A stretch of DNA of 51,627 nucleotides from positions 1 through 51,627 of the forward strand of contig JAPLXR010000009.1 of NCBI GenBank assembly GCA_026395955.1, given 5' to 3'. This DNA is from Candidatus Nomurabacteria bacterium (GTDB lineage: Bacteria; Patescibacteriota; Minisyncoccia; Phycocordibacterales; UBA9973). The notes below the pieces were generated by a model that saw nothing but the letters and a program-made list of their open reading frames with translations, was not told where the DNA came from and made no database searches. A program made the translations under genes and the position numbers. This document shows, one piece after another, positions 1 to 51,627 of the stretch; the stretch's first letter is position 1, and each line of letters begins with the position of its first letter.

Positions 1-2
1 AT

Positions 3-227
3 CCAGTAAAGTTAATTCAGAAAGATTGGAAAGAGAAGGGAATTAGAAACAAAAAAGAAACCTTAGATTTCTTAAGAGGTTACGAACATTCAAGTTATTT
101 AGATTACTTTGGAATATATAGAACTGAAGGGAAAATAATAAATAAAGAATCATTTCCTAATTATTTCCCAAATACTAAAGATTTTAATAATGAAATTTTT
201 TCATGGTTAGATTATAAACAGCTCTAG
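3..227 (+). CDS. 3' end of an unidentified CDS truncated by the window edge (74 codons, ends ...FSWLDYKQL, TAG at 225-227)
   Basis: Frame 3 is open from the window edge to the TAG at 225-227. A 13-bp hairpin follows it. No recognisable motif. Confidence 0.4.
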   Translation, partial: PVKLIQKDWKEKGIRNKKETLDFLRGYEHSSYLDYFGIYRTEGKIINKESFPNYFPNTKDFNNEIFSWLDYKQL

Positions 228-246
228 GCAAGACCTAGAGCTGTTT
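216..246 (+). terminator. Stem-loop overlapping the stop codon (aaacagctctagg-caaga-cctagagctgttt)
   Basis: Perfect 13-bp inverted repeat with a 5-nt loop. The following T-run is only short (tttgc), so terminator strength is uncertain. Confidence 0.4.
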
Positions 247-344
247 GCTAAATAATGTATTTTATGGTAATTTAAATATAAATAAATTTACCTAATGTTT
301 AACAAAAACAGGGCGGTAAGACGCTCTTTAGAAAAATCTAATAA

Positions 345-731
345 ATGAAAATACTAATTATTGATGACATTCCAATGTCATATGAAATTAATGAAATTTT
401 AAAATCTCTTAAAACTTATAATAGTACTGCAATTATCTTTAAGCCAAAATCACTTGAAAGAAAGGAGCTTTATGAGGAATTAAGACTTTTATGTGAAAAA
501 GAAAAGTTTAATTTTGCTTTACTTGATTATGAATTGTGGGGAGGTGGAGAATTTTGTGGTGACGAACTTATTCCTATTTTAAAAGCTATGAATATTTCAT
601 TCTTTGCTTTTTCAGGTAGAGTTAGTTTTAATTCAATTTTAGAACAAAAAGGAGCAATGCGTTCAATCTTAAAAGATAAAAATATTAAAGGTGATCAAGC
701 TGTGTCACAGATGCTTTCTTTTATTAGTTAG
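345..731 (+). CDS. Stand-alone response-regulator receiver (CheY-like REC) domain protein, 128 aa
   Basis: N-terminal MKILIIDD acidic pair, a candidate phospho-acceptor Asp in FALLDYEL, Ser in FFAFSG, and Lys near the C-terminus (SILKD). No output domain and no kinase gene in the window. Confidence 0.55.
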   Translation: MKILIIDDIPMSYEINEILKSLKTYNSTAIIFKPKSLERKELYEELRLLCEKEKFNFALLDYELWGGGEFCGDELIPILKAMNISFFAFSGRVSFNSILEQKGAMRSILKDKNIKGDQAVSQMLSFIS

Positions 732-750
732 CAAATAATCTAATTTAAGC

Positions 751-786
751 AAAAAGTCCGGATAAAAATCCGGACTTTTTTATTTT
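751..786. terminator. Bidirectional intrinsic terminator between the REC gene (+) and topA (-)
   Basis: agtccgga-taaaaa-tccggact forms an 8-bp GC-containing stem at 755-776. It is flanked by an A-run upstream and a T-run downstream. Confidence 0.7.
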
Positions 787-2312
787 TTCTCCAATTTATC
801 TGGGCGGTGGTTTGGGCATTTATTGTTTGAACAGCGTTCGGGAATAGTTTTAGTTCCAAGCATCATGAGGCTATTACACATAGGGCAAATATTACCAGTT
901 GGTTTTGCTTTGATAGCATTTTTACAATCAGGATAATTTGAACAAGAATAGAAAATTCCAAATCTTCCACGGCGTTCCATCATTTCTCCCTTTTTACAAG
1001 TAGGACATTGTACGCCAGACATTTTTTTCTTTTTCTCTTCTTCATCTTCTTCTATATATTTACATTTTGGATAACGAGAACAAGAAACGAATGCGCCAAA
1101 TTTTCCTTGGCGGAGGACAAGGTGTCCGAGTTCTGGAACTTTTGTGCTCTTTCTTTTTTTCTTTCCATTTTTATCGAGCCCAGAATCTTCTACAGGTATT
1201 CCACATTTAGGACAAGGCCGTCCCAAATCTTTCGGTCCTTCGAGTTCTAAACCTTCGAGAGTTCGTGCACCTTTACATTCAGGGAATTTGCTACAAGAAT
1301 AAAATTTTCCATTGCGTGCGAGTTTGATAATCATTGAACTTTTACAGATAGGGCAGAGCATATCAGCCGGAGCTTCACCCATATTCGTCGCTTTAGCGAG
1401 CTTATCTTTTTCTTTTACATCTTTAGAAAATGGTCCATAAAAATCTTTTAATGTTTTTACATATTCTCTTTCTCCGCGAGAAATTTCATCGAGCTGATCT
1501 TCCATTCCTGCTGTGAAAGTATCAGAAATATATTCAGCAAAATTTTGTTCCAAGAAATCAGAAACGACTTCACCTGTATCAGTAGGGAAAAGTGTGCGTC
1601 CTTCTTTTAATACATAACCACGTTCTTCGATAGTGCGCATAATAGATGCATATGTAGATGGACGGCCGATGTCACGAGACTCTAGTTCTTTTACGAGTCC
1701 TGCTTCACTATATCTGCCTGGTGGTTGTGTTTCTTTTCCAAAACTTTCTAGGTTTATTAAAAATAATTTTTCTCCTTTTTTAACTTCAGGAAGTTCTACG
1801 TCTTCACCGCGAGCATCAGCATCTACTTTGAGCCAGCCAAGAAAGAGAACACGTGAACCGTTTGCTGAGAAGTCCGGAAAAAGCTCGTCCGCATTTTGGA
1901 CAGTTCCAGTTACTTTTGTTTTCAAAAGTTTTGCATCAGACATTTGTGAAGACACAGTACGCTCCCAAATAAGTTTATATAATTTTACCTGCTCATCATT
2001 TGCACCTTCAGATAAATTTTCGACATGTGTAGGACGAATAGCTTCGTGAGCTTCTTGAGCATTTTTACTCTTTGATTTGTATGTTTGAGCTTGGACATAT
2101 TCAGGGCCATATTTTTTTTCTACGAGTTTCAATATTTGCTCTTGAGCTACTTTTGAAAGGTTTACAGAGTCAGTACGCATATAAGTAATATGTCCTGCTT
2201 CATAAAGCTTTTGCGCAACTTGCATTGTACGAGAAGGGGAAAAGCCGAGGCGAGTAGAGGCTGTTTGTTGCAAACTCGATGTGGTAAATGGCAGCGGAAC
2301 GCTTTTGTTCAC
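780..2312 (-). CDS. topA: DNA topoisomerase I, C-terminal segment (frameshifted; catalytic-Tyr region plus C-terminal zinc ribbons)
   Basis: PLPFTTSSLQQTASTRLGFS...AQKLYEAGHITYMRTDS is the type IA signature around the active-site Tyr. Several C-terminal CxxC...CxxC zinc ribbons are present (CPICKSS, CPKCG, CPTCKKG, CPMCN). Confidence 0.9.
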   Translation of the reverse strand: MNKSVPLPFTTSSLQQTASTRLGFSPSRTMQVAQKLYEAGHITYMRTDSVNLSKVAQEQILKLVEKKYGPEYVQAQTYKSKSKNAQEAHEAIRPTHVENLSEGANDEQVKLYKLIWERTVSSQMSDAKLLKTKVTGTVQNADELFPDFSANGSRVLFLGWLKVDADARGEDVELPEVKKGEKLFLINLESFGKETQPPGRYSEAGLVKELESRDIGRPSTYASIMRTIEERGYVLKEGRTLFPTDTGEVVSDFLEQNFAEYISDTFTAGMEDQLDEISRGEREYVKTLKDFYGPFSKDVKEKDKLAKATNMGEAPADMLCPICKSSMIIKLARNGKFYSCSKFPECKGARTLEGLELEGPKDLGRPCPKCGIPVEDSGLDKNGKKKRKSTKVPELGHLVLRQGKFGAFVSCSRYPKCKYIEEDEEEKKKKMSGVQCPTCKKGEMMERRGRFGIFYSCSNYPDCKNAIKAKPTGNICPMCNSLMMLGTKTIPERCSNNKCPNHRPDKLEKK

Positions 2313-3033
2313 TTTCTTTTACATCAGAAACAATCCAATTTCCTTTCTTTCCAATTTCTAAAATCTTCTCGACGACTTTTTCATCACGAGGTTCTTCATT
2401 ACAAGTTAATTTTATTTCTACTTTTTTTTCTGTTTTGAAAAGTCCTTCGAGTACCCAATATTTTTCTGGAACGAATGCACGGATTTCTCTTTCACGTTCC
2501 ATAATTATTCGTAGAGCAGGAGATTGCACGCGTCCCGCAGAAAGTCCGTATCGAACTTTCTTCCAAATTATTCCAGAGAGATCATAGCCGACGAGACGAT
2601 CAAGTACTCGACGAGCTTCTTGTGCTTTCACAAGTTTTGCATCGATGTCGCGTGGTTCTTTTAATGCCTCTTCAACTGCTTCTTTTGTAATTTCATGAAA
2701 TGTCACACGCTTGATCGGAGCTTTTACTTTTTTATCTGCATCGAGAATTTCTTTCAAGTGCCAAGAGATCGCTTCTCCTTCGCGGTCGGGGTCAGTAGCG
2801 AGCATTATCTCTGTCGCTTTTTCTGCGAGGCCTTGGAGTTCGTGAATTACTTTTTCTTTTCCTTTTGAGATTTCATAATGAGGAACAAATCCAGCAGGGA
2901 TGTCGATAGCTTGTTTATTTGATTTTGGTAAATCACGTACATGTCCGACAGATGCACGCACAGTAAAAGCTCCACCGAGATATTTCTCGATTGTTTTTGC
3001 TTTTGATGGTGACTCTACGATTAATAGTTTCAT
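2200..3033 (-). CDS. topA: DNA topoisomerase I, N-terminal segment (TOPRIM domain; reads out of frame after about codon 250)
   Basis: MKLLIVESPSKAKTIEKYLG..., DPDREGEAISWH (TOPRIM DxD) and RLVGYDLS. The tail ...SAAIYHIEFATNSLY is nonsense sequence produced by the frameshift. Confidence 0.9.
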   Translation of the reverse strand: MKLLIVESPSKAKTIEKYLGGAFTVRASVGHVRDLPKSNKQAIDIPAGFVPHYEISKGKEKVIHELQGLAEKATEIMLATDPDREGEAISWHLKEILDADKKVKAPIKRVTFHEITKEAVEEALKEPRDIDAKLVKAQEARRVLDRLVGYDLSGIIWKKVRYGLSAGRVQSPALRIIMEREREIRAFVPEKYWVLEGLFKTEKKVEIKLTCNEEPRDEKVVEKILEIGKKGNWIVSDVKESEQKRSAAIYHIEFATNSLYSPRLFPFSYNASCAKAL

Positions 3034-3129
3034 TATTGCTAAGTATTACACGAGATTGCTTTTTTTGGCAAATTTTAAATAAAAATTCTTTTCCACATGT
3101 GCACATATATATAGTGTCTAATTTATATA

Positions 3130-3138
3130 TGATATAAT
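3130..3138 (+). promoter_or_regulatory. Extended -10 element TGaTATAAT upstream of the 3187 operon
   Basis: tgatataat at 3130-3138. A perfect 10-bp palindrome, atgtgcacat, lies at 3097-3106 in the same divergent intergenic region. Confidence 0.35.
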
Positions 3139-3186
3139 GTATACATACGCAGTCGTTGTGTATATTAATATTAATTATTTTAAAAT

Positions 3187-3957
3187 ATGAAAAAATCAAT
3201 TATAAAAATTTCATTGTTTGCATTGCTGTTGATCTTGTCGACAGGTTCCGTTTTTGCTGTTGGTAAAATAGGTCCTAAAAAAAGTCATGTATTAAAAAAT
3301 ACAACTTTTGTTAATAAAATGATTTTTGGAAAAGTTACAAATATCACAGGTAATGTTTTGACTGTAACTACAAACAGAAAAAATGGAGCTACATATACAG
3401 TTGATACAAGTTCTGCTACTTTCAAAAAAGGTGATGCAATTATAAAAATTTCAGATGTTGCTCTAAACGATATGGTCATAGTACATTCAGCTACAGAAAT
3501 TTCTGGGAAAAATATTAAAGCAGATTTTATTACTGATGGACTACCTCAATTTAATTCGATAAACATTGCCGGAGCAAAAAAATTAACAAATCAAAAAAAT
3601 AATTTTGTTTTCGGAACAGTTGCTGCTATCGATGGAAATAATATTTCTATTAATGAACAAAAAGGGAAAGAAACTTCTGTTGTTACAATCACAGTCGATG
3701 CAAATACAAAGTTTGAAAAAATTGGATCACAAAATTCTACTCTCGCAGATGTAGCAGTAGGGAATAAAATAATGGCTATGACACATCAAGGAATTACAAC
3801 TGTCAGAATTATGCCAGAAGTTGCTTCTATGGGAATAAAAAATATTAATCAAAAGAAAAATAATATTTTTGAAAATTTAAATCCTATAACTTTACCAACT
3901 GTACCAGATGCTAGTTCTACAGATAACACAGACACAATTCCTACACCACTACAATAA
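3187..3957 (+). CDS. Secreted protein with two DUF5666-like (OB/beta-barrel-like) repeats
   Basis: Signal peptide MKKSIIKISLFALLLILSTGSVFA. Two similar segments: FGKVTNITGNVLTVTT...YTVDTSSATFKKG...DVALNDMVIV and FGTVAAIDGNNISINE...ITVDANTKFEKIG...DVAVGNKIMAM. Confidence 0.55.
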   Translation: MKKSIIKISLFALLLILSTGSVFAVGKIGPKKSHVLKNTTFVNKMIFGKVTNITGNVLTVTTNRKNGATYTVDTSSATFKKGDAIIKISDVALNDMVIVHSATEISGKNIKADFITDGLPQFNSINIAGAKKLTNQKNNFVFGTVAAIDGNNISINEQKGKETSVVTITVDANTKFEKIGSQNSTLADVAVGNKIMAMTHQGITTVRIMPEVASMGIKNINQKKNNIFENLNPITLPTVPDASSTDNTDTIPTPLQ

Positions 3958-3983
3958 AAGATAAGTTTCTTTTTTAGAAAAAT

Positions 3984-6551
3984 ATGAAATTTATACTAAA
4001 GACAAAAATTTATGCACTTATTCTAATATTTGTTTTTAGTGTTTCATTTTTTTCTTTTGATATAAATAAAGTTTTTGCGGGACCTATAATGACGGGTAAT
4101 GGTACAGCACTACATCCTTATGTTATTTCAACTTGTGGACATTTTCAACAAATAGATAATCATTTAGCATCTCACTATATTCTTAATAATGATATTGATT
4201 GTTCTGGAAGTAATTTAGAGGTTGCTTCTGGTGGAGCATTCACTGGAGATTTTAATGGAAATAATCATACGATTACTTTTGATAATAATCAAGACAGTAC
4301 AGATAATGTAGGGCTTTTTGGTACTATTACTGGTGCTAGTATATATAATCTACAACTTATTTCTGTAAATGGTGTTTCAGGTAATAGAAGTGTTGGTGCT
4401 TTGGCTGGTGTTGCTGATTTTGCAACTATTACTAATGTTACTTCTTCTGTTGATGTTTTGGGTCATAATGCTATAGGAGGTTTGATAGGTCAATCTTCAT
4501 ATACTTCTATATATAGTAGCTCTTCTTCTGGAAATATTTCAGGTGATAAATTTGTTGGAGGTATTGTTGGTTATGCTAGCAATATGGATCTTGAAAATAT
4601 TACAAATACTGCAAATATAAATGGTTTTAATGGAGGTGGACTTGTTGGTGGAATTATAGGTTATTTAGAAGCTACTGGTCTAGAAAATATTTTTACAAAT
4701 GTAAAAGAGTCAGGAAATGTTTCAAACGATGGAGATGATACTGGTGGTATTATAGGAAGTGTTAATTTATATGATGGAGGAATTTTAACTATTTCCGACA
4801 CTCATTATAATGGAGATATTTCAGTAAGTTCTAGTAGATCAATATCTGGAGGTATAATAGGATATTTAAATGATTATAGTAGCGTTTCAAATACGTCTTT
4901 TTCTATTTCTAATAGTGATACTAAGGGTACTATAACAGGTAATAGTGATGGTGGTTCTTTTGGGGGTTTAATAGGAGATATTGATCAATATATTAACAGC
5001 GACAATCTTCAAAATAATATTTCTATTTTAAACAATAGTTCCAGTATGGATGTGTCTTCGGCGTCAGATGCTGTCGGCGGTTTAATAGGTTATATATATC
5101 AAGATACTAATGGTAAAAGTGGTAATCTTTTAACTTTAACTATGACTGGTAATCATACTACTGGTAATATAACTAGTAATGGTGGGTATGTCGTAGGAGG
5201 TTTGGTTGGTTACGATGAAACTTATAATAATAAATTCAGTACACTTGATTATAGTGTTAATCAAAATTATGCTACTGGTACCATATTAGGCCTTGGTGCT
5301 ACTGGTGGTATTTTTGGAGCTCTCGATGCTTTTGGTCCTAGTAATATAAATTTTTCAGAAGATTATTTTTCTGGTCCTAGTGTAATAGCATCTGCAGATG
5401 TAGATGCTGGGGGTTTATTTGGATCTCTTTCTTCAGATTCTAATAATATTACTGTCTCTGATTCTTATGCTAATACAAATGTTATTGCCTTGGCTAACAT
5501 CGGAGGACTTGTCGGAAGTGCTTATAATGTAGATATTAATAGGTCTTATGCTACTGGATCTGTGAATGGTACTGATCCAAATTTATCTTCAAAAGCAGGT
5601 GGATTAGTAGGTATTATCGATGGTAGTAATTTTTCTAATATAAATAATTCTTGGTCTGCAAGTTCGATCGATCCATTTAATTTAAATAATACTTTTGGAG
5701 CAGTTGTAGGATCTCAAGGCAACGTTGCTTTCTCTAATGTTTATTATGATCAAACAAAAAGTTTTATTTCTGATTGTGTGGGTTCAGGGAGTGTGACTAT
5801 TGATTGTCATGCTGAAAATATCGGAAATTCTGATAATTCTTATTTTAAAAACAATACTACAAACGAGCCATATTTATCAGGAGCATGGGATTTTAATAAT
5901 ATTTGGGACAATAACAAAATAGGTCAATATCCTAGACTACACAATATTTCTGCTGACGATGCTACTGATTTATTTGCTGTTGGTAATGGTACAGATGTCA
6001 AACCTTATCAAATTACGACATGTCAGCAATGGGAAAATATTAACCATGATTTAACAGCTAGTTATGTTTTAGAAAATAATTTATCTTGTGCAGGAGAAGA
6101 GAATAATATAATTATCGGTGGCCAAATTGATTTAAATTTACCGAGTTCGATGTTTTTGGGTAAAGTGGATGGTAATAATAAGTCTATTGATATAAATATA
6201 AATTATTCAGGTGGAGGTGAACATATAACAGGATTATTTACTATTACAGGTTTGGCTACTATTTCAAATTTGAATGTTACCGGTTCTGTAATTAGTAATG
6301 CTAAGTCTTATACTGGGGGAATTATTGGTATTGATTATGCACAATCTAGAATTTCACATTCTAGTTTTACTGGAACAGTTTCTGGACAAGATGATGTGGG
6401 GGGCTTATTAGTGATTCTTCAAATATTGGTGGTACTAGAATTGAATATTCATATTTTTCAGGAGATGTTACTGGTAATAATGGTGTCGGAGGTTTGGTTG
6501 GAGGGATGGTCGGCTCATATATTCGAGAATCTTATTCTAGTGGCAATGTAA
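3984..6551 (+). CDS. Giant GLUG-repeat surface protein, N-terminal segment (signal peptide plus modules 1-2; out of frame after about 6403)
   Basis: Signal peptide MKFILKTKIYALILIFVFSVSFFSF...VFA. Repeated (V/I)GG(L/I)(V/I)G motifs. The last ~50 aa (VILQILVVLELNIHIF...) are frameshift nonsense. Confidence 0.8.
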   Translation: MKFILKTKIYALILIFVFSVSFFSFDINKVFAGPIMTGNGTALHPYVISTCGHFQQIDNHLASHYILNNDIDCSGSNLEVASGGAFTGDFNGNNHTITFDNNQDSTDNVGLFGTITGASIYNLQLISVNGVSGNRSVGALAGVADFATITNVTSSVDVLGHNAIGGLIGQSSYTSIYSSSSSGNISGDKFVGGIVGYASNMDLENITNTANINGFNGGGLVGGIIGYLEATGLENIFTNVKESGNVSNDGDDTGGIIGSVNLYDGGILTISDTHYNGDISVSSSRSISGGIIGYLNDYSSVSNTSFSISNSDTKGTITGNSDGGSFGGLIGDIDQYINSDNLQNNISILNNSSSMDVSSASDAVGGLIGYIYQDTNGKSGNLLTLTMTGNHTTGNITSNGGYVVGGLVGYDETYNNKFSTLDYSVNQNYATGTILGLGATGGIFGALDAFGPSNINFSEDYFSGPSVIASADVDAGGLFGSLSSDSNNITVSDSYANTNVIALANIGGLVGSAYNVDINRSYATGSVNGTDPNLSSKAGGLVGIIDGSNFSNINNSWSASSIDPFNLNNTFGAVVGSQGNVAFSNVYYDQTKSFISDCVGSGSVTIDCHAENIGNSDNSYFKNNTTNEPYLSGAWDFNNIWDNNKIGQYPRLHNISADDATDLFAVGNGTDVKPYQITTCQQWENINHDLTASYVLENNLSCAGEENNIIIGGQIDLNLPSSMFLGKVDGNNKSIDININYSGGGEHITGLFTITGLATISNLNVTGSVISNAKSYTGGIIGIDYAQSRISHSSFTGTVSGQDDVGGLLVILQILVVLELNIHIFQEMLLVIMVSEVWLEGWSAHIFENLILVAM

Positions 6552-9500
6552 CAGGTGTAAATAATGTTGGAGGTTTGGCTGGAACATTACGAGATTTGGG
6601 AATTATAGATTCTTATTCCACTAGTAATGTTTCAGGTGATTCTAATGTCGGAGGTGTTGTTGGTCAATTAGATGCTTCTACTATTAGTAATGTGTATTCT
6701 ACTGGAATTGTGAATGGTAATATTTCTACAAATTCTGGGGGAGGATTAGCAGGCTCCATTTCTAATGCTTCAACAGTATCAAATTCATTTTCAACGAGTC
6801 CTATGTCTGGTTTTGGTTTAAATTTTGGTGCATTGATAGGAGCAGATGATGAAACTAACACAATTACGAATAACCATTTTTATGATTTAATTAGTAGTAC
6901 CGGTATGTGTGATGCTGTTTTAGGTACATGGGCTGATTGTGCGAGTGATGCTACAGATATAAATTATTTTAAAGGCAATAGTACAAATGCACCATTTGTA
7001 GATAATTGGGATTTTCGTCCTGGACAAGTTTGGGTTGCAACTCCAGATTCTTATCCGACTCTTTATAAAATTACTGCTGATGATCCAGCAAATCTTTTTG
7101 CTAGTGGAGATGGTACAAAACCAAATCCATTTCATATTCAAACATGTAAACAATTTGAAAATATAAATTATTATTTAAGTTCGTACTTTATTTTAGATAA
7201 TAATTTAGCTTGTTCTAAAAGTGGTAACAGTATTACTGTTGGAAATGGCGATGCATTTTTTACCGGAAATCTAGATGGGCAAAATCACACTATAGATATT
7301 AGTCTCGATACTACTGCCTTGGATAATATTACTGGTTTGTTTACTTTATTATTTGGTGCGAGTGTTTCTAATTTAAATATTTCTGGAAATATTAATTCTA
7401 TTTTATATACTGGTTCTTTGGTTGGAGCTGCTGTCGGTAGTTCTCATATTGATAATGTTCATTCTAGTGTAAATGTTAATTTGGGGGATAATTCTGGTTC
7501 AGGTTATTTTGCTGGTGGACTTGTTGGTGTATTAAATAGTAATTCTGAGATACGAAACAGTAGTTACACTGGAAATATTACTTTGAGTAGTGGTTCTCCT
7601 ATAGACGCCGTTGGAGGTATAGCTGGAGATATGGAGTCTGGTTTTATAAATAAAAGTTATTCTACTGGTAATATAAATTCCTTAAAAGAAGGAGTATCTC
7701 TAGGTATCGGAGGGCTTGCTGGTTATGTTCAGAGTGGTTCTGATATTACAGAAAGTTATTCAAATACAAATGTTAGTAGTGTTTCAAGTGGCACTGGAGG
7801 ACTTGTTGGTGGAGTTGATAATTCTAGTGTTACTAATGCTTATGCAACAGGAAATGTGACTGGTTCGAGTAATATTGGAGGACTTGTGGGTAATTCAAAT
7901 AATGCAGGAATACAGAATACCTATGCTACAGGTTCTGTTACCTCAACTTCCGGTATTAATGGTGGTGGACTTATTGGTTCAGCTAATAATTCTACTATTA
8001 CTAATTCTTTTACGACTAGCTTTGTTTCTAACTTTTTTTCAAATATGGGTGGTTTTATTGGTGATGATAGTGGAAGTAATACATTCGGTAGTAATGATTG
8101 GTATAATTTAGCTACTAGCGGAACAAGCGCTTGCAGTGGTGATTCTGACATTAGTGCTAGTTGTTTTGATCAAACTGACGTAAATTTCTTTAAGGGTATT
8201 ATTAATAGTGAAACTTATGGACCGATAAGTAGTTGGGATTTTAATAGCGCTCCTATATGGGTAGCGACTGATGGATTTTATCCTACTCTTTATAATATTT
8301 CTGCTGATGATCCTATTTTATTTCAAAACGGAGCTGGTTCTGCTGGTAGTCCGTACGAGATAACTTCTTGTCAGGAATTACAAAATATAAATACAAATTT
8401 AAGTGCTTATTATATATTAAAAAATGATATAGATTGTTCTAATTTTAATTTTTCTTCAATTGGATTAGACACTCCTGGTTTCACTGGTAATTTTAATGGA
8501 GAAGATTTTGCTATAGATCGTTTAAATATTTTTGAACCAAGTAAAAGCAACGTAGGTTTGTTTAGTGTGTTGGGTGATACTGCTGTAGTAAAAAATGTTT
8601 TATTAACACGTGAAAATATTATTGGAAGTGAGAATGTTGGAGGACTTGCTGGTTATATAAATACAGGAGCAAAAGTGTCAAAAATATCAACTGGTGGTGC
8701 TGTAACTGGTAGTGGTAATAATACAGGAGGATTGGCAGGTGTGAATGCATCACCAGCTACTATCGTAAATAGTAATTCTTTTGTTGATGTGAGTGGGTTT
8801 GATAATGTCGGAGGACTTGTCGGAGATAATGAGGGTGGTTCAATTGTGAATTCTTATGCTACTGGTAATGTAGATGGTTATCAAAATATCGGAGGACTAG
8901 TAGGTTACGGTGTTTCTGGAAATATTTTTAATTCTTATGCTACTGGAAATGTCAGTGGTGCTATCTCTGTCGGAGGACTTGTGGGTGATGGAAGTAATGC
9001 CATTATTACAAATACTTATGCGACAGGATCTGTCATGGGTAATGCTTATAATTTAGGAACAGATAACCAAGGTATCGCTGGTTTTGTTGGATATTCTGCT
9101 GGTAGTGCAATGATAAATAATTCATTCACAACTAGTCCTGTTACATTTATTTATGATGGAATAAATGCATCTTCGACTCCACTTTCAAATGATACTTATG
9201 TTGGTAATTTTATTGGTAACAATGATGCCGGTACTACTTTTGTAAATGATTATTATGATCAAATAAATGGTCAACAAAATTATTGTATGGGTAACAGTAC
9301 TCTGGGTGGCCAAGGAGTATCAGATGATGCTAATTGTAATAATGATGGAGCTGATTATACTTATTTCCAAGGTAATGCAAGTAATACACCTCTCAATAAT
9401 TGGAATTTTACAAATATTTGGAATTTAAATGATACGAATTATCCAATTCTTCAACAGAATTCTGAATTTACAGGTAAAGGTAAAGGTGATAAAGAACAGC

Positions 9501-12500
9501 CGTATTTAATAACAACTTGTGCTGAGTTTGAAGAAATGAATAATTATGATTTGTTGTCTGGATATTTTGTATTACAAAATGATCTTGATTGTTCTAGTGA
9601 AGGCAACAATATAATGGTAGGAACTACTGATCCATTTACTGGAACTTTTGATGGTCTCGGTCATACAATAAAAATAAATATAGATGATAATTATTCTCTC
9701 GATGTTGGATTGTTTCAACATATATCTTTTGATAATAATTTAAAAAATTCTGGAAATATAAATAATTTAAATATTTCAGGTACAATAAAATCTTTATATG
9801 AGACAGGGGCATTGGCGGGAATAGTTGATAAAGTTCATATAAATAATGTTTCTTCAAGTGTAAATATAACAATACAAAATAATAACGGTTGGTCCCCAAG
9901 TGTTGGGGGGCTTGTCGGTCATATGACAGATGCTCCATCACGACATAGTACTCTTTCAAATAGTTTCAATGCTGGTTCTATAAAAATAGATAATGATAGT
10001 TCTGTTGATGTTGTCGGTGGGCTCGTAGGTATCGCTGATAGTAATTCAACTATTATTACTAGTTATAATATTGGTGATATTGATATTCAAACTATAGATC
10101 TAAATGGTGGGGCAGGAGGTTTAGTTGGATATTTGAATACATCAACGATCTCAGAAAGTTATTCTTCAGGTAATATAAATGGTAATCAAAATATAGGAGG
10201 ATTTATTGGTTTTTCATATAATTCAACTATAGAAAATTCTTATTCAACTACATCAGTTGTTGTAAATAGTTCTGGTAATTATTTTGGAGGATTTATTGGT
10301 CTTTCTCAAAATTCTACTTTTACAAATGATTATGCTATTGGAAAAATATATGGGCGTGATATTGGTGATTATATTGGAGGATTTATTGGTTATAGTGATT
10401 CAAATAATATAAATAATTCATTTTCTGCTGGTACTGTCTATAATGCAATTTCTATCGTAGCAGGATTTATTGGTTTTGATAATAATACTGTATATAATAA
10501 TTCTTATTTTGATAGCCTGAGAAGCGGTGGTACAATATCTTGTTCTTGGAACAATCCATATCCTAGTGGATGTAATTTTATAAATCTTGGTGGTAATGAT
10601 CAAAATTATTTCTTTAATAATACTACTAATCCTGTATATAATGGTGTTTGGGATTTTAGTACTATTTGGTCTGTGACTTCTACTTATCCAAGATTAAAAT
10701 CATTACTTTTCACTCTCGGTACTGGAACATTAGTTGACCCATATCAAATATCATCTTGTCAGCAATTGCAAAATATGAATATCTTTTTAGATGCTCATTA
10801 TATTTTGACAGGGGATATCGATTGTAGTGATACTATAAATTGGAATAATGGTCACGGTTTTATTCCTATTGGTGGTAGTGAAATTCCAATTTTTACTGGA
10901 AGTTTAGATGGTCAAAATTATACTATTGATGGATTATACATTAATAATGTGGATATTCCTGTCGGATTGTTTGGTGTGTCGAGCGGAATAATAAAAAATA
11001 TTAATTTAACTAGTGAAAATTTAATTGGTAATTCTAATATTGGTGGACTAGCAGGACAAAATATAAATGGAGGTATTATAATAAATGCTCATACAAATGG
11101 AGGTGTATCTGGAACTGGTGCTGACCTAGGAGGGTTGGTGGGCTTAAATACTGATAATAATTCTGTAATAACAAACTCTTCTGCTACTGTTGGAATCGAT
11201 AGTGAAACTAATTTTGTCGGAGGACTTGTCGGAGAAAATGCTAACAACGCTTTGATTTCAAATTCTTATGTAACAGGTCAGATTAGTGTTGTCGGTGATA
11301 GTTCTGTTGGAGGACTTGTAGGATATTTACATGATTCTATTATTAAGAATTCTTATGCAAATGAACAAGTTGTCGGTTATGATACTGTCGGAGGACTTGT
11401 CGGTTATGCAGAAAATAATGCTAGTATACTTAATTCTTATTCTACTGGAAGTGTAATAGCTAATGGTAATATGTTTGGTTATGATAATAGCAATATCGGA
11501 GGACTTGTCGGAGCAACTAATGATAATATTAAATTCTATAATTCTTTCACTACGAGCCCAGTAGTATTTATATATGATGGTGTAAATACGCAAAATGCTC
11601 CACTTGCAAATGATACTTATATAGGTAATTTCTTGGGACAAGAAGGTTCAAATATTATTTATGAAAATAATTATTTTAATAAAGATTCTGTGGGTCAAAA
11701 TTATTGTGTAGGTGATAGTGCTTCTGGTGGTCTAAGTGGTGCAAATAGAACGGGATGTAACAATGATGCTGAAGGTATTTCATATTATCAAAATAATAGT
11801 TCCAATTCACCTCTAGATACTTGGAATTTTAATACTATCTGGAGAACAAATGTTGGTGATTATCCAACACTTAAACAAACAGTTAATTTTTCTGGAACTG
11901 GTACCGGTACAGAAGTTGATCCTTATATCATAGATTCTTGTAATAAATTTGAAGAGATGAATAATCCAAATATTTCATCCGGTTACTTCTCTATGACAAC
12001 TGATCTTGATTGTCGTAGTAAGCATAACAACATAATGGTAGGTACAGATTTGCCTTTTGATGGACATTTTTCAGCATCAGTAGGAGACGGAAGTAATTAT
12101 ACTTTGACTGTAGATATAAATGATACTATTTCAAACGATGTCGGAGTATTTCAAAAATTATACAATGCAACAATAAATAATTTTAATATTGCGGGATCTA
12201 TGACTTCTGCAAATGAAACTGGATCTTTGGCTGGTATTGTAGATTATGATTCTGTTATTGATAATGTTTCTTCTAGTATAAATATAAATATTGAAAATAA
12301 TAATGGTTATTATCCATTTGTCGGTGGACTTGTAGGATATTTAACTGATGCTATTGCTCACCCAAGTCATATATCAAATAGTAGTTCATCAGGAAGTATC
12401 ACAGCAAGTTCTACTACATCTATCGGTGCCTTAGGTGGACTTGTCGGATATATGGATAATACTTCGACGATAGATAGAAGTCATTCTACTAGTGCTATTA

Positions 12501-14130
12501 ATGTTCAAACAGAAGATGTTGATTGTGCTGTTGGAGGTCTTGTAGGATGTATGGACAATTCAACTATTACAAAGAGTTATACTACTGGTTCATTAACTGG
12601 AATTTATGGTATTGGAGGTTTGGTTGGAGAAGTAGCGAATTCTAGTATTACAGACTCATATTCCAATAGAAATATAATAGGTAATAATTATCTTGGTGGT
12701 TTTGTTAGCTATTCTTATGGTGCTAATTTTAATAAGGACTATTCTGCTGGATCTTTGTATTCTAACAATAACGGCGATTCATCTGGAGGTTTTACTGAAT
12801 ATAGTGATTCAAGTGATATAAGTAATTCATTTTCAGCAATGACAATAAACGGTTTTAATTTAAACGGACAAGTTGGTAATTTTGTGGGTTATGATTACAG
12901 TTCAAATTATGATAATAATTATGTAGACAAAATTAAAAGTAATGTAGATGCATGTATTTCAAATAATGATACAGATTGTTCTGTAATTAATGCAGTAGAT
13001 ACTATCGATGTTCCAGACAATAAATATTTCTTAAATAATACAGAGAATCATCCACTAGATACTTGGAATTTCGCTAGTACTTGGGAGAAAAATGAATCAT
13101 ATCCTAGACTTCATATTGCTTCTTTTGCTGGAGGTAGTGGAACACTTTTAGATCCATATCAAATTTCTTCTTGTCAGCAATTTATAGATATTAATTCAAA
13201 CCTCTCTGCTTATTATATTTTAAATAATGATTTAGATTGTAGTGATAATGGAAATAATATAATGATTGATGCTCCAGAAGTAGATCCATTTACAGGTAGT
13301 TTTGATGGTCAAAATTATAGTATAGATATTAAGATTGATTCTTTTGATTCTACAATTGGTTTATTTAGACATCCTGTCGGTGCAACTATCAAGAATTTAA
13401 ATATTACAGGTCATATTACAGGTCATACTGAAGTACTTGGTTCTTTAGCTGGTAAAGTTGAGAGTTCAACTATTACTAATATTTCAAGTAGTGCTGAAGT
13501 TACAAGTAGTAGTGGTATTGTTGGTGGACTCGTTGGCTCATTGAGAGACAATTCAACTCTTTCGAATTCATATTCTATTGGTGCTGTATTTGGAGACGGT
13601 AATAATATTGGAGGGCTTGTCGGTTGGGTACAAAATTCTACAGTTTTAAATTCTTATGCTACAGGTTCTGTAAATTCAAATTTTTCTCATGTTGGAGGGT
13701 TAATAGGATATTTAGAAGCATCTACTGTTGAATCTTCTTATTCTAGTGGATTTATTAGTGGTAATATTAATAATAGTACTGATTCTGGAAGTTTAGTTGG
13801 TTCTAGTAAGGGCGGTAGTTATATTAATAATTCTTTTGCTACTGGTTTAATAACTAATTTTTACAAAAATACTGGCGGTTTAGTTTCTAGTTCAGAAGAT
13901 ATTAATTTATCAAATGATTATTACGATCAAACAAATACTCAACAAAGTGGCTGTACTGCTGCTGGAGATATTTCTAATTGTAATCCTGTAAATATAGATA
14001 ATTTACAACCAAATTATTTCTTGAATAATGCGACAAGTAGTCCGCTTGATACTTGGAATTTTGCTTCAACTACACCGATCTGGGCAGTGACAGAGAATTT
14101 TACTCCGACATTTTTAGATAATATTTATGA
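4096..14130 (+). repeat. Eight tandem coding modules (about 340-620 aa each) of the giant protein
   Basis: Each module opens with G-x-G-T-x3-P-(Y/F)-x-I-x2-C-x2-(F/L/W)-x2-(I/M)-N...Y-(I/F/V)-L-x-N-D-(I/L)-x-C-(S/A). Approximate module starts: 4096, 5945, 7070, 8294, 9455, 10693, 11873 and 13108. Each ends with ...NYF.N.T..PL..W(D/N)F...W....YP.L. Confidence 0.8.
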
Positions 14131-17100
14131 TAATCCAAAAGCACCATTTGTAGACACAAAAGATGCTACAAATGTAAATTCATTTAGTGCGACACTCAAT
14201 GGTTCTATTACGAATTCTGGTGGAGCAAGTCATTTCTATTTTGAATATGGAACTACTGATTCTTATGAACTAGGTTATGCTTATGAATTTACTGGTATTT
14301 CAGGAACAGGGAATTTCAGTACTAGTGTAAAAGATTTGTCTCAAGCAAATACATATCATTATCGTTTATGTGCAGATAATAATTTAGGTAATAGTTGTGG
14401 AAATGATGTACAATTTGATACTCCTTCTGCTGTGAACTCAGATATGTCTTCAAATTCAAATAGTGATAAGAATTCTTGGTTTCCAGATGGTCCTGTATTT
14501 TCTAGTGTTGTAAATCAAGATACTGGTGAGGTTTATATCGGTGGAAATTTTCATAATATGTATCAACCAAGTGATATCGTAGGACAAGGAGTTCCTGTAG
14601 CGCTTGATACTGGTTTGCATTTAAATGATCCTCAAATAAATGGTCCTGTATATGCTTCTGTTTCTGATAATAATGGTGGATGGTATATCGGTGGAGATTT
14701 TACTTCTGTAGGAGAAAAACAAAGAAATAATCTTGCTCATATTGATGCAAATGGTAATGTTGATGACATAAATTTTGGTTTGCTTGGTGTAAATGGTACT
14801 GTGCGTGCTTTAGCACTTTCACCGATGGGAGATTTCTTATATGTTGGTGGAGATTTTAATCATGTTGAAGATGGTGATATTGGTCATGACATTGCTCGTT
14901 TAGCAAAAATTAATACAACTACTGGAACTGCTGATTTAATTTTCGACGCAGGTTTTGATGATACTGAAGGTGGTAATACTATTCGTTCATTGGCATTGAA
15001 TTTCGATGGTTCAAAAATTTATGCAATAGGAACATTTGTTCATACAAATATAAATACATCTGAAGTAGATATGAATGGTATTACAGAATTTAACACCACT
15101 GACGGATCTTTAGATACTTCTTTTAAACCTACTGTACCAAATGTTAACGAACACTATTTCTATTCAAGCGCATTATCTCTAGATGGAACAGTATTGTATG
15201 TTGGAGGGGCTGCTGGTTTGTATTCTTTTGAAACTTCTGCAAGTGAGAACTCTGGAAATAATTTGTGGGATATAGAAAACTTTAATTGGGTAAATGGTAT
15301 AAATGCTTTGGCATTATCACCAAATGGAAATACTTTGTATGCTGGTGGATATTTCTCAGAAAGTGGCGATGTTAACACTCATAATTATCTTGTAGCTTTT
15401 AATACAAGTGATGCGAGTGTTATGGATGATTTTCAGCCAGATTTAGATGAACCTGTAAATAGTCTAGTTGTTTCTTCTGATAATAATACTGTTTATGCCG
15501 GAGGATGGTTTACTTATGTAAAAACTCCTAATGTTAGCAGGTTATATGTTGCAGGGCTTGATGCTACTACTGGAGTTGCAACATCATTTGATCCACGTTC
15601 AAATGACATTGTAAATACAGTTGCTTTATCTTCTGATAACACTCAATTATTCATAGGAGGAGATATGACTATGATAAATGCTGTACCTAGAAACAATATC
15701 GCAGCTCTTGATATCGATGGAGCGTTGGATACTAACTTTGATCCAAATGTTGATGGGCAGGTAAATGCTTTGGCATTATCAAATGATAATAGTATTGTGT
15801 ATGCTGGAGGAAGTTTCACTAAGGTAAATGATAATGTTCAAAGAAAATTTATTGCTGGTTTCGATACTTCTGGTAATGTTACAAATTTTGATGCTGGAAT
15901 TAGAGATGGTAATTATGTAAATACTTTAGGTGTTGATAATAATAATTTAGTTTATACTGGTGGAGATTTTAATAACATTTCTGTTCCTTTTATCATAGAA
16001 ATACCTAGAAATGGTTTAGCTGTCTTTAATCCAGATGGAAGTTTAAATAACTTAGATTTTGGATTAAATGGTCCAGTGTACAGTTTGGCTTTATCAAAAA
16101 ATAATCCAATTATTTATCTCGCAGGAGCATTTAGTAATGTAAATAATGGAGTTGGTTTACAAGCATTCAGTACTACAGATGGGTCAGCTTTTTCAAACTT
16201 TAATCCAAGTGTAAATAATTCTATTTTTAATAAAGTAGTAGTTTCAGATGATGATAATACTATTTATGCTTCAACTTATTATACTTCAAGTGTATATTCA
16301 TTTGATTTTACAAATAGAGATGCGACACCAGGATTATTTGATTTAGAATATCTAGGTGAAGGAATAAATGATATATCTCTAGCCCCTAATCAAAATACAT
16401 TATATGTTAGTGGAGGATTTAATTTGATAAATGGATTTATTAGAAATTATCTAGCTTCATTTACAACTAGTGCAAATATTACAACTTTTGATCCAGATTT
16501 ATCTAGTGGTGGTGTAAATACTATCTCTTATTTCAGAAATGGAGAAAAGATGTATGTTGGTGGATATTTTGATGGTGTAAAAGGAGAGACAAAAATAAAA
16601 CATTTTACTTCATTTACTAGTCTAGGAGTTGTAAAAGCAACAACAGGTTCTGTCTCAGCTACAAATATTGCGCAAACTTCTGCGACACTAAATGGCACAG
16701 TTATTGATACAGGTGGTGAATATGTGACTGCAGGTTTTGATTATGGTATAGATACAAATTATGGAAATACTGTTACTGTAGATGGCACAGTGACTGATGC
16801 TACTGATTTCACTTATGATATTTCAAGTTTGACTTGTGGAACTACATATTATTATAGATCTTTTGCGACAAATAGTGCTGGTACTGTTTATTCAAGTGGA
16901 ACTTCATTTGAAACTGATCATTGTAGTCCTATGATGGTTGTATTAGGTTATCATGCAGGATTACATGGTAATATATTGGGTAATCCAACTCAAATAATTT
17001 TTGGTGGTTTCGGTTCTGCTGTGACTGCTGTAGCTGATACTGGATATCACTTTGTAAATTGGTCAGATAATTCTACAGATAATCCTCGATCAGATAATAC

Positions 17101-17935
17101 AAATACAAATGTAACTGCAAATTTTGCAATTAATACTTATAATTTAAATTATTCTGCAGGAGTTCATGGTTCAATATCTGGTACTGCTTCACAAACTGTA
17201 AATTATAATTCTAATGGAACTCAGGTTCGAGCTGTTCCTGCTAGTGGATATAGATTTAAGAAATGGTCAGATAATTCAACTACAAATCCACGTACAGATA
17301 CAAACGTTACTGGAAATATTTCAGTTACTGCTAGTTTTGAATTAATACCTTCAAATGGGGGCGGTGGAGGGGGTGGAAGCTCTGGTGGAAGTATTCGTTA
17401 CCTTTGTACAGATGTACAAGCAACTAATTATAATCAATATAGTTCAAATCAATCAACTCCATGTATATATCCTGTAGTTATAAATACAAATAATAATGGC
17501 GGAGGAGGTGGATGTAGTACAGATGTTCCTATTGATACTATTACAGGTTTACCTTGCCCTATAACGGGTGGAGATACAAAAGATTTTAATTCTATTGTAA
17601 CAGCAGGACTTTCTGGTTATGTATTTCCTAGAAATATAACAGTAGGAGATGTTGGAGAAGATGTAAAAAATCTACAAATATTCTTGAATGCAAATGGATT
17701 TATACTTGCGAAAAGTGGAGCTGGAGCACCTGGTCATGAAACAAATACATTTGGTTCTCTTACAAAAGAAGCAGTAAAAAGATTCCAGGCTACATATAGA
17801 GCTGAGATATTAACACCTCAAAATATTAAAAATCCTACTGGTAATTTTGCTACATTTACTAGACATGTAGTAAATGGAATATTGTCTTCAAATGGTACTG
17901 AAAAGGTAAGAACAGATATTTCTCCTAAAATTTAA
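6494..17935 (+). CDS. Giant GLUG-repeat surface protein, main segment. It carries modules 2-8, Fn3-like domains, a ~14-blade propeller, 2 InlB-B/Flg_new repeats, Gly linkers and a PG_binding_1-like C-terminus.
   Basis: The uninterrupted 3813-codon ORF continues the same repeat family. C-terminal GDVGEDVKNLQIFLNANGF...FGSLTKEAVKRFQATY matches the peptidoglycan-binding-domain pattern. Confidence 0.85.
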   Translation: MVGGMVGSYIRESYSSGNVTGVNNVGGLAGTLRDLGIIDSYSTSNVSGDSNVGGVVGQLDASTISNVYSTGIVNGNISTNSGGGLAGSISNASTVSNSFSTSPMSGFGLNFGALIGADDETNTITNNHFYDLISSTGMCDAVLGTWADCASDATDINYFKGNSTNAPFVDNWDFRPGQVWVATPDSYPTLYKITADDPANLFASGDGTKPNPFHIQTCKQFENINYYLSSYFILDNNLACSKSGNSITVGNGDAFFTGNLDGQNHTIDISLDTTALDNITGLFTLLFGASVSNLNISGNINSILYTGSLVGAAVGSSHIDNVHSSVNVNLGDNSGSGYFAGGLVGVLNSNSEIRNSSYTGNITLSSGSPIDAVGGIAGDMESGFINKSYSTGNINSLKEGVSLGIGGLAGYVQSGSDITESYSNTNVSSVSSGTGGLVGGVDNSSVTNAYATGNVTGSSNIGGLVGNSNNAGIQNTYATGSVTSTSGINGGGLIGSANNSTITNSFTTSFVSNFFSNMGGFIGDDSGSNTFGSNDWYNLATSGTSACSGDSDISASCFDQTDVNFFKGIINSETYGPISSWDFNSAPIWVATDGFYPTLYNISADDPILFQNGAGSAGSPYEITSCQELQNINTNLSAYYILKNDIDCSNFNFSSIGLDTPGFTGNFNGEDFAIDRLNIFEPSKSNVGLFSVLGDTAVVKNVLLTRENIIGSENVGGLAGYINTGAKVSKISTGGAVTGSGNNTGGLAGVNASPATIVNSNSFVDVSGFDNVGGLVGDNEGGSIVNSYATGNVDGYQNIGGLVGYGVSGNIFNSYATGNVSGAISVGGLVGDGSNAIITNTYATGSVMGNAYNLGTDNQGIAGFVGYSAGSAMINNSFTTSPVTFIYDGINASSTPLSNDTYVGNFIGNNDAGTTFVNDYYDQINGQQNYCMGNSTLGGQGVSDDANCNNDGADYTYFQGNASNTPLNNWNFTNIWNLNDTNYPILQQNSEFTGKGKGDKEQPYLITTCAEFEEMNNYDLLSGYFVLQNDLDCSSEGNNIMVGTTDPFTGTFDGLGHTIKINIDDNYSLDVGLFQHISFDNNLKNSGNINNLNISGTIKSLYETGALAGIVDKVHINNVSSSVNITIQNNNGWSPSVGGLVGHMTDAPSRHSTLSNSFNAGSIKIDNDSSVDVVGGLVGIADSNSTIITSYNIGDIDIQTIDLNGGAGGLVGYLNTSTISESYSSGNINGNQNIGGFIGFSYNSTIENSYSTTSVVVNSSGNYFGGFIGLSQNSTFTNDYAIGKIYGRDIGDYIGGFIGYSDSNNINNSFSAGTVYNAISIVAGFIGFDNNTVYNNSYFDSLRSGGTISCSWNNPYPSGCNFINLGGNDQNYFFNNTTNPVYNGVWDFSTIWSVTSTYPRLKSLLFTLGTGTLVDPYQISSCQQLQNMNIFLDAHYILTGDIDCSDTINWNNGHGFIPIGGSEIPIFTGSLDGQNYTIDGLYINNVDIPVGLFGVSSGIIKNINLTSENLIGNSNIGGLAGQNINGGIIINAHTNGGVSGTGADLGGLVGLNTDNNSVITNSSATVGIDSETNFVGGLVGENANNALISNSYVTGQISVVGDSSVGGLVGYLHDSIIKNSYANEQVVGYDTVGGLVGYAENNASILNSYSTGSVIANGNMFGYDNSNIGGLVGATNDNIKFYNSFTTSPVVFIYDGVNTQNAPLANDTYIGNFLGQEGSNIIYENNYFNKDSVGQNYCVGDSASGGLSGANRTGCNNDAEGISYYQNNSSNSPLDTWNFNTIWRTNVGDYPTLKQTVNFSGTGTGTEVDPYIIDSCNKFEEMNNPNISSGYFSMTTDLDCRSKHNNIMVGTDLPFDGHFSASVGDGSNYTLTVDINDTISNDVGVFQKLYNATINNFNIAGSMTSANETGSLAGIVDYDSVIDNVSSSININIENNNGYYPFVGGLVGYLTDAIAHPSHISNSSSSGSITASSTTSIGALGGLVGYMDNTSTIDRSHSTSAINVQTEDVDCAVGGLVGCMDNSTITKSYTTGSLTGIYGIGGLVGEVANSSITDSYSNRNIIGNNYLGGFVSYSYGANFNKDYSAGSLYSNNNGDSSGGFTEYSDSSDISNSFSAMTINGFNLNGQVGNFVGYDYSSNYDNNYVDKIKSNVDACISNNDTDCSVINAVDTIDVPDNKYFLNNTENHPLDTWNFASTWEKNESYPRLHIASFAGGSGTLLDPYQISSCQQFIDINSNLSAYYILNNDLDCSDNGNNIMIDAPEVDPFTGSFDGQNYSIDIKIDSFDSTIGLFRHPVGATIKNLNITGHITGHTEVLGSLAGKVESSTITNISSSAEVTSSSGIVGGLVGSLRDNSTLSNSYSIGAVFGDGNNIGGLVGWVQNSTVLNSYATGSVNSNFSHVGGLIGYLEASTVESSYSSGFISGNINNSTDSGSLVGSSKGGSYINNSFATGLITNFYKNTGGLVSSSEDINLSNDYYDQTNTQQSGCTAAGDISNCNPVNIDNLQPNYFLNNATSSPLDTWNFASTTPIWAVTENFTPTFLDNIYDNPKAPFVDTKDATNVNSFSATLNGSITNSGGASHFYFEYGTTDSYELGYAYEFTGISGTGNFSTSVKDLSQANTYHYRLCADNNLGNSCGNDVQFDTPSAVNSDMSSNSNSDKNSWFPDGPVFSSVVNQDTGEVYIGGNFHNMYQPSDIVGQGVPVALDTGLHLNDPQINGPVYASVSDNNGGWYIGGDFTSVGEKQRNNLAHIDANGNVDDINFGLLGVNGTVRALALSPMGDFLYVGGDFNHVEDGDIGHDIARLAKINTTTGTADLIFDAGFDDTEGGNTIRSLALNFDGSKIYAIGTFVHTNINTSEVDMNGITEFNTTDGSLDTSFKPTVPNVNEHYFYSSALSLDGTVLYVGGAAGLYSFETSASENSGNNLWDIENFNWVNGINALALSPNGNTLYAGGYFSESGDVNTHNYLVAFNTSDASVMDDFQPDLDEPVNSLVVSSDNNTVYAGGWFTYVKTPNVSRLYVAGLDATTGVATSFDPRSNDIVNTVALSSDNTQLFIGGDMTMINAVPRNNIAALDIDGALDTNFDPNVDGQVNALALSNDNSIVYAGGSFTKVNDNVQRKFIAGFDTSGNVTNFDAGIRDGNYVNTLGVDNNNLVYTGGDFNNISVPFIIEIPRNGLAVFNPDGSLNNLDFGLNGPVYSLALSKNNPIIYLAGAFSNVNNGVGLQAFSTTDGSAFSNFNPSVNNSIFNKVVVSDDDNTIYASTYYTSSVYSFDFTNRDATPGLFDLEYLGEGINDISLAPNQNTLYVSGGFNLINGFIRNYLASFTTSANITTFDPDLSSGGVNTISYFRNGEKMYVGGYFDGVKGETKIKHFTSFTSLGVVKATTGSVSATNIAQTSATLNGTVIDTGGEYVTAGFDYGIDTNYGNTVTVDGTVTDATDFTYDISSLTCGTTYYYRSFATNSAGTVYSSGTSFETDHCSPMMVVLGYHAGLHGNILGNPTQIIFGGFGSAVTAVADTGYHFVNWSDNSTDNPRSDNTNTNVTANFAINTYNLNYSAGVHGSISGTASQTVNYNSNGTQVRAVPASGYRFKKWSDNSTTNPRTDTNVTGNISVTASFELIPSNGGGGGGGSSGGSIRYLCTDVQATNYNQYSSNQSTPCIYPVVINTNNNGGGGGCSTDVPIDTITGLPCPITGGDTKDFNSIVTAGLSGYVFPRNITVGDVGEDVKNLQIFLNANGFILAKSGAGAPGHETNTFGSLTKEAVKRFQATYRAEILTPQNIKNPTGNFATFTRHVVNGILSSNGTEKVRTDISPKI

Positions 17936-18798
17936 ATAATCCTAATTTCTCCGAGTTCTTCTTTTATTAGACCCTTGATTTCCATAATAGATAAAATGCC
18001 ATTAGCATTAGCTGTCGGCATTTTCATCATTCGTATTAATTCATCTCGCTCAATTGGTTCACGTAATAAATCTACAACAATTTTTTCTTCAGGTGATAAA
18101 TCAGCAAAGAGTTTCATTTGCTTATTTTCATCTTTTTCTATTTCAAAACCAAGTGCTTCTAGTACGTCTTCAGAACAGGTGACAGGAGTCGCACCCTGAT
18201 AAAGTAATCTATTTGTACCTTTTGAACTTGATGAAAATATTGATCCAGGTATAACTAACAAATCACGATTGTATTCAGTGACGAGTCGAGCAGTGATAAG
18301 TGTTCCTGATTTTTCCTCAGCTTCTATTATGAGTGTCGCCTTGCAAAGTCCTGCCATAAGCCTGTTGCGCATAGGAAAACACCATTGCTGTGCTTTGAAG
18401 TCTGGTTCAAATTCTGAAATCATACAACCGCCACTATTTATAACTTCATCCATAAGTCCGGCATTTGTTTTTGGATAAATAGCTTCTTTGGAAAGTCCTG
18501 AGCCAGGAAAGACTACAGTTTTCAAATTATTCTTCATTGCTCTTTTGTGCGCTATAGTATCGATGCCCATAGCAAAACCAGACACGATAATTATCGGCCA
18601 GCCTTTTAGTCCATCAATTATTTTTTCACAAGCTTCACGTCCATAAGAAGTAAAACGACGAGACCCGACGATACATAGATAAACTTGTTCTTCGACTTCT
18701 TCTGGTAATTCTCCTAGTATCCACAAATCTTTTGGTGGTTGAGGAATCTCGAGTAATGGTTTTGGGAATTCTTTTGTTAGAAGTTTCCGTATCTTCAT
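17932..18798 (-). CDS. dprA: DNA-processing protein DprA (Smf family)
   Basis: IVGSRRFTSYG, IVSGFAMGIDTIAHKRA, FPMRNRLMAGL and EKSGTLITARL...VIPGSI are classic DprA Rossmann-domain motifs. Confidence 0.85.
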   Translation of the reverse strand: MKIRKLLTKEFPKPLLEIPQPPKDLWILGELPEEVEEQVYLCIVGSRRFTSYGREACEKIIDGLKGWPIIIVSGFAMGIDTIAHKRAMKNNLKTVVFPGSGLSKEAIYPKTNAGLMDEVINSGGCMISEFEPDFKAQQWCFPMRNRLMAGLCKATLIIEAEEKSGTLITARLVTEYNRDLLVIPGSIFSSSSKGTNRLLYQGATPVTCSEDVLEALGFEIEKDENKQMKLFADLSPEEKIVVDLLREPIERDELIRMMKMPTANANGILSIMEIKGLIKEELGEIRII

Positions 18799-18805
18799 AT
18801 TTGAA

Positions 18806-18814
18806 ATTATAACA
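18806..18814 (-). promoter_or_regulatory. Extended -10 (TGtTATAAT on the minus strand) lying 7 nt upstream of the dprA ATG; candidate leaderless promoter
   Basis: The minus strand reads tgttataat-ttcaaat-ATG. Confidence 0.4.
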
Positions 18815-18974
18815 AATTCGTATATAATATAAAGTACTTGTCCCGTACTAAAATTTTGATTACGGGATATAAAGATAGAAGATTATTAATTAAATTTTTA
18901 GTACTGGGATGTTAGATATTAAATTTATACGTTAAAATAAGGAGATAGTTCAAGCTGGTGCTGTAAAAAAGCAT

Positions 18975-20174
18975 GTGGATATTGATATTGAAAAGCTTAT
19001 AGCCCTTGACGATGAACGCTTGGTAATCTTAAAAGAAGTAGAGCAATTACGTACTGAAATCAATAGAGTTTCCAATGATATTGGACGTGATCAAGATTCA
19101 GCTTTGAAAGTTCAGCTCATCGAAGAAATGCGCATTGTTAAAGATGAGATAAAAGCTAAAGAAGAAAAATTGAAACAAATAATGGAAGATTGGCAGAAAC
19201 TCATGATCCAAGTTCCAAATGTTCCTGATATTACAGTACCAGAAGGTAAGGATGATGAAGATAATGCAGAAGTTCGTGTCTGGGGAGAAAAAACTGTTTT
19301 TGATTTTACACCAAAAGACCATATCGAATTAATGGAAAAATTAGACATGGTTGATTTTGATCGTGGAGTAAAAGTTTCTGGTTTTCGTGGATACTTTATG
19401 AAAAATGATGGTACAACCTTGTTTTTTGCATTGTGGCAATATTTTTTAAATTATTTTATTGAAGCTGGTTATACACCGATGATCGTTCCTTCTCTTGTTC
19501 GTAAAGAATCTCTAATCGGTACTGGAATGCTTCCACAATCAGAAGAAGATTTGTATAAAGTAGGTGAAAACGAATATCTCGCAGGTACTGCCGAAGTAGC
19601 AACTATGGGATATTACATGAATGAAGTTTTAGATAAAAAAGATTTACCAAAGAAATTTATTTCTTTTTCCCCGTGTTTCCGTGCAGAAGCAGGTAAACAT
19701 GGTAAAGATACAAAAGGCATTATCCGTGTTCACGAATTTTTCAAAATAGAACAAGTTATTTTAACAGAAGCTTCACATGAAGAGTCTGTAAAATGGCACG
19801 AAGAAATAACAATGCATGTAGAAAAATTGATGCAATCTTTGGAAATACCATATCATGTCGTTATGAATTGCGGAGGTGATTTAGGTCTCGGACAAGTAAA
19901 AAAATACGATATCGAAGCATGGATGCCTTCACAACAAAAATATCGTGAAACTCATTCTTCAAGTTATTTCCATGATTTCCAAACTCGTCGTTTAAATATT
20001 CGCTATCGTGACGATGAGGGTAAATTGCATTTTGTTCATTCTTTAAACAATACTGCTTGTGCTACATCTCGATTACCGGCTGCTCTCGTAGAGAATTTTC
20101 AACAAGCTGATGGCTCAATAAAAATTCCGGAAGTGCTCAGAAAATACATGGGTGGAAAAGAATTCATAAAGTAA
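18975..20174 (+). CDS. serS: Seryl-tRNA synthetase. This is the ORF as called from GTG. The ancestral start is the ATG at 18909, which is interrupted by an in-frame TAA at 18933-18935.
   Basis: Class II aaRS motifs are present (FSPCFRAEAG, TSRLPAALVEN). The in-frame upstream sequence encodes MLDIKFIR-stop-NKEIVQAGAVKKH, which matches the canonical SerS N-terminus MLDIKFIRENPE. Confidence 0.9.
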   Translation: MDIDIEKLIALDDERLVILKEVEQLRTEINRVSNDIGRDQDSALKVQLIEEMRIVKDEIKAKEEKLKQIMEDWQKLMIQVPNVPDITVPEGKDDEDNAEVRVWGEKTVFDFTPKDHIELMEKLDMVDFDRGVKVSGFRGYFMKNDGTTLFFALWQYFLNYFIEAGYTPMIVPSLVRKESLIGTGMLPQSEEDLYKVGENEYLAGTAEVATMGYYMNEVLDKKDLPKKFISFSPCFRAEAGKHGKDTKGIIRVHEFFKIEQVILTEASHEESVKWHEEITMHVEKLMQSLEIPYHVVMNCGGDLGLGQVKKYDIEAWMPSQQKYRETHSSSYFHDFQTRRLNIRYRDDEGKLHFVHSLNNTACATSRLPAALVENFQQADGSIKIPEVLRKYMGGKEFIK

Positions 20175-20175
20175 A

Positions 20176-21030
20176 TTGATGATTCAAAAAAAAGTCATTT
20201 TAAATTCGCCTAAGGTTGAAGAACTGAAGAAAAAGAGGCGTAAAGAATTGCGAAACAAAATAATATTTTGGGCTATTATTGTTTTGGCTTTTTTTGTAAT
20301 TTTGATTTTTTTATCTAGAATTAAAAAAATAAATATAGATACTGTTGTTATTTCAGGTAATAAAATAGTTGAAACTAAAGATATAGAAAATATTGTGAAG
20401 ATGGATTTATCTGGTAACTATATGTATTTTTTACCACATTCAAATCGTTTCATTTATCCTGAAAAAAAAATTAAAGATGATTTGATGGATAAATTTAAAA
20501 GAATTATAGATATTTCTATAAATTTAAAAGGCAATAAAATATTAGAAGTAAATGTAAAGGAAAGAGATGGGAAATATTTATATTGTGGAGAAACTGCTGT
20601 ATCTATAGATGCTACGACAGGATGTTATTTTATAGATGATAATGGTTATATTTTTGATAATGCACCATATTTTTCAGATGGAGTGTATTTTAAATTTTAT
20701 GGGCATTTAGATGATACAGACAATAATCCTGTCGGTTTATATTTCTTGAAAAATGACTTTATGAGATTAGTGTCTCTTAAAGAAAATTTAGAAAAATTAA
20801 ATTTAAAAATAAATTCTTTCTTTTTAAATCCTGATGGTTATATGATTATCAATCTTTCTAGTGGTGCTGAGATTCGTTTTAAAACAGATTCCGATTTTGA
20901 TAAACTGGTTGAGAATTTGCATGCTGCTTTAACAACAGAAACATTTCATACTGATTTTCAAAAAAAATACGATTCTTTACTTTATATTGATTTAAGGTTT
21001 GGTAATAAGATATACTACAAATTTAAATGA
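20176..21030 (+). CDS. FtsQ-like cell-division protein (N-terminal TM helix plus POTRA domain)
   Basis: Basic N-terminus, TM IIFWAIIVLAFFVILIFL, then INIDTVVISGNKIVETKDIENIV...ILEVNVKERD, a POTRA/FtsQ-type pattern. The alternative start is the ATG at 20179. Confidence 0.55.
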   Translation: MMIQKKVILNSPKVEELKKKRRKELRNKIIFWAIIVLAFFVILIFLSRIKKINIDTVVISGNKIVETKDIENIVKMDLSGNYMYFLPHSNRFIYPEKKIKDDLMDKFKRIIDISINLKGNKILEVNVKERDGKYLYCGETAVSIDATTGCYFIDDNGYIFDNAPYFSDGVYFKFYGHLDDTDNNPVGLYFLKNDFMRLVSLKENLEKLNLKINSFFLNPDGYMIINLSSGAEIRFKTDSDFDKLVENLHAALTTETFHTDFQKKYDSLLYIDLRFGNKIYYKFK

Positions 21031-22103
21031 TAAATTTCTGGATAAAACTTAAGAAACCTTTTTTCGTATTAGCTCCGATGGCAGATGTCACAGACTGTGC
21101 TTTTCGACAGATAATAGCGAAATATTCTAGACATGGTGAAGAGGGTGGTGGACCTGATGTTTTTTGGACTGAGTTCGTATCTGCGGACGGGCTCGCTCAT
21201 CCTGATGCTAGAGAAAAATTACTTATTGATTTAAAATTTGAGAAAAATGAACACCCTATAGTAGCGCAAATATTCGGCTCGAATGCTGACAATATCCGTG
21301 AGGCGGCGAAATTGTGCGCAGAGCTTGGCTTTGATGGAGTAGATATCAATATGGGCTGTCCTGATAAAAGTATCGAGAAACAAGGTGCAGGAGCTTCTAG
21401 TATGAAGGATCCAGCTCATTCTCGGGAAATAATCCGTGCTGCAAAAGAAGGTGCTCCAAACCTTCCAATATCAGTGAAGACTCGTATTGGTTACAATAAA
21501 AATGAAATCGAAACTTGGATTCCAGAAATTTTAAAAGAAGGAGTCGCAGTATTGACTGTGCATTTACGAACTAGGAAAGAAATGTCTCTCGTTCCAGCGC
21601 ATTGGGATTTGATGCCTAGTGTCGTCGCACTAAGAGATAAAATAGCACCGGAAACTTTAATAATAGGGAATGGTGATGTTCTAAATTTAGAAGATGGAAA
21701 TAAAAAATGCCTTGAAACTGGTTGTGACGGAGCGATGCTTGGCCGTGCTATTTTTGGAAATCCATGGCTATTTGATGGAAACATAAAACCAAAGGAAAAA
21801 GCTTCTCTCGAAAAGCACGAAAATTTTTTGCAGAAAATTTTCTCTGTCCGTCGCCGTCGCTCCTCCCAAGGCTTTTCTCAAGAACTTTTTCCTTCGGTTA
21901 AAGATAAATTAAATGTTATGGTAGAACATACAAAACTTTTTGAAGAACTTCTCGGTGGCCACAAAAATTTCGCAATTATGAAAAAGCATTACAAGGCATA
22001 CTGTAATGATTTCAGGGGAGCAAAAGAGCTTCGCATGAAACTCATGGAAGCAGAAAATTCCAGTGAAGTAGAATCTATTGTAAAAGAATTTTTAAAGACA
22101 TAA
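21027..22103 (+). CDS. dus: tRNA-dihydrouridine synthase (Dus family)
   Basis: FVLAPMADVTDCAFRQI, GFDGVDINMGCP, SVKTRIG, LTVHLRTR and GNGDV. The start overlaps the upstream stop (ATGA). Confidence 0.85.
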   Translation: MINFWIKLKKPFFVLAPMADVTDCAFRQIIAKYSRHGEEGGGPDVFWTEFVSADGLAHPDAREKLLIDLKFEKNEHPIVAQIFGSNADNIREAAKLCAELGFDGVDINMGCPDKSIEKQGAGASSMKDPAHSREIIRAAKEGAPNLPISVKTRIGYNKNEIETWIPEILKEGVAVLTVHLRTRKEMSLVPAHWDLMPSVVALRDKIAPETLIIGNGDVLNLEDGNKKCLETGCDGAMLGRAIFGNPWLFDGNIKPKEKASLEKHENFLQKIFSVRRRRSSQGFSQELFPSVKDKLNVMVEHTKLFEELLGGHKNFAIMKKHYKAYCNDFRGAKELRMKLMEAENSSEVESIVKEFLKT

Positions 22104-22116
22104 TCGTATTTTATAC

Positions 22117-22154
22117 GACTCACCACACTTAGCGATAGCAGAGATTGGTGAGTC
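22117..22154 (+). repeat. Hairpin element A (gactcacc-N22-ggtgagtc) whose loop carries ttagcgatagcaga
   Basis: Perfect 8-bp stem at 22117-22124 / 22147-22154. The loop 14-mer at 22129-22142 recurs as its reverse complement at 22697-22710. Confidence 0.7.
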
Positions 22155-22156
22155 TG

Positions 22157-22165
22157 TGATATACT
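22157..22165 (+). promoter_or_regulatory. Extended -10 TGaTATACT exactly 6 nt upstream of the ATG at 22172 (candidate leaderless promoter)
   Basis: tgatatact-ttatat-ATG. Confidence 0.45.
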
Positions 22166-22171
22166 TTATAT

Positions 22172-22672
22172 ATGAAAAATAATAAATCTATTATTGAAAG
22201 TTTTTTAGAAGAACTTTTGAAGTCCAACATAAGATATGGTGGTGTAGCTGTAAATTTGTTAGGTTTACCTGTCTTTAATAAAAAATATTCTAAGACCTCC
22301 TTTGCAAATGCTATTTCAAGAATGAAGAAAAATAATTTTATTGAAAATGATGGCGAGTTTTTGAAAATTACTCCTAAGGGCAAAGAATACATAAAAAGAA
22401 AACAAGATAGTTTACAAGTATTCTCTAATACATTCAAAAAAGATTCACCAAAGAACTTAATAGTAATGTTTGATATACCAGAAGGTAAAAAGGCTGAAAG
22501 GGAATGGTTCAGATTTCACTTAAAGAAATTTAACTATGTAATGGTTCAGAGAAGTGTCTGGGTTGGTCCTTCACCATTACCAAAGGACTTTATGAATTAT
22601 GTGGAATCAATAAAGCTCAAAGATTGTATTAAGACTTTTAAACTCGCAAAAGCTTACAAAATCGATAAGTAA
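22172..22672 (+). CDS. PaaX-like regulator: N-terminal winged helix plus a C-terminal Cas2/VapD-like ferredoxin-fold domain
   Basis: The C-terminal LIVMFDIPEGKKAEREWFRFHLKKFNYVMVQRSVWVGP matches the (V/I)xFDIPE..R...R..L...GF..LQ.SVW pattern of the PaaX C-terminal/Cas2-fold domains. The N-terminal ~75 aa look like a wHTH. Confidence 0.5.
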   Translation: MKNNKSIIESFLEELLKSNIRYGGVAVNLLGLPVFNKKYSKTSFANAISRMKKNNFIENDGEFLKITPKGKEYIKRKQDSLQVFSNTFKKDSPKNLIVMFDIPEGKKAEREWFRFHLKKFNYVMVQRSVWVGPSPLPKDFMNYVESIKLKDCIKTFKLAKAYKIDK

Positions 22673-22686
22673 GTATATAAAAAAAT

Positions 22687-22720
22687 AATCTCACTTTCTG
22701 CTATCGCTAATGCTGAGATT
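22687..22720 (+). repeat. Hairpin element B (aatctca-N20-tgagatt) whose loop carries tctgctatcgctaa, the reverse complement of the element A loop 14-mer
   Basis: 7-bp stem at 22687-22693 / 22714-22720. The loop 14-mer lies at 22697-22710. Confidence 0.7.
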
Positions 22721-22910
22721 GCCTTGTCAGTAATATAGAAAAAAGGTGGATTTGAGGTTTATGTATAAATTTGACGAATGATATCAATTATGTTAGAGTT
22801 TGTTTAATTAATTAGTTCTTTAAAAAAGATTTTTGGGTATGGCAATTATAATATAATTTTACTTTTGTATTATTATTGCTCTAACCTAACAATCTAAAAA
22901 AGAGTATAAA

Positions 22911-23363
22911 ATGAACATTAGAAAAAAATATGATTACTTTGAGTACAAAAAAGTAATGTGGTTATTAAATCAATTAAAAAATGATCTAGAAACAAGTCAA
23001 CCATTAAAAGGAAAACTTTCTTTAGAAATTCGTTCCCTAGAAAAAGGAAATGATAATGAAGTTATTGGAAATTATTTTTTACCAAGACATTTAAATAATT
23101 TTGAGTTAATTTATTGTTTACTTAAATATGATAATTATTCGTATATTCTTGGATTTTCAATGAATGAATCCATCTGCAAAGTTTTTAGTTGTTGTGATGA
23201 TTTTGTGGTGAATGGTACTATATTTGAAAAAATTCTTGAATTCAATGATAAAAATAAAAATTTTAATGATATTTCTTGGAAAAAAATGTTTACTCTTTTT
23301 GTAAACAAAGTAAGGATGATTACTCAAAATTTTGAAGAGTTTGAAAAACTTGAATCTGAGTAA
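22911..23363 (+). CDS. Hypothetical protein, 150 aa, no recognisable motif
   Basis: Intact ORF followed by a strong terminator. Asn/Lys-rich, with no signal peptide or TM helix. Confidence 0.45.
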   Translation: MNIRKKYDYFEYKKVMWLLNQLKNDLETSQPLKGKLSLEIRSLEKGNDNEVIGNYFLPRHLNNFELIYCLLKYDNYSYILGFSMNESICKVFSCCDDFVVNGTIFEKILEFNDKNKNFNDISWKKMFTLFVNKVRMITQNFEEFEKLESE

Positions 23364-23378
23364 GTTTGTCCTTTGAAT

Positions 23379-23421
23379 AAAAGCGCTTTTAGTTAAATTA
23401 CTAAAAGTGCTTTTTTATTTT
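23379..23421 (+). terminator. Intrinsic terminator after the 150-aa ORF
   Basis: aagcgcttttagt-taaatt-actaaaagtgctt is a 13-bp stem with one G-U pair. It is followed by ttttttatttt. Confidence 0.7.
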
Positions 23422-23432
23422 CCTATTTTTTC

Positions 23433-23441
23433 TGTTATACT
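23433..23441 (+). promoter_or_regulatory. Extended -10 TGtTATACT exactly 6 nt upstream of the dnaX ATG (candidate leaderless promoter)
   Basis: tgttatact-agaccc-ATG(23448). Confidence 0.45.
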
Positions 23442-23447
23442 AGACCC

Positions 23448-24485
23448 ATGATCGAACTGGCATTATATCGAAAATATAGACCACAAAGCTTCGCAGATAT
23501 GCTCGGACAAGAGCATATAGCGAGTGTTTTACAGTCTTCTATCGATTCAGGGAAGATTTCTCATTCATACCTTTTTGTCGGTTCTAGAGGCACTGGGAAG
23601 ACTAGTGCCGCGCGCATATTTGCGCGCGGCATTGGCGTCTCAGAAAATGATATCTATGAAATAGACGCCGCTTCAAACAGAGGTGTGGAAGATGTGCGTG
23701 AACTTCGTGACGGAGTGCGAGTACTTCCTTTTGATTCAAAATATAAAGTTTACATTCTCGATGAGGTGCATATGTTCACAAAAGATTCTTGGAATACACT
23801 TCTCAAAACTCTCGAAGAGCCACCGAATCATGTGATCTTTATAATGGCGACGACAGAACTTCACAAAGTTCCAGACACTATTATTTCCCGTTGTCAGATT
23901 TTCACATTCAAAAAGCCTAGTGATTTAATTTTAAAAAATATGATTATTGAGGTAGCTAAAAAAGAAGGCTACAGTCTAGACAATGGCTCTGCAGAACTCA
24001 TCGCAATACTCGGTGATGGATCTTTCCGTGATGCACTCGGAGCTTTACAAAAAGTCCTCAACTTTGCTACAGGTAAAAAAGTCACTCGCGAAGATGTAGA
24101 AAAAATAACTGGCGCTCCGAAGACTACGCTCGTAAATGAATTTCTTTCAGCGATAGCAAATAAAAATATCGAAGAAGGAATACTCGCAGTGCGCAAAGCA
24201 GGGGAGGAAAACCTAGATATGAAACTTTTCACAAAGTTAATTATTCAAAAATTTCGAATGGCGGTGGTCCTGCGCTATGCGCCTAAACTCGAACGTGAAA
24301 TGTCAGGGGATTTGTCTCCAGAAGATTTAGAATTCTTAAAAGAACTTGTGAAGACTGATAAAGAAGGAATGCTCCGTTCAGGACAACTCTCTGTTATATT
24401 AGAAGCTTATCAAAATATCGATAGAGCTTTTGTAGATTCACTACCACTTGAAATGGCAGTGATAAAAATTCTTTCCAAAGAATAG
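23448..24485 (+). CDS. dnaX: DNA polymerase III subunit gamma/tau (short form, 345 aa)
   Basis: YRPQSFADMLGQEHI, the Walker A motif GSRGTGKTS, DEVHMF and the ISRCQIF sensor motif. Confidence 0.9.
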   Translation: MIELALYRKYRPQSFADMLGQEHIASVLQSSIDSGKISHSYLFVGSRGTGKTSAARIFARGIGVSENDIYEIDAASNRGVEDVRELRDGVRVLPFDSKYKVYILDEVHMFTKDSWNTLLKTLEEPPNHVIFIMATTELHKVPDTIISRCQIFTFKKPSDLILKNMIIEVAKKEGYSLDNGSAELIAILGDGSFRDALGALQKVLNFATGKKVTREDVEKITGAPKTTLVNEFLSAIANKNIEEGILAVRKAGEENLDMKLFTKLIIQKFRMAVVLRYAPKLEREMSGDLSPEDLEFLKELVKTDKEGMLRSGQLSVILEAYQNIDRAFVDSLPLEMAVIKILSKE

Positions 24486-24536
24486 TTGAAAAAATAAGGT
24501 TTTTATTATAAACTGTATAAGTTCTCGTTTTTACAT

Positions 24537-24607
24537 TGGGAGATCGTCTAACGGTAGGACAGAGGCCTTTGAAGCCTTTAATTGGGGTTCGATTCCCTAT
24601 CTCCCAG
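24537..24607 (+). tRNA. tRNA-Gln (anticodon TTG), CCA not encoded
   Basis: Hand-folded cloverleaf. Acceptor tgggaga/tctccca gives the U1-A72 pair. D-stem gtct/ggac with a GG loop. Anticodon stem gaggc/gcctt with loop c-t-TTG-a-a. T-arm tgggg-ttcgatt-cccta. Discriminator G. Confidence 0.9.
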
Positions 24608-24609
24608 CA

Positions 24610-25356
24610 ATGGCAAAAGAAGAGAAAATCTATATATATGGCAAGCATGCAGTAATGGAAGCATTGGCGAATAAACCTGAAAGTTTGAAAAAGGTTTTTT
24701 TAGCGAATCAAGACGATGCTGAATTGATGGCTTTGGTAAATAAATCCGGTGTTAATGTTTCAAAATTCAATGGTTCTGAAACAGGAGGCCTCGATCGTGA
24801 TGCAAAACATCAAGGAATTATCGGCTTACTCTCTGTCGATCGTTTAGTTTTGAACTATGATAATTTTATAAAGAATTTAAAAATAACTCCAGACACTTGT
24901 CTAGTTATTTTAGGAGAACTTCAAGATCCACAAAACGTCGGATCAATTATTCGTACTTCTGCTGCTATGGGTATCGCTGGTATTTTTATTCCTGAACACA
25001 ATCAAGCTCCAGTCACTGGCGCAGTAGTAAAAGTTTCTGCTGGTATGGCTTTTCGTGTACCACTTATACAAATAGGAAATATAAATAATTTAATTAAAGA
25101 TTTAAAAGAAAAAGGTTTCTGGATTTATGGACTCGATGGTGAATCAAAACAATCACTCAATGATGAAAAATTTGAAACACCAACTGTTTTTATAATAGGG
25201 AATGAAGCTCGCGGAATCCGTGAAAAAACTCGTGAACACTGTGATGTAATGCTCCGAATTCCTATGCATAAACAATGTGAATCAATGAATGCCGCAGTTT
25301 CTACGGCGATAGCTCTATATGCTTGGAGTGAGAGGCATTCTAATGCATTAAATTAA
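24610..25356 (+). CDS. SpoU/TrmH-family RNA 2'-O-methyltransferase (RlmB-like)
   Basis: N-terminal IYGKHAVMEAL (substrate-binding domain). SpoU motifs LGELQDPQNVGSIIRTSAAMG, IIGNEARGI and ESMNAAVSTAIALY. Confidence 0.85.
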   Translation: MAKEEKIYIYGKHAVMEALANKPESLKKVFLANQDDAELMALVNKSGVNVSKFNGSETGGLDRDAKHQGIIGLLSVDRLVLNYDNFIKNLKITPDTCLVILGELQDPQNVGSIIRTSAAMGIAGIFIPEHNQAPVTGAVVKVSAGMAFRVPLIQIGNINNLIKDLKEKGFWIYGLDGESKQSLNDEKFETPTVFIIGNEARGIREKTREHCDVMLRIPMHKQCESMNAAVSTAIALYAWSERHSNALN

Positions 25357-25406
25357 ATAAAAATATTTTTATTTTCTTAATTAAACTGATATAATAATAT
25401 TATATT

Positions 25407-28400
25407 ATGAAATTTTTGCGTCCAAAAAAAGATGAAAAGACTAAGCATTTTTTTATGCAAGATATCGTTCGAAGAACGATTGATAATCATCCTATTTTGA
25501 AAGAAAATTTACCCGTTATAGAAATTCATTTTGATAGAGCTAAAGAATTATTTCTTGAACACCGTCGAGCTATTTTTGGTATTTTAACTTTAGTTGTATC
25601 TCTTTCAATCTTGAGTGCTTTCTCTATGGGTCATGCTTCAGTTACAAATTTTTATCCTACAAGCTGTCTTGGTGGTTGGGAACATCCAGAGAATGCACAA
25701 GGTGAACCAGACTTACCAAGCGGTTCATCTCCAGAGAGTTTTAGTGTTTCAAATTCTGCGCGACTAGATAAATCCAGTGGCTCTATTTTCTGTGGAGGTT
25801 TCAAGGGAGAAGTTTTAGATAATACACAGCCGACAAATTTTCATTTATCTTTTTCTTGGTCTGTGGATGATGGTTCAGTAAATCATAACGAAGTAAAACC
25901 ATTTGAAAATGTTTCCAATACTGATCAACAAAATACAAATCCTGTAGATAATACAAATTCTAATTCTACAGATACAAATAATTCTACTGCAACAGATGTA
26001 AATAATAATTCAAACTTAGATTTAATTGAAGTTCCAAGTAATTCTGATACACAAAATAATAGTGCTGATAATTCTGTGAATATTCCATCATCAGATCCTG
26101 CACCAGCTCCTGTAGAATCTGCACCTGCACCAGAACCCGCTCCTTCTCAAAACGATAATCCTGTTTCAGCATTTTTATATAATTTATTTTCTACTCCTGC
26201 CTTCGCAGAAGATTTTAGTAATAGTTCATCTACACCAGAATTAATTTCAGAACCTGTTGTTACAGATACATCTACAGATTCAAATGCTTCTACTTCTAGT
26301 GAAAATAAAAATACAGGAGATGAATTATTAAATCAAGAATTAAATTCAGATAAAAACCTATCTGATGCATTTGCCGAAGTAGAATACACTCTCGATGGTA
26401 CAGATTGGAAAACTTTAGGAACTATAAGTCGTAGTCAGTGGCAAAATGCGTCTTTTAATATTCCACTCGATGCTTGGGCAAATCTGGACAATCTTCAAGT
26501 TTCAATAAAAACATTACCGACTTATGATACTCCTGCTGTTATATATTTAGACGCTATGAAAATGAGTGTCGAATATCAAGACATAAAAGAAATCCTTAAT
26601 CGTCCGACGGTTGAATTAAAAGATTCAAGTAATGTTATTTCAAGTCCACAACAAGATTTTAATTCTAGTGAAAATGTTAACTTTACTATAAATACTCCAA
26701 ACTTGGATATTAATGATATTAAAGATTTAGTAAATAATGGTACTGCTGAAATTGTCGATGATAAAGCTGGAGTTCTCACAGATACTCCTGTTATAGATAA
26801 CACAACTTCTAATAATACTATTAATTCTATAAAAGATATTGTAAAACCCACTGCTGATTCTTTAAATAAAGCATTACCAGATGACTTAAATTCAGCTCAA
26901 GTTATAGTTTTACCTGATATACCTAAAACGACGACAGATACAAAAATAATAACAGAAGAAAAACCAGTTTCATTGCTGGATTTTTTCGAAACAAAAAAAG
27001 CTCTAGCTGACGCTCCAGATATTACAGCAAAAGTTTTAGATTTAAATGGAGATGATACAGATATTAGTGCTCGAGTTGTGCCTGTAACTATAAATGGTAT
27101 CAATAAACAGCAAGTTCAAATAATAAAAGGTAGGGAATTCAAGCCTGGAAAATATACACTGAAAGTTTCAGTTAATACACCACAAGCGATAATCGTTTCA
27201 CAACAAGATTTTACTTGGGGTGTTTTGTCTATTAACACAAATAAAAGTATTTTTGAGGTAGGTGATGATGCTTATTTACAAATGGGAGTATTGAATGATG
27301 GTGGACATACTATCTGTGATGCTGATTTAAATTTGTCTATTACTAGTCCTAGCGGAATAGTAAATAATTTTTCAACTAGTGATGATTCTATAATTCGTGA
27401 AAAACAATGTGGACCAGACAATGTTATTTCTGTACCAGACTATTACGCACATTTCAATATTCCTAGTGAAATTGGTACTTATACAATGAGACTTACAGCA
27501 AATACTATAAATGGCACAAAAAATATTTCTGATACTTTTAATGTTGTGCATAATTCTAATTTTGTAGTTGAACGTGTGGGACCATCCCGTATATATCCAT
27601 ACGATACTCCGTACCCAATGAATATAAAAATTACTGCAAAAAATAATTGGCAGGGAATTGTCAGTGAATATGTACCAGAAAGTTTTGATATTTCACAAGA
27701 TACTAATGGTGTGCAATATATTTCTGTAAATATAGTAGAAGACCCTAGTGATCCTACTATACAAGTAAAGAAAATTTCTTGGAATGTATCACTTGTAGCA
27801 AATCAAGAAACAGACCTCGGATATATTTTCAATGCTCCACCTGTGAGTCCAGAATTTTATATACTTGGAAAAATTCAATTAAATAATAATGGAAATCTTT
27901 CTTTTGAAGAAGCTCGTAATTGGCAGATAGCATCTGATGCTGCATGTAACGCAACTGTCACAGGAACATGGGGAGGAACAGATACTGCTACTTTTACGTC
28001 TTGTACTGGTGCAGCGAGTACTGGTACAGGAACTGGTGCTAGACCAGGATCAGCTGATACTTTAACTATTAACTCTGGTGTAGTTGTTACACTCGCTACA
28101 ACCGCGTCTCTAACTTCTTTAACTCTTGCGACTTCAACTGTTGCAAACGGATTAGTAATAAATGATGGAAATACCTTAACTGTTTCAGGTGCTCTAACTT
28201 TTAATACGTCTGTTACAAACTCGTCTGTAACTCTCGGTTCGAGTACTGGTGCTGGTAACTTGACTGTAGGATCTATTTCTATGGCTGCACCAACTACTGC
28301 TGTTGCTTCTATTGAAAAAATAAACTGTTCGGCGAGTGGAACTGGAACTTTAACTGTTTCAGGAACTGGAACTATCGCTATTACTGGTAGTAGTACCGCA

Positions 28401-31400
28401 TCAAACACTGGTTCAGCAAGTATTGATATGACTGCTGGTGCTTGTAATGTTATTACGGGAACTGGTACAAATACTTTGACCGCAGGTACAACAGGAGCGA
28501 CACCAAATGCATTTATAAGAATGGGAACTGGAACAATTACTTTTAATAGTAGTTTAACTTTTGCTGGAGCAACAGCCAGTAAAGATGCTCTTATTACTGC
28601 AAACGGTACAACTATTTCATTGAACAATGCATCTTTGCCAGCAGTTGGAACTTCTGGTTCATATACTATTACAGGAAATACAAACTTAATTTCGGCTGGA
28701 ACAAGTTCTGTTGCTTATGCAACAGCTGTATCAACATGGGGAACATTAACAGTGAACAGTGGAACTTTGACATTGAGTGCGGCGGCAGAAACATTTACTG
28801 GCGCAGTAAACATTGCCGGAGGAACATTATCACTCGGAAACACCTTTACAGCTTCGAGCACGACTTCGGTGACGGGAACTATTTCAAACTTAAACAGTGC
28901 TACAGTAAAAACTTTTACAGGATTAGTTACAGTAAACTCTGGAGGATCAATTAACTTAACTACTGCTACTGTGCCTGTTGTGGTTATTGGTGCTGGTGTT
29001 ACCACATCGTCTGGTGCTAGTACTGTAAACTTTGGAACGGGAGCTACGACTTTTTCTAACGCATCACCGACTTTTACTGGGCCTGTCGCTGTAACAATTG
29101 GTGCTGTCACCTTAGCATCAGGTCAAACATTAACTAACAATATGAGTGCGACTCTTACATTGGCATCACTTACATTTGGTTCTGCTCCTGCTTCTGCTAT
29201 AACTGCTACACTTTCAACTGGATCAACGACTACTGTAACTGGAGCTATTACCTATGCCGTAGGAGCAAGTGCTCAGAGTGAAAGTATTTTATTAAACGGT
29301 ACCGCAAACTTAAACGCAGGATCTATTTCTATGCCAGCGATGACTGCAGCAGGTTCTGCTTTGATAACTTGTGTATCGTCTTGTAGTGGAACTTTAACAA
29401 CGACTGGTGCTGTGACTGTGACAGGGAATAGTACAGCTGCACAAACCGGAGTTTCAACTATTGCTATGAGTACAGGTAATATGAGTATTGGAGGATTGCT
29501 TACTATTGCTGGTGGAACTGTGACTGCTGCTACTGTATCTCAAAGTACAGGTAATATGACATTATCTGCTGGTATTACTTTTTCTGGAACAGCAGCAAAC
29601 ACTAGATTGACGACAACAGGAGCAAATACGATTTCTTTTGCGGGTAACTGGACAAATACATCAGCCCCAACTCTTACTATAAATTCTGGTACAACTTTAA
29701 AAACAACTGGAACTGCGACATTGTGTGTGACAAATGGTATGACATGGCCAGGAAAATTGTGGGTATCTGCTGGTACAACTTCACTCGCATTAGCTGAAAC
29801 AATTACTGGTACAACACAAGTTACAAGTACACTTAACAATACTAACGGTAACACGGCTAAAATTTTCGGTGGTCTTATTACTGTAAACTCTGGAGGAACT
29901 TTTGATATGACTGTAGTTACAGCACCTTCTGTCGAATTTCGTGGAGGTATTCAGGTAGATAGTGGTGCAGTAAAATTTGCAACAACAGGAACAACAACAT
30001 TTACCACAGCAAACCAATCAATTTCTGGTGGAGGAAGTATCGGTATTTCATTTGGTGTAGCTACTGTTAACGCAAACATTTTGTTAACAAATAGTTATAC
30101 TGGAGGTACTGTTACTTTTAACTCAACTTTAAACTTGACAGCTCCTACTTCCGCTAGTGATGGTTTAAGTTTATCTACTGGTACTACTACTGTAGTCACT
30201 ACAATTATTACACTTGGAGCGAATGCTGCTGCTGGTGCTTTTACTGAACTTGTTACTTTAAATGGAACGGCAGTTTTTACCGCTGGAACTACAACTTTAT
30301 CTGCACCGACATCTACAACAGCAGGAGCAACAGAAGGAATTATCGCGGCTTCTGGAGCATCAGGTAATGTGAGTTTAGGTGCTACTACTTTGACTTGTAC
30401 TGGTGTCGGAACACAGTTTTGTGGAATAGATTTATCTCTAGGAACAAATGCACTTTCTGTTTCTACTCTTTCTGCTTCTGGTAGTAATACTGATGTTGCA
30501 AAAGTTTTAATGAGTTCCGGAACATTTACTTCAAGTGGACTTATTACTATTACTGGTGCCTCTACTTTAAATCCTTCAGCTGTTTTAACTACAACCACAG
30601 GTAATGTAAATATAAATGCCGGTCTCACTTTTGCTGGAACAGTTGCCAATACTCAATGGAATACTGGTGCAGAAATTATAAACTTTGTAGGAACGATGTC
30701 TGGTGCTGGAGTTATTAATATAAACTCTGGAGCAACTTTTAATACTAGTGGTGTTGCATCTTTGAGTTCTCCTATAACTTTACCGAATTTAAATATATTG
30801 TCAGGAACAACAACAATGGGAGCAATATTGATTACGGTATCTGGTGCTACAAATGTTACAGGTGCTATGGTAAATGCAAGTAGTGCTCTAGCTAAAACTT
30901 TTACAGGATTAGTGACCGTTAACAACGGAGGATCAATTAACTTAACAACAGCTACAGTACCTGCTGTTAGTTTTGCCACAGGTGTCACGACTGTTACTGG
31001 TGCTGGTACTGTAAACTTTGGAACAGGCGCTACTACATTTACAGCTAGTTCTTCTTTTAATGGTCCTGTCGGAATAACAATTGGTGCTACTACTATTAAC
31101 TCTGGAGTTGTTGTTACAAATAACAACACAGCGACAGTTACAATGAGTTCTTTGACCTTAGCTTCTGCTACTTCGGGAACAACTGGCATGTCACTTACTA
31201 CAGGATCTACTACAACAATTACTGGAGCACTTACTTATACTGCCAATGCTGGTGTAGGACTCAATGAAGTTATTACAATGAATGGTACTGCAAACTTAAA
31301 CGCTGGTTCTGTTGTAATGCCTGCTGGAAGTAATACTGGAAACTCATCTGTAACTTGTGCTGCTGGATCTGGAACATTTACTGTTACTGGTGCTTTAGGT

Positions 31401-34322
31401 GTTACAGCAGGAACTACTGCCGGTGCTTCAACCCTCGCAATGGATACTTGCACACTTGCTGCAAATGGACTTGTTACAATTACAGGAGGTACTGTAGGTG
31501 TGGCTAGTATTTCTGCTTCAACTGGAACTTTAGACTTCAATGCTGGTATTACTTTTGCAGTAACATTGGCTCAGGCTCGTATTACAACTTCAGGTGCGGC
31601 AAACATTTATATAACAGGAACAGTTGGTGGTGTGGGAATACTTTCTGGTATTAACTCAGCTACAACAATATACACTCAAGGAGTAGTAAATATAAATGCC
31701 GCTTTAACATTTCCTAATATGACTGTCTCAACAGGAACGACAACAATTTCTCAAGCAACAACTATTTCAAATGGTTTAACTGTCTCAAGTGGAGCAATTT
31801 TACAATTCACAGGAGTTGCCTTTACTTCAAGTAGTACTACGACAGTTAATGGAGCTATAAACTGTACTGTTGCTGCAACTTGTACTGGTACGAAAACTTT
31901 TACAGGTGCAGTTACAGTGAATAACGGGGGAAGTTTTAATCTTAATACTCCTGCACCATCAGTCTTTCCTACTTTAGTTTTTGGTAGTGATATTACTGTA
32001 AATACAGGTGGAGATTTAAATACAGGTATTGCAGGTACCACAAATACTTTTACAGGAAACTTAACCTTATCAGGAGGAGGCACGATGACTTTTAATGGAA
32101 CTGTTGCAAATGCTACAACAATTAACTCAGGAGTATTAGTGACAAATAGTAATACAAATACAGTAACATTTGGAGTTTTGACTTTAGCTTCTGGATCTAC
32201 AGGTCTGTCACTTTCTACTGGATCAACAACGACAGTTTCAGGATTGCTTTCAGCGTCAGCTAATGCTACAGCTACAAATACAAATATAGCAATGAATGGA
32301 ACTGCGAATCTAAATGCTGGAACATTTACAATTACTCCACCTACTAGTACTGGAAATGTTGGTGTTACTTGTAATGCTAGTTCTGGAACATTTACAGTTA
32401 CTGGGGTGACAACGATATCAGGAAATGCGACTTCAACAGGAACGGCAAATATGCTTATGGATAGTTGTAATTTTTCTGCTGGTGGTGCTGTAAACATGGG
32501 TGGAGGAGCAAATGCTGTCGGAGGTATCGATACTCTTTCTTTTAGTACTGGTACACTTACATTTTTAACTGGTATTACTTTTGCAGGAACAAGTCAGGCT
32601 AGAAATAAACTTACTACTACAGGTGCAGGTATTATAAATCTCACTGGTACAATGACAGGAGGTGGAACAATTTCAATTGATTCAACTACTACATTTAATA
32701 CTACAGGAACAACTGGTTTTTCGTCTCCCATTACACTTCCAAATTTAAATGTTCTTTCTGGTACAACTACAATGAATGGTGTAACTATTACTGTAAATGG
32801 TGCAACAAATATTTCAGGAACACTCGCAACAGGAAGTATTACCGGTACAAAAACATTTACCGGGTTAGTCGATGTAAATCCTTCTGCAAGTTTTGATTTT
32901 ACTGCTTTTGCTACGGCGACAAGTTTTGGTAGTGGTATTAATATGGATGGAACAACATTCAATACTGGTACAGGTACAACTACTTTTTCTGCATCACAAA
33001 GCCTAAGTGGCTCTACTGCTATGATTTTCGGTGGAGCAGTAACGATAAGTAGTGGATTTACTTTAACAAATAGTAATACTAGTACAGTTGACTTTAACAG
33101 TAGTATTACAGGAGGTAATGGATCTTCTAACTTTGCAACAGATATCAACTCAACAACGAACTTCGGAGGCGCAACAATGGCAACAGGAACACTTACTCCA
33201 AGCACAAGTGTAAATACTATTGCTTATGATGGAGGAACACAGACAATAGAAGCCCCGATAACAAATCCGTATTACAATTTAAATATTACAGCTGCTGGAG
33301 TAAAAAGTTTAGCCGCGATTACTACAGTAACTAATACGATAAATATTTCAGCAGGAACTCTCGATACAACAAGTGCTTCACATTATAATATAAACACTGG
33401 GAATATGACTATAGGTGGTAGTGGAACATTACTCGGACAAGCTGCAACTATTACACTCACTGGTAATTGGTCAAACGCTGGTGTATTTACAGCAGGAACT
33501 TCAACTGTAATTATGAATGGTGGTACAACTGCATCTGTAACAGGAACGACAACATTTAATAATCTAACCATTACACACACAAGCGCAAAAGAAGTTGATT
33601 TCGATTCAACTGGTATTACACACGTGACAGGAATATTTACTGTAACAGGGCATTCTGGTAATTTGATAACTTTACGTTCAGATGCAACTCCGACAAAATG
33701 GCAAATACATCCGACAGGTACTGCGAGTGCTGACTATGTAGACGTAATGGACGGAGGATGTCAAAGCGGATCTACCAATATCTCACCAACTAATTTTACA
33801 AATAGTGGAAACAATGACGGTTGTTGGGTTCCAACTTTCGTTTCTTTTACTTATTCTAATTCTGATTCTAGTATTGGTTTTGGAACGTTATCTTCTCTGG
33901 GTGTGTGTTATGCTACAAATGACACATTGGGTTCTGCTACAGATGTCGTTGCTCATAGTTTAAATATGGTAACAAATGCTGTTTCAGGATATACACTTAC
34001 ATATTTTGGAAATACTTTAACTTCTGGGTTAAATACAATTAGCCCAGCTATTAATATCAATACTGGTGGAACATCTGGAACATCTCAATTTGCAATTTCA
34101 GGTACAATGACGAGTTCTGGTACTGGTGCTATGGTATCAGGCTATAATCATGTTACTCCACAATGGTCTTTTGTAGATGGTGCAACTACAACAATTGCAT
34201 CTTCTTCGGGTCCTGCAACTTCTGATACTGTCGATATGCACTATGAAGCAAATATTTCTCCTATAACTCCAGCAGGGAATTATTCTACAAATATTACTTA
34301 TATAGTTACAGGAAATTTTTAA
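25407..34322 (+). CDS. Giant (2971 aa) N-terminally membrane-anchored surface protein. It has low-complexity stalks, Ig-like domains, about 5-6 Thr/Gly/Ala-rich repeats of ~330 aa (beta-helix-like) and a C-terminal subunit-like domain.
   Basis: TM segment IFGILTLVVSLSILSAF near aa 55-75. N/T/D/S-rich and PAPAPVESAPAPEPAP linkers. Repeated ...KTFTG(L/A)VTVN(S/N)GGS(I/F)NL... and ...(L/M)NGTANLNAG... units. A near-C-terminal SGNNDGCW motif. The last ~160 aa are homologous to the product of 34436-35506. Confidence 0.85.
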   Translation: MKFLRPKKDEKTKHFFMQDIVRRTIDNHPILKENLPVIEIHFDRAKELFLEHRRAIFGILTLVVSLSILSAFSMGHASVTNFYPTSCLGGWEHPENAQGEPDLPSGSSPESFSVSNSARLDKSSGSIFCGGFKGEVLDNTQPTNFHLSFSWSVDDGSVNHNEVKPFENVSNTDQQNTNPVDNTNSNSTDTNNSTATDVNNNSNLDLIEVPSNSDTQNNSADNSVNIPSSDPAPAPVESAPAPEPAPSQNDNPVSAFLYNLFSTPAFAEDFSNSSSTPELISEPVVTDTSTDSNASTSSENKNTGDELLNQELNSDKNLSDAFAEVEYTLDGTDWKTLGTISRSQWQNASFNIPLDAWANLDNLQVSIKTLPTYDTPAVIYLDAMKMSVEYQDIKEILNRPTVELKDSSNVISSPQQDFNSSENVNFTINTPNLDINDIKDLVNNGTAEIVDDKAGVLTDTPVIDNTTSNNTINSIKDIVKPTADSLNKALPDDLNSAQVIVLPDIPKTTTDTKIITEEKPVSLLDFFETKKALADAPDITAKVLDLNGDDTDISARVVPVTINGINKQQVQIIKGREFKPGKYTLKVSVNTPQAIIVSQQDFTWGVLSINTNKSIFEVGDDAYLQMGVLNDGGHTICDADLNLSITSPSGIVNNFSTSDDSIIREKQCGPDNVISVPDYYAHFNIPSEIGTYTMRLTANTINGTKNISDTFNVVHNSNFVVERVGPSRIYPYDTPYPMNIKITAKNNWQGIVSEYVPESFDISQDTNGVQYISVNIVEDPSDPTIQVKKISWNVSLVANQETDLGYIFNAPPVSPEFYILGKIQLNNNGNLSFEEARNWQIASDAACNATVTGTWGGTDTATFTSCTGAASTGTGTGARPGSADTLTINSGVVVTLATTASLTSLTLATSTVANGLVINDGNTLTVSGALTFNTSVTNSSVTLGSSTGAGNLTVGSISMAAPTTAVASIEKINCSASGTGTLTVSGTGTIAITGSSTASNTGSASIDMTAGACNVITGTGTNTLTAGTTGATPNAFIRMGTGTITFNSSLTFAGATASKDALITANGTTISLNNASLPAVGTSGSYTITGNTNLISAGTSSVAYATAVSTWGTLTVNSGTLTLSAAAETFTGAVNIAGGTLSLGNTFTASSTTSVTGTISNLNSATVKTFTGLVTVNSGGSINLTTATVPVVVIGAGVTTSSGASTVNFGTGATTFSNASPTFTGPVAVTIGAVTLASGQTLTNNMSATLTLASLTFGSAPASAITATLSTGSTTTVTGAITYAVGASAQSESILLNGTANLNAGSISMPAMTAAGSALITCVSSCSGTLTTTGAVTVTGNSTAAQTGVSTIAMSTGNMSIGGLLTIAGGTVTAATVSQSTGNMTLSAGITFSGTAANTRLTTTGANTISFAGNWTNTSAPTLTINSGTTLKTTGTATLCVTNGMTWPGKLWVSAGTTSLALAETITGTTQVTSTLNNTNGNTAKIFGGLITVNSGGTFDMTVVTAPSVEFRGGIQVDSGAVKFATTGTTTFTTANQSISGGGSIGISFGVATVNANILLTNSYTGGTVTFNSTLNLTAPTSASDGLSLSTGTTTVVTTIITLGANAAAGAFTELVTLNGTAVFTAGTTTLSAPTSTTAGATEGIIAASGASGNVSLGATTLTCTGVGTQFCGIDLSLGTNALSVSTLSASGSNTDVAKVLMSSGTFTSSGLITITGASTLNPSAVLTTTTGNVNINAGLTFAGTVANTQWNTGAEIINFVGTMSGAGVININSGATFNTSGVASLSSPITLPNLNILSGTTTMGAILITVSGATNVTGAMVNASSALAKTFTGLVTVNNGGSINLTTATVPAVSFATGVTTVTGAGTVNFGTGATTFTASSSFNGPVGITIGATTINSGVVVTNNNTATVTMSSLTLASATSGTTGMSLTTGSTTTITGALTYTANAGVGLNEVITMNGTANLNAGSVVMPAGSNTGNSSVTCAAGSGTFTVTGALGVTAGTTAGASTLAMDTCTLAANGLVTITGGTVGVASISASTGTLDFNAGITFAVTLAQARITTSGAANIYITGTVGGVGILSGINSATTIYTQGVVNINAALTFPNMTVSTGTTTISQATTISNGLTVSSGAILQFTGVAFTSSSTTTVNGAINCTVAATCTGTKTFTGAVTVNNGGSFNLNTPAPSVFPTLVFGSDITVNTGGDLNTGIAGTTNTFTGNLTLSGGGTMTFNGTVANATTINSGVLVTNSNTNTVTFGVLTLASGSTGLSLSTGSTTTVSGLLSASANATATNTNIAMNGTANLNAGTFTITPPTSTGNVGVTCNASSGTFTVTGVTTISGNATSTGTANMLMDSCNFSAGGAVNMGGGANAVGGIDTLSFSTGTLTFLTGITFAGTSQARNKLTTTGAGIINLTGTMTGGGTISIDSTTTFNTTGTTGFSSPITLPNLNVLSGTTTMNGVTITVNGATNISGTLATGSITGTKTFTGLVDVNPSASFDFTAFATATSFGSGINMDGTTFNTGTGTTTFSASQSLSGSTAMIFGGAVTISSGFTLTNSNTSTVDFNSSITGGNGSSNFATDINSTTNFGGATMATGTLTPSTSVNTIAYDGGTQTIEAPITNPYYNLNITAAGVKSLAAITTVTNTINISAGTLDTTSASHYNINTGNMTIGGSGTLLGQAATITLTGNWSNAGVFTAGTSTVIMNGGTTASVTGTTTFNNLTITHTSAKEVDFDSTGITHVTGIFTVTGHSGNLITLRSDATPTKWQIHPTGTASADYVDVMDGGCQSGSTNISPTNFTNSGNNDGCWVPTFVSFTYSNSDSSIGFGTLSSLGVCYATNDTLGSATDVVAHSLNMVTNAVSGYTLTYFGNTLTSGLNTISPAININTGGTSGTSQFAISGTMTSSGTGAMVSGYNHVTPQWSFVDGATTTIASSSGPATSDTVDMHYEANISPITPAGNYSTNITYIVTGNF
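27945..33560 (+). repeat. Tandem ~1-kb coding repeats (about 5-6 units) inside the 2971-aa gene
   Basis: The landmark NGTA(N/V)(L/F)(N/T)AG recurs near 29290, 30260, 31275 and 32290. The KTFTG landmark recurs near 28908, 29865, 30894, 31890 and 32850. DNA similarity between units is roughly three-quarters by eye (for example 28908-29100 versus 30894-31090). Confidence 0.75.
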
Positions 34323-34380
34323 TTTTTTTTTAGAAAATAATTATGTGGATAACCTTTTGTTGTTTTTATTTGTGTGAATA

Positions 34381-34389
34381 TGATATAAT
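34381..34389 (+). promoter_or_regulatory. Extended -10 TGaTATAAT upstream of the 356-aa subunit gene
   Basis: tgatataat at 34381-34389 in the 113-nt gap after the giant gene. This implies an internal promoter for the downstream genes. Confidence 0.35.
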
Positions 34390-34435
34390 AAATACAATAA
34401 ATACGTAAAAATTATTATTATTATTATTTAAAATA

Positions 34436-35506
34436 ATGAAATTATTTAAATCAAAATTTGTGTCTGCATTCTTAATCCTCGCGGTTGTTTTTTTTAGTTC
34501 TGGTTTGTTTGTGAATCATGCATACGCTGCATCGATCACTACTTTTTCGGACACACTTTCAAATGAAAATGCAAGTGCTGTGTCAAACCATGACATCTCT
34601 TTCGTCACTCCTACTGGTGTTGCCAGTGGTCAAACAATCATTTTAACTTTCGACAACAGTACTTCTATTAATGCATCTCTCGACTTTAGTGATATAGATG
34701 TGCTCGACAACGGTACGAACGTCACACTCGCTGCGTCACCGACTGGAGCTACGTGGGGAGCAGTAAGAACTTCAGCTACTGTTATTACACTTACTAATGG
34801 TACAACTGCAGTCACTGCGGGACATACTATTCGTATCAAAATTGGAACAAACGCAACTAACCAATCTACTGGTGTTCGCCAAATAACAAACGGTCCTGCA
34901 GGTACTACTACGCTTGCAATCTCGGGAACTTTTACTGATACTGGTACACTCGCGATGGCTATCATTTCAAACGACGTAGTCACAGTAACTGCAACAGTAG
35001 CTCCGACTATTTCTTTCGCTCTATCTTCAAATGCTATTAGTTTTGGTACATTAACATCTGCTAATGGTAAATGGGCTGATTCATCTACAGGGCAAACAGC
35101 TATAGCAGGTAACCTTCCAACAGCTGCTCATACTATGACAGTTTCTACTAATGCTAGTTCGGGTTATGTTGTTTCAGAATTAGGTACAACACTCGCATCT
35201 GGCGCTAATACCATAGCAGCTGCTACTATTTCAGCAGATAGTGATGGTACTCCTAACTCTGCACAGTTTGCTACATCTTTTAGTACTAGTGGATCATCAA
35301 CTATTAATACTTCATATGCACGAAGTTCAAACAGTAGTTGGAGTTACGCAAACTCTGCTTCAGTGCCTGTAGTTATTGTAACTTCTCCTGCAGCACCAGT
35401 ATCTTCAGAAGTCATTACCGCATCTTATTTAGCAAATATTAGTGGTTCTACTCCAGCAGGATCTTATACTACTGGAGTTACTTACATAGCTACTGCAACA
35501 TTCTAA
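34436..35506 (+). CDS. Secreted 356-aa surface subunit. Its C-terminal half is homologous to the C-terminus of the giant protein (WxL-like or pilin-like, unassigned).
   Basis: Signal peptide MKLFKSKFVSAFLILAVVFFSSGLFVNHAYA. ISF..S...ISFGTL, TNASSGY, TLASGANTI, QFA and ANISGSTPAGSYTTGVTYIATATF align with the tail of the giant protein. Confidence 0.7.
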   Translation: MKLFKSKFVSAFLILAVVFFSSGLFVNHAYAASITTFSDTLSNENASAVSNHDISFVTPTGVASGQTIILTFDNSTSINASLDFSDIDVLDNGTNVTLAASPTGATWGAVRTSATVITLTNGTTAVTAGHTIRIKIGTNATNQSTGVRQITNGPAGTTTLAISGTFTDTGTLAMAIISNDVVTVTATVAPTISFALSSNAISFGTLTSANGKWADSSTGQTAIAGNLPTAAHTMTVSTNASSGYVVSELGTTLASGANTIAAATISADSDGTPNSAQFATSFSTSGSSTINTSYARSSNSSWSYANSASVPVVIVTSPAAPVSSEVITASYLANISGSTPAGSYTTGVTYIATATF

Positions 35507-35513
35507 AAAAAAT

Positions 35514-36560
35514 ATGAAATTTATAAAAATTTATTCAACAAAAAAAACACTTCTAATATTTTCTTTTGTGCTTGTAACTATTTTTTCTCCAATTCATAAA
35601 TCTTTCGCTCTCACTCTTACGCCTATTCGCCTTGAAATAAACGGTGATACAGGTCAAACTCTTTCAGAAGAAATGACCTTGATAAATGAGAGGGATACAG
35701 AAGAAACTTACTATTCTTCTTATGCAAACTTTGAAGCACAAGGGGAAAGTGGTAGTCCATCTTTCGTAGAAGCCAAAGACGATATCGGCACTTGGATGAG
35801 TGCAGTACCATCAATAGTTCTTCCTCCTAAAAGTTCTAAAATAGTTCAAGTTAAAATAGCTATACCATCTAATGCAGATGCTGGTGGACATTTCGGTGCA
35901 ATATTTTGGGGAACAACACCTCCTAATAATACTGGAACAAGTGTTTCCATCGGTGCAAAGACAGGTATGCTTGTACTCCTCCGTGTAAATGGAGATGTTG
36001 CTGAAAAAGGCGGAGTATTAGAATTTGCTACACAAAACAAACAAACATATTTTACTTCATTACCTATTTCTTTCTATTATCGTTTCCAAAACAATGGAGG
36101 TGACCGTATCAAGCCAACAGGAGATATCTTGATGAAAGATACGATAGGTCTTACTGGTGCAAAGATTTCTGCTAATCCTGTAGAAGGAAATATTTTACCA
36201 AATCAAGTTCGTAAATTTGAGACGGTTTGGCAAGGTAAAGATGGTCCTACACCACTCGACGATAAATCACAAGGAAACTTTTTCAATAAAGTAGGTTATG
36301 AATGGAGAAACTTTGCTTTTGGACGCTACAAAGCAGAGATGAATCTTTCTTATGGTACAAAGAATGAAGTAGCAACTGCAGTTTTTTCTTTCTGGGTATT
36401 TCCATGGCATTTAACTTTACTTAGTATTATTGCCTTATTAATTATTTTCTTCGGTGGTAAATTCTTGATAAAGAAATACAATCATTGGGTCATTTCACAA
36501 GCAGAAGCTATGATAAAGCGTGAAAATGAAATCCATGATAAACATAAAGCTCACAAATAA
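35514..36560 (+). CDS. Cell-surface Ig-fold protein with a C-terminal TM anchor, DUF916/DUF3324-like (CscA-like or chaperone-like)
   Basis: Signal peptide; LTLTPIRLEINGDTGQTLSEEMTLIN; PPKSSKIVQVKIAIPSNADAGGHFGAIFW; LPNQVRKFETVW...FGRYKAEMNLSY; a C-terminal TM helix LTLLSIIALLIIFFGG followed by a basic tail. Confidence 0.5.
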   Translation: MKFIKIYSTKKTLLIFSFVLVTIFSPIHKSFALTLTPIRLEINGDTGQTLSEEMTLINERDTEETYYSSYANFEAQGESGSPSFVEAKDDIGTWMSAVPSIVLPPKSSKIVQVKIAIPSNADAGGHFGAIFWGTTPPNNTGTSVSIGAKTGMLVLLRVNGDVAEKGGVLEFATQNKQTYFTSLPISFYYRFQNNGGDRIKPTGDILMKDTIGLTGAKISANPVEGNILPNQVRKFETVWQGKDGPTPLDDKSQGNFFNKVGYEWRNFAFGRYKAEMNLSYGTKNEVATAVFSFWVFPWHLTLLSIIALLIIFFGGKFLIKKYNHWVISQAEAMIKRENEIHDKHKAHK

Positions 36561-37506
36561 TTTTAATAAATTTATAAATAATAAAAACAAGAAAGCATTT
36601 TTCTTGTTTTTATTTATATTTTTATTTCCATTATTTTCTAATGCTAGTAGCTGTACTACTACACTCGGAGGTACTTGTAATTTAAATGATTCTATAACTA
36701 TTTCAGCTACGGTTGGTTCTAGTGGTGGTGGAGGAGGCGGAGGAGGCGGCGGTTCTGGCGGTGGCAGTTATAATCCATCTACGAGTGTTACTTTTTCTGG
36801 TTTTGCTTATCCATTATCTAGAGTTATCTTACTCCAAGATGGTCAAGAAATTTTAAATACAGTTGCTGGTCCTGATGCTCATTTTAGTATTACTGTTTCA
36901 AATTTAAATACAGGAGTATATACATTTTCAATTCTAGGTGAAGATTCTAATGGACAAAGATCTACACTTTTTACTATTCCTATTTCTACAACTTCTAACG
37001 TCGCTACAGATGTTTCAGGAATATTTATTGCCCCTACTATTGAGATAGATAAAGAGCAAGTCAAGCAAGGTGATACTATAACTGTTTTCGGAAAAACAGT
37101 TCCGAATGCTACTGTTATAATTCAAACCCATTCCGATAATTTAATTCAAGATACTGTTACTTCTGATAATTCTGGAGGATATATTTATAATCTAAATACT
37201 ACTCCTTTGGAATATGGTAACCATATTACAAAATCAAAATCTTCTTTAACGAATGTAAATACAAACCCGACCTCTTCTTTTAGTAAATTGCTTTCATTTA
37301 AAGTTGGTAGTGAAAATATAATGAAAAAAGATGCTTGTGGAAATATCGCTGATTTTAATAATGATTGTCATGTTAATTTAATAGATTTTTCTATAATGGC
37401 GTATTGGTATCATAGGACTGGAGTGCCAAAAGAAATTGATTTAAATGGAGATAGTTTTATAAATTTGGTTGATTTTAGTATATTAGCTTATCATTGGAAT
37501 GGTTAA
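36535..37506 (+). CDS. Secreted protein with a poly-Gly linker, two Ig-like domains and a C-terminal dockerin-like module
   Basis: Signal peptide ...KKAFFLFLFIFLFPLFSNA and SSGGGGGGGGGGSGGGS. The duplicated Ca-binding-type segments DFNNDCHVNLIDFSIMAYWY and DLNGDSFINLVDFSILAYHW form the dockerin pattern. The ORF opens at GTG 36520, and the ATG at 36535 is a plausible start. Confidence 0.6.
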   Translation: MINIKLTNNFNKFINNKNKKAFFLFLFIFLFPLFSNASSCTTTLGGTCNLNDSITISATVGSSGGGGGGGGGGSGGGSYNPSTSVTFSGFAYPLSRVILLQDGQEILNTVAGPDAHFSITVSNLNTGVYTFSILGEDSNGQRSTLFTIPISTTSNVATDVSGIFIAPTIEIDKEQVKQGDTITVFGKTVPNATVIIQTHSDNLIQDTVTSDNSGGYIYNLNTTPLEYGNHITKSKSSLTNVNTNPTSSFSKLLSFKVGSENIMKKDACGNIADFNNDCHVNLIDFSIMAYWYHRTGVPKEIDLNGDSFINLVDFSILAYHWNG

Positions 37507-38410
37507 AAATATTTTTAAAATTAAATATCTCTTAATGTTTGGATTATTGATATTTTTTATAATACCAAATTTTTCTTTTGCTTCTGAAATTGATTTCAAA
37601 ACAAATACTCCCAATTTAGGTATAGGTGATGAATTTACAGTTCAAGTTATTCTAAATACTCAAGGTCAAAGTATGAATGCAATATCCGGAGATATTAATT
37701 TCGATGATAGTTTTTTATCAGCTGAAAATGTTATTTTTGCTAATTCTATAGTTCCTGTTTGGATAGATTCACCTCATATTTCAGGGAATTCAATTGTTTT
37801 TTCCGGAATAATGCCGGGAGGGTATCAATCTACAGTAGATCCTGTAACACAAAATAGTGTCCCTGGAGTTATTTTTAATATTAATTTTAAAGTTAAATCC
37901 GCTGGTCAAAATTTAATACAATTTAATGATATTCATGTTTATAAAAACGATGGATTAGGAACTGAAGATATTGTTTCTATTAATCCATTTATTTTAAATT
38001 TAAATGATGTTGGTAGTAATTATGTTGTAAATAATGTGGATATTATTCCACCAGAAAATTTTACACTTACGATATTTAATGATAAAAATATTTATGATGG
38101 TAAAAATGTATTAATTTTTAGTACAAATGATAAACAAAGTGGTATTGATCATTATGAAATAAAAGAAGGCAAATATGATTGGATTCGTAGTGAAAGTCCT
38201 TATTTATTACTTGATCAAAATTTATCTGGTGAAATTGACGTAAAAGCCATAGATCTAGCCGGGAATTATACTATCAGTAAAATAAATAAATCAAAGAATT
38301 ATTTAGATATTATATTATTGTTAATTATTGCAATTATTTTATTCATTTCGCTCTTGATTCATCGTAGTCATTTGCGGTATCATAAGAAGAGGATAAGAAA
38401 TGAAAAATAA
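37499..38410 (+). CDS. Membrane-anchored cohesin-like protein (303 aa)
   Basis: Signal peptide; NLGIGDEFTVQVILNTQGQSMNAISGDINFDDSFLSAENV...GVIFNINFKVKSAG (cohesin-type beta-sandwich pattern); C-terminal TM IILLLIIAIILFISLLI plus the basic tail HRSHLRYHKKRIR. The start overlaps the upstream stop. Confidence 0.55.
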   Translation: MVKNIFKIKYLLMFGLLIFFIIPNFSFASEIDFKTNTPNLGIGDEFTVQVILNTQGQSMNAISGDINFDDSFLSAENVIFANSIVPVWIDSPHISGNSIVFSGIMPGGYQSTVDPVTQNSVPGVIFNINFKVKSAGQNLIQFNDIHVYKNDGLGTEDIVSINPFILNLNDVGSNYVVNNVDIIPPENFTLTIFNDKNIYDGKNVLIFSTNDKQSGIDHYEIKEGKYDWIRSESPYLLLDQNLSGEIDVKAIDLAGNYTISKINKSKNYLDIILLLIIAIILFISLLIHRSHLRYHKKRIRNEK

Positions 38411-39719
38411 ATTATTTTTAATAATCATATTAATAGTAGCAGTTTTTTCTGTTGGGCAAAAAGCCCATGCAGCTTCTTTGTATTTAATTCCAGATTTGGG
38501 TACTTATAATATTGATGACACTGTTACTGTTGGTGTTTTTGTTTCTACAACAAATGATAAATCAATTAATGCTATTTCAGGAGAAGTTACTTTTCCTGAA
38601 GATAAATTGAATTTTGTAAATGTTTCTAAGGTTGGATCTATCGTAAATGTTTGGACTACAGAACCTTTTAAAGAAACTAATGATGTTCGTTTTGAAGGTA
38701 TTGTTTTAAATCCGGGATATAATGGGACAAAAGGAAAAATAGCTACAATTACGTTTAAAGCTAAAAATCCAGGTGTAGCTGATTTGGCCTTTATTTCTTC
38801 TTCTGTTTTAGCAAATGATGGGCTAGGAACGAATTTATTAGATAAAACAGGAATAGCAAAATTTACGATTAATAAAACCTTGCCTTCAATAAAGGCTAAT
38901 CCAGTTTTACCTAAACCAAAGAAAGATTCAGGTCTCGTTAATGCAACTTCTACTCCAATGTTTACAATAACTCCAGTACCGACAATGGTTGAAGTAGATT
39001 TACCATATAAACAATTTACTTTTACTATTAGTAATTTAGTTAAACCAATAGCTTCTTATAATATTGCTATAGATAGAGGTAATCCAATAATATGGAATGA
39101 TGATGGTACTGGTATTTATACGACTCCAGAATTAGAATCCGGAAATCATACTTTGGTTGTAGAAGCTGTTGATACTGATGGAAATAAATTAGTTAATAGT
39201 ATTGATTTTACTGTTTCAGCTTTAAAGAAGCCAATAATAAAAATGTCTAACCAAGCCTTGCTCGATGGTGACTTTTTAGTAATTTCCGGTACAGCTACAT
39301 CAAATCAAAATGTAGATATTTATATTAAATCTCAATTAGACAATAGTGATGATATTTATAATATATTATTAGGCAAGACTTCTTTTATACAAGCTGATTT
39401 TGAAAAAGTAGGTACTAGTCTAACTGATAAAAATGGTTTATTTACTTTTGTTTATGATAATAGAATTAAAAATGGTGTATATTCTGTTTATGTAATTTCT
39501 AGAACAGATAATAATATTGAAAGTAAGCCTAGTGATACTGTTTTAATTCATGTAGATAAAAATAGTTTCCAGAAAATTTTAACACTTATTTTTAGAGCAT
39601 TAGTATTTTTCTTGTTACCATTTATCGGTTTATTAACTTTACTTAAATTAATAATTTCTTTCTTTTCTAAAATATATACAATATACAAAAGACATAAAGA
39701 AAGTACAAAAATTGAATAA
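38400..39719 (+). CDS. Membrane-anchored cohesin-like protein with two Ig-like domains (439 aa)
   Basis: Signal peptide; NIDDTVTVGVFVSTTNDKSINAISGEVTFPEDKLNFVNV...GKIATITFKAKNPGVADL; C-terminal TM ALVFFLLPFIGLLTLLKLIISFF. The start overlaps the upstream stop. Confidence 0.55.
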   Translation: MKNKLFLIIILIVAVFSVGQKAHAASLYLIPDLGTYNIDDTVTVGVFVSTTNDKSINAISGEVTFPEDKLNFVNVSKVGSIVNVWTTEPFKETNDVRFEGIVLNPGYNGTKGKIATITFKAKNPGVADLAFISSSVLANDGLGTNLLDKTGIAKFTINKTLPSIKANPVLPKPKKDSGLVNATSTPMFTITPVPTMVEVDLPYKQFTFTISNLVKPIASYNIAIDRGNPIIWNDDGTGIYTTPELESGNHTLVVEAVDTDGNKLVNSIDFTVSALKKPIIKMSNQALLDGDFLVISGTATSNQNVDIYIKSQLDNSDDIYNILLGKTSFIQADFEKVGTSLTDKNGLFTFVYDNRIKNGVYSVYVISRTDNNIESKPSDTVLIHVDKNSFQKILTLIFRALVFFLLPFIGLLTLLKLIISFFSKIYTIYKRHKESTKIE

Positions 39720-39781
39720 TTTTGCATTTAAAAGATAATTTCTTTCCTTTCTATTTTTAAAGTGTATAATTATATTTGTAA

Positions 39782-40954
39782 ATGAATAAATTTCTGGAAC
39801 AATTCAATAAAAAAAGACTAATCTCATTAGTCCTTTTTTCTTTTTTAGTTATTTTAATAATTTTTTTTATTGGAGATATTTTTCCATCTAAATACAGTCA
39901 GGCTGATATTGATCTTAAGAAAAATATAATAGCTGAAAAGAAAGTAGTAGAAAAAAAGATAGCTGTACTAGATACCGTAGCTTATGATTTAAAATTAAAA
40001 CAATTAGCAAATTATCCATTACCAAAACCTATAGTTAACGCTACTTCTACTCCTATTAACAATTCAAAAGTTACTTCAGGTTCTAAAACAATTAAGCCAG
40101 TTGAAACAAAGCCTGTAACACCTCCTAAACCTCCTTTATGGCCCGTAAAAGCACCTTATCCTAAGGTAGGGGCACTTTTACCTTTTAATAGAATTATCGC
40201 TTATTATGGCAATTTTTACTCTACAAAAATGGGCGTGCTCGGTGAATATCCAGAAGCAGAAATGTTGTCAAAATTAGATGCTGAAGCCAAGAAATGGGAA
40301 ATAGCTGACCCTACAACCCCTGTAATAAAAGCAATTGATTATATAGCTATCACAGCACAAGGTAGTGCTGGTTCTGATAAAAAATATCGTTTCCGTATGC
40401 CTGATAGTCAAATAGATAAAGCTGTTGTTCTGGCAAAAAAAGTAAATGGTATTGTTATTCTAGATGTGCAAGTTGCATTGAGTACTCTACAAATAGAATT
40501 ACCATTACTTGAAAAATATTTAAAAATGCCAGAAGTACATCTCGCTATTGATCCAGAATTTTCTATGAAGACAGGGGATAAACCAGGAAGTGTTATTGGT
40601 ACTTTTGATGCTACTGATGTGAATTATGCTGCAGATTATTTAGCTAAATTAGTAAAAGATAATAATTTACCACCAAAGATTTTGATTGTGCATCGTTTTA
40701 CTGAACATATGGTAACAAATTATAAAAATATAAAAACACTACCAGAAGTTCAAATAGTTATGGATATGGATGGATGGGGAGGAATGGCAAAAAAGAAAAA
40801 TACATATAAATCTTTCGTGCAACAACAACCTATTCAATTTACTGGATTTAAATTGTTTTACAAAAATGATTTAAAACAAGAATTAAATAGAATGATGACT
40901 CCAAATGAAGTTTTAAAACTTCAACCACAACCTAGTTTTATACAATATCAATAA
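39782..40954 (+). CDS. N-terminally anchored exported hypothetical protein (390 aa)
   Basis: TM LISLVLFSFLVILIIFFIG and a Pro-rich linker KPVTPPKPPLWP. The globular domain carries HLAIDPEF and IVHRFTEHM motifs. I cannot assign a family. Confidence 0.45.
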   Translation: MNKFLEQFNKKRLISLVLFSFLVILIIFFIGDIFPSKYSQADIDLKKNIIAEKKVVEKKIAVLDTVAYDLKLKQLANYPLPKPIVNATSTPINNSKVTSGSKTIKPVETKPVTPPKPPLWPVKAPYPKVGALLPFNRIIAYYGNFYSTKMGVLGEYPEAEMLSKLDAEAKKWEIADPTTPVIKAIDYIAITAQGSAGSDKKYRFRMPDSQIDKAVVLAKKVNGIVILDVQVALSTLQIELPLLEKYLKMPEVHLAIDPEFSMKTGDKPGSVIGTFDATDVNYAADYLAKLVKDNNLPPKILIVHRFTEHMVTNYKNIKTLPEVQIVMDMDGWGGMAKKKNTYKSFVQQQPIQFTGFKLFYKNDLKQELNRMMTPNEVLKLQPQPSFIQYQ

Positions 40955-41003
40955 TCCACTTTTTTGCTGGCTAGATACCACAAATATGGTATATTAGTTA
41001 TAT

Positions 41004-41420
41004 ATGCAAAATTCAACAACAAATATAAAAGTTTTCTTTTCAGTTATTGGTTTATTAATAGTCGGTTCTATTGCGGGTTTTATTATTCAATCAAAAATAA
41101 CTTCATCTTCTTCAGTTCCTGCTGGAAAATATGATACTTTTGCTCAATGTTTAAAAGACCAAGGCGCTACTTTTTATGGTGCTTTTTGGTGTCCTCATTG
41201 TAAAGCTCAAGAAGAATCACTTGGTATGACTCGTGAAAAACTCGAGAGCATAGGACTCTATGTAGAATGTTCATTACCAGATGCTTCAGGACAAACTCAA
41301 ATTTGTAAAGATAAAAAAATCGAAGGATATCCTACATGGGAATTCAAAGATGGATCTAGGGTAAACGAATCTCCACTTCAGGTTTTAGCAGATAAAACTT
41401 CTTGTATACTGCCCAAATAA
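41004..41420 (+). CDS. Membrane-anchored thioredoxin-like protein (CPHC active site; VKOR/DsbB-partner type)
   Basis: An N-terminal TM helix followed by ATFYGAFWCPHCKAQEE...YVECS...GYPTWEF, the pattern of the Trx-like domain associated with VKOR/Dsb systems. Confidence 0.7.
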   Translation: MQNSTTNIKVFFSVIGLLIVGSIAGFIIQSKITSSSSVPAGKYDTFAQCLKDQGATFYGAFWCPHCKAQEESLGMTREKLESIGLYVECSLPDASGQTQICKDKKIEGYPTWEFKDGSRVNESPLQVLADKTSCILPK

Positions 41421-41425
41421 ATAAT

Positions 41426-41977
41426 ATGAATCTAAATACAATTCATTATCTAAATGTTTTTCTAGGGATGGGTGCAATTTTATTACAAATTGTTTCTGTT
41501 GGTGCTTTGGGAATGTTGTTTTTTGGAAATAAAAAACATGCTTTCCTAGAATATATAGATAAACATTTTCTAATTTTAGGTTTTAGTATTTCTCTTTTTG
41601 CTACAGCATTTTCCCTTGTATATTCAGAGGCTATTGGATATGCTCCATGTCATTTATGCTGGTTGCAAAGAATATTTATTTATCCTTTAGTTTTAATGTT
41701 CGGAGTTGCTCTCTGGGATAAAGACAAAAAAGTTTTACGTTACGCACTTCCACTCATAGCTGTCGGTACTGCTATTTCTATCTATCATAATCTGCGTTAT
41801 TACTTTGGTGAAAATGGATTAACACCTTGTGATTCTAGTGGTGTGTCTTGTTACCAACAATTGGTTAGTGAATTTAATAATTATATTTCTATTCCAATGC
41901 TCGCACTTACTGGATTTTTCGCTTTGATAACTCTTTGTCTCGTTGTGCATTTCCGTCAAAAGCATATAGCTAAATAA
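41426..41977 (+). CDS. Disulfide bond formation protein DsbB/BdbC family
   Basis: APCHLCWLQRIFIYP is the CxxC plus QR signature. A second Cys pair lies in PCDSSGVSC, and there are multiple TM helices. The ORF opens at TTG 41402, but the ATG at 41426 is the more likely start. Confidence 0.75.
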   Translation: MNLNTIHYLNVFLGMGAILLQIVSVGALGMLFFGNKKHAFLEYIDKHFLILGFSISLFATAFSLVYSEAIGYAPCHLCWLQRIFIYPLVLMFGVALWDKDKKVLRYALPLIAVGTAISIYHNLRYYFGENGLTPCDSSGVSCYQQLVSEFNNYISIPMLALTGFFALITLCLVVHFRQKHIAK

Positions 41978-41984
41978 TACAAAA

Positions 41985-43232
41985 GTGAAACTTAATACTG
42001 AAAATTTTGATGTGATTGTTATTGGTGGTGGGGCGTCAGGGATGATGGCTGCTGGTGTTGCTGCACAAAAAGGTAAGAAAGTTTTAATTCTAGAAAAAAA
42101 TAAAAATCTCGGAGAAAAATTAAAAATTACAGGCGGAGGTAGGTGTAATGTCACTAATGCAGAATCTAATATAAAAGAATTTTTAAAAATCTATGGAGAA
42201 GATGGAAAATTTTTGCATTCCGCTTTTTCAAAATTTAGTTCAAAAGACTCTTTTGAATTTTTTGAATCTAGGGGGTTGCCTCTAGTGGTACAAGCCAGAA
42301 AAAGAGCTTTTCCAAATACAGAAAAAGCTATAGATGTTTTTAATGTTTTAAATACTTTTTTAATTAAAAACAATGTAAAGATTAAAACAAATTGTGGGGT
42401 AAAGAAGATACTTTCTGATAAAGACTCTATAACAGGCCTAGAAACCAAAGATGGTATATTTACAGCAAAGTCATATATTCTAGCTACAGGAGGCCTCTCA
42501 CACCCTGAGACAGGCTCTACAGGGGATGGTTTCAAATGGTTGGCTGATCTAGGTCATAAAGTTAAAAGTCCGACACCTACGATAGTACCTTTAGCAGTGG
42601 AAGAGAATTGGATAAAAATGCTTTCTGGTATTTCACTTTCTTTTATGAAAATAACTTTTTATGTTGATGGTAAAAAATCTTTCAAAGAAACTGGAAAAAT
42701 TCTTTTTACACATTTCGGACTTTCAGGTCCTTTGATTTTAAATAGTGCTGGAAAGGTGAGTAAACTTTTACATGAAGGATTAGTCACAGCACTTATCGAT
42801 GCTTATCCAGATACTGATCACGGACCACTTGAGAAAAAAATAATAAAAATATTTGATGCAAATAAAAATAAAACTTTAAAAAATGTTTTTAAAGATATTG
42901 TTCCTGAAGGTACAGCTCCAGGAATTATTACGCTATTACCGCAAATAAATTTTGAAACAAAAGTTCACAGTATTACAAAAGAAGAGAGAAAATTGATTGT
43001 TGATTTGTTAAAAGCCTTGCCTGTGACTATTACAGAACTTATGGGTTATGATCGGGCTGTTGTGGCAGATGGCGGTGTAGATTTGAGGGAAATAGATACT
43101 CGCACTATGCGTTCTTTGAAGAAAGAAAATCTTTTTGTGACAGGGGATTTACTTAATGTAAACAAAAGATCAGGGGGGTATCCTTTACAACTTTGCTGGA
43201 CTACAGGCTTCGTGGCAGGTGAAAATGCTTAG
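41985..43232 (+). CDS. HI0933/YhiN-family FAD-dependent oxidoreductase (GTG start)
   Basis: FDVIVIGGGASGMMAA...ILEKNKNLGEKLKITGGGRCNVTN is the hallmark N-terminus of this family. Confidence 0.8.
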   Translation: MKLNTENFDVIVIGGGASGMMAAGVAAQKGKKVLILEKNKNLGEKLKITGGGRCNVTNAESNIKEFLKIYGEDGKFLHSAFSKFSSKDSFEFFESRGLPLVVQARKRAFPNTEKAIDVFNVLNTFLIKNNVKIKTNCGVKKILSDKDSITGLETKDGIFTAKSYILATGGLSHPETGSTGDGFKWLADLGHKVKSPTPTIVPLAVEENWIKMLSGISLSFMKITFYVDGKKSFKETGKILFTHFGLSGPLILNSAGKVSKLLHEGLVTALIDAYPDTDHGPLEKKIIKIFDANKNKTLKNVFKDIVPEGTAPGIITLLPQINFETKVHSITKEERKLIVDLLKALPVTITELMGYDRAVVADGGVDLREIDTRTMRSLKKENLFVTGDLLNVNKRSGGYPLQLCWTTGFVAGENA

Positions 43233-43297
43233 TTTTGATACAAGTCTTTACTGTGATATAATCACTCTATTATAAGATAAAATATAAATATAAATTT

Positions 43298-43669
43298 ATG
43301 ACATATATATACATATTGGGTAAGCTTTTGTTTGGAGGTTATTTTTTGAAAGGTGGTTATGGTCACTTCAAAAACGCTGACATGCTTGCAGGTTATGCAA
43401 AATCAAAAGGCGTACCTTCAGCAAAGATCGCTGTTTTAGTTAGTGGAGGAGTAATGATCCTTGGAGGTCTAGGTGTTATTTTTGGTCCATATACACAACT
43501 CGCAACATTATTGCTTTTAGTTTTTATGTTGCCTGTAACACTCATGATGCATGCATACTGGAAAATTACTGATCCAGCACAAAGAATGGGAGATGAAATA
43601 AACTTCTATAAAAATGTTGCAATAATCGGTGCACTTCTTATGCTTTTCTGTTTAACATCACTTTTGTAA
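43298..43669 (+). CDS. DoxX-family membrane protein
   Basis: About 120 aa with four hydrophobic helices. KLLFGGYFLKGGYGHF and FYKNVAIIGALL are typical of DoxX. Confidence 0.6.
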   Translation: MTYIYILGKLLFGGYFLKGGYGHFKNADMLAGYAKSKGVPSAKIAVLVSGGVMILGGLGVIFGPYTQLATLLLLVFMLPVTLMMHAYWKITDPAQRMGDEINFYKNVAIIGALLMLFCLTSLL

Positions 43670-43688
43670 TTAAAAGTATTAAGCCTTT

Positions 43689-44105
43689 ATGACTTCATTT
43701 TATTTAATATTTATACGTTTTGGTAGAGCGATAAAATCAGCTTGGCAAGAACCAGAATTTAGAGCCTTGGTCTTCATTGTCTTTGTTATTTTATTGGCTG
43801 GAACAATCGTATATCATGCATTAGAAGGATGGAGTTATTTAGATTCATTATTTTTTAGTGTGACAACTTTGACTACTGTCGGATACGGAGGCAATGATTT
43901 GATACCTCATAGTACTGCTAGCAAGATATTTACTATGGTTTATATATTTTTAGGACTTGGTATTATTTTGAGTTTCATAAATACTATTGCTCGTCACGCA
44001 CAAAAAGAACCTTCTGTAACTCATGCATTAGTTAAAGAAGGTAAAGAAATTCTAGAAAAATTAAATATAATTCAATCTGATTTAGAGAAAGAAAAAAAGA
44101 ATTAA
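43689..44105 (+). CDS. Minimal two-TM potassium channel (138 aa)
   Basis: Selectivity-filter signature TTVGYGG between two TM helices. Confidence 0.75.
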   Translation: MTSFYLIFIRFGRAIKSAWQEPEFRALVFIVFVILLAGTIVYHALEGWSYLDSLFFSVTTLTTVGYGGNDLIPHSTASKIFTMVYIFLGLGIILSFINTIARHAQKEPSVTHALVKEGKEILEKLNIIQSDLEKEKKN

Positions 44106-45257
44106 TTATTTAATATCTTTTAATCTTAGACTAACTAGTAAACCTAAAAGCAATATTATACCTAATACAAAAAATAGGTATTTAAATGACGGTATTAACA
44201 TTAAAGTCGGTATCGCTATTAAAGGCGCTAATATATACGAAAGAGGTAAAGTATTTCTAAAGAAACTTATTTCGTCAGATTTTTCATTTGTAACTTCTTT
44301 AAAGAAGTATATTTCTGACATTGCTTCTATTGTCGCTGCTCCTGTACGTGTACTAAACAATATAATAGCCCAAATAACCCAATCAGAACTATTTATAAAA
44401 GGTATTAAAATTATAGATAATACAGCTATTATAAATCCAGTAATTAATATCTTTTTCTCCCCAATTTTGTCCGATAGACGTCCGAGTGGTAAATCTAAAA
44501 TAACAAAAGGTAAAAGCATTATAGTAAATATAAGTCCTATTTTATCCCAACCGAAATTTAAATTTTGGTGTAAATATATAGGTGTATAGATAACCATCCA
44601 AGCATAAAAGAATTTTAATATTAAATTTATTATATATATTTTTGATACATTTTTATTTCTTCTAAAAAAATGAATTGTTTTTAACATAGACATTTTTTTA
44701 TATATCGGATCTTCAAATTTATTGAAAAATAATATTAAAGAACAGGTAACCAAAGCCATAATTCCAGCAGAGAATAAATATATTCCACTATAAGAACTTT
44801 TTTCAATAATTGAACCAGAAACTATCTGAGCTATAACCCAAGCTATATTTATAAAAGTTAAATATAATCCACGTGTTTCTCCAACATCTTTTGAACTAGT
44901 ATTTTCTTCAATAAAAATATCTAAATTTGTTATAAAAAAACTACCAGAGGCAAAGTACAAAATAAAAGCAGGTATTACAATAAAGCTACTTTGTGAAAAA
45001 GCTAAAAGCAGTAAGGAAATAAAAGCTAATCCACTGATAAATATAGAAACATTCTGATTTCCATATTTTGTCATAAGTCTAGGCATTTCTAATAAACCTA
45101 TTATTGTGATAATAGCTGCGACTATATATACGATACTTAGATAATCAATATTGATATATTTTTCTAGAAAACTAGAACCGATATATGAAGTTAGAGCTAG
45201 ATTTATTGAGAATAAAAATCCAGTTAAATATATTGTTTTTCTTCCGTGTTTAATCAC
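44106..45257 (-). CDS. MFS-type transporter (GTG start)
   Basis: About 12 hydrophobic segments. The LPLGRLSDKIGEKK loop resembles the MFS motif A. Confidence 0.6.
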   Translation of the reverse strand: MIKHGRKTIYLTGFLFSINLALTSYIGSSFLEKYINIDYLSIVYIVAAIITIIGLLEMPRLMTKYGNQNVSIFISGLAFISLLLLAFSQSSFIVIPAFILYFASGSFFITNLDIFIEENTSSKDVGETRGLYLTFINIAWVIAQIVSGSIIEKSSYSGIYLFSAGIMALVTCSLILFFNKFEDPIYKKMSMLKTIHFFRRNKNVSKIYIINLILKFFYAWMVIYTPIYLHQNLNFGWDKIGLIFTIMLLPFVILDLPLGRLSDKIGEKKILITGFIIAVLSIILIPFINSSDWVIWAIILFSTRTGAATIEAMSEIYFFKEVTNEKSDEISFFRNTLPLSYILAPLIAIPTLMLIPSFKYLFFVLGIILLLGLLVSLRLKDIK

Positions 45258-45264
45258 GATTTAA

Positions 45265-47262
45265 TTATACACTGAGTATGACTGGTATGACTAGTGGACG
45301 CTTTGCTGTTTTTTGGAATAAGAATTTAGAAATATTTTCTCCGAGTTGATTTTTAATAACATCAAAATCAGGATTTTTATTATTTATTGTTCCATCTTCA
45401 ATAGTCTTTTTAATTATCACACGACAAGCACGCAAGAGTTCTTGATTTTCTTTTAGATAAACGAAACCACGAGATATTAGGTCTGGAGATTTCTTTAATT
45501 GACCAGAATGTTGATCGACAACAGTAATGATGACGAACATACCGTCTTGAGCGAGCATTTGACGATCTTTGATAACTACATCAGTGCTATCTCCAACAGA
45601 AGTACCATCTACCATCATTGGAGCACTCGGAGCTTTTTCTTTGCGAACTGAAATTTTTTCTCCATCAGCAGAAATTTCGATTATAGAACCATTGTCTGGA
45701 ACTACTATATGATCTTCAGCCATTCCGAGATCTGTCGCTAATAATTTATGTAATTCCAAGTGATAGTGATGTCCATGAATAGGGATAAAGAATTTTGGAT
45801 GAGTTTTTTTGTGAAGCCATTTTATATCTTCTTTGTTTCCATGACCTGTAGCATGAACGTATTCTTCTCCTTGTGTACGATAACTGATTATTTTTACACC
45901 TTGGCGAGAAAGACCATCTTTCATTTTTTGTACTTGTCTTTCATTTCCTGGAACAACAGAAGCTGAGAGGATTATTGTATCTCCAGCCTTTATGGAAAAC
46001 TTCTTGTCTGTTTTATTTGCGGCACGATTAAGTCCAGAGAATTCTTCTCCTTGTCCTCCTGTAGTTAAAATAATTATTTTACTTTCTGGATAATTTGCTG
46101 CTTCTTCCATTGAAATAATAGTTCCTTTTTTGGGTGTATAAATTCCAGCTTCAAAAGCAACCTCTAGGTTTGTTTTCATGCTTCTACCATTAAGTACAAT
46201 TTTTTTACCCATTGCTTCAGCAATCTGTATTACTTTTATTAAACGAGTTATGTGTGAAGCAAAAGCCGCGATAATAATACGTCCAGAAATTCTTTTCAAT
46301 AAATTTTCTAAACCTTGATGTACTTTTATTTCAGGCAATGCAAAACCTTCATTTTCGATATTTGTAGAGTCAGTCATTAAAAGCAATACTTTTGCTTTAT
46401 CAAAAATACTGTATTCTTTTTCTTCTTCATCTGAAACAATACCGTCAACTTGGTCGAGTTTGTAGTCACCAGGATTTACTATCCATCCATGAGGAGTTTC
46501 TACTATTATTCCCATAGAATCTGGAATAGTATGTGTAACTCCAAAGAATCTAATACGCATACCTCCGAGTGTTATAACATCGTCCTTTTCAACTGTAATA
46601 GTTTTCATTTCTGGTAGGTGAGGGAATTCAGTTGCACGTTTTTTCATCATCAAGATTGAAAGATTACGTGAATACACAGGAGGGTTTCCAATACGAGATA
46701 ATACTATAGGTACACCACCGATGTGGTCTAGGTGTCCATGAGTTATAAATAACGCACGGATTTTATCTTTTCTTTCTTCTAAGTATGTAGTGTTTGGAAT
46801 AACATAGTCAACTCCTGGTGTTTCTTCTGTAGAGAAATGCATACCTGCATCTATGACGATAATATCATTACCGATTTCAATAGCTGTCATATTTTTCCCA
46901 ATTTCTTCTACACCTCCTAGTGGAATAATGCGTATATTACCCATTGGGAGTTCTGGTATTTTTGTAATTGTGTTTCTAGATACAAAACTAGAACCAGAAT
47001 TACCGCCAACAGGGGAGCGTCTACCTTTACCAAATTTTGAGTATTGGAAAGTGGAGCTCTTTGATGTTTTTTTATCACCAGTATGAGGTTTGTGATTTGT
47101 ATGCGGTATGTGTTGACGAGTTGGTGCATGGGCACCAGGTGTGTTTGTTGTACGTGTATGAGAATGTGAAGTATTTACTATTCTCGGTGTTGTTATTTTA
47201 TTTTCTTCCTTCTTACTTTCGATACTTATATCGGAAAAAGACAGTCTGTTTTTTCTTATCAT
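45265..47262 (-). CDS. rnj: Ribonuclease J with a ~100-aa His/Thr/Pro-rich N-terminal extension
   Basis: LFITHGHLDHIGG (metallo-beta-lactamase HxHxDH) with beta-CASP and C-terminal domains. The length and motif order are typical of RNase J. Confidence 0.85.
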   Translation of the reverse strand: MIRKNRLSFSDISIESKKEENKITTPRIVNTSHSHTRTTNTPGAHAPTRQHIPHTNHKPHTGDKKTSKSSTFQYSKFGKGRRSPVGGNSGSSFVSRNTITKIPELPMGNIRIIPLGGVEEIGKNMTAIEIGNDIIVIDAGMHFSTEETPGVDYVIPNTTYLEERKDKIRALFITHGHLDHIGGVPIVLSRIGNPPVYSRNLSILMMKKRATEFPHLPEMKTITVEKDDVITLGGMRIRFFGVTHTIPDSMGIIVETPHGWIVNPGDYKLDQVDGIVSDEEEKEYSIFDKAKVLLLMTDSTNIENEGFALPEIKVHQGLENLLKRISGRIIIAAFASHITRLIKVIQIAEAMGKKIVLNGRSMKTNLEVAFEAGIYTPKKGTIISMEEAANYPESKIIILTTGGQGEEFSGLNRAANKTDKKFSIKAGDTIILSASVVPGNERQVQKMKDGLSRQGVKIISYRTQGEEYVHATGHGNKEDIKWLHKKTHPKFFIPIHGHHYHLELHKLLATDLGMAEDHIVVPDNGSIIEISADGEKISVRKEKAPSAPMMVDGTSVGDSTDVVIKDRQMLAQDGMFVIITVVDQHSGQLKKSPDLISRGFVYLKENQELLRACRVIIKKTIEDGTINNKNPDFDVIKNQLGENISKFLFQKTAKRPLVIPVILSV

Positions 47263-47349
47263 ATATTTCTGTTGCCCAGAATAAATAAAAATTTATTTGG
47301 GACTTTTAATTTATAATTAACTTTTAATTTTTAATAAAATAGATTATTT

Positions 47350-49113
47350 TTATTTAGAAAATATTTTCCAAATATAGTCTTTATCTATTGACCATTTGTA
47401 TACATTTAGGAATCGATCTCCTGGATTTGTAATATGATCTATTGCTAAGCCATCTAATTTTTTTGATACTACATAAACAAAACTTGGACTATATAGAAAT
47501 ACTGCTGGCATGTCTTTTCTTATTTCATCTTCGAATTGTGAATATTTTTTAATGCGACTCTTTTCGTCTACAGTAACTAATGCGTCTTCTAATATTTTGT
47601 CTACTTTTGCATTTGTATACATAGCCACATTTAATCCTGGATCTTTTCTTTGTGAAGAATGCCAGAATGCAAAAAGATCTGACTCGTGAGTGATAATTTC
47701 TCCAAAAAGTAATGCATCGTATTTTCTAGGACGAATTACTGTTTGGTTTAGATTACCAATTTCAAAAGTCTTTACATCTACTTTCATTCCTAATTGTGTT
47801 AAATCTGTAGCTATAAGTTCTGCTGCTTTTGCTAATTCAGGAGCATTACCAGTAGAGATAGTGAATTGTAAACTAGTATTACTCTTTGTAACTTTCTTCT
47901 TCTTTTTATCTACTGTTGTTTTTTGTAGTAATCCATCTGGTCCTTTTGTCCATCCATCTTTTGCTAAAATAGCTTGAGCTTTTTTTAAACCATCTTCGTG
48001 AGAAGATTTTACATCATCATTTAATTTTTGGTAAGCAATTAGATTTGGTGGTATTGGATCGTCGATAGCAACTCCATATCCATGCAAAACTTCTGTAATT
48101 ATTTTGTCTTTATCTATTGCTTGATTGATTGCTGAAACTATATTTTTATCAGTAAAGATTTGATTTTGATTTTGATTAAAGAATAGGCCAAAAACTCTAG
48201 GAAGGATAGAAGATTCAACTCTATAATTAGTTTCTTTTAAAGTCTCAGCATTTTCTGGGGTTATAGAACTTATCTGATCAACGTCTCCATTTTTTAATGC
48301 AAATACAAGTTCATCTTCATTTGGATAGAATTTTACTGTTATATCATTTATAAATGGTCTACCTAAAATAAATTTTTTAAATTGAGTAAGATCATAATAA
48401 TCAATAATTCCTGAAGCTTGTTTACTGACTTTTTTTACTTGATATGGTCCAGAGCCGATAGGATTTACATTTGCTGTATTTAATTCTATTGGAGAATTTT
48501 TCCAAATATGTGCAGGTAATATTCCGAGAGTAGCATTTTCTAAAAATGATGTATAAGGTTGTTTTAAATTAAACTTTATTGTTTTTTCATCTATCTTTTC
48601 TGCTGTAATTCCGTCCCAATTATTTTTGTGAGGACTTTTTACTAATGGATCTTCTATTTTATTGATAGTAAAAATAATATCATCAGCTGTTACAGGTGTG
48701 CCGTCTTGAAAAGATATTTTGTCTTTTAACGTAAAAGTATAAGACATGCCATCTGGTGACATTTCATATTTTTCTGCTAAATCAGGGATTATAGATCCAT
48801 CAGGTGATTTTCTCATTAGTCCTGAATATATGAGAGAAGTCATATCTCTGTCAGCGTCAGAAAGAGCAAGTATTGGGTTTACAAATCTAGGTGTACCTAC
48901 GATACCTTCAGAAAAACTTCCACCACTCATCGGTACTTCTACCATGAACATTTTGTTAATATTTTCTAGTATTGAAATAGTACTAATTATCAACACAGCA
49001 CAAAGACCTAGAAATATTAATTTTTCTTTTTTTTGAAAAGATGAAATAGCTACTCTGATTTCATGTTTAGTTGGTAATTTAAAATTACGTATACGATTGA
49101 AAATATTTCCCAT
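47350..49113 (-). CDS. Family-5 extracellular solute-binding protein (Opp/Dpp-like), N-terminally anchored
   Basis: TM helix LIFLGLCAVLIISTISIL. LMRKSPDGSIIPDLAEKYEMSPDGMSYTFTLKDKISFQDGTPVTADDI is an SBP_bac_5-type pattern. No permease or ATPase genes are adjacent. Confidence 0.7.
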   Translation of the reverse strand: MGNIFNRIRNFKLPTKHEIRVAISSFQKKEKLIFLGLCAVLIISTISILENINKMFMVEVPMSGGSFSEGIVGTPRFVNPILALSDADRDMTSLIYSGLMRKSPDGSIIPDLAEKYEMSPDGMSYTFTLKDKISFQDGTPVTADDIIFTINKIEDPLVKSPHKNNWDGITAEKIDEKTIKFNLKQPYTSFLENATLGILPAHIWKNSPIELNTANVNPIGSGPYQVKKVSKQASGIIDYYDLTQFKKFILGRPFINDITVKFYPNEDELVFALKNGDVDQISSITPENAETLKETNYRVESSILPRVFGLFFNQNQNQIFTDKNIVSAINQAIDKDKIITEVLHGYGVAIDDPIPPNLIAYQKLNDDVKSSHEDGLKKAQAILAKDGWTKGPDGLLQKTTVDKKKKKVTKSNTSLQFTISTGNAPELAKAAELIATDLTQLGMKVDVKTFEIGNLNQTVIRPRKYDALLFGEIITHESDLFAFWHSSQRKDPGLNVAMYTNAKVDKILEDALVTVDEKSRIKKYSQFEDEIRKDMPAVFLYSPSFVYVVSKKLDGLAIDHITNPGDRFLNVYKWSIDKDYIWKIFSK

Positions 49114-49163
49114 AGTAAATAATGTTTAGATAAAAACAAATATTAAATTCTGCTAAAAACAGA

Positions 49164-49406
49164 TTAATATCTTGCTTTAATAAGTATAGCTAAAAATGCT
49201 AGAACTGCAAACAAAATACCCAATACAATTGAAAGGATAAATAGAAACTTTTCGAAACCACGGCGAGTATGATGGAATCCTGATCCATCTCCACCACCTA
49301 AAGCACCACCAACACCAGAACCTGATTGTTGGAGTAATATTGCTGTAATTAATACAATAGAAACTATAATTTCCGCATAAGGAAGTATTTTAGCGATTAT
49401 CTGCAT
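49164..49406 (-). CDS. secG: Preprotein translocase subunit SecG
   Basis: 80 aa, two TM helices and an ILLQQSGSGVGGALGGG loop. Confidence 0.8.
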   Translation of the reverse strand: MQIIAKILPYAEIIVSIVLITAILLQQSGSGVGGALGGGDGSGFHHTRRGFEKFLFILSIVLGILFAVLAFLAILIKARY

Positions 49407-49412
49407 GGCTCT

Positions 49413-49421
49413 ATTATTGCA
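49413..49421 (-). promoter_or_regulatory. Extended -10-like TGcAATAAT (minus strand) 6 nt upstream of the secG ATG
   Basis: The minus strand reads tgcaataat-agagcc-ATG. Confidence 0.35.
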
Positions 49422-49470
49422 TATTATTAAAAAAAATACAACTATCTAGGCTTTTTATTTTAAAATAATA

Positions 49471-49476
49471 TATAAT
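49471..49476 (+). promoter_or_regulatory. -10 hexamer TATAAT exactly 6 nt upstream of the ATG at 49483
   Basis: tataat-ataatt-ATG. Confidence 0.4.
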
Positions 49477-49482
49477 ATAATT

Positions 49483-50013
49483 ATGGCTATGGATGGAATA
49501 GAAATAGACAATATATTGGTAGGTGTTTACACTGACCATAAAGAAAATCACGCTGATAAATATATCGATCATTACCTCGAGCAATATCGTATTTATTTAC
49601 ATATGTTCAATACTGTCAGTGACCGTCGTTTGAAGACTAATGAATTCTTCCTTGGACTCAATACTGCTATTATGGCGATCATGGGATATATAGAGACGAA
49701 GACTGTACCACATGCCTCTATTGTTTTTATTTTAGTTCCATTTGTTGGTATGGCTATTTGTTATTGTTGGTATGAAATTATTATTTCTCTTCGTCAGTTA
49801 TGCCGAGCAAAATTTAAAGTTGTTCATGAGATAGAAAAAATGTTACCAGCATCTTTATTTAAAACAGAATGGATACTTCTCGGGGAGGGTAGAGATGCAA
49901 AAAAATATGTTCCACTTTCAAAAATAGAAAAAAGAATTCCTATTATTTTTATAGTTCTATATATAATGATATTCCTATTTAATTCTCCAATTGCAAAGTT
50001 TTTGAATTTTTAA
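49483..50013 (+). CDS. Hypothetical integral membrane protein (176 aa, about 3 TM helices)
   Basis: Hydrophobic segments FFLGLNTAIMAIMGYI, IVFILVPFVGMAICYCWYEIII and IPIIFIVLYIMIFLF. Its stop overlaps the next start (TAATG). Confidence 0.5.
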   Translation: MAMDGIEIDNILVGVYTDHKENHADKYIDHYLEQYRIYLHMFNTVSDRRLKTNEFFLGLNTAIMAIMGYIETKTVPHASIVFILVPFVGMAICYCWYEIIISLRQLCRAKFKVVHEIEKMLPASLFKTEWILLGEGRDAKKYVPLSKIEKRIPIIFIVLYIMIFLFNSPIAKFLNF

Positions 50014-50243
50014 TGTACATCAAAGTCACAGTTACAGCGGGGATGAATAAGGAAAAATTTGTGGAAAAGAAAAAGGGTTATTTTGATGCATGGGTGAAAG
50101 AAGAAGCCGAGAGAAATATGGCGAATACGCGAATTATAGAACTCGTGGCAGAGCATTATCAAATTCCTAAAAATAAAGTGCGAATAATAAACGGCCACAC
50201 TCATAGGAGCAAGCTTTTAACTGTCGATATAGATGAAAATTAA
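50013..50243 (+). CDS. DUF167 (YggU-like) family protein
   Basis: 76 aa. ...EAERNMANTRIIELVAEHYQIPKNKVRIINGHTHRSKLLTV matches the A.eGkAN..li.fLa....v....v.i..G..sr.K pattern. Confidence 0.65.
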   Translation: MYIKVTVTAGMNKEKFVEKKKGYFDAWVKEEAERNMANTRIIELVAEHYQIPKNKVRIINGHTHRSKLLTVDIDEN

Positions 50244-50255
50244 ATCTAATTTATA

Positions 50256-50261
50256 TATAAT
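50256..50261 (+). promoter_or_regulatory. -10 hexamer TATAAT exactly 6 nt upstream of the mscL ATG
   Basis: tataat-atacct-ATG(50268). Confidence 0.4.
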
Positions 50262-50267
50262 ATACCT

Positions 50268-50672
50268 ATGCAAATATTCAAAGAATTCAAACAATTTTTA
50301 TTAAGGGGGAATGTGGTAGACCTAGCTGTGGGTGTCGTTATCGGTAGTGCTTTCGGGACCATCGTTTCTGCTTTAGTGAAAGATGTTTTGACTCCACTCG
50401 TCGGAGCGATAGCGAAAGTCCCAGACTTCAGTAATATGTCTTTTGTATTAAATGGAAGTAAATTTATGTACGGGGATTTTATCAATGCTTTGATTTCATT
50501 TATACTCGTAGCTTTTGCTGTTTTCTTTTTTGTCATCAAACCGATGAACCTCCTCATCGCTCGTTCTCGTAAAGAAAAACCAGCCGACGACACAACTAAA
50601 AAATGTACGGAATGTCTCTCGACAATTCCACTCGATGCAAAACGTTGCTCATTTTGCACACAGGCGCAGTAG
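50268..50672 (+). CDS. mscL: Large-conductance mechanosensitive channel MscL with a C-terminal CxxC...CxxC zinc-ribbon tail
   Basis: FKEFKQFLLRGNVVDLAVGVVIGSAFGTIVSALVKDVLTPLVG is the MscL signature. The tail reads KKCTECLSTIPLDAKRCSFCTQ. Confidence 0.9.
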   Translation: MQIFKEFKQFLLRGNVVDLAVGVVIGSAFGTIVSALVKDVLTPLVGAIAKVPDFSNMSFVLNGSKFMYGDFINALISFILVAFAVFFFVIKPMNLLIARSRKEKPADDTTKKCTECLSTIPLDAKRCSFCTQAQ

Positions 50673-50680
50673 AGAAGTAA

Positions 50681-50712
50681 AAAAGCGTTCTGAATAATTT
50701 CAGAACGCTTTT
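50681..50712. terminator. Bidirectional intrinsic terminator between mscL (+) and the 105-aa ORF (-)
   Basis: aaaagcgttctgaa-taat-ttcagaacgctttt is a 14-bp stem flanked by an A-run and a T-run. Confidence 0.8.
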
Positions 50713-50730
50713 TTAATTTAGAAAAATATT

Positions 50731-51048
50731 TTATTTTTCTGTAATAATACCCTCACGAGTTCTTGTTGAGTAATAAGCTTTTGATTTTAAATTTATTGAA
50801 TTACTTGCAAAATCAGTAATGTAAGGATTGAGAACAATGAAGCGTTTGTAATTTACTACAAACTTAATATTCCAACATTCACCACTACCATCTTCTGCTT
50901 CAATTCCTTGAATAATTAATGGAAGTTTTGTTTTCTGTCCGTTTTTTTCAATAATAAAATCAATTGTCCTTTTTTCGGCAAAAAGACGTAAACCATCAAA
51001 TAATTCTTCTCTCGAAGGACCACTTGTAATTAAAATTCTGTTTTTCAT
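50731..51048 (-). CDS. Hypothetical protein, 105 aa
   Basis: Intact ORF ending at the bidirectional terminator. No recognisable motif. Confidence 0.45.
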   Translation of the reverse strand: MKNRILITSGPSREELFDGLRLFAEKRTIDFIIEKNGQKTKLPLIIQGIEAEDGSGECWNIKFVVNYKRFIVLNPYITDFASNSINLKSKAYYSTRTREGIITEK

Positions 51049-51214
51049 CGTACGATGTTTTTATTTTGTTTTTAATGTTCTAAACATTTTACAGAGGTTA
51101 GAACTAACTCTGGAGCCGTGAAGCCATCCGTCAGTACTGAAAGATCTAAGACAAGTATATCACAAACAGGGTTAAAAGTCAATGGTTGAATAAGCTGGAT
51201 TTTGAGGGGATTTA

Positions 51215-51256
51215 GTCCCCTAAAATAGGTCGTTTTGGGGCTCTATTTTAGGGGAC
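51215..51256. repeat. Perfect 14-bp inverted repeat gtcccctaaaatag-N14-ctattttaggggac
   Basis: Arms at 51215-51228 and 51243-51256. An overlapping alternative hairpin, agggga-tttag-tcccct, lies at 51205-51221. Confidence 0.7.
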
Positions 51257-51266
51257 GGGAGAATGC

Positions 51267-51295
51267 TTGACTTCTGTTTTGCATTAGTATAGTAT
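51267..51295 (+). promoter_or_regulatory. Candidate rRNA promoter P1: TTGACT-17 nt-TAGTAT
   Basis: The -35 hexamer ttgact is at 51267-51272 and the -10 hexamer tagtat at 51290-51295. A second extended -10, TGtTATAAA, lies at 51347-51355. Both are about 200-290 nt upstream of the 16S 5' end. Confidence 0.45.
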
Positions 51296-51557
51296 AGACC
51301 TTACGTCTCATCCAATTTGGATAGGACTTTTTATTTCAATAGGTATTGTTATAAAACCTTGAAAAGTTAATAGTTATTGAGAACCCCGACAGAGATGTCG
51401 GGATGCAAGTTCTAGTTTTTTCCACAATAATTTTTGAAGTATTTTTTAAAATACTTCGTGAGCAGGATCGAGAATGTTTATAGAAGATTAAATTCGAGTA
51501 ATCGAATTCTGTTTTTTATTTTGTTTCGTTCTAAATCTGTTTAATCAGAATCTAATT

Positions 51558-51627
51558 TTAAATTAGAGTTTGATCCTAGCTCAGGATGAACGCTGGCGGC
51601 GTGGATAAGGCATGCAAGTCGAACGAA
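51558..51627 (+). rRNA. rrs: 16S rRNA gene, 5' end only (runs off the window)
   Basis: agagtttgatcctagctcaggatgaacgctggcggcgtggataaggcatgcaagtcgaacg covers the universal 8F/27F primer region and helix 1-3 sequence. Confidence 0.9.

Follow-up and report, generated by a model that had tools for sequence, protein, structure and literature searches.

Six genes on one strand of a CPR genome whose nearest relatives are Nomurabacteria probably encode a Parcubacteria-group version of the Pam-type adhesive pilus, fastened to the membrane by the dockerin of one protein (P4) and the cohesins of two others (P5 and P6). The most likely affiliation of the block is with the Pam type, a chaperone-assisted, usher-less fibre built by donor-strand exchange, from which it differs in anchoring. 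The sequence-only reading had suggested an undescribed system; the pilin-chaperone core is already described as the Pam pilus (NF058581; bioRxiv 10.64898/2026.03.03.709456), and it is the dockerin-cohesin anchor that goes unmentioned in that 2026 preprint. What appears to be new here, and had escaped the earlier reading, is a putative pilin-type strand on P4.

A recurrent six-gene cassette

ORF calling across the window (the whole stretch of DNA analysed, 51.6 kb) reproduced the same-strand arrangement and the overlaps reported before. On the forward strand, P1 (2971 aa) occupies positions 25407-34322, P2 (356 aa) 34436-35506, P3 (348 aa) 35514-36560, P5 (303 aa) 37499-38410 and P6 (439 aa) 38400-39719. 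For P4, the length of 328 aa given earlier holds for a GTG start (36520-37506), whereas the ATG at 36535 quoted for its overlap yields 323 aa (36535-37506). With that ATG, P3 and P4 overlap by 26 nt; the spacing of P2 and P3 is +7 nt, and overlaps of 8 nt and 11 nt join P4 to P5 and P5 to P6. Signal peptides are predicted on all six proteins.

Of 80 species-level genomes of the Parcubacteria group, nearly all keep the genes in the sequence tip protein, pilin(s), P3, P4, P5, P6, and overlapping genes are likewise part of the recurring pattern. This strong co-conservation of the six families across about 80 CPR species genomes, a co-occurrence that the earlier reading had raised, is more than chance. 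Each of 78 loci carries a single dockerin ORF, generally accompanied by two cohesin ORFs, and the rest of the window contains no further ORF of either kind. The DsbB and thioredoxin genes adjoining the cassette are real; the idea that they service it finds no echo in the family, where they lie close to the cassette in only 2 of 80 genomes.

Proposed tip and pilin proteins with a common C-terminal domain

P2, the proposed major pilin, comprises a signal peptide, a beta-sandwich (aa ~33-171), a linker and a Pam-type C-domain (aa 192-356). NCBIfam models for the Pam pilus include NF058581, named "Pam pilus system pilin subunit", and NF058579. P2 scores 57.2 bits against NF058581 (CPR_Pam_pilin_C), above the cutoff, and the C-domain of P1 scores 57.4 bits (cutoff 55). 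Profile matches thus identify the domain common to both as the Pam pilin C-domain, in keeping with the proposal of a surface-fibre locus whose giant protein and small subunit share an assembly domain. Among P2 orthologs, 47 of 73 match the model (best E 1e-36); in 74 of 74 a signal peptide is predicted and no TM helix. The C-domain is always at the extreme C-terminus, ending in F or Y in 160 of 160 C-domain ORFs.

The AF2 model of P2 (mean pLDDT 83.6) shows two beta domains joined by a disordered linker, and its PDB matches were limited to generic Ig-fold adhesins and pilins. The core of this linker, VTVTATV (34979..34999, forward strand; P2 aa 182-188), is the proposed donor strand. In the monomer model pLDDT falls below 50 over aa 181-186, and the strand motif occurs in 54 of 74 pilins. 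A linker strand ahead of the C-domain is conserved in 92 pilin-type proteins and missing from 62 tip-type proteins.

P1, the proposed giant tip adhesin, was analysed from its ORF, sequence and composition. Its N/S/D-rich head (aa ~80-850) is followed by about six T/G/A/S-rich repeats of ~330 aa (aa ~850-2790; mutual identity 34-52%), a central stretch of ~1,940 aa composed of T 23%, G 14%, A 11% and S 11%. The Thr/Gly/Ala repeats described earlier are therefore present; the N-terminal anchor ascribed to the same protein is doubtful, as the single hydrophobic segment (aa 56-74, ending SMGHA/SV) may be a cleavable signal peptide. Were it to stay uncleaved, a tip location for P1 would be awkward. 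The C-terminal domain (33819..34319, forward strand; aa ~2805-2971, ending TGNF-COOH) is the proposed donor-strand acceptor. The homology noticed between the last ~160 aa of P1 and the C-terminal half of P2 is borne out by 35% identity over 167 aa (E 2e-17, for the last ~165 aa of P1). Ahead of this domain P1 has neither a pilin N-domain nor the conserved linker strand. Tip-type orthologs at other loci range from 264 to 2648 aa.

A membrane-anchored chaperone-like protein

No protein of the cassette is more conserved than P3. Its AF2 model and sequence features comprise a signal peptide, two beta-sandwiches, a TM helix (aa ~301-319) and a basic cytoplasmic tail, matching the signal peptide, Ig-like domains and C-terminal TM anchor read previously; 78 of 81 orthologs have the C-terminal TM helix. 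The best Foldseek matches are Enterococcus WxLIP structures (9i1y/9i25, E 2e-9), the WxLIP-long-WxL complex among them, followed by the chaperone-usher chaperones CfaA, CsuC, EcpB, Caf1M, DraB, PapD and FaeE. RbmA is also among the fold matches. Of the resemblance to DUF916/DUF3324 claimed before, the DUF916/WxLIP half stands, with WxLIP as top fold match and sub-threshold DUF916 matches in 30 of 37 family members; DUF3324 gave no match in the family profile search. An N-terminal segment, ALTLTPxRLE, is conserved and has low pLDDT.

The WxLIP match supports an assembly-factor-like membrane protein, one of the two roles, assembly factor or anchor, first envisaged. P3 could be an anchor instead of a chaperone, given that the fold is RbmA-like as well and that no NCBIfam Pam model matched P3.

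A dockerin protein bearing a putative pilin-type strand

P4, the proposed pilus terminator and adaptor, consists of a signal peptide, a short Cys loop, the strand ITISATV, a poly-Gly spacer, Ig domains (Big_6, 30.2 bits) and a C-terminal dockerin (Dockerin_1, 21.5 bits, just below the gathering score of 22.9). The dockerin module (37336..37503, forward strand; aa ~268-323) has two EF-hand-like Ca-binding loops, DFNNDCHVNLIDF and DLNGDSFINLVDF. Across 72 sequences D273, D277, D284, D306 and D313 are invariant and N275 and D302 nearly so. A dockerin is present in 67 of 72 orthologs, the other family count, by elimination that for Big_6, is 63/72, and most family members carry a precomputed PF00404 annotation. 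The duplicated dockerin-type segment recognised at the end of P4 is accordingly upheld. No TM helix was predicted in any of 75 orthologs, and no functional domain apart from Ig and dockerin was recognised in P4.

ITISATV (36694..36714, forward strand) spans aa 54-60 from the 36535 start, with poly-Gly from aa 64 separating it from the Ig domains, and is proposed to be a terminating donor strand. The strand motif of the pilin linker occurs just after the P4 signal peptide in 57 of 75 syntenic orthologs, where shuffling would lead one to expect ~1.8; elsewhere in the cassette it was found in 0/81 P3, 0/74 P5 and 1/63 P6 proteins. Four independent clusters of chimeras combine a pilin N-domain and linker with poly-Gly, Ig domains and dockerin, and the two that were checked in context both lie at the P4 slot. 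In the wider P4 family the strict motif is confined to 36 of 120 members, other N-terminal modules being frequent. Within loci, P4 strand and pilin linker do not co-vary beyond chance (468 of 5000 permutations reach the observed value). It is the pilin-type donor strand on the dockerin protein that would tie the cohesin-dockerin module mechanistically to the fibre.

Paired membrane-anchored cohesins

P5 has a signal peptide, a cohesin-like domain (aa ~28-170), a second conserved beta domain, a TM helix (aa ~269-287) and a basic tail. Its Pfam Cohesin score of 20.1 bits is below the gathering score of 24.1, and 11 of 71 orthologs match Cohesin (best E 3e-8); a C-terminal TM helix is present in 72 of 74. 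P6 has a signal peptide, a cohesin-like domain (aa ~24-160), an Ig-like stalk (Big_13) whose length varies among orthologs, a TM helix (aa ~401-419) and a basic tail. The P6 of the window gave no Pfam Cohesin match; among its orthologs Cohesin was matched in 19 of 62 (best E 2e-16) and Big_13 in 20 of 62, and PF00963 is precomputed on one. The N-terminal domains of P5 and P6 are paralogous (37% identity, E 2e-14). Both proteins hence conform to the architecture first assigned to them, an N-terminal cohesin-like domain and a C-terminal TM anchor. The HMM searches that the earlier reading had named recovered dockerin and cohesin, mostly via orthologs, and DUF916 below threshold; WxL and DUF3324 were unmatched.

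Relationship to the Pam pilus and to chaperone-usher pili

The Pam pilus comes from Candidatus Mycosynbacter amalyticus (CPR, Saccharimonadia), where cryo-EM showed that the inter-domain linker strand of each pilin is donated into the neighbour's C-domain (Troman et al., bioRxiv 10.64898/2026.03.03.709456). The same preprint describes PamC/D as PapD/FimC-like chaperones with a TM anchor, assigns the linker-less PamT to the tip, and proposes that PamR, with an N-terminal strand and a TM helix, terminates assembly through that strand. The present locus shares a pilin C-domain that fits the curated model, a pilin of two domains whose connecting linker is conserved, a tip subunit devoid of that linker, and a protein of chaperone-like fold in which a signal peptide and two beta-sandwiches precede a C-terminal TM helix. 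Both systems lack an usher and are CPR-restricted.

The locus differs in its tip subunit, an adhesin of 2971 aa that scores 18.6 bits against a PamT equivalog cutoff of 240 bits; in addition, one chaperone-like gene stands in place of PamC and PamD, and a strand-plus-dockerin protein with two TM-anchored cohesins replaces the single PamR-type TM terminator. Related loci were found in Nomurabacteria, Paceibacterota and Parcubacteria MAGs, whereas the preprint names Saccharimonadia and Microgenomatia as main hosts and does not contain the words dockerin, cohesin, WxL or Paceibacteria (bioRxiv 10.64898/2026.03.03.709456). Unlike Pam, the present loci show no conserved ATP synthase neighbourhood.

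Chaperone-usher pili (Pap, Fim, CFA/I, Csu, Caf1) offer a second parallel, in the fold of P3, in the acceptor-only tip adhesin, polymerising subunits and terminator unable to accept a strand, and in a donor strand of alternating hydrophobic residues that keeps one small residue invariant. Here, however, usher and outer membrane are both missing, the chaperone-like protein is tethered to the membrane, PapD-family Pfam models gave no sequence-level match, and strand donation falls to an internal linker and not to an N-terminal extension (P4 excepted).

Alternative explanations

The pilus may be real and P4-P6 nonetheless a separate, co-located cohesin-dockerin display module, with P3 alone anchoring and/or chaperoning like PamR or PamC/D and P4 docked but unlinked to the fibre. 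We regard this as unlikely, if the most serious of the alternatives. P3 equals PamC, PamD and PamR in architecture, has RbmA among its fold matches and could itself supply a donor strand in ALTLTPxRLE; the missing co-variation, and the motif's absence from many wider P4 relatives, point the same way. Against these stand the enrichment of a pilin-type strand at the P4 N-terminus, isolated by poly-Gly from the Ig domains, the chimeras with a full pilin N-domain and linker at the P4 slot, the invariant order of overlapping genes, and the want of any further recognisable functional domain in P4. Less probable again is a WxL/Csc-like complex in which a large and a small protein bind the cell wall through their C-domains and a WxLIP-like protein holds them at the membrane, no polymer being formed. 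Firmicutes WxL/Csc clusters encode a small WxL protein, a large WxL protein and a WxLIP of DUF916, DUF3324 and a TM helix (PMC10599100), where a strand of WxLIP is predicted to enter the WxL domain (PMC10599100; PDB 9i1y, 9i25). The top fold match of P3 and its sub-threshold DUF916 favour this reading, and the combination of a TM-anchored two-Ig-domain protein with large and small secreted proteins sharing a C-terminal domain mirrors the commonest such cluster, exactly two C-domain proteins being encoded at 59 of 80 loci. Yet the W-x-L motif occurs in 0/73 C-domains and neither Pfam WxL nor DUF3324 matched, so a WxL locus as such was rejected. Moreover, the C-domain fits a curated pilin model whose homologues cryo-EM saw as filaments, and the pilins add an N-domain and a donor-type linker that tip-type proteins lack, a polarity that suits a polymer but would make no sense in a complex bound to the wall. 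We know of no cohesin or dockerin described in WxL clusters.

The cohesin-dockerin clasp is best known from cellulose-degrading enzyme complexes, and in the cellulosomes of Clostridia and Ruminococcus scaffoldin dockerins bind cell-surface anchoring cohesins. A miniature scaffold of this kind, displaying enzymes or binding proteins with the large T/G/A-rich protein as unrelated cargo, would account for both modules: P4 is a secreted protein with a duplicated Ca-binding dockerin, the cohesins lie on cell-bound proteins encoded alongside, and the P5 profile weakly matches Ruminococcus flavefaciens scaffoldin cohesins (5aoz/5m2o, E ~1e-3). We consider it highly improbable, since a catalytic or carbohydrate-binding domain is present in 0/6 proteins, each locus has only a single dockerin-bearing ORF and the remainder of the window has none, and the module is always embedded among pilin and chaperone-like genes. 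Attachment of the cohesins, moreover, relies on a C-terminal TM helix in place of SLH domains or sortase, what docks is a protein with a pilin-type strand that lacks both enzyme and CBM, and the proposed cargo is a pilus.

A model for membrane fastening of the fibre

For the dockerin-anchored Pam-type pilus, we infer an assembly that depends on strand insertion, chaperone action and cohesin-dockerin binding. Sec would export all six proteins, P3 staying membrane-held by its C-terminal helix and retaining the subunits as they emerge by completing the open groove in their C-terminal domain. Such groove complementation is believed to be the mode of action of PapD/FimC-type chaperones, of PamC/D and of WxLIP. 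Having an acceptor domain without a donor linker, P1 could be placed only at the distal tip, where it would display ~2,800 aa of adhesin. P2 would then polymerise, each VTVTATV linker filling the groove in the C-domain of the preceding subunit. P4, with a donor strand and no acceptor domain, could only be the last subunit added, with nothing addable afterwards, and would act as terminator. Its poly-Gly spacer and Ig domains would lead to the Ca-binding dockerin, which would bind the cohesin of P5 and/or P6 non-covalently, their TM helices fixing the complex in the membrane. Thus, the role that Mycosynbacter assigns to PamR would here be split between a strand-plus-dockerin protein and two cohesin-plus-TM proteins.

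Organization and conservation of the gene block

The six same-strand genes singled out by the sequence-only reading were all found as described. On the + strand they comprise P1, the giant candidate tip adhesin (25407-34322, 2971 aa); P2, the pilin (34436-35506, 356 aa); P3, a chaperone-like protein (35514-36560, 348 aa); P4, the dockerin protein (36520 or 36535-37506, giving 328 or 323 aa according to the start); and the two cohesin proteins P5 (37499-38410, 303 aa) and P6 (38400-39719, 439 aa). P1 and P2 are separated by 113 nt and P2 and P3 by +7 nt, and the P3/P4, P4/P5 and P5/P6 pairs overlap by 26, 8 and 11 nt. From this spacing we regard the block as a putative operon; in a promoter and terminator scan the counts did not exceed shuffle expectation and were uninformative.

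The window derives from the Parcubacteria group of the Patescibacteria. Its closest relative, a Candidatus Nomurabacteria MAG (locus L001), shares 87% DNA identity at rlmB and ~72% over P3-P6. Taking one genome per species, we identified 144 P3 relatives and counted the best 80 loci of these 144. Within those 80, P4 was present in 78, P2 in 74, P5 in 73 and P6 in 72, gene order was invariant, the genes were tightly packed, and missing cassette genes fell mostly at contig ends. Co-conservation in related genomes, which the sequence-only reading had left to be checked, is thus borne out. Charting the loci with a local HMM of the C-terminal domain common to P1 and P2 (the C-domain) revealed a standard layout of one tip-type protein, one to three pilin-type proteins and then P3-P4-P5-P6. 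The neighbouring genes vary between genomes, which argues that the block is a self-contained cassette.

In the window, the housekeeping genes for SerRS, Dus, DnaX and RlmB lie upstream of the cassette, and P6 is followed, in order, by P7, thioredoxin, DsbB and a flavoprotein. The idea that DsbB and thioredoxin service the system did not survive: the genes are real, but only 2/80 loci have them close to the cassette and P2 is devoid of cysteine, and we exclude them from the system. P7 (39782-40954, + strand) encodes a membrane-anchored protein of 390 aa with no Pfam or NCBIfam match; it adjoins the cassette only in L001 and L029 (2/80 loci) and was likewise rejected as a member. An apparent P3-P4 fusion in locus L039 is not real and was produced by a masked stretch of N. 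In the related locus L083, an IS200/IS605-type Y1 transposase gene (4910-5593, - strand) sits between the tip-adhesin and pilin genes.

The window encodes a second giant surface protein of 3813 aa (6494-17935, + strand), with GLUG motifs, an M26 IgA1-protease N-terminal-like region, InlB B-repeats and a C-terminal PG_binding_1 domain, and no Pam C-domain. The start of its gene is overlapped by that of an 855-aa protein with GLUG and M26_N matches (3984-6551, + strand). A large PG_binding_1 protein likewise lies directly upstream of the cassette in locus L081. A further gene (22172-22672, + strand) encodes 166 aa with a PaaX central/Cas2-like domain (PF20803, 47.5 bits) and exceeds the Cas2 cutoffs of TIGR01573 (27.8 vs 24.5) and PF09827 (27.3 vs 23.8).

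P1 and P2 share the Pam pilin domain

The last ~165 aa of P1 are 35% identical to the C-terminal half of P2 (E 2e-17), as the homology noticed from the sequence had suggested, and both regions match NF058581, the NCBIfam model "Pam pilus system pilin subunit" (cutoff 55 bits), with 57.4 bits for the P1 C-terminus and 57.2 bits for P2. The same model is matched by 47/73 P2 orthologs (best E 1e-36), and its cutoff is exceeded by 4/10 small tip-type proteins. NF058581 stems from a 2026 preprint in which filaments of the CPR bacterium Ca. Mycosynbacter amalyticus were resolved by cryo-EM into two-domain pilins, PamA and PamB, whose inter-domain linker strand is passed to a neighbouring subunit, entering its open, Ig-like C-terminal domain, and in which PamT is the tip subunit lacking a linker (bioRxiv 10.64898/2026.03.03.709456). 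We place the pilin and chaperone-like core of the cassette with the Pam system, already described and represented by NCBIfam models.

The arrangement of P2 is consistent with this assignment. In its AlphaFold2 model (a predicted structure, pLDDT 83.6), a linker of low confidence (aa 181-186) connects two all-beta domains. PamA/B coordinates were not found in the PDB copy searched; the matches to the model in a fold search were all generic two-Ig adhesins and pilins (ClfA, Als, FimH, PapG, EbpB, BslA), with no WxL domain among them, and a profile search of the PDB with the P2 family gave no match. P2 carries a signal peptide, and no transmembrane (TM) helix was predicted in its family (0/74).

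An alternating-hydrophobic strand of the form (I/V)(I/V)xDDxVxV(T/S)ATVxPT directly before the C-domain is conserved in all pilin-type proteins. It is absent from the tip-type proteins, P1 included (P1 …NFTNSGNNDGCWVPTFVS). Tip-type proteins in the charted loci range from 264 to 2648 aa, lack the pilin N-domain and terminate exactly with the C-domain, and the extreme C-terminus was aromatic, T(G/A/S)(T/N/S)F, in 160/160 C-domain ORFs. Donor-strand exchange is an established logic for chaperone-usher pili. From the conservation of the linker in pilin-type proteins and its absence from tip-type proteins, we infer that the P2 linker would be donated to the C-domain of a neighbouring subunit; by the same logic P1, which could only accept a strand, would be confined to a distal position. 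P1 is analogous to PamT in lacking the linker and is not a PamT equivalog as judged from sequence, tip-type proteins scoring no more than 43 bits and P2 18.6 bits against NF058579 (cutoff 240 bits). The N-terminal hydrophobic segment of P1 may be cleaved or may be retained as an anchor.

G+C content is 0.38-0.41 across the P1 repeats (28001-34000) and ~0.30-0.34 elsewhere, consistent with the Thr/Gly/Ala codon bias of these repeats. The pilin gene is the fastest-evolving part of the cassette: between the window (34436-35506) and L001 (8849-9994) there is no blastn match and ~34% protein identity, which suggests diversifying selection or allele replacement.

P3 is a chaperone-like membrane protein with a predicted fold resembling WxLIPs

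P3 is the most conserved cassette protein, with a mean column identity of 55% compared with 17-30% for the others. A word-indexed search retrieved 549 family members and an exhaustive profile search 9,358 representative clusters at E<=1e-3, of which the best 150 were viewed; all are unnamed. P3 possesses a signal peptide and, in 78/81 family members, a C-terminal TM helix. In its AlphaFold2 model, of moderate confidence (pLDDT 70), the signal peptide precedes two beta-sandwiches, and a long helix forms the C-terminus. The E. faecium WxLIP structures 9i1y and 9i25, the second of them a complex with a long WxL protein, headed the Foldseek matches in the PDB (E 2e-9), ahead of the chaperone-usher chaperones CfaA, CsuC, EcpB, Caf1M, DraB, PapD and FaeE; RbmA was also among the matches.

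For P3, the WxLIP comparison drawn in the sequence-only reading thus has a real basis. DUF916 (PF06030) was detected sub-threshold in 30/37 P3-family members at E<=0.1 (best E 3.9e-6), window P3 scoring 17 bits where the gathering score is 27.3; DUF3324, the other half of the proposed likeness, matched none of the 37. A WxLIP of a WxL/Csc locus combines DUF916, DUF3324 and a TM helix; P3 has the helix and a sub-threshold DUF916 match. The locus itself fails the WxL definition: the W-x-L motif occurs in 0/73 C-domains and not in that of P1, and no cassette protein of the window matches Pfam WxL. Chaperone-usher pili have an outer-membrane usher; Pfam and NCBIfam scans of P1-P7 revealed no usher-like protein, and the cassette is flanked by housekeeping genes. 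In the Pam system, the chaperones PamC and PamD resemble PapD and FimC and end in a TM helix (bioRxiv 10.64898/2026.03.03.709456). P3 would fit them in fold and topology and is a candidate counterpart. The P3 family matched none of the NCBIfam Pam models, and a profile search of the PDB with the family returned nothing.

The mature N-terminus of P3, ALTLTPxRLE (aa ~31-39, window 35604-35630), is almost invariant across the family, although the monomer model gives pLDDT <50 for aa 28-36. A conserved, poorly packed N-terminal strand is likewise a feature of WxLIP, and the P3 segment might be a strand that pairs with another protein, for example in the groove of a subunit.

P4 carries a dockerin and P5 and P6 are membrane-anchored cohesins

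The dockerin and cohesin modules read from the sequence hold at the family level. In window P4, Dockerin_1 is sub-threshold (21.5 bits vs a gathering score of 22.9), and the model is matched by 67/72 P4 orthologs (best E 9e-10); 63/72 match Big_6. The family has the duplicated 22-residue EF-hand-like segment of a dockerin. The Ca-loop residues D273, D277, D284, D306 and D313 are invariant, and little or no variation is seen at the Asp/Asn positions of either loop. Precomputed annotation places PF00404 on most P4 relatives, and one NCBI protein name agrees.

The N-domains of P5 and P6 are paralogous (E 2e-14). Pfam Cohesin (PF00963) is matched by 19/62 orthologs of P6, with a best E of 2e-16, and by 11/71 of P5, with a best E of 3e-8, and public annotation independently assigns PF00963 to an ortholog. 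Window P5 is itself sub-threshold (20.1 vs 24.1 bits), and window P6 is connected with cohesins only by way of its orthologs and because it is a paralogue of P5. Profile searches of the PDB gave weak cohesin matches only for the P5 family (E ~1e-3) and nothing for P6.

P4, P5 and P6 all have signal peptides. No TM helix was predicted in the P4 family (0/75); one is present at the C-terminus of P5 (72/74) and in P6. Exactly one dockerin ORF was found per locus (78/78) and usually two cohesin ORFs (61/76), and within the whole window dockerin and cohesin modules are confined to P4, P5 and P6. Specific, calcium-dependent binding of the P4 dockerin to the P5 and P6 cohesins is putative.

A pilin-type strand in P4 as a proposed link to the fibre

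About 5-20 residues past the signal peptide, P4 orthologs contain a motif, [VILF][STNA][VIL][STN]Ax[VIL], that also occurs in the linker of the pilins. It was present in 57/75 P4 orthologs (1.8 expected from shuffled sequences) and in 54/74 pilin linkers, compared with 0/81 P3, 0/74 P5 and 1/63 P6 proteins. The strand reads ITISATV in the window and VTVSATV in locus L002, where it is identical to the pilin linker of the same locus. A run of >=4 Gly usually follows, setting the strand apart from the Ig domains. Within loci, co-variation of the P4 strand and the pilin linker was not significant (5.0 vs 4.8 +/- 0.14; 468/5000 permutations at least as high as observed), and the strict motif occurs in only 36/120 of the wider P4 family.

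Chimeric proteins also occur. The gene in the P4 slot of locus L005 encodes a signal peptide, a full pilin N-domain (E 2e-39), the linker VTISATV and poly-Gly, followed by Ig domains and a dockerin (E 9e-36), with no C-domain. Public data contain four such chimera clusters, with about 40% identity between them. In L083, the second case, the chimera gene is flanked by a P3 homologue (E 2e-118) on one side and two cohesin genes on the other; upstream are an ordinary pilin and a tip-type protein of 1252 aa. We read P4 as a derivative of the pilin in which the acceptor domain has been replaced by Ig domains and a dockerin, most lineages having also lost the N-domain. Donating a strand and accepting none, P4 would be the last, cell-proximal subunit.

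Outside the window, nine longer P4-family dockerin proteins (P0445, P0451, P0456, P0474, P0481, P0486, P0497, P0499 and P0507) lack the pilin-type strand and begin instead with repeated D(F/Y)TS(T/S)NF...GGG..S.S.NF segments. In other lineages the dockerin adaptor may join another kind of fibre subunit.

Discussion

Taken together, our findings suggest a chain that would run from P1 at the tip, through a polymer of P2, to a P4 cap whose dockerin would be held by the cohesins of P5 and P6. These cohesins would be fixed in the membrane by their own TM helices and may divide the labour of anchoring between them, with P3 acting as a membrane-tethered chaperone. Domain identities, topology, gene order, motif counts and chimeras are observations; the contacts between the proteins and the filament itself are deduced from them. 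Such a filament would differ from the Pam pilus in several respects. Pam hosts belong mainly to the Saccharimonadia and Microgenomatia and this cassette to the Parcubacteria group; here there is a giant candidate tip adhesin and a single chaperone-like gene; and, as the main difference, the cassette encodes a putative dockerin-bearing terminator and two TM-anchored cohesins. In the Pam system, the role of terminator and anchor is proposed for PamR, a single protein in which an N-terminal strand is combined with two FnIII domains and, at the C-terminus, a TM helix (bioRxiv 10.64898/2026.03.03.709456). The window locus has no such protein: pilin-type strand and TM helix are never combined, the motif occurring in P4, without a TM helix, and being absent from the TM proteins P3, P5 and P6. 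We propose that the function of PamR is split between P4 and the TM proteins.

The suggestion that the locus represents an undescribed system applies to its proposed anchor and not to its core. A dockerin-bearing terminator with cohesins is mentioned neither in the preprint (bioRxiv 10.64898/2026.03.03.709456) nor in the literature searched, where we found no paper tying cohesin or dockerin to CPR pili and none joining WxL with chaperone-usher logic. The proposed link from fibre to cohesin-dockerin module through the P4 strand is new here. It is tempting to speculate further, given that the closest structural relatives of P3 are Firmicute WxLIPs. As a joint proposition, which we put forward tentatively and with rather more doubt than conviction, a pilin-derived dockerin subunit would end a donor-strand-exchange pilus, a calcium-dependent cohesin-dockerin clasp to two membrane cohesins would hold the fibre, and CPR Pam and WxL/Csc systems would form one ancient monoderm superfamily of chaperone-only fibres.

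Pam filaments of Mycosynbacter are easily shed (bioRxiv 10.64898/2026.03.03.709456), which a calcium-dependent, non-covalent anchor could explain. Through its structural tie to WxLIP, P3 also suggests a mechanism by which the WxL surface systems of lactobacilli, enterococci and Listeria, so far poorly understood, may work.

CPR bacteria, or Patescibacteria, account for a large part of the diversity of bacteria. They live on host cells, to which they attach by means that are mostly unknown. The cassette occurs in at least ~80 species-level genomes of the Parcubacteria group, and the P3 family alone comprises thousands of sequence clusters. If the proposed assembly is correct, the reach of the Pam pilus would extend to this group, and the hypervariable giant protein would be a fibre-tip adhesin, making host recognition testable. 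A fibre whose base plugs into a dockerin adaptor, itself clipped onto membrane cohesins, would be anchored on a new principle. It would be the first known case of cellulosome-type modules serving pilus biogenesis and, after ushers and sortases, a third means of anchoring a pilus.

What the first reader, a model, noticed from the sequence alone, without database searches (positions are those of the whole stretch)
33829..35506. The giant adhesin's C-terminal domain is a paralog of the small subunit's C-terminal half
What the sequence shows, alignable by eye:
- Giant protein: ...FVSFTYSNSDSSIGFGTLSS...VAHSLNMVTNAVSGYTLTYFGNTLTSGLNTISPA...SQFAISG...HYEANISPITPAGNYSTNITYIVTGNF-stop.
- 356-aa protein: ...TISFALSSNAISFGTLTS...AAHTMTVSTNASSGYVVSELGTTLASGANTIAAA...AQFATSF...ASYLANISGSTPAGSYTTGVTYIATATF-stop.

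Both proteins end with an aromatic residue within a few residues of the motif.

Inference: the pattern FG-T-L ... (V/M)-x-T-N-A-x-S-G-Y ... P-A-G-x-Y-x-T-x-(I/V)-T-Y-I resembles the two-motif layout of WxL domains, with Tyr in place of Trp. WxL domains bind the cell wall non-covalently.

Alternatively this is a shared polymerisation domain, as in a tip adhesin plus major pilin. An extended -10 promoter (34381-34389) just upstream of the small gene would allow it to be made in excess over the giant protein, as expected for a major subunit.
Basis: partly seen in the sequence, partly recalled or inferred. Interest (0 to 1): 0.7.

Follow-up and report, generated by a model that had tools for sequence, protein, structure and literature searches.

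The report
Giant-tipped Pam-type pilus operon
The shared C-terminal domain is the subunit-joining domain of a recently described pilus of ultra-small (CPR) bacteria: the 2971-residue protein looks like its adhesive tip and the 356-residue protein its shaft, and the assembly chaperone next door links the system to the WxL surface proteins of Gram-positive bacteria.

Summary
The last 163 residues of the 2971-aa protein align with residues 191-356 of the 356-aa protein (35% identity, E=4e-18).

Both domains pass the curated cutoff of NCBIfam NF058581, "Pam pilus system pilin subunit" (Troman et al. 2026 preprint; cryo-EM donor-strand-exchange pili of CPR bacteria).

- **356-aa protein:** a two-domain pilin with a conserved but disordered donor linker (NDVVTVTATV).
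- **Giant protein:** has the acceptor domain but no donor strand, like the tip subunit PamT.
- **Next gene:** a two-Ig, membrane-anchored chaperone. Its best structural matches are E. faecium WxLIP and chaperone-usher chaperones; hhalign to WxLIP gives 97%.

The WxL reading fails Pfam membership. It may still reflect deep homology: the partner protein, cluster layout and collinear motifs agree, but domain-to-domain hhalign gives only P about 0.01.

New here:
- Large tip fusions are common: 62 of 150 representative clusters exceed 400 aa.
- A co-operonic Ig-dockerin protein carries the same donor motif and no acceptor domain, next to two membrane-anchored cohesin-like proteins. This suggests a cohesin-dockerin pilus anchor.

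Verdict: new variant of a known kind.

The parts
25387..25395 (+). TGATATAAT extended -10-like element 12 nt upstream of the first ATG of the giant gene (a second in-frame Met lies at codon 17)
   Evidence: The four exact TGATATAAT copies in the window are all on the + strand and lie 12-49 nt upstream of an ORF start. The total count of TGNTATAAT equals chance (7 found, 6.2 expected).
25407..34322 (+). Giant secreted protein (2971 aa), proposed pilus tip adhesin. Long N-terminal leader with a hydrophobic signal segment. Residues about 850-2800 are Thr/Gly/Ala/Ser-rich with about five roughly 350-aa modules seen by eye.
   Evidence: Translation. Composition (T 21-24% from residue 1001 to 2750). 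The only Pfam hit is a weak PATR match. The same synteny, SpoU methylase then giant then pilin, is found in L072, and giant then pilin then chaperone in L073 and L074.
33831..34319 (+). C-terminal Pam-type acceptor domain of the giant (163 aa), with no donor strand before it. The preceding module ends ...GNNDGCWV and the domain starts PTFVSFTY.
   Evidence: NF058581 scores 61.4 bits against a cutoff of 55. There is a weaker but near full-length match to PamT NF058579 (24 bits, model positions 58-241 of 241). BLASTP to the pilin domain gives E=4e-18. No linker motif is present.
34381..34389 (+). TGATATAAT extended -10-like element in the 113-nt AT-rich spacer between the giant and pilin genes
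   Evidence: No terminator-like site was found in the spacer.
34436..35506 (+). Two-domain Pam-type pilin (356 aa). Signal peptide residues 1-31 (34436-34528), N-terminal beta-sandwich residues 32-177 (34529-34966), C-terminal acceptor domain residues 191-356 (35006-35503).
   Evidence: NF058581 scores 57.2 bits against a cutoff of 55. The AF2 model has pLDDT 89.7 and two beta-rich domains. More than 952 homologues were found, and those with names are Parcubacteria, Paceibacterota or Nomurabacteria.
34967..35005 (+). Inter-domain linker SNDVVTVTATVAP (residues 178-190), the proposed donor strand
   Evidence: Nearly invariant in 60 homologues (D180, V182, A186, T187, V188), yet the lowest-confidence part of the monomer model (mean pLDDT 56 for residues 181-190; below 50 at residues 182-184). 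The motif is present in 42 of 63 two-domain family members, against 4 of 39 and 1 of 23 of the larger ones.
35514..36560 (+). Membrane-anchored chaperone (348 aa). Signal peptide, two Ig-like domains (residues 33-158 and 166-295), a disordered hairpin loop at 139-146, and a C-terminal transmembrane helix from residue 298.
   Evidence: AF2 pLDDT 87.2. Foldseek top hits are E. faecium WxLIP 9i1y and 9i25 (E about 1e-11), then RbmA and the chaperone-usher chaperones CfaA, CsuC and EcpB. hhalign to a WxLIP alignment gives 97% probability, E=1e-10. 58 of 62 family members weakly match Pfam WxLIP_PGBD.
36520..37506 (+). Ig (Big_6) plus C-terminal dockerin protein (328 aa; gene callers start it at 323 aa), proposed donor-only basal adaptor or terminator
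   Evidence: Big_6 E=5e-7; dockerin 21.5 bits against a cutoff of 22.9. The dockerin passes the cutoff in the L073 and L074 orthologues and is precomputed for most of the 120 listed homologues. The gene overlaps both the chaperone gene and the next gene.
36685..36714 (+). NDSITISATV directly after the signal peptide of the dockerin protein, followed by a poly-Gly run; a donor-strand-like segment
   Evidence: It is the best non-self hit of the pilin-linker HMM among 86 window ORFs, E=0.04. 60 of 70 short homologues have the motif in their first 80 aa, and in 59 it is followed by a flexible run. Controls: 3 of 62 chaperones and 0 of 60 pilin N-termini.
37499..38410 (+). Signal peptide + cohesin-like domain + Ig + C-terminal transmembrane helix (303 aa), proposed membrane receptor for the dockerin
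   Evidence: Cohesin scores 20.1 bits against a cutoff of 24.1. Counterparts pass the cutoff in L073 (298 aa, 26.1 bits) and L074 (400 aa, 28.5 bits). Sequence.
38400..39719 (+). Second signal peptide + cohesin-like (by eye) + Ig (Big_13) + C-terminal transmembrane protein (439 aa)
   Evidence: The L074 436-aa counterpart has a weak cohesin hit. The gene overlaps the previous gene by 11 nt.

Best explanation
The region 25387-39719 encodes a Pam-type pilus of a Parcubacteria-like CPR bacterium. A Pam pilus is a chaperone-assisted, donor-strand-exchange pilus without an usher. The domain shared by the two proteins is its subunit-joining module: an incomplete Ig-like fold whose groove is filled by a beta-strand from another protein.

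Proposed mechanism, with its basis:
1. All components are exported by Sec. Signal peptides were read from the sequence.
2. Each C-terminal domain first folds on the membrane-anchored chaperone (35514-36560), which lends a strand from its disordered hairpin. This is inferred from WxLIP and PapD-type chaperones.
3. The 356-aa pilin carries both a groove and a donor strand (NDVVTVTATV, between its two domains), so it can polymerise head to tail into the shaft. This follows from the cryo-EM structures of its homologues PamA and PamB.
4. The giant protein has a groove but no donor strand. It can therefore only occupy the distal end, as PamT does, and would display about 2800 residues of fibrous adhesin at the tip.
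5. The Ig-dockerin protein has a donor strand but no groove, so it would cap the proximal end. Its dockerin would bind the two membrane-anchored cohesin-like proteins and so anchor the pilus. This step is inference only, with roughly 50% confidence.
6. A separate extended -10 element before the pilin gene would allow an excess of shaft over tip. This is untested.

The confidence score below applies to steps 1-4.
For: - Both domains pass the curated cutoff of NF058581, CPR_Pam_pilin_C (61.4 and 57.2 bits against 55). The giant's domain also aligns over nearly the full PamT model.
- The Pam system (PamA/B cryo-EM filaments, donor-strand exchange through the inter-domain linker, transmembrane-anchored PapD-like chaperones, linker-less tip PamT) is described in doi 10.64898/2026.03.03.709456.
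- The AF2 pilin model has two beta domains. The linker between them is disordered in the model yet nearly invariant in sequence.
- The linker motif is present in 42 of 63 two-domain family members, but in only 4 of 39 members of 401-1000 aa and 1 of 23 members above 1000 aa. The window pilin has it and the window giant does not.
- The domain is always at the extreme C-terminus and ends in F or Y in 149 of 150 clusters. This fits a chaperone cleft that binds the terminal carboxylate, as in chaperone-usher systems (established knowledge, not tested here).
- The chaperone is shown by AF2 and Foldseek to be a two-Ig protein with a C-terminal transmembrane helix. Its top hits are WxLIP and the CfaA, CsuC and EcpB chaperones.
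- The order giant, pilin, chaperone, Ig-dockerin, cohesin-transmembrane protein recurs in L073 and L074, and the genes from pilin to second cohesin abut or overlap.
- The Ig-dockerin family carries the donor motif followed by a flexible run in 59 of 70 short members.
Against: - No filament, complex or expression data exist for this organism.
- Scores against NF058581 are only just above the cutoff.
- The published survey found Pam pilins mainly in Saccharimonadia and Microgenomatia, not in Parcubacteria.
- The PDB copy used held no Pam structure, so the pilin model found only generic tandem-Ig matches.
- No PamR-like or PamE-like gene was detected in the window.
- I could not run multimer predictions, so insertion of the strand into the groove was not modelled for any pair.
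- The linker-HMM hit on the dockerin protein is marginal on its own (E=0.04).
- The window's own cohesin and dockerin matches are just below the Pfam cutoffs.
Confidence: 0.78

Rival explanations
1. A static WxL-type surface complex. The shared domain is a Tyr-variant WxL domain. It stays bound to the membrane-anchored WxLIP-like protein, to peptidoglycan, or to both. The giant and small proteins are thereby tethered non-covalently at the cell surface, and no filament forms.
For: - The neighbouring protein is a WxLIP homologue: Foldseek top hits 9i1y and 9i25, hhalign 97%, and 58 of 62 family members hit WxLIP_PGBD.
- The small / large / WxLIP gene layout and the C-terminal domain of about 165 aa match WxL clusters (PMC10599100).
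- The blocks FG, G(Y/W)xL and YxTx(L/I)T(Y/W)x(L/I) align collinearly.
- The top four hits of the Pam-domain HMM among 531 ORFs of the Firmicutes loci are WxL proteins.
Against: - No Pfam WxL match for either window protein or for any of 60 homologues.
- hhalign between the domains gives only P=0.007-0.01, probability 4-5%.
- The pilin Foldseek search did not list the WxL chain of 9i25 among its top 50 hits.
- Both domains pass the Pam pilin model, and Pam homologues are proven filaments.
- A conserved, detached donor strand in the pilin, and again in the dockerin protein, has no role in a purely static tether.
- The same genome uses a true PG_binding_1 domain on its other giant protein.
Confidence: 0.13
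2. The shared C-terminal domain is a small outer-membrane beta-barrel anchor. The terminal Phe and the alternating hydrophobic residues would be a BAM beta-signal, as in autotransporters.
For: Both proteins end in Phe with alternating hydrophobic residues before it. The giant protein has a weak match to the autotransporter passenger repeat PATR.
Against: - AF2 gives a soluble beta-sandwich-type domain at high confidence.
- Named homologues come from CPR bacteria, which are regarded as lacking an outer membrane (established knowledge).
- NCBIfam assigns the domain to Pam pilins.
- The partner protein is anchored in the cytoplasmic membrane.
Confidence: 0.02
3. The similarity is compositional or due to chance, because both proteins are Thr/Ser/Gly/Ala-rich.
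For: The family HMM gives spurious weak domain hits along the Thr-rich repeats of the giant protein.
Against: - E=4e-18 with composition-based statistics.
- Invariant non-repetitive positions across the family: F, G, L, G, Y and others.
- 399 representative clusters carry the domain, and in all 150 listed it is C-terminal.
Confidence: 0.01

Closest known systems
Pam pilus of Candidatus Mycosynbacter amalyticus (PamA/PamB pilins, PamC/PamD chaperones, PamT tip, PamR anchor; Troman et al. 2026, bioRxiv 10.64898/2026.03.03.709456; NCBIfam NF058581 and NF058579)
   Same: - The C-terminal domain passes the family HMM.
- The pilin has two domains with an inter-domain donor linker.
- The chaperone is PapD-like with a C-terminal transmembrane helix.
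- The tip subunit is acceptor-only.
- There is no usher or secretin.
- The host is a CPR bacterium.
   Different: - The tip is fused to a 2971-aa fibrous protein instead of being a 241-aa single domain.
- The window holds only one pilin and one chaperone.
- No RbmA-like PamR or PamE is present. Instead there is a donor-strand-Ig-dockerin protein plus two membrane-anchored cohesin-like proteins.
- The lineage is Parcubacteria/Nomurabacteria-like, not Saccharimonadia or Microgenomatia.
- No ATP synthase genes lie nearby.
WxL / Csc cell-surface clusters of Lactobacillales and Bacillales (small WxL, large WxL, WxLIP = DUF916-DUF3324-TM; PMC10599100; PDB 9i1y and 9i25)
   Same: - The partner protein is homologous in sequence profile and in fold, and has the same C-terminal transmembrane anchor.
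- The cluster holds one small and one large protein sharing a C-terminal domain of about 165-185 aa.
- That domain is an incomplete beta-sandwich completed by a strand from the partner.
- The FG, G-aromatic-x-L and Y..T-aromatic-x-L blocks are collinear.
   Different: - There is no Pfam WxL match, and Tyr replaces both Trp residues.
- The domain ends exactly at the C-terminal Phe rather than at ...TWxLxDxP.
- The donor strand sits directly before the domain.
- WxL proteins are described as peptidoglycan-bound platforms, not filaments.
- Homology between the domains remains statistically inconclusive.
Chaperone-usher pili of Gram-negative bacteria (Pap, Fim, CFA/I, Csu)
   Same: - Subunits have an incomplete Ig fold.
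- Assembly uses donor-strand complementation and exchange.
- The chaperone is a two-Ig-domain protein; CfaA, CsuC and EcpB are among the best fold matches.
- The logic of a tip adhesin, a shaft and a terminator is the same.
   Different: - There is no outer membrane and no usher.
- The chaperone is tethered to the cytoplasmic membrane.
- The donor strand is an internal linker, not an N-terminal extension. One relative, the 213-aa pilin of L074, does have it at the N-terminus.
Cohesin-dockerin scaffolds (cellulosome-type anchoring)
   Same: A type I dockerin-like module on a secreted protein and cohesin-like modules on anchored proteins are encoded side by side.
   Different: - No glycoside hydrolases are involved.
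- The cohesin proteins are anchored by a transmembrane helix rather than by SLH domains or sortase.
- The proposed cargo is a pilus base.
- The window's own scores are just below the Pfam cutoffs.

Membership tests
Pam pilus system (CPR) | C-terminal pilin domain matches NCBIfam NF058581 above its curated cutoff | tested here: met
   Giant domain 61.4 bits and 356-aa protein 57.2 bits, against a cutoff of 55.
Pam pilus system (CPR) | [quoted passage not shown] | tested here: met
   AF2 model with pLDDT 89.7. Strands at residues 37-177 and 192-354. The linker at 178-190 is low-confidence yet nearly invariant in sequence.
Pam pilus system (CPR) | Tip subunit has the acceptor domain but no donor linker (PamT-like) | tested here: met
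   The giant lacks the linker motif; the sequence goes from GNNDGCWV directly into the domain. Its domain aligns to PamT model positions 58-241 of 241, but at only 24 bits against an equivalog cutoff of 240, so it is not a PamT orthologue.
Pam pilus system (CPR) | Operon encodes a PapD/FimC-like chaperone with a C-terminal transmembrane helix | tested here: met
   two Ig domains plus a helix at residues 298-347, with fold hits to CfaA, CsuC and EcpB.
Pam pilus system (CPR) | RbmA-like membrane anchor or terminator (PamR) with an N-terminal strand | tested here: not met
   No such gene was found in the window. A donor-strand-Ig-dockerin protein plus cohesin-transmembrane proteins may replace it.
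Pam pilus system (CPR) | Subunits form extracellular donor-strand-exchanged filaments | not testable with these tools
   This needs cryo-EM, biochemistry or multimer modelling.
WxL domain (Pfam PF13731) | Match to the family HMM | tested here: not met
   No hit for either window protein (E<=1) or for any of 60 homologues (E<=10). As a positive control, 21 of 22 Firmicutes domains hit at up to 2.6e-61.
WxL domain (Pfam PF13731) | Two Trp-x-Leu motifs | tested here: not met
   The corresponding positions read Y-T-L and Y-I-V in the giant, and Y-V-V and Y-I-A in the pilin. Tyr is invariant or nearly invariant there.
WxL domain (Pfam PF13731) | Distant homology by profile-profile comparison | tested here: inconclusive
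   hhalign gives P=0.0072 and 0.0097, probability 4-5%. The alignment is collinear over 140 columns at low stringency. The Pam-domain HMM ranks four WxL proteins first among 531 ORFs (E 0.0016-0.0068), but these four are orthologues of one another.
WxL cluster (Csc type) | Adjacent WxLIP (DUF916-DUF3324-TM) gene, plus one small and one large protein carrying the domain | tested here: met
   The layout is the same. WxLIP homology is shown by Foldseek E=1e-11 to 9i1y and 9i25, hhalign 97%, and 58 of 62 weak PF06030 hits.
WxL cluster (Csc type) | Non-covalent peptidoglycan binding by the domain | not testable with these tools
   This needs a pull-down assay.
Classical chaperone-usher pilus | Outer-membrane usher | tested here: not met
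   No usher-like ORF lies in the operon. CPR bacteria are regarded as lacking an outer membrane (established knowledge).

The most novel reading that the evidence does not exclude
Pam pili of CPR bacteria and the WxL/WxLIP (Csc) clusters of Firmicutes may be one ancient superfamily of usher-less, membrane-chaperone-assisted donor-strand systems of single-membrane bacteria.

- On this reading the WxL domain is the Trp variant of the Pam acceptor domain.
- Small WxL proteins carry a conserved strand right after the signal peptide (for example YxSNGxVxFxPNT), followed by a Pro/Asp-rich linker. This would be a donor strand, so WxL 'platforms' would be donor-strand-linked assemblies rather than simple wall binders.
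- In the Parcubacteria branch seen here, the pilus would also be capped by a donor-only Ig-dockerin subunit and held on the membrane by cohesins. That would be a use of cohesin-dockerin pairing not described in the papers I read.
Probability: 0.45. Interest if true: 0.8.

Novelty: new variant of a known kind. Interest (0 to 1): 0.6.

Why it matters
**Host attachment.** CPR bacteria make up a large share of bacterial diversity and are thought to live attached to host cells, yet how most of them attach is unknown. This locus suggests that the newly described Pam pilus extends into Parcubacteria. It also suggests that the pilus is routinely used to present very large, variable adhesins at its tip: 62 of 150 representative clusters of the domain exceed 400 aa, and the members with a source name are listed only as hypothetical proteins.

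**A testable model.** The locus gives a complete assembly model: an acceptor-only tip, a donor-plus-acceptor shaft, a donor-only cap, and a cohesin anchor.

**Link to WxL proteins.** The locus connects the Pam pilus to the WxL surface proteins of enterococci, listeriae and lactobacilli, whose mode of assembly is still debated. If the link holds, donor-strand exchange would be a general strategy of single-membrane bacteria. WxL-associated virulence factors could then be studied, and perhaps inhibited, along the lines developed for chaperone-usher pili.

Tried and rejected
- **Pfam on the window proteins and 60 pilin homologues:** no family matched, and WxL did not appear.
- **Sequence searches of the PDB:** single sequences and profiles of the pilin, the C-terminal domain and the chaperone gave only noise. 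The PamA/B and WxL/WxLIP entries are beyond HMMER's reach or absent.
- **Foldseek of the full pilin model against the PDB:** only generic tandem-Ig adhesins (ClfA, SdrG, integrin, EbpB, BslA, TTHA1873). No Pam entry and no WxL chain appeared in the top 50.
- **NCBIfam on the chaperone and the downstream genes:** no Pam-specific model matched.
- **Other Pam components in the window:** HMMs of the C-terminal domain, the pilin N-terminal domain and the chaperone hit only the three expected ORFs.
- **Repeats in the giant gene:** Tandem Repeats Finder on the DNA and a BLASTP self-comparison found nothing, so the modules are too diverged or too compositionally biased.
- **Sigma-70 promoter and terminator scan:** counts were at or below chance, and it did not list the 34381 element because the -35 is weak.
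- **Outer-membrane beta-signal, sortase pilus and chance similarity:** all considered and rejected (see rival explanations).
- **Taxonomic names for the large-protein clusters:** only one 'Patescibacteria group' label, plus one probably mis-binned 'Methylophaga' MAG on a 2.9-kb contig.
- **Direct comparison with M. amalyticus PamC, PamD, PamT and PamR:** not possible, because those sequences could not be fetched.

Full report
**1. The observation**

The window has about 33% G+C. It encodes a 2971-aa ORF (25407-34322) followed by a 356-aa ORF (34436-35506).

BLASTP of the giant's last 207 residues against the small protein gives 35% identity over 168 columns, E=4e-18 with composition correction. 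It aligns the giant's final ~160 residues with residues 191-356 of the small protein. Both proteins end in Phe.

**2. What the domain is**

Pfam finds nothing in either protein. NCBIfam does. Both domains pass the curated cutoff (55 bits) of NF058581, 'CPR_Pam_pilin_C, Pam pilus system pilin subunit', at 61.4 and 57.2 bits. The giant's domain also aligns over almost the whole of the tip-subunit model PamT (NF058579), though far below that model's equivalog cutoff.

The Pam system was described in a 2026 preprint (doi 10.64898/2026.03.03.709456).
- Cryo-EM of filaments from the CPR bacterium Ca. Mycosynbacter amalyticus showed two-domain pilins, PamA and PamB. Their inter-domain linker strand fills the open, truncated Ig-like C-terminal domain of the neighbouring subunit.
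- The operon also encodes PapD/FimC-like chaperones that keep a C-terminal transmembrane helix (PamC/D).
- It encodes a single-domain, linker-less tip (PamT).
- It encodes an RbmA-like membrane anchor with an N-terminal strand (PamR).

**3. The 356-aa protein fits the shaft pilin**

- It has more than 952 homologues. All those with names come from Parcubacteria, Paceibacterota or Nomurabacteria-type CPR genomes.
- An AlphaFold2 model built on 60 homologues is confident (pLDDT 89.7). It shows a signal peptide, a beta-sandwich at residues 37-177, and a second beta domain at 192-354.
- The segment between the domains (SNDVVTVTATVAP, residues 178-190) is the least confident part of the monomer model. 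Yet it is among the most conserved parts of the alignment: D180, V182, A186, T187 and V188 are nearly invariant. This is what one expects of a strand that only becomes ordered in another subunit's groove.

**4. The giant protein fits a tip subunit**

Its last repeat module ends ...GNNDGCWV and runs straight into the domain (PTFVSFTY...), with no linker motif.

The pattern is general. A search of 1.84 billion representative proteins with the giant's 163-aa domain found 399 clusters.
- In all 150 listed, the domain sits at the extreme C-terminus. The last residue is F (131) or Y (18).
- By length: 3 are under 160 aa (probable fragments), 22 are single-domain size, 63 are of two-domain pilin size, 39 are 401-1000 aa and 23 exceed 1000 aa.
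- A donor-linker motif lies just upstream of the domain in 42 of 63 two-domain proteins. It occurs in only 4 of 39 and 1 of 23 of the larger ones.

Large proteins are therefore acceptor-only. Under donor-strand logic they can sit only at the distal end.

That rests on established knowledge and was not tested here.

**5. The chaperone, and the WxL question**

The next gene (35514-36560, 348 aa) has a signal peptide, two Ig-like domains, a disordered hairpin (residues 139-146) and a C-terminal transmembrane helix (AF2 pLDDT 87.2).
- Its best PDB fold matches are 'WxLIP from Enterococcus faecium' (9i1y, E=1.1e-11) and 'WxLIP bound to long WxL' (9i25). These are followed by RbmA and the chaperone-usher chaperones CfaA, CsuC and EcpB.
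- 58 of 62 family members weakly hit Pfam WxLIP_PGBD (DUF916).
- I fetched 68 real WxL clusters from Firmicutes genomes through the conserved NQIDKxxxYFDLK motif. hhalign of the chaperone family against their WxLIP proteins gives 97% probability, E=1e-10.

WxLIP is the membrane-anchored partner of WxL proteins.

The domain itself, however, fails WxL membership.
- No Pfam WxL hit for either window protein or for 60 homologues.
- Tyr stands in place of both Trp residues.
- Profile-profile comparison with verified WxL alignments (21 of 22 members pass Pfam WxL) gives only P=0.007-0.01, probability 4-5%.

Suggestive points remain.
- The Pam-domain HMM ranks four WxL proteins (orthologues of one another) first among 531 ORFs of the Firmicutes loci. 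Two collinear matches stand out: 'GWALKVSGTPLMSGTDTL' against 'GYtitvsGatLtsgsntI', and 'YTTNLTWTL' against 'YsttltYia'.

I regard deep homology of the two domains as plausible but unproven.

**6. The rest of the operon**

The genes from the pilin to 39719 abut or overlap.

ORF 36520-37506 has a signal peptide, then NDSITISATV, then a poly-Gly run, Ig (Big_6) domains and a C-terminal type I dockerin-like module.
- The NDSITISATV segment is the best non-self match of the pilin-linker HMM in the whole window, E=0.04.
- The feature is conserved. Of 70 homologues of 335 aa or less, 60 have the motif within the first 80 residues, and in 59 a flexible G/S/T/N/P run follows. Controls: 3 of 62 chaperones and 0 of 60 pilin N-termini.
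- This protein has no acceptor domain.

The two following ORFs (37499-38410 and 38400-39719) have a signal peptide, a cohesin-like domain, Ig domains and a C-terminal transmembrane helix. The window's own cohesin and dockerin scores are just under the Pfam cutoffs. The counterparts in L073 and L074 pass them.

The order large-domain protein, pilin, chaperone, Ig-dockerin, cohesin-transmembrane protein recurs in L073 and L074. From this I infer a donor-only cap whose dockerin plugs into membrane cohesins. It would replace the PamR of the published system. This is inference only.

**7. The promoter claim**

TGATATAAT is at 34381-34389, in a 113-nt AT-rich spacer with no terminator-like hairpin. 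TGNTATAAT is no more frequent in the window than chance (7 found, 6.2 expected). But all four exact TGATATAAT copies are on the + strand and lie 12-49 nt upstream of ORF starts (3187, 25407, 34436, 43298). A separate promoter for the pilin is therefore plausible. Its effect on stoichiometry is untested.

**8. Rivals**

- A static WxL-type tether without polymerisation is the main alternative (about 13%). The conserved detached donor strands and the proven filaments of Pam homologues argue against it.
- An outer-membrane barrel with a beta-signal, a sortase pilus, and compositional chance are rejected.

**9. Novelty and verdict**

The shared domain and its tip/shaft logic are already explained by the Pam pilus, which also has an NCBIfam model. 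The core finding is therefore not categorically new.

Not covered by the paper (it contains no mention of adhesin, WxL, DUF916, Parcubacteria or Paceibacteria):
- a Parcubacteria branch in which the tip is fused to giant proteins;
- the candidate cohesin-dockerin anchor with a donor-only adaptor;
- the firm homology of the chaperone to WxLIP, which ties CPR pili to Firmicutes WxL clusters.

I rate this a new variant of a known kind, with interest 0.6.

Noticed in passing
window 36520-39719: A dockerin-bearing Ig protein and two membrane-anchored cohesin-like proteins are encoded in overlapping genes right after the pilus chaperone. The same trio follows the pilus genes in L073 and L074, where the cohesin and dockerin pass the Pfam cutoffs.
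   Followed up: yes
L002-L069 (Firmicutes WxL clusters), e.g. the small WxL ORFs of L004, L023 and L039: Small WxL proteins carry a conserved strand-like segment immediately after the signal peptide (for example YxSNGxVxFxPNT or SKAxIxFxxG). A Pro/Asp/Thr-rich linker and then the WxL domain follow. It looks like an N-terminal donor strand.
   Followed up: partly
window 3130-3138, 25387-25395, 34381-34389, 43254-43262 (+); 18806-18814 (-): The identical 9-mer TGATATAAT lies 12-49 nt upstream of four + strand ORF starts. TGTTATAAT lies 8 nt upstream of the - strand DprA gene. This suggests extended -10 promoters with short or absent leaders in this genome.
   Followed up: partly
window 6494-17935: A second giant ORF (3813 aa listed; the reading frame is contiguous with ORF 3984-6551, which carries GLUG / M26-N-like motifs). 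It ends in InlB B-repeat-like domains and a PG_binding_1 domain. That is a different, direct peptidoglycan-anchoring strategy in the same genome.
   Followed up: partly
window 780-3033 (-): Topoisomerase I is split into two overlapping ORFs. ORF 2200-3033 holds Toprim plus the N-terminal part, and ORF 780-2312 holds the rest plus the zinc ribbons. This could be a frameshift, an assembly error or a genuine split gene.
   Followed up: no
window 41004-41977: A thioredoxin-like protein and a DsbB-like protein are encoded just downstream of the surface-protein operon. This is possible disulfide-forming machinery for the secreted, Cys-containing components.
   Followed up: no
window 22172-22672: A lone Cas2-like / PaaX_M domain ORF (166 aa) with no obvious CRISPR array or other cas genes nearby.
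   Followed up: no
L074 9951-10592 and 1983-9500: In this relative the pilin is only 213 aa: signal peptide, donor strand ADEIVNVTSTV and the C-terminal domain, an architecture like a classical chaperone-usher pilin. The tip protein (2505 aa) carries MG2 and Peptidase_M14 domains, so tips may be enzymatic as well as adhesive.
   Followed up: partly
L001 10001-15317: Another Parcubacteria locus has two different Pam-domain proteins (369 and 365 aa) interleaved with three chaperone paralogues. The giant protein upstream of them lacks the Pam domain but shares the 'GNNGxCW' module ends with the window's giant.
   Followed up: partly
window 34410-34435: No Shine-Dalgarno-like purine run precedes the pilin ATG. 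The 25 nt upstream consist only of A and T.
   Followed up: no

Follow-up and report, generated by a model that had tools for sequence, protein, structure and literature searches.

A non-cellulosomal cohesin-dockerin gene trio in Candidatus Nomurabacteria, a probable membrane anchor of a Pam-type pilus

A cohesin-dockerin gene trio of Candidatus Nomurabacteria, an ultra-small member of the CPR (Patescibacteria), is described here together with the genes that precede it. We put at about 0.6 the probability that the trio encodes a non-cellulosomal cohesin-dockerin joint by which a Pam-type donor-strand-exchange pilus from the same operon is anchored to the membrane and, probably, its chain terminated. 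Judged by sequence, the cohesin and dockerin set would be a non-cellulosomal membrane tether, most likely a pilus anchor. No published description of a cohesin-dockerin pair as a pilus anchor was found.

The window is the whole 51.6-kb stretch of DNA that was analysed. ORFs in it were scanned against Pfam, and its six frames were searched for double EF-loop patterns. Relatives were counted in species-representative genomes. The three ORFs of the trio are encoded on a single strand with overlaps of 8 and 11 nt, and their coordinates match those given in an earlier note on this DNA (Table 1).

Table 1. Pilus-related genes and the cohesin-dockerin trio in the window
Feature	Position	Strand	Description
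Giant protein	25407..34322	+	2971 aa; secreted; repeats; candidate tip adhesin
Pam-pilin C-terminal (acceptor) domain	about 33837-34319		last ~160 aa; no linker strand before it
Pam-type pilin	34436..35506	+	356 aa; signal peptide; N-terminal beta-sandwich
Linker (donor) strand	34976-34999		VVTVTATV
C-terminal truncated-Ig domain	from about 35003
Membrane-anchored protein	35514..36560	+	348 aa; two beta-sandwich domains
TM	36405-36458		followed by basic tail
Dockerin protein	36520/36535..37506	+	323 aa from ATG 36535, 328 aa from GTG 36520; signal peptide
N-terminal strand	36691-36714		SITISATV
Poly-Gly linker	36724-36768
Ig-like domains	about 36787-37300		two, Big_6
Cys pair	37330-37368
Dockerin	37351-37503
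Dockerin repeat 1	37351-37410		DFNNDCHVNLIDFSIMAYWY
Dockerin repeat 2	37438-37503		DLNGDSFINLVDFSILAYHWNG
Cohesin protein 1	37499..38410	+	303 aa; N-terminal signal or anchor helix
Cohesin	about 37583-38005
Ig/FN3-like domain	about 38036-38284		aa about 180-262
TM	38303-38359		followed by basic tail
Cohesin protein 2	38400..39719	+	439 aa; signal peptide
Cohesin	about 38472-38882
Ig-like domains	about 39012-39215 (Big_13)		Big_13 and another
TM	39576-39665		followed by basic tail

Dockerin and cohesin modules

The C-terminus of the dockerin protein is, from its sequence, a genuine two-repeat dockerin. Loop positions 1, 3, 5, 9 and 12 are D or N in each repeat, and in the six frames of the window the double EF-loop pattern occurs only here. 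The motif D-F-S-I is invariant in both repeats when homologues are compared. Pfam Dockerin_1 scores the dockerin of the window at 21.5 bits (E=2.8e-4), slightly below the gathering cut-off of 22.9 bits, and matches 20/20 homologues of the dockerin protein (best E=2.4e-9). A family profile of the C-terminal 62 residues ranks solved dockerins first (2y3n_B, E=2.6e-7), and each of its 12 best matches is either a dockerin module or a cellulosomal enzyme that bears one. The tandem repeats that had been read as a dockerin in the earlier note are therefore real. That note did not mention the conserved N-terminal strand and poly-Gly linker of the same protein, which runs from a signal peptide through a short amphipathic beta-strand, poly-Gly and two Ig domains to the dockerin.

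Cohesin proteins 1 and 2 each begin with a genuine cohesin. In cohesin protein 1, residues 42-151 score 20.1 bits (E=7.8e-4) against Pfam Cohesin, for which the cut-off is 24.1 bits, and the family profile matches the ScaB cohesins of R. flavefaciens. The AlphaFold2 model of cohesin 1 has a pLDDT of 93.5. Searched with Foldseek against the PDB, its 50 best matches are 50 cohesins and none is a CBM; the best (E=1.6e-9) is 2w1n, a cohesin+FN3 construct. Cohesin protein 2 has no Pfam cohesin match. Its residues 14-161 align with the cohesin-1 family profile (hhalign 99.6%, E=1.2e-24), and BLASTP relates the two cohesins at 2e-14. Both contain the conserved N-A-x-S-G, S-x(4)-W-x(3)-P, F-x-G and N-D-G-L-G-T residues, which the two paralogue families keep after strand 8 as well as on strands 3, 5 and 6. 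The N-terminal cohesins proposed earlier for both genes are thus upheld. In the Pfam scan proposed as a check, the dockerin and cohesin 1 score just below the cut-offs and cohesin 2 is unmatched.

Topology checks likewise bear out the signal peptides and the C-terminal TM anchors and basic tails of both cohesin proteins. These are two single-pass membrane proteins, each displaying one cohesin outside the cell. Ig-like domains had been assigned to the 439-aa protein only; they are present there, and the 303-aa protein also has an Ig/FN3-like domain. Membrane anchors in the trio are confined to the cohesin proteins, and the dockerin protein has none. A secreted dockerin protein with two single-pass membrane cohesins has a topology that fits a membrane tether and not a cellulosome.

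Pilus genes upstream and the gene order in relatives

The earlier note regarded the trio as self-contained, which does not hold. The dockerin gene overlaps a chaperone-like gene for a 348-aa protein, and a Pam pilin and a giant protein are encoded before it. With these genes upstream, the trio resembles the anchor-encoding end of a pilus operon. The suggestion of a generic tether rather than a cellulosome is accordingly retained for the topology and for the lack of an enzyme or CBM, but not for the word generic.

Against the NCBIfam model CPR_Pam_pilin_C (NF058581; cut-off 55 bits) the 356-aa pilin scores 57.2 bits, and 23/31 pilin homologues match it (best E=2.4e-45). The AF2 monomer of the pilin has two beta domains joined by a linker region of low pLDDT (59), and Foldseek with this model returns only generic two-Ig adhesin and pilin folds. 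Conservation is higher in the linker (0.61) and the last strand (0.68) than in the two domains (0.45 and 0.48). The giant protein C-terminus scores 61.4 bits (E=1e-16) with the same model and shares 35% identity with the pilin C-domain (E=4e-18). SGNNDGCW precedes its acceptor domain in place of the V-x-V-T-A-T-V strand. The 348-aa protein is a candidate pilus chaperone of PamC/D or ElrE/WxLIP type. Pfam WxLIP_PGBD (DUF916) matches 23/36 and 18/37 of its homologues (best E=2.9e-7), and the only meaningful PDB match of the family profiles is the remote one to EfmWxLIP1 (E=0.0011).

Relatives were confirmed on 577 stretches of species-representative genomes, and the gene order of the trio is kept across hundreds of Patescibacteria. 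A gene of the cohesin-1 family is directly 3' of the dockerin gene in 77/77 fetched loci that had enough flank; these, like all loci counted here, are phylogenetically non-independent. One dockerin per locus was found in 84/84 loci examined, and about 65/67 related loci have at least two cohesin genes. One dockerin to two cohesins is a conserved design and no accident of one genome, so that additional dockerins elsewhere need not be assumed. In 37/68 loci the dockerin gene is immediately preceded by the chaperone-like gene.

The dockerin protein is a secreted adaptor and a candidate pilus terminator. Its strand SITISATV copies the pilin linker strand VVTVTATV, and the agreement between the N-terminal strand ([VIL]x[VI][ST]AxV) and the pilin linker holds from locus to locus. 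The motif is found within 25 residues of a poly-Gly run in 19/24 short-form homologues, against a background of 5e-4 per residue. In one locus the dockerin protein has a pilin-like N-domain that ends in this same strand (E=7e-9). Which N-terminal head the protein has varies with the genes upstream: a chaperone gene is adjacent for 22/26 strand-only forms and 11/12 Cys-rich forms, compared with 3/27 long FN3 forms.

In the proposed mechanism all parts would be exported by Sec and the acceptor domains of the pilins would be held by the chaperone. The giant protein would sit at the fibre tip, since its acceptor domain is not accompanied by a donor strand. The dockerin protein is the reverse case, with a donor-like strand but without an acceptor domain, and for this reason it would plug the last pilin and stop growth, as proposed for PamR and ElrB. 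Its dockerin is predicted to bind both membrane-anchored cohesins with Ca2+. This link would tie the fibre to the membrane, replacing the transmembrane helix of PamR or the sortase link of ElrB.

Alternative explanations

The trio could instead act as an autonomous surface display, in which the cohesins hold the Ig-dockerin protein as an envelope stalk or spacer, for example as S-layer or wall-zone support, and the Pam pilus genes are frequent neighbours with no mechanical link to it. We consider this unlikely, although the trio is conserved more than all of its surrounding genes and 31/68 loci carry it with no adjacent chaperone or pilin gene. Such loci, about 40% of the related ones, encode a longer form of the dockerin protein headed by FN3, and the role of the trio may thus extend beyond, or lie outside, an adjacent Pam operon. 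The overlap with the chaperone-like gene in the window argues for the pilus anchor, as does the dependence of head type on the upstream genes. In addition, the mature dockerin protein begins with a lone amphipathic copy of the pilin linker, and a lone strand cannot fold alone.

It is less probable still that the cohesin-like domains have a different ligand (a host surface, a glycan or the pilin, for instance), and that the dockerin is a Ca2+-stabilised end module or has another partner. Identity to characterised cohesins is 8-20%, cohesin-dockerin binding is here predicted from sequence and structure, and the cohesin jelly-roll resembles some CBMs. Yet the best structural matches were cohesins throughout, and dockerin and cohesin genes are always adjacent in the loci counted. 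The residues conserved on strands 3, 5, 6 and 8 also speak for dockerin binding, as the face formed by these strands binds dockerins in known cohesins. A minimal cellulosome-like or amylosome-like display, with dockerin-bearing enzymes encoded elsewhere docking on the two membrane cohesins, is very improbable. The excess of cohesins over the one visible dockerin would suit it, and non-cellulosomal cohesin-dockerin enzyme complexes exist in C. perfringens (2w1n) and R. bromii (Amy12 dockerin). However, the single dockerin per locus and the conserved 1:2 ratio count against it, and no catalytic domain is seen in the dockerin protein among the homologues listed. Pfam scans of ORFs in the window gave no match to a glycoside hydrolase, a CBM or another enzyme domain, in agreement with the absence of the first two reported in the earlier note.

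Comparison with known systems

The Pam pilus of Candidatus Mycosynbacter amalyticus (Saccharimonadia) has the pilins PamA/B/E, the tip PamT, the membrane chaperones PamC/D and the terminator PamR, which consists of an N-terminal strand, two FnIII domains and a C-terminal TM helix (bioRxiv 10.64898/2026.03.03.709456). Its description names Saccharimonadia and Microgenomatia and has no mention of cohesin or dockerin; the lineage here is Paceibacteria-type. Shared features are a pilin with an N-domain, a linker strand and a truncated-Ig C-domain that scores above the NCBIfam cut-off, an acceptor-only tip subunit, a membrane-anchored chaperone, and a terminator in which an N-terminal strand precedes two Ig/FnIII domains. 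The tip candidate here is a giant protein, unlike the single-domain PamT. The dockerin protein looks like PamR with the membrane helix replaced by a dockerin, and two further membrane proteins supply the cohesins; the likeness to PamR, PamC and PamD is drawn from their descriptions.

The WxL/Elr pilus of Enterococcus faecalis comprises the ElrA tip, the ElrD pilin, the DUF916/DUF3324 chaperone ElrE and the LPxTG terminator ElrB; for ElrE (DUF916/WxLIP-type) a donor-strand chaperone function was demonstrated, and the system is reported as confined to Bacillota (bioRxiv 10.64898/2026.10.17.759780; for WxL clusters PMC10599100). On the proposed reading the two systems follow one logic, in which the large tip protein is acceptor-only, the pilin both donates and accepts, the membrane-anchored chaperone has two Ig domains, and the anchor is carried by a terminator that only donates; the 348-aa family is remotely similar to DUF916/WxLIP. 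In contrast to WxL/Elr, no WxL domain was detected here with Pfam, the donor strand is an internal linker rather than the pilin N-terminus, and a cohesin-dockerin joint to the membrane stands in place of a sortase link to the wall.

Cellulosome anchoring (OlpA, OlpC; PDB 3ul4, 4dh2; type I/II dockerins of Clostridia and Ruminococcus) shares the nine-strand jelly-roll cohesin, the two Ca-binding dockerin repeats and a cell-bound cohesin that holds a secreted dockerin protein. Here, however, there are no enzymes, CBM or multi-cohesin scaffoldin, and what is carried is a structural Ig stalk. A transmembrane helix, instead of SLH domains or sortase, holds the cohesins, and D-F-S-I stands in both repeats where cellulosomal dockerins have their usual recognition pairs. 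Modules outside cellulose degradation are also known from C. perfringens (GH84C cohesin-FN3, 2w1n, the double module that best matches cohesin 1), Archaeoglobus fulgidus (cohesin 2xdh) and the Ruminococcus bromii amylosome (dockerins, 9qfa). Whereas those pairs join enzymes or toxins, the pair described here is located within a pilus operon, and its conserved arrangement is a dockerin gene with two cohesin genes after it.

Cohesin and dockerin modules in an overlapping operon

The dockerin protein and the two cohesin proteins (the trio) are encoded by co-directional ORFs with successive overlaps of 8 and 11 nt. The start of the dockerin ORF overlaps the 3' end of the chaperone-like ORF as well. 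The four overlapping ORFs are thus packed as one operon. A promoter and terminator scan found sites no more numerous than in shuffled sequence. RNA evidence was not found; the runs holding this stretch are DNA from freshwater metagenomes only.

The window is AT-rich (26-41% G+C) and its nearest relatives are Patescibacteria (CPR) MAGs labelled Candidatus Nomurabacteria. The stretch recurs, identical, in contigs from three freshwater metagenome runs. Two of these runs also contain a more abundant relative, which has just two islands in common with the window, 37495-37528 (dockerin end and cohesin start) and 37921-37953 (immediately ahead of the NDGLGT motif). Over the 392 nt that separate the islands the relative is of equal length and <80% identical. 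A related organism with the same operon is thus present in that water. The 392-nt "replaced" segment over cohesin 1 in the two runs was rejected as a variant of this genome because it comes from this relative.

Elsewhere in the window, the gene for DNA topoisomerase I is divided between two overlapping ORFs, one with Toprim and the first third of Topoisom_bac, the other with the remainder and zinc ribbons. A frameshift or an assembly error could explain this, or the gene could be genuinely split. A 166-aa ORF has a Cas2-like/PaaX central domain (Pfam PaaX_M 1.9e-12, CRISPR_Cas2 4e-6), and no CRISPR array was noticed beside it.

Features of the window, in forward-strand coordinates
Feature	Position	Strand	Length	Remarks
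Topoisomerase I ORF, remainder	780-2312	-		zinc ribbons; split gene spans 780-3033
Topoisomerase I ORF, Toprim	2200-3033	-		first third of Topoisom_bac
Second pair of very large secreted proteins	3984-17935		855 aa and 3813 aa	
Cas2-like ORF	22172-22672		166 aa	
Giant protein ORF	25407-34322	+	2971 aa	
Pilin ORF	34436-35506	+	356 aa	
Chaperone-like ORF	35514-36560	+	348 aa	
Dockerin protein ORF	36520/36535-37506	+	328 or 323 aa	328 aa from GTG; 323 aa from ATG, chosen by gene callers
Strand SITISATV	36691-36714			
Gly/Ser run	36724-36768		15 residues	
Cys pair at the first dockerin loop	37330-37368			
First dockerin repeat	37351-37410			DFNNDCHVNLIDFSIMAYWY
Second dockerin repeat	37438-37503			DLNGDSFINLVDFSILAYHWNG
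Cohesin 1 ORF	37499-38410	+	303 aa	
Cohesin 2 ORF	38400-39719	+	439 aa	
Membrane-anchored protein	39782-40954		390 aa	
Thioredoxin-like protein	41004-41420			
DsbB homologue	41402-41977			

The dockerin protein ends in two tandem repeats, both with the Ca-ligand loop positions D1, N3, D5, N9 and D12, which are invariant in the family alignment. The repeats are equally conserved, D-F-S-I is invariant in each, and the double EF-loop pattern occurs once in the six frames of the window. Pfam Dockerin_1 (PF00404) is matched at 21.5 bits (E=2.8e-4), 1.4 bits under its gathering score, and 20/20 aligned homologues match the same model (best E=2.4e-9). A profile of the last 62 residues has 2y3n_B as its top PDB match (E=2.6e-7, covering both repeats), and its 12 best PDB matches are without exception dockerin modules or cellulosomal enzymes that bear a dockerin. 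Single-sequence PDB searches returned noise and poly-Gly linker matches only. The whole-protein profile matched dockerins only in the PDB, with no RbmA-like match. By its two tandem repeats and its match to solved dockerins the protein belongs to the dockerin family (PF00404).

A Cys lies just upstream of the first dockerin loop and another inside it, at position 6 (4 in some homologues). Across homologues both are present or both absent, and the pair suggests a disulfide that would staple the first Ca loop. Just downstream of the surface operon lie genes for a thioredoxin-like protein and a DsbB homologue; a DsbB gene is also found downstream in the closest relative (locus L001; L numbers denote related loci carrying the trio in other genomes). 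These genes would fit extracytoplasmic disulfide formation in Cys-bearing surface proteins. The 390-aa membrane-anchored protein, which has no family match, comes after the trio only here and in the closest relative (L001/L005) and is outside the conserved cassette.

Cohesin 1 reaches 20.1 bits on Pfam Cohesin (PF00963; cut-off 24.1, E=7.8e-4), 5/34 of its homologues match at E<=1e-3, and cohesin 2 has no match to the model. Because neither protein reaches the gathering threshold, cohesin membership rests on fold and profile-profile evidence. An AlphaFold2 model of cohesin 1 from a 34-homologue alignment (mean pLDDT 93.5) has the nine-stranded jelly roll of a cohesin at aa 29-169, followed by another beta domain (aa ~190-262) and a helix at the C-terminus. 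Searched with Foldseek against the PDB, this model has cohesins as all of its 50 best matches (target TM-scores up to 0.78). They are headed by 2w1n, the cohesin+FN3 double module of C. perfringens GH84C (E=1.6e-9), and include OlpA and OlpC, which are anchoring cohesins, and the A. fulgidus cohesin, which is non-cellulosomal. By sequence, the cohesin-1 family profile finds the R. flavefaciens ScaB cohesins (E=0.004). Cohesin 2 matches the same profile at aa 14-161 (99.6%, E=1.2e-24), and this segment also matches cohesin 1 itself at 37% identity (E=2e-14). Both proteins begin with a signal/anchor helix and have, towards the C-terminus, a hydrophobic helix and then a basic tail.

The known dockerin-binding surface of cohesins is the 8-3-6-5 sheet. 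Residues kept in both paralogue families (N60-A, S83, W88, P92, F101-x-G103, G108 and N150-D-G-x-G-T, in cohesin-1 numbering) map to strands 3, 5 and 6 and just past strand 8, and their side chains probably face outward.

The modules are almost certainly true cohesins and a true dockerin. An earlier note had recognised a duplicated dockerin Ca-loop pattern, which the loop ligands, the homologue Pfam matches and the PDB profile matches bear out. It had also placed an N-terminal cohesin in each of the two downstream genes, in agreement with the model, the Foldseek matches and the family profile, and the C-terminal TM anchor with a basic tail that it described is present on both proteins. In the HMM scans that it proposed, the dockerin and cohesin 1 match Pfam at E<=1e-3, both are below the gathering score, and cohesin 2 is unmatched.

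The upstream pilus genes and the dockerin protein

A 2026 preprint describes the Pam pilus of Ca. Mycosynbacter amalyticus (bioRxiv 10.64898/2026.03.03.709456). Its pilins combine an N-terminal beta-sandwich with a truncated-Ig C-domain, with a single linker strand in between, and the C-domain takes up the linker of the following subunit; the linker and the last strand are their most conserved parts. The tip, PamT, consists of the acceptor domain alone, and the PapD-like chaperones PamC and PamD are anchored in the membrane through a C-terminal helix (bioRxiv 10.64898/2026.03.03.709456).

The 356-aa protein and the last 207 aa of the giant protein score 57.2 and 61.4 bits on NCBIfam NF058581 "CPR_Pam_pilin_C" (cut-off 55), and both carry the Pam C-terminal truncated-Ig pilin domain. 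Among the pilin homologues 23/31 match this model (best 2.4e-45), and the PamT model is matched too. The two C-terminal domains are 35% identical (E=4e-18). The AlphaFold2 model of the pilin (pLDDT 86.8) has two beta domains, and between them lies VVTVTATV (aa 181-188), which has low confidence in the monomer model. Conservation is 0.61 in this linker segment and 0.68 in the last strand vs 0.45 and 0.48 in the domains. A conserved linker is thus present where Pam pilins have theirs, and with VVTVTATV as its putative donor strand the 356-aa protein fits the Pam pilin plan. A Foldseek search with the pilin model found generic two-Ig adhesins and pilins (integrin, ClfA/SdrE, PapG, EbpB) and no WxL or Pam structure. 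The Pfam WxL domain has no match in the pilin family.

The giant protein has the acceptor domain without a linker-type strand before it, which makes it acceptor-only, like a tip subunit. The window has another locus for giant surface proteins: its second pair of very large secreted proteins carries GLUG motifs, M26-peptidase N-terminal-like regions, InlB B-repeats and a PG_binding_1 domain.

The 348-aa protein opens with a signal peptide, continues with two beta-rich regions and ends in a TM and a basic tail. None of the NCBIfam Pam chaperone models matches it. In two family alignments 23/36 and 18/37 homologues match Pfam WxLIP_PGBD (DUF916; best E=2.9e-7), and the sole meaningful PDB match of two family profiles is the remote EfmWxLIP1 (E=0.04 and 0.0011). 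The relatives listed in a profile search are unnamed CPR proteins only, and an exhaustive search gives a very large family of 17,351 clusters.

The dockerin protein consists of a signal peptide, SITISATV, a Gly/Ser run, two Ig domains (Big_6, 30.2 bits, above its cut-off) and the dockerin; it has no TM helix. A lone amphipathic strand followed by poly-Gly cannot fold alone. The pattern [VIL]x[VI][ST]AxV occurs within 25 residues of the poly-Gly in 19/24 short-form homologues, against a background of 5e-4 per residue, and the strand resembles the pilin linker locus by locus (e.g. NDQVTISATV vs DDQVTITATV). The dockerin protein of the related locus L004 includes a pilin-like N-domain with the same strand at its end (29% identity, E=7e-9). 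Past the strand, it continues into poly-Gly, Ig domains and the dockerin, whereas the pilin continues into the acceptor domain. The donor-like strand and the L004 layout suggest that the dockerin protein is donor-only.

Dockerin proteins differ in their N-terminal heads. In some, a Cys-rich module, C-G-[DN]-G-x(5)-E-x-C-D-G...C...C.F.TS.C, occupies the strand/poly-Gly junction (loci L002, L027, L031, L032, L036, L038, L046 and others).

Conservation of the cassette and a model of anchoring

Dockerin-protein relatives number >1,600 at ~50% identity and cohesin-protein relatives 328; nearly all that carry a name are Patescibacteria. A one-genome-per-species scan with the dockerin-protein alignment confirmed at least 577 stretches as relatives. 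ORFs were called in the 80 best of these loci and scored with the family profiles. A cohesin-family gene is the next gene 3' of the dockerin gene, on the same strand, in 77 of the 77 loci whose flank is at least 1 kb, at a gap of mostly -38 to +60 nt. The second cohesin gene is absent in only two of the best 80 loci with at least 2.6 kb of flank, and seven have three. One dockerin per locus was found in the window and 84 loci. The ratio of one dockerin to two cohesins is kept across loci and is thus a matter of design rather than accident.

The analysis establishes what the modules are, the topology, the operon packing, the conservation and the Pam family membership of the pilin domains. In the model proposed here, where every binding step and the order of assembly are our inference, Sec would export all parts and the membrane-bound chaperone would hold the acceptor domains. 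The giant protein would start the fibre as its tip, and the 356-aa pilins would join by linker-strand exchange. The dockerin protein would then plug the last pilin, and its dockerin, with Ca2+, would bind the cohesins of the two membrane proteins and so hold the fibre on the membrane. We give this pilus-anchor mechanism as a whole a probability of about 0.6. The two cohesins could be sockets of differing height (303 aa vs 439-600 aa); alternatively, a single dockerin could be clamped by both by way of its two repeats, which are equally conserved. A more specific form is tentative at best. It joins a Ca2+-dependent, non-covalent fastening of the pilus and a 1:1:1 clamp of one dockerin by both cohesins with a DUF916/WxLIP kinship of the chaperones that would unite CPR Pam and Bacillota WxL pili in a single old pilus family of bacteria that lack an outer membrane. 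Such a clamp, if true, would be a strong anchor and releasable in principle.

The surroundings of the trio vary with the head of the dockerin protein. The chaperone gene is adjacent in 22/26 strand-only and 11/12 Cys-rich forms and in 3/27 long FN3 forms, in loci that are not phylogenetically independent. The long FN3 forms sit behind giant-protein genes and, in 13 cases, behind a 138-aa membrane protein. The trio lacks adjacent Pam genes in ~40% of loci, as would suit an independent envelope stalk; given the overlap with the chaperone-like gene here, the donor-like strand and the head types that go with the upstream genes, we regard such a stalk as unlikely. Where Pam genes are not adjacent, the trio could be a general anchor for other heads.

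As for the joint itself, the adjacency in 77/77 loci and the conserved residues on cohesin strands 3, 5, 6 and 8 make it likely that the dockerin and cohesin modules bind each other, and cohesins that bind something other than the dockerin are accordingly quite improbable. That the partners are dockerin-bearing enzymes encoded elsewhere in the genome is more improbable still; none of the window ORFs scanned with Pfam has a GH or CBM domain, as the earlier note had said of glycoside hydrolases and CBMs nearby.

Long-FN3 loci without an adjacent chaperone-like gene include L003, L018, L021, L049, L053 and L057. Many long-FN3 loci encode a conserved protein of ~138 aa with an N-terminal TM and the motif LPEGE.PT.ATV.DP..LK.Q.FF..A..GDKVLIY, together with a giant repeat protein and one that is beta-lactamase-like. 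The trio seems to occur here in a second type of locus architecture.

Significance and relation to known systems

The CPR/Patescibacteria make up a large, mostly uncultured share of bacterial diversity. They live attached to host cells, with their surface fibres as the likely attachment tools. Known pilus anchors are a membrane subunit, an usher or a sortase link; the cohesin-dockerin joint, if true, would add a further mode of anchoring, and the first structural use of the pair outside enzyme and toxin complexes. Conserved in at least 577 species-representative stretches, the cassette may serve as a marker of the fibre base. Through its upstream genes it points to variable giant tip adhesins, the probable determinants of host range. 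The small, soluble modules may serve as orthogonal protein-assembly parts.

Non-cellulosomal cohesin-dockerin pairs are already known, as are the Pam pilus (one 2026 preprint) and the WxL pilus (another). Literature searches did not find a cohesin-dockerin operon described in CPR, and the Pam preprint names neither cohesin, dockerin nor Paceibacteria (bioRxiv 10.64898/2026.03.03.709456). The essential "dockerin-domain" protein SEML1_0315 of Southlakia epibionticum was rejected as a relative because its size and layout differ (927 aa, beside a tRNA gene; PMC10633639).

The locus differs from a cellulosome in having one cohesin per protein, a dockerin protein with Ig domains only and a window without GH or CBM. 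In the enterococcal WxL pilus, reported to be confined to Bacillota, the DUF916/DUF3324 membrane protein ElrE is the donor-strand chaperone (bioRxiv 10.64898/2026.10.17.759780). The present locus shows no Pfam WxL match in the pilin family and has no LPxTG protein as terminator; only its chaperone-like protein shows remote DUF916 similarity. Pam pilins and the 356-aa protein are alike in that the linker and the last strand are most conserved. In PamR, the Pam terminator, an N-terminal strand is followed by two FnIII domains and then by a transmembrane helix at the C-terminus (bioRxiv 10.64898/2026.03.03.709456). A donor-only dockerin protein would follow the logic proposed for PamR and ElrB, the dockerin replacing the membrane helix of PamR. 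The strand and two Ig domains are present and a dockerin stands in place of the TM helix, which makes the protein a candidate variant of PamR and not a plain member.
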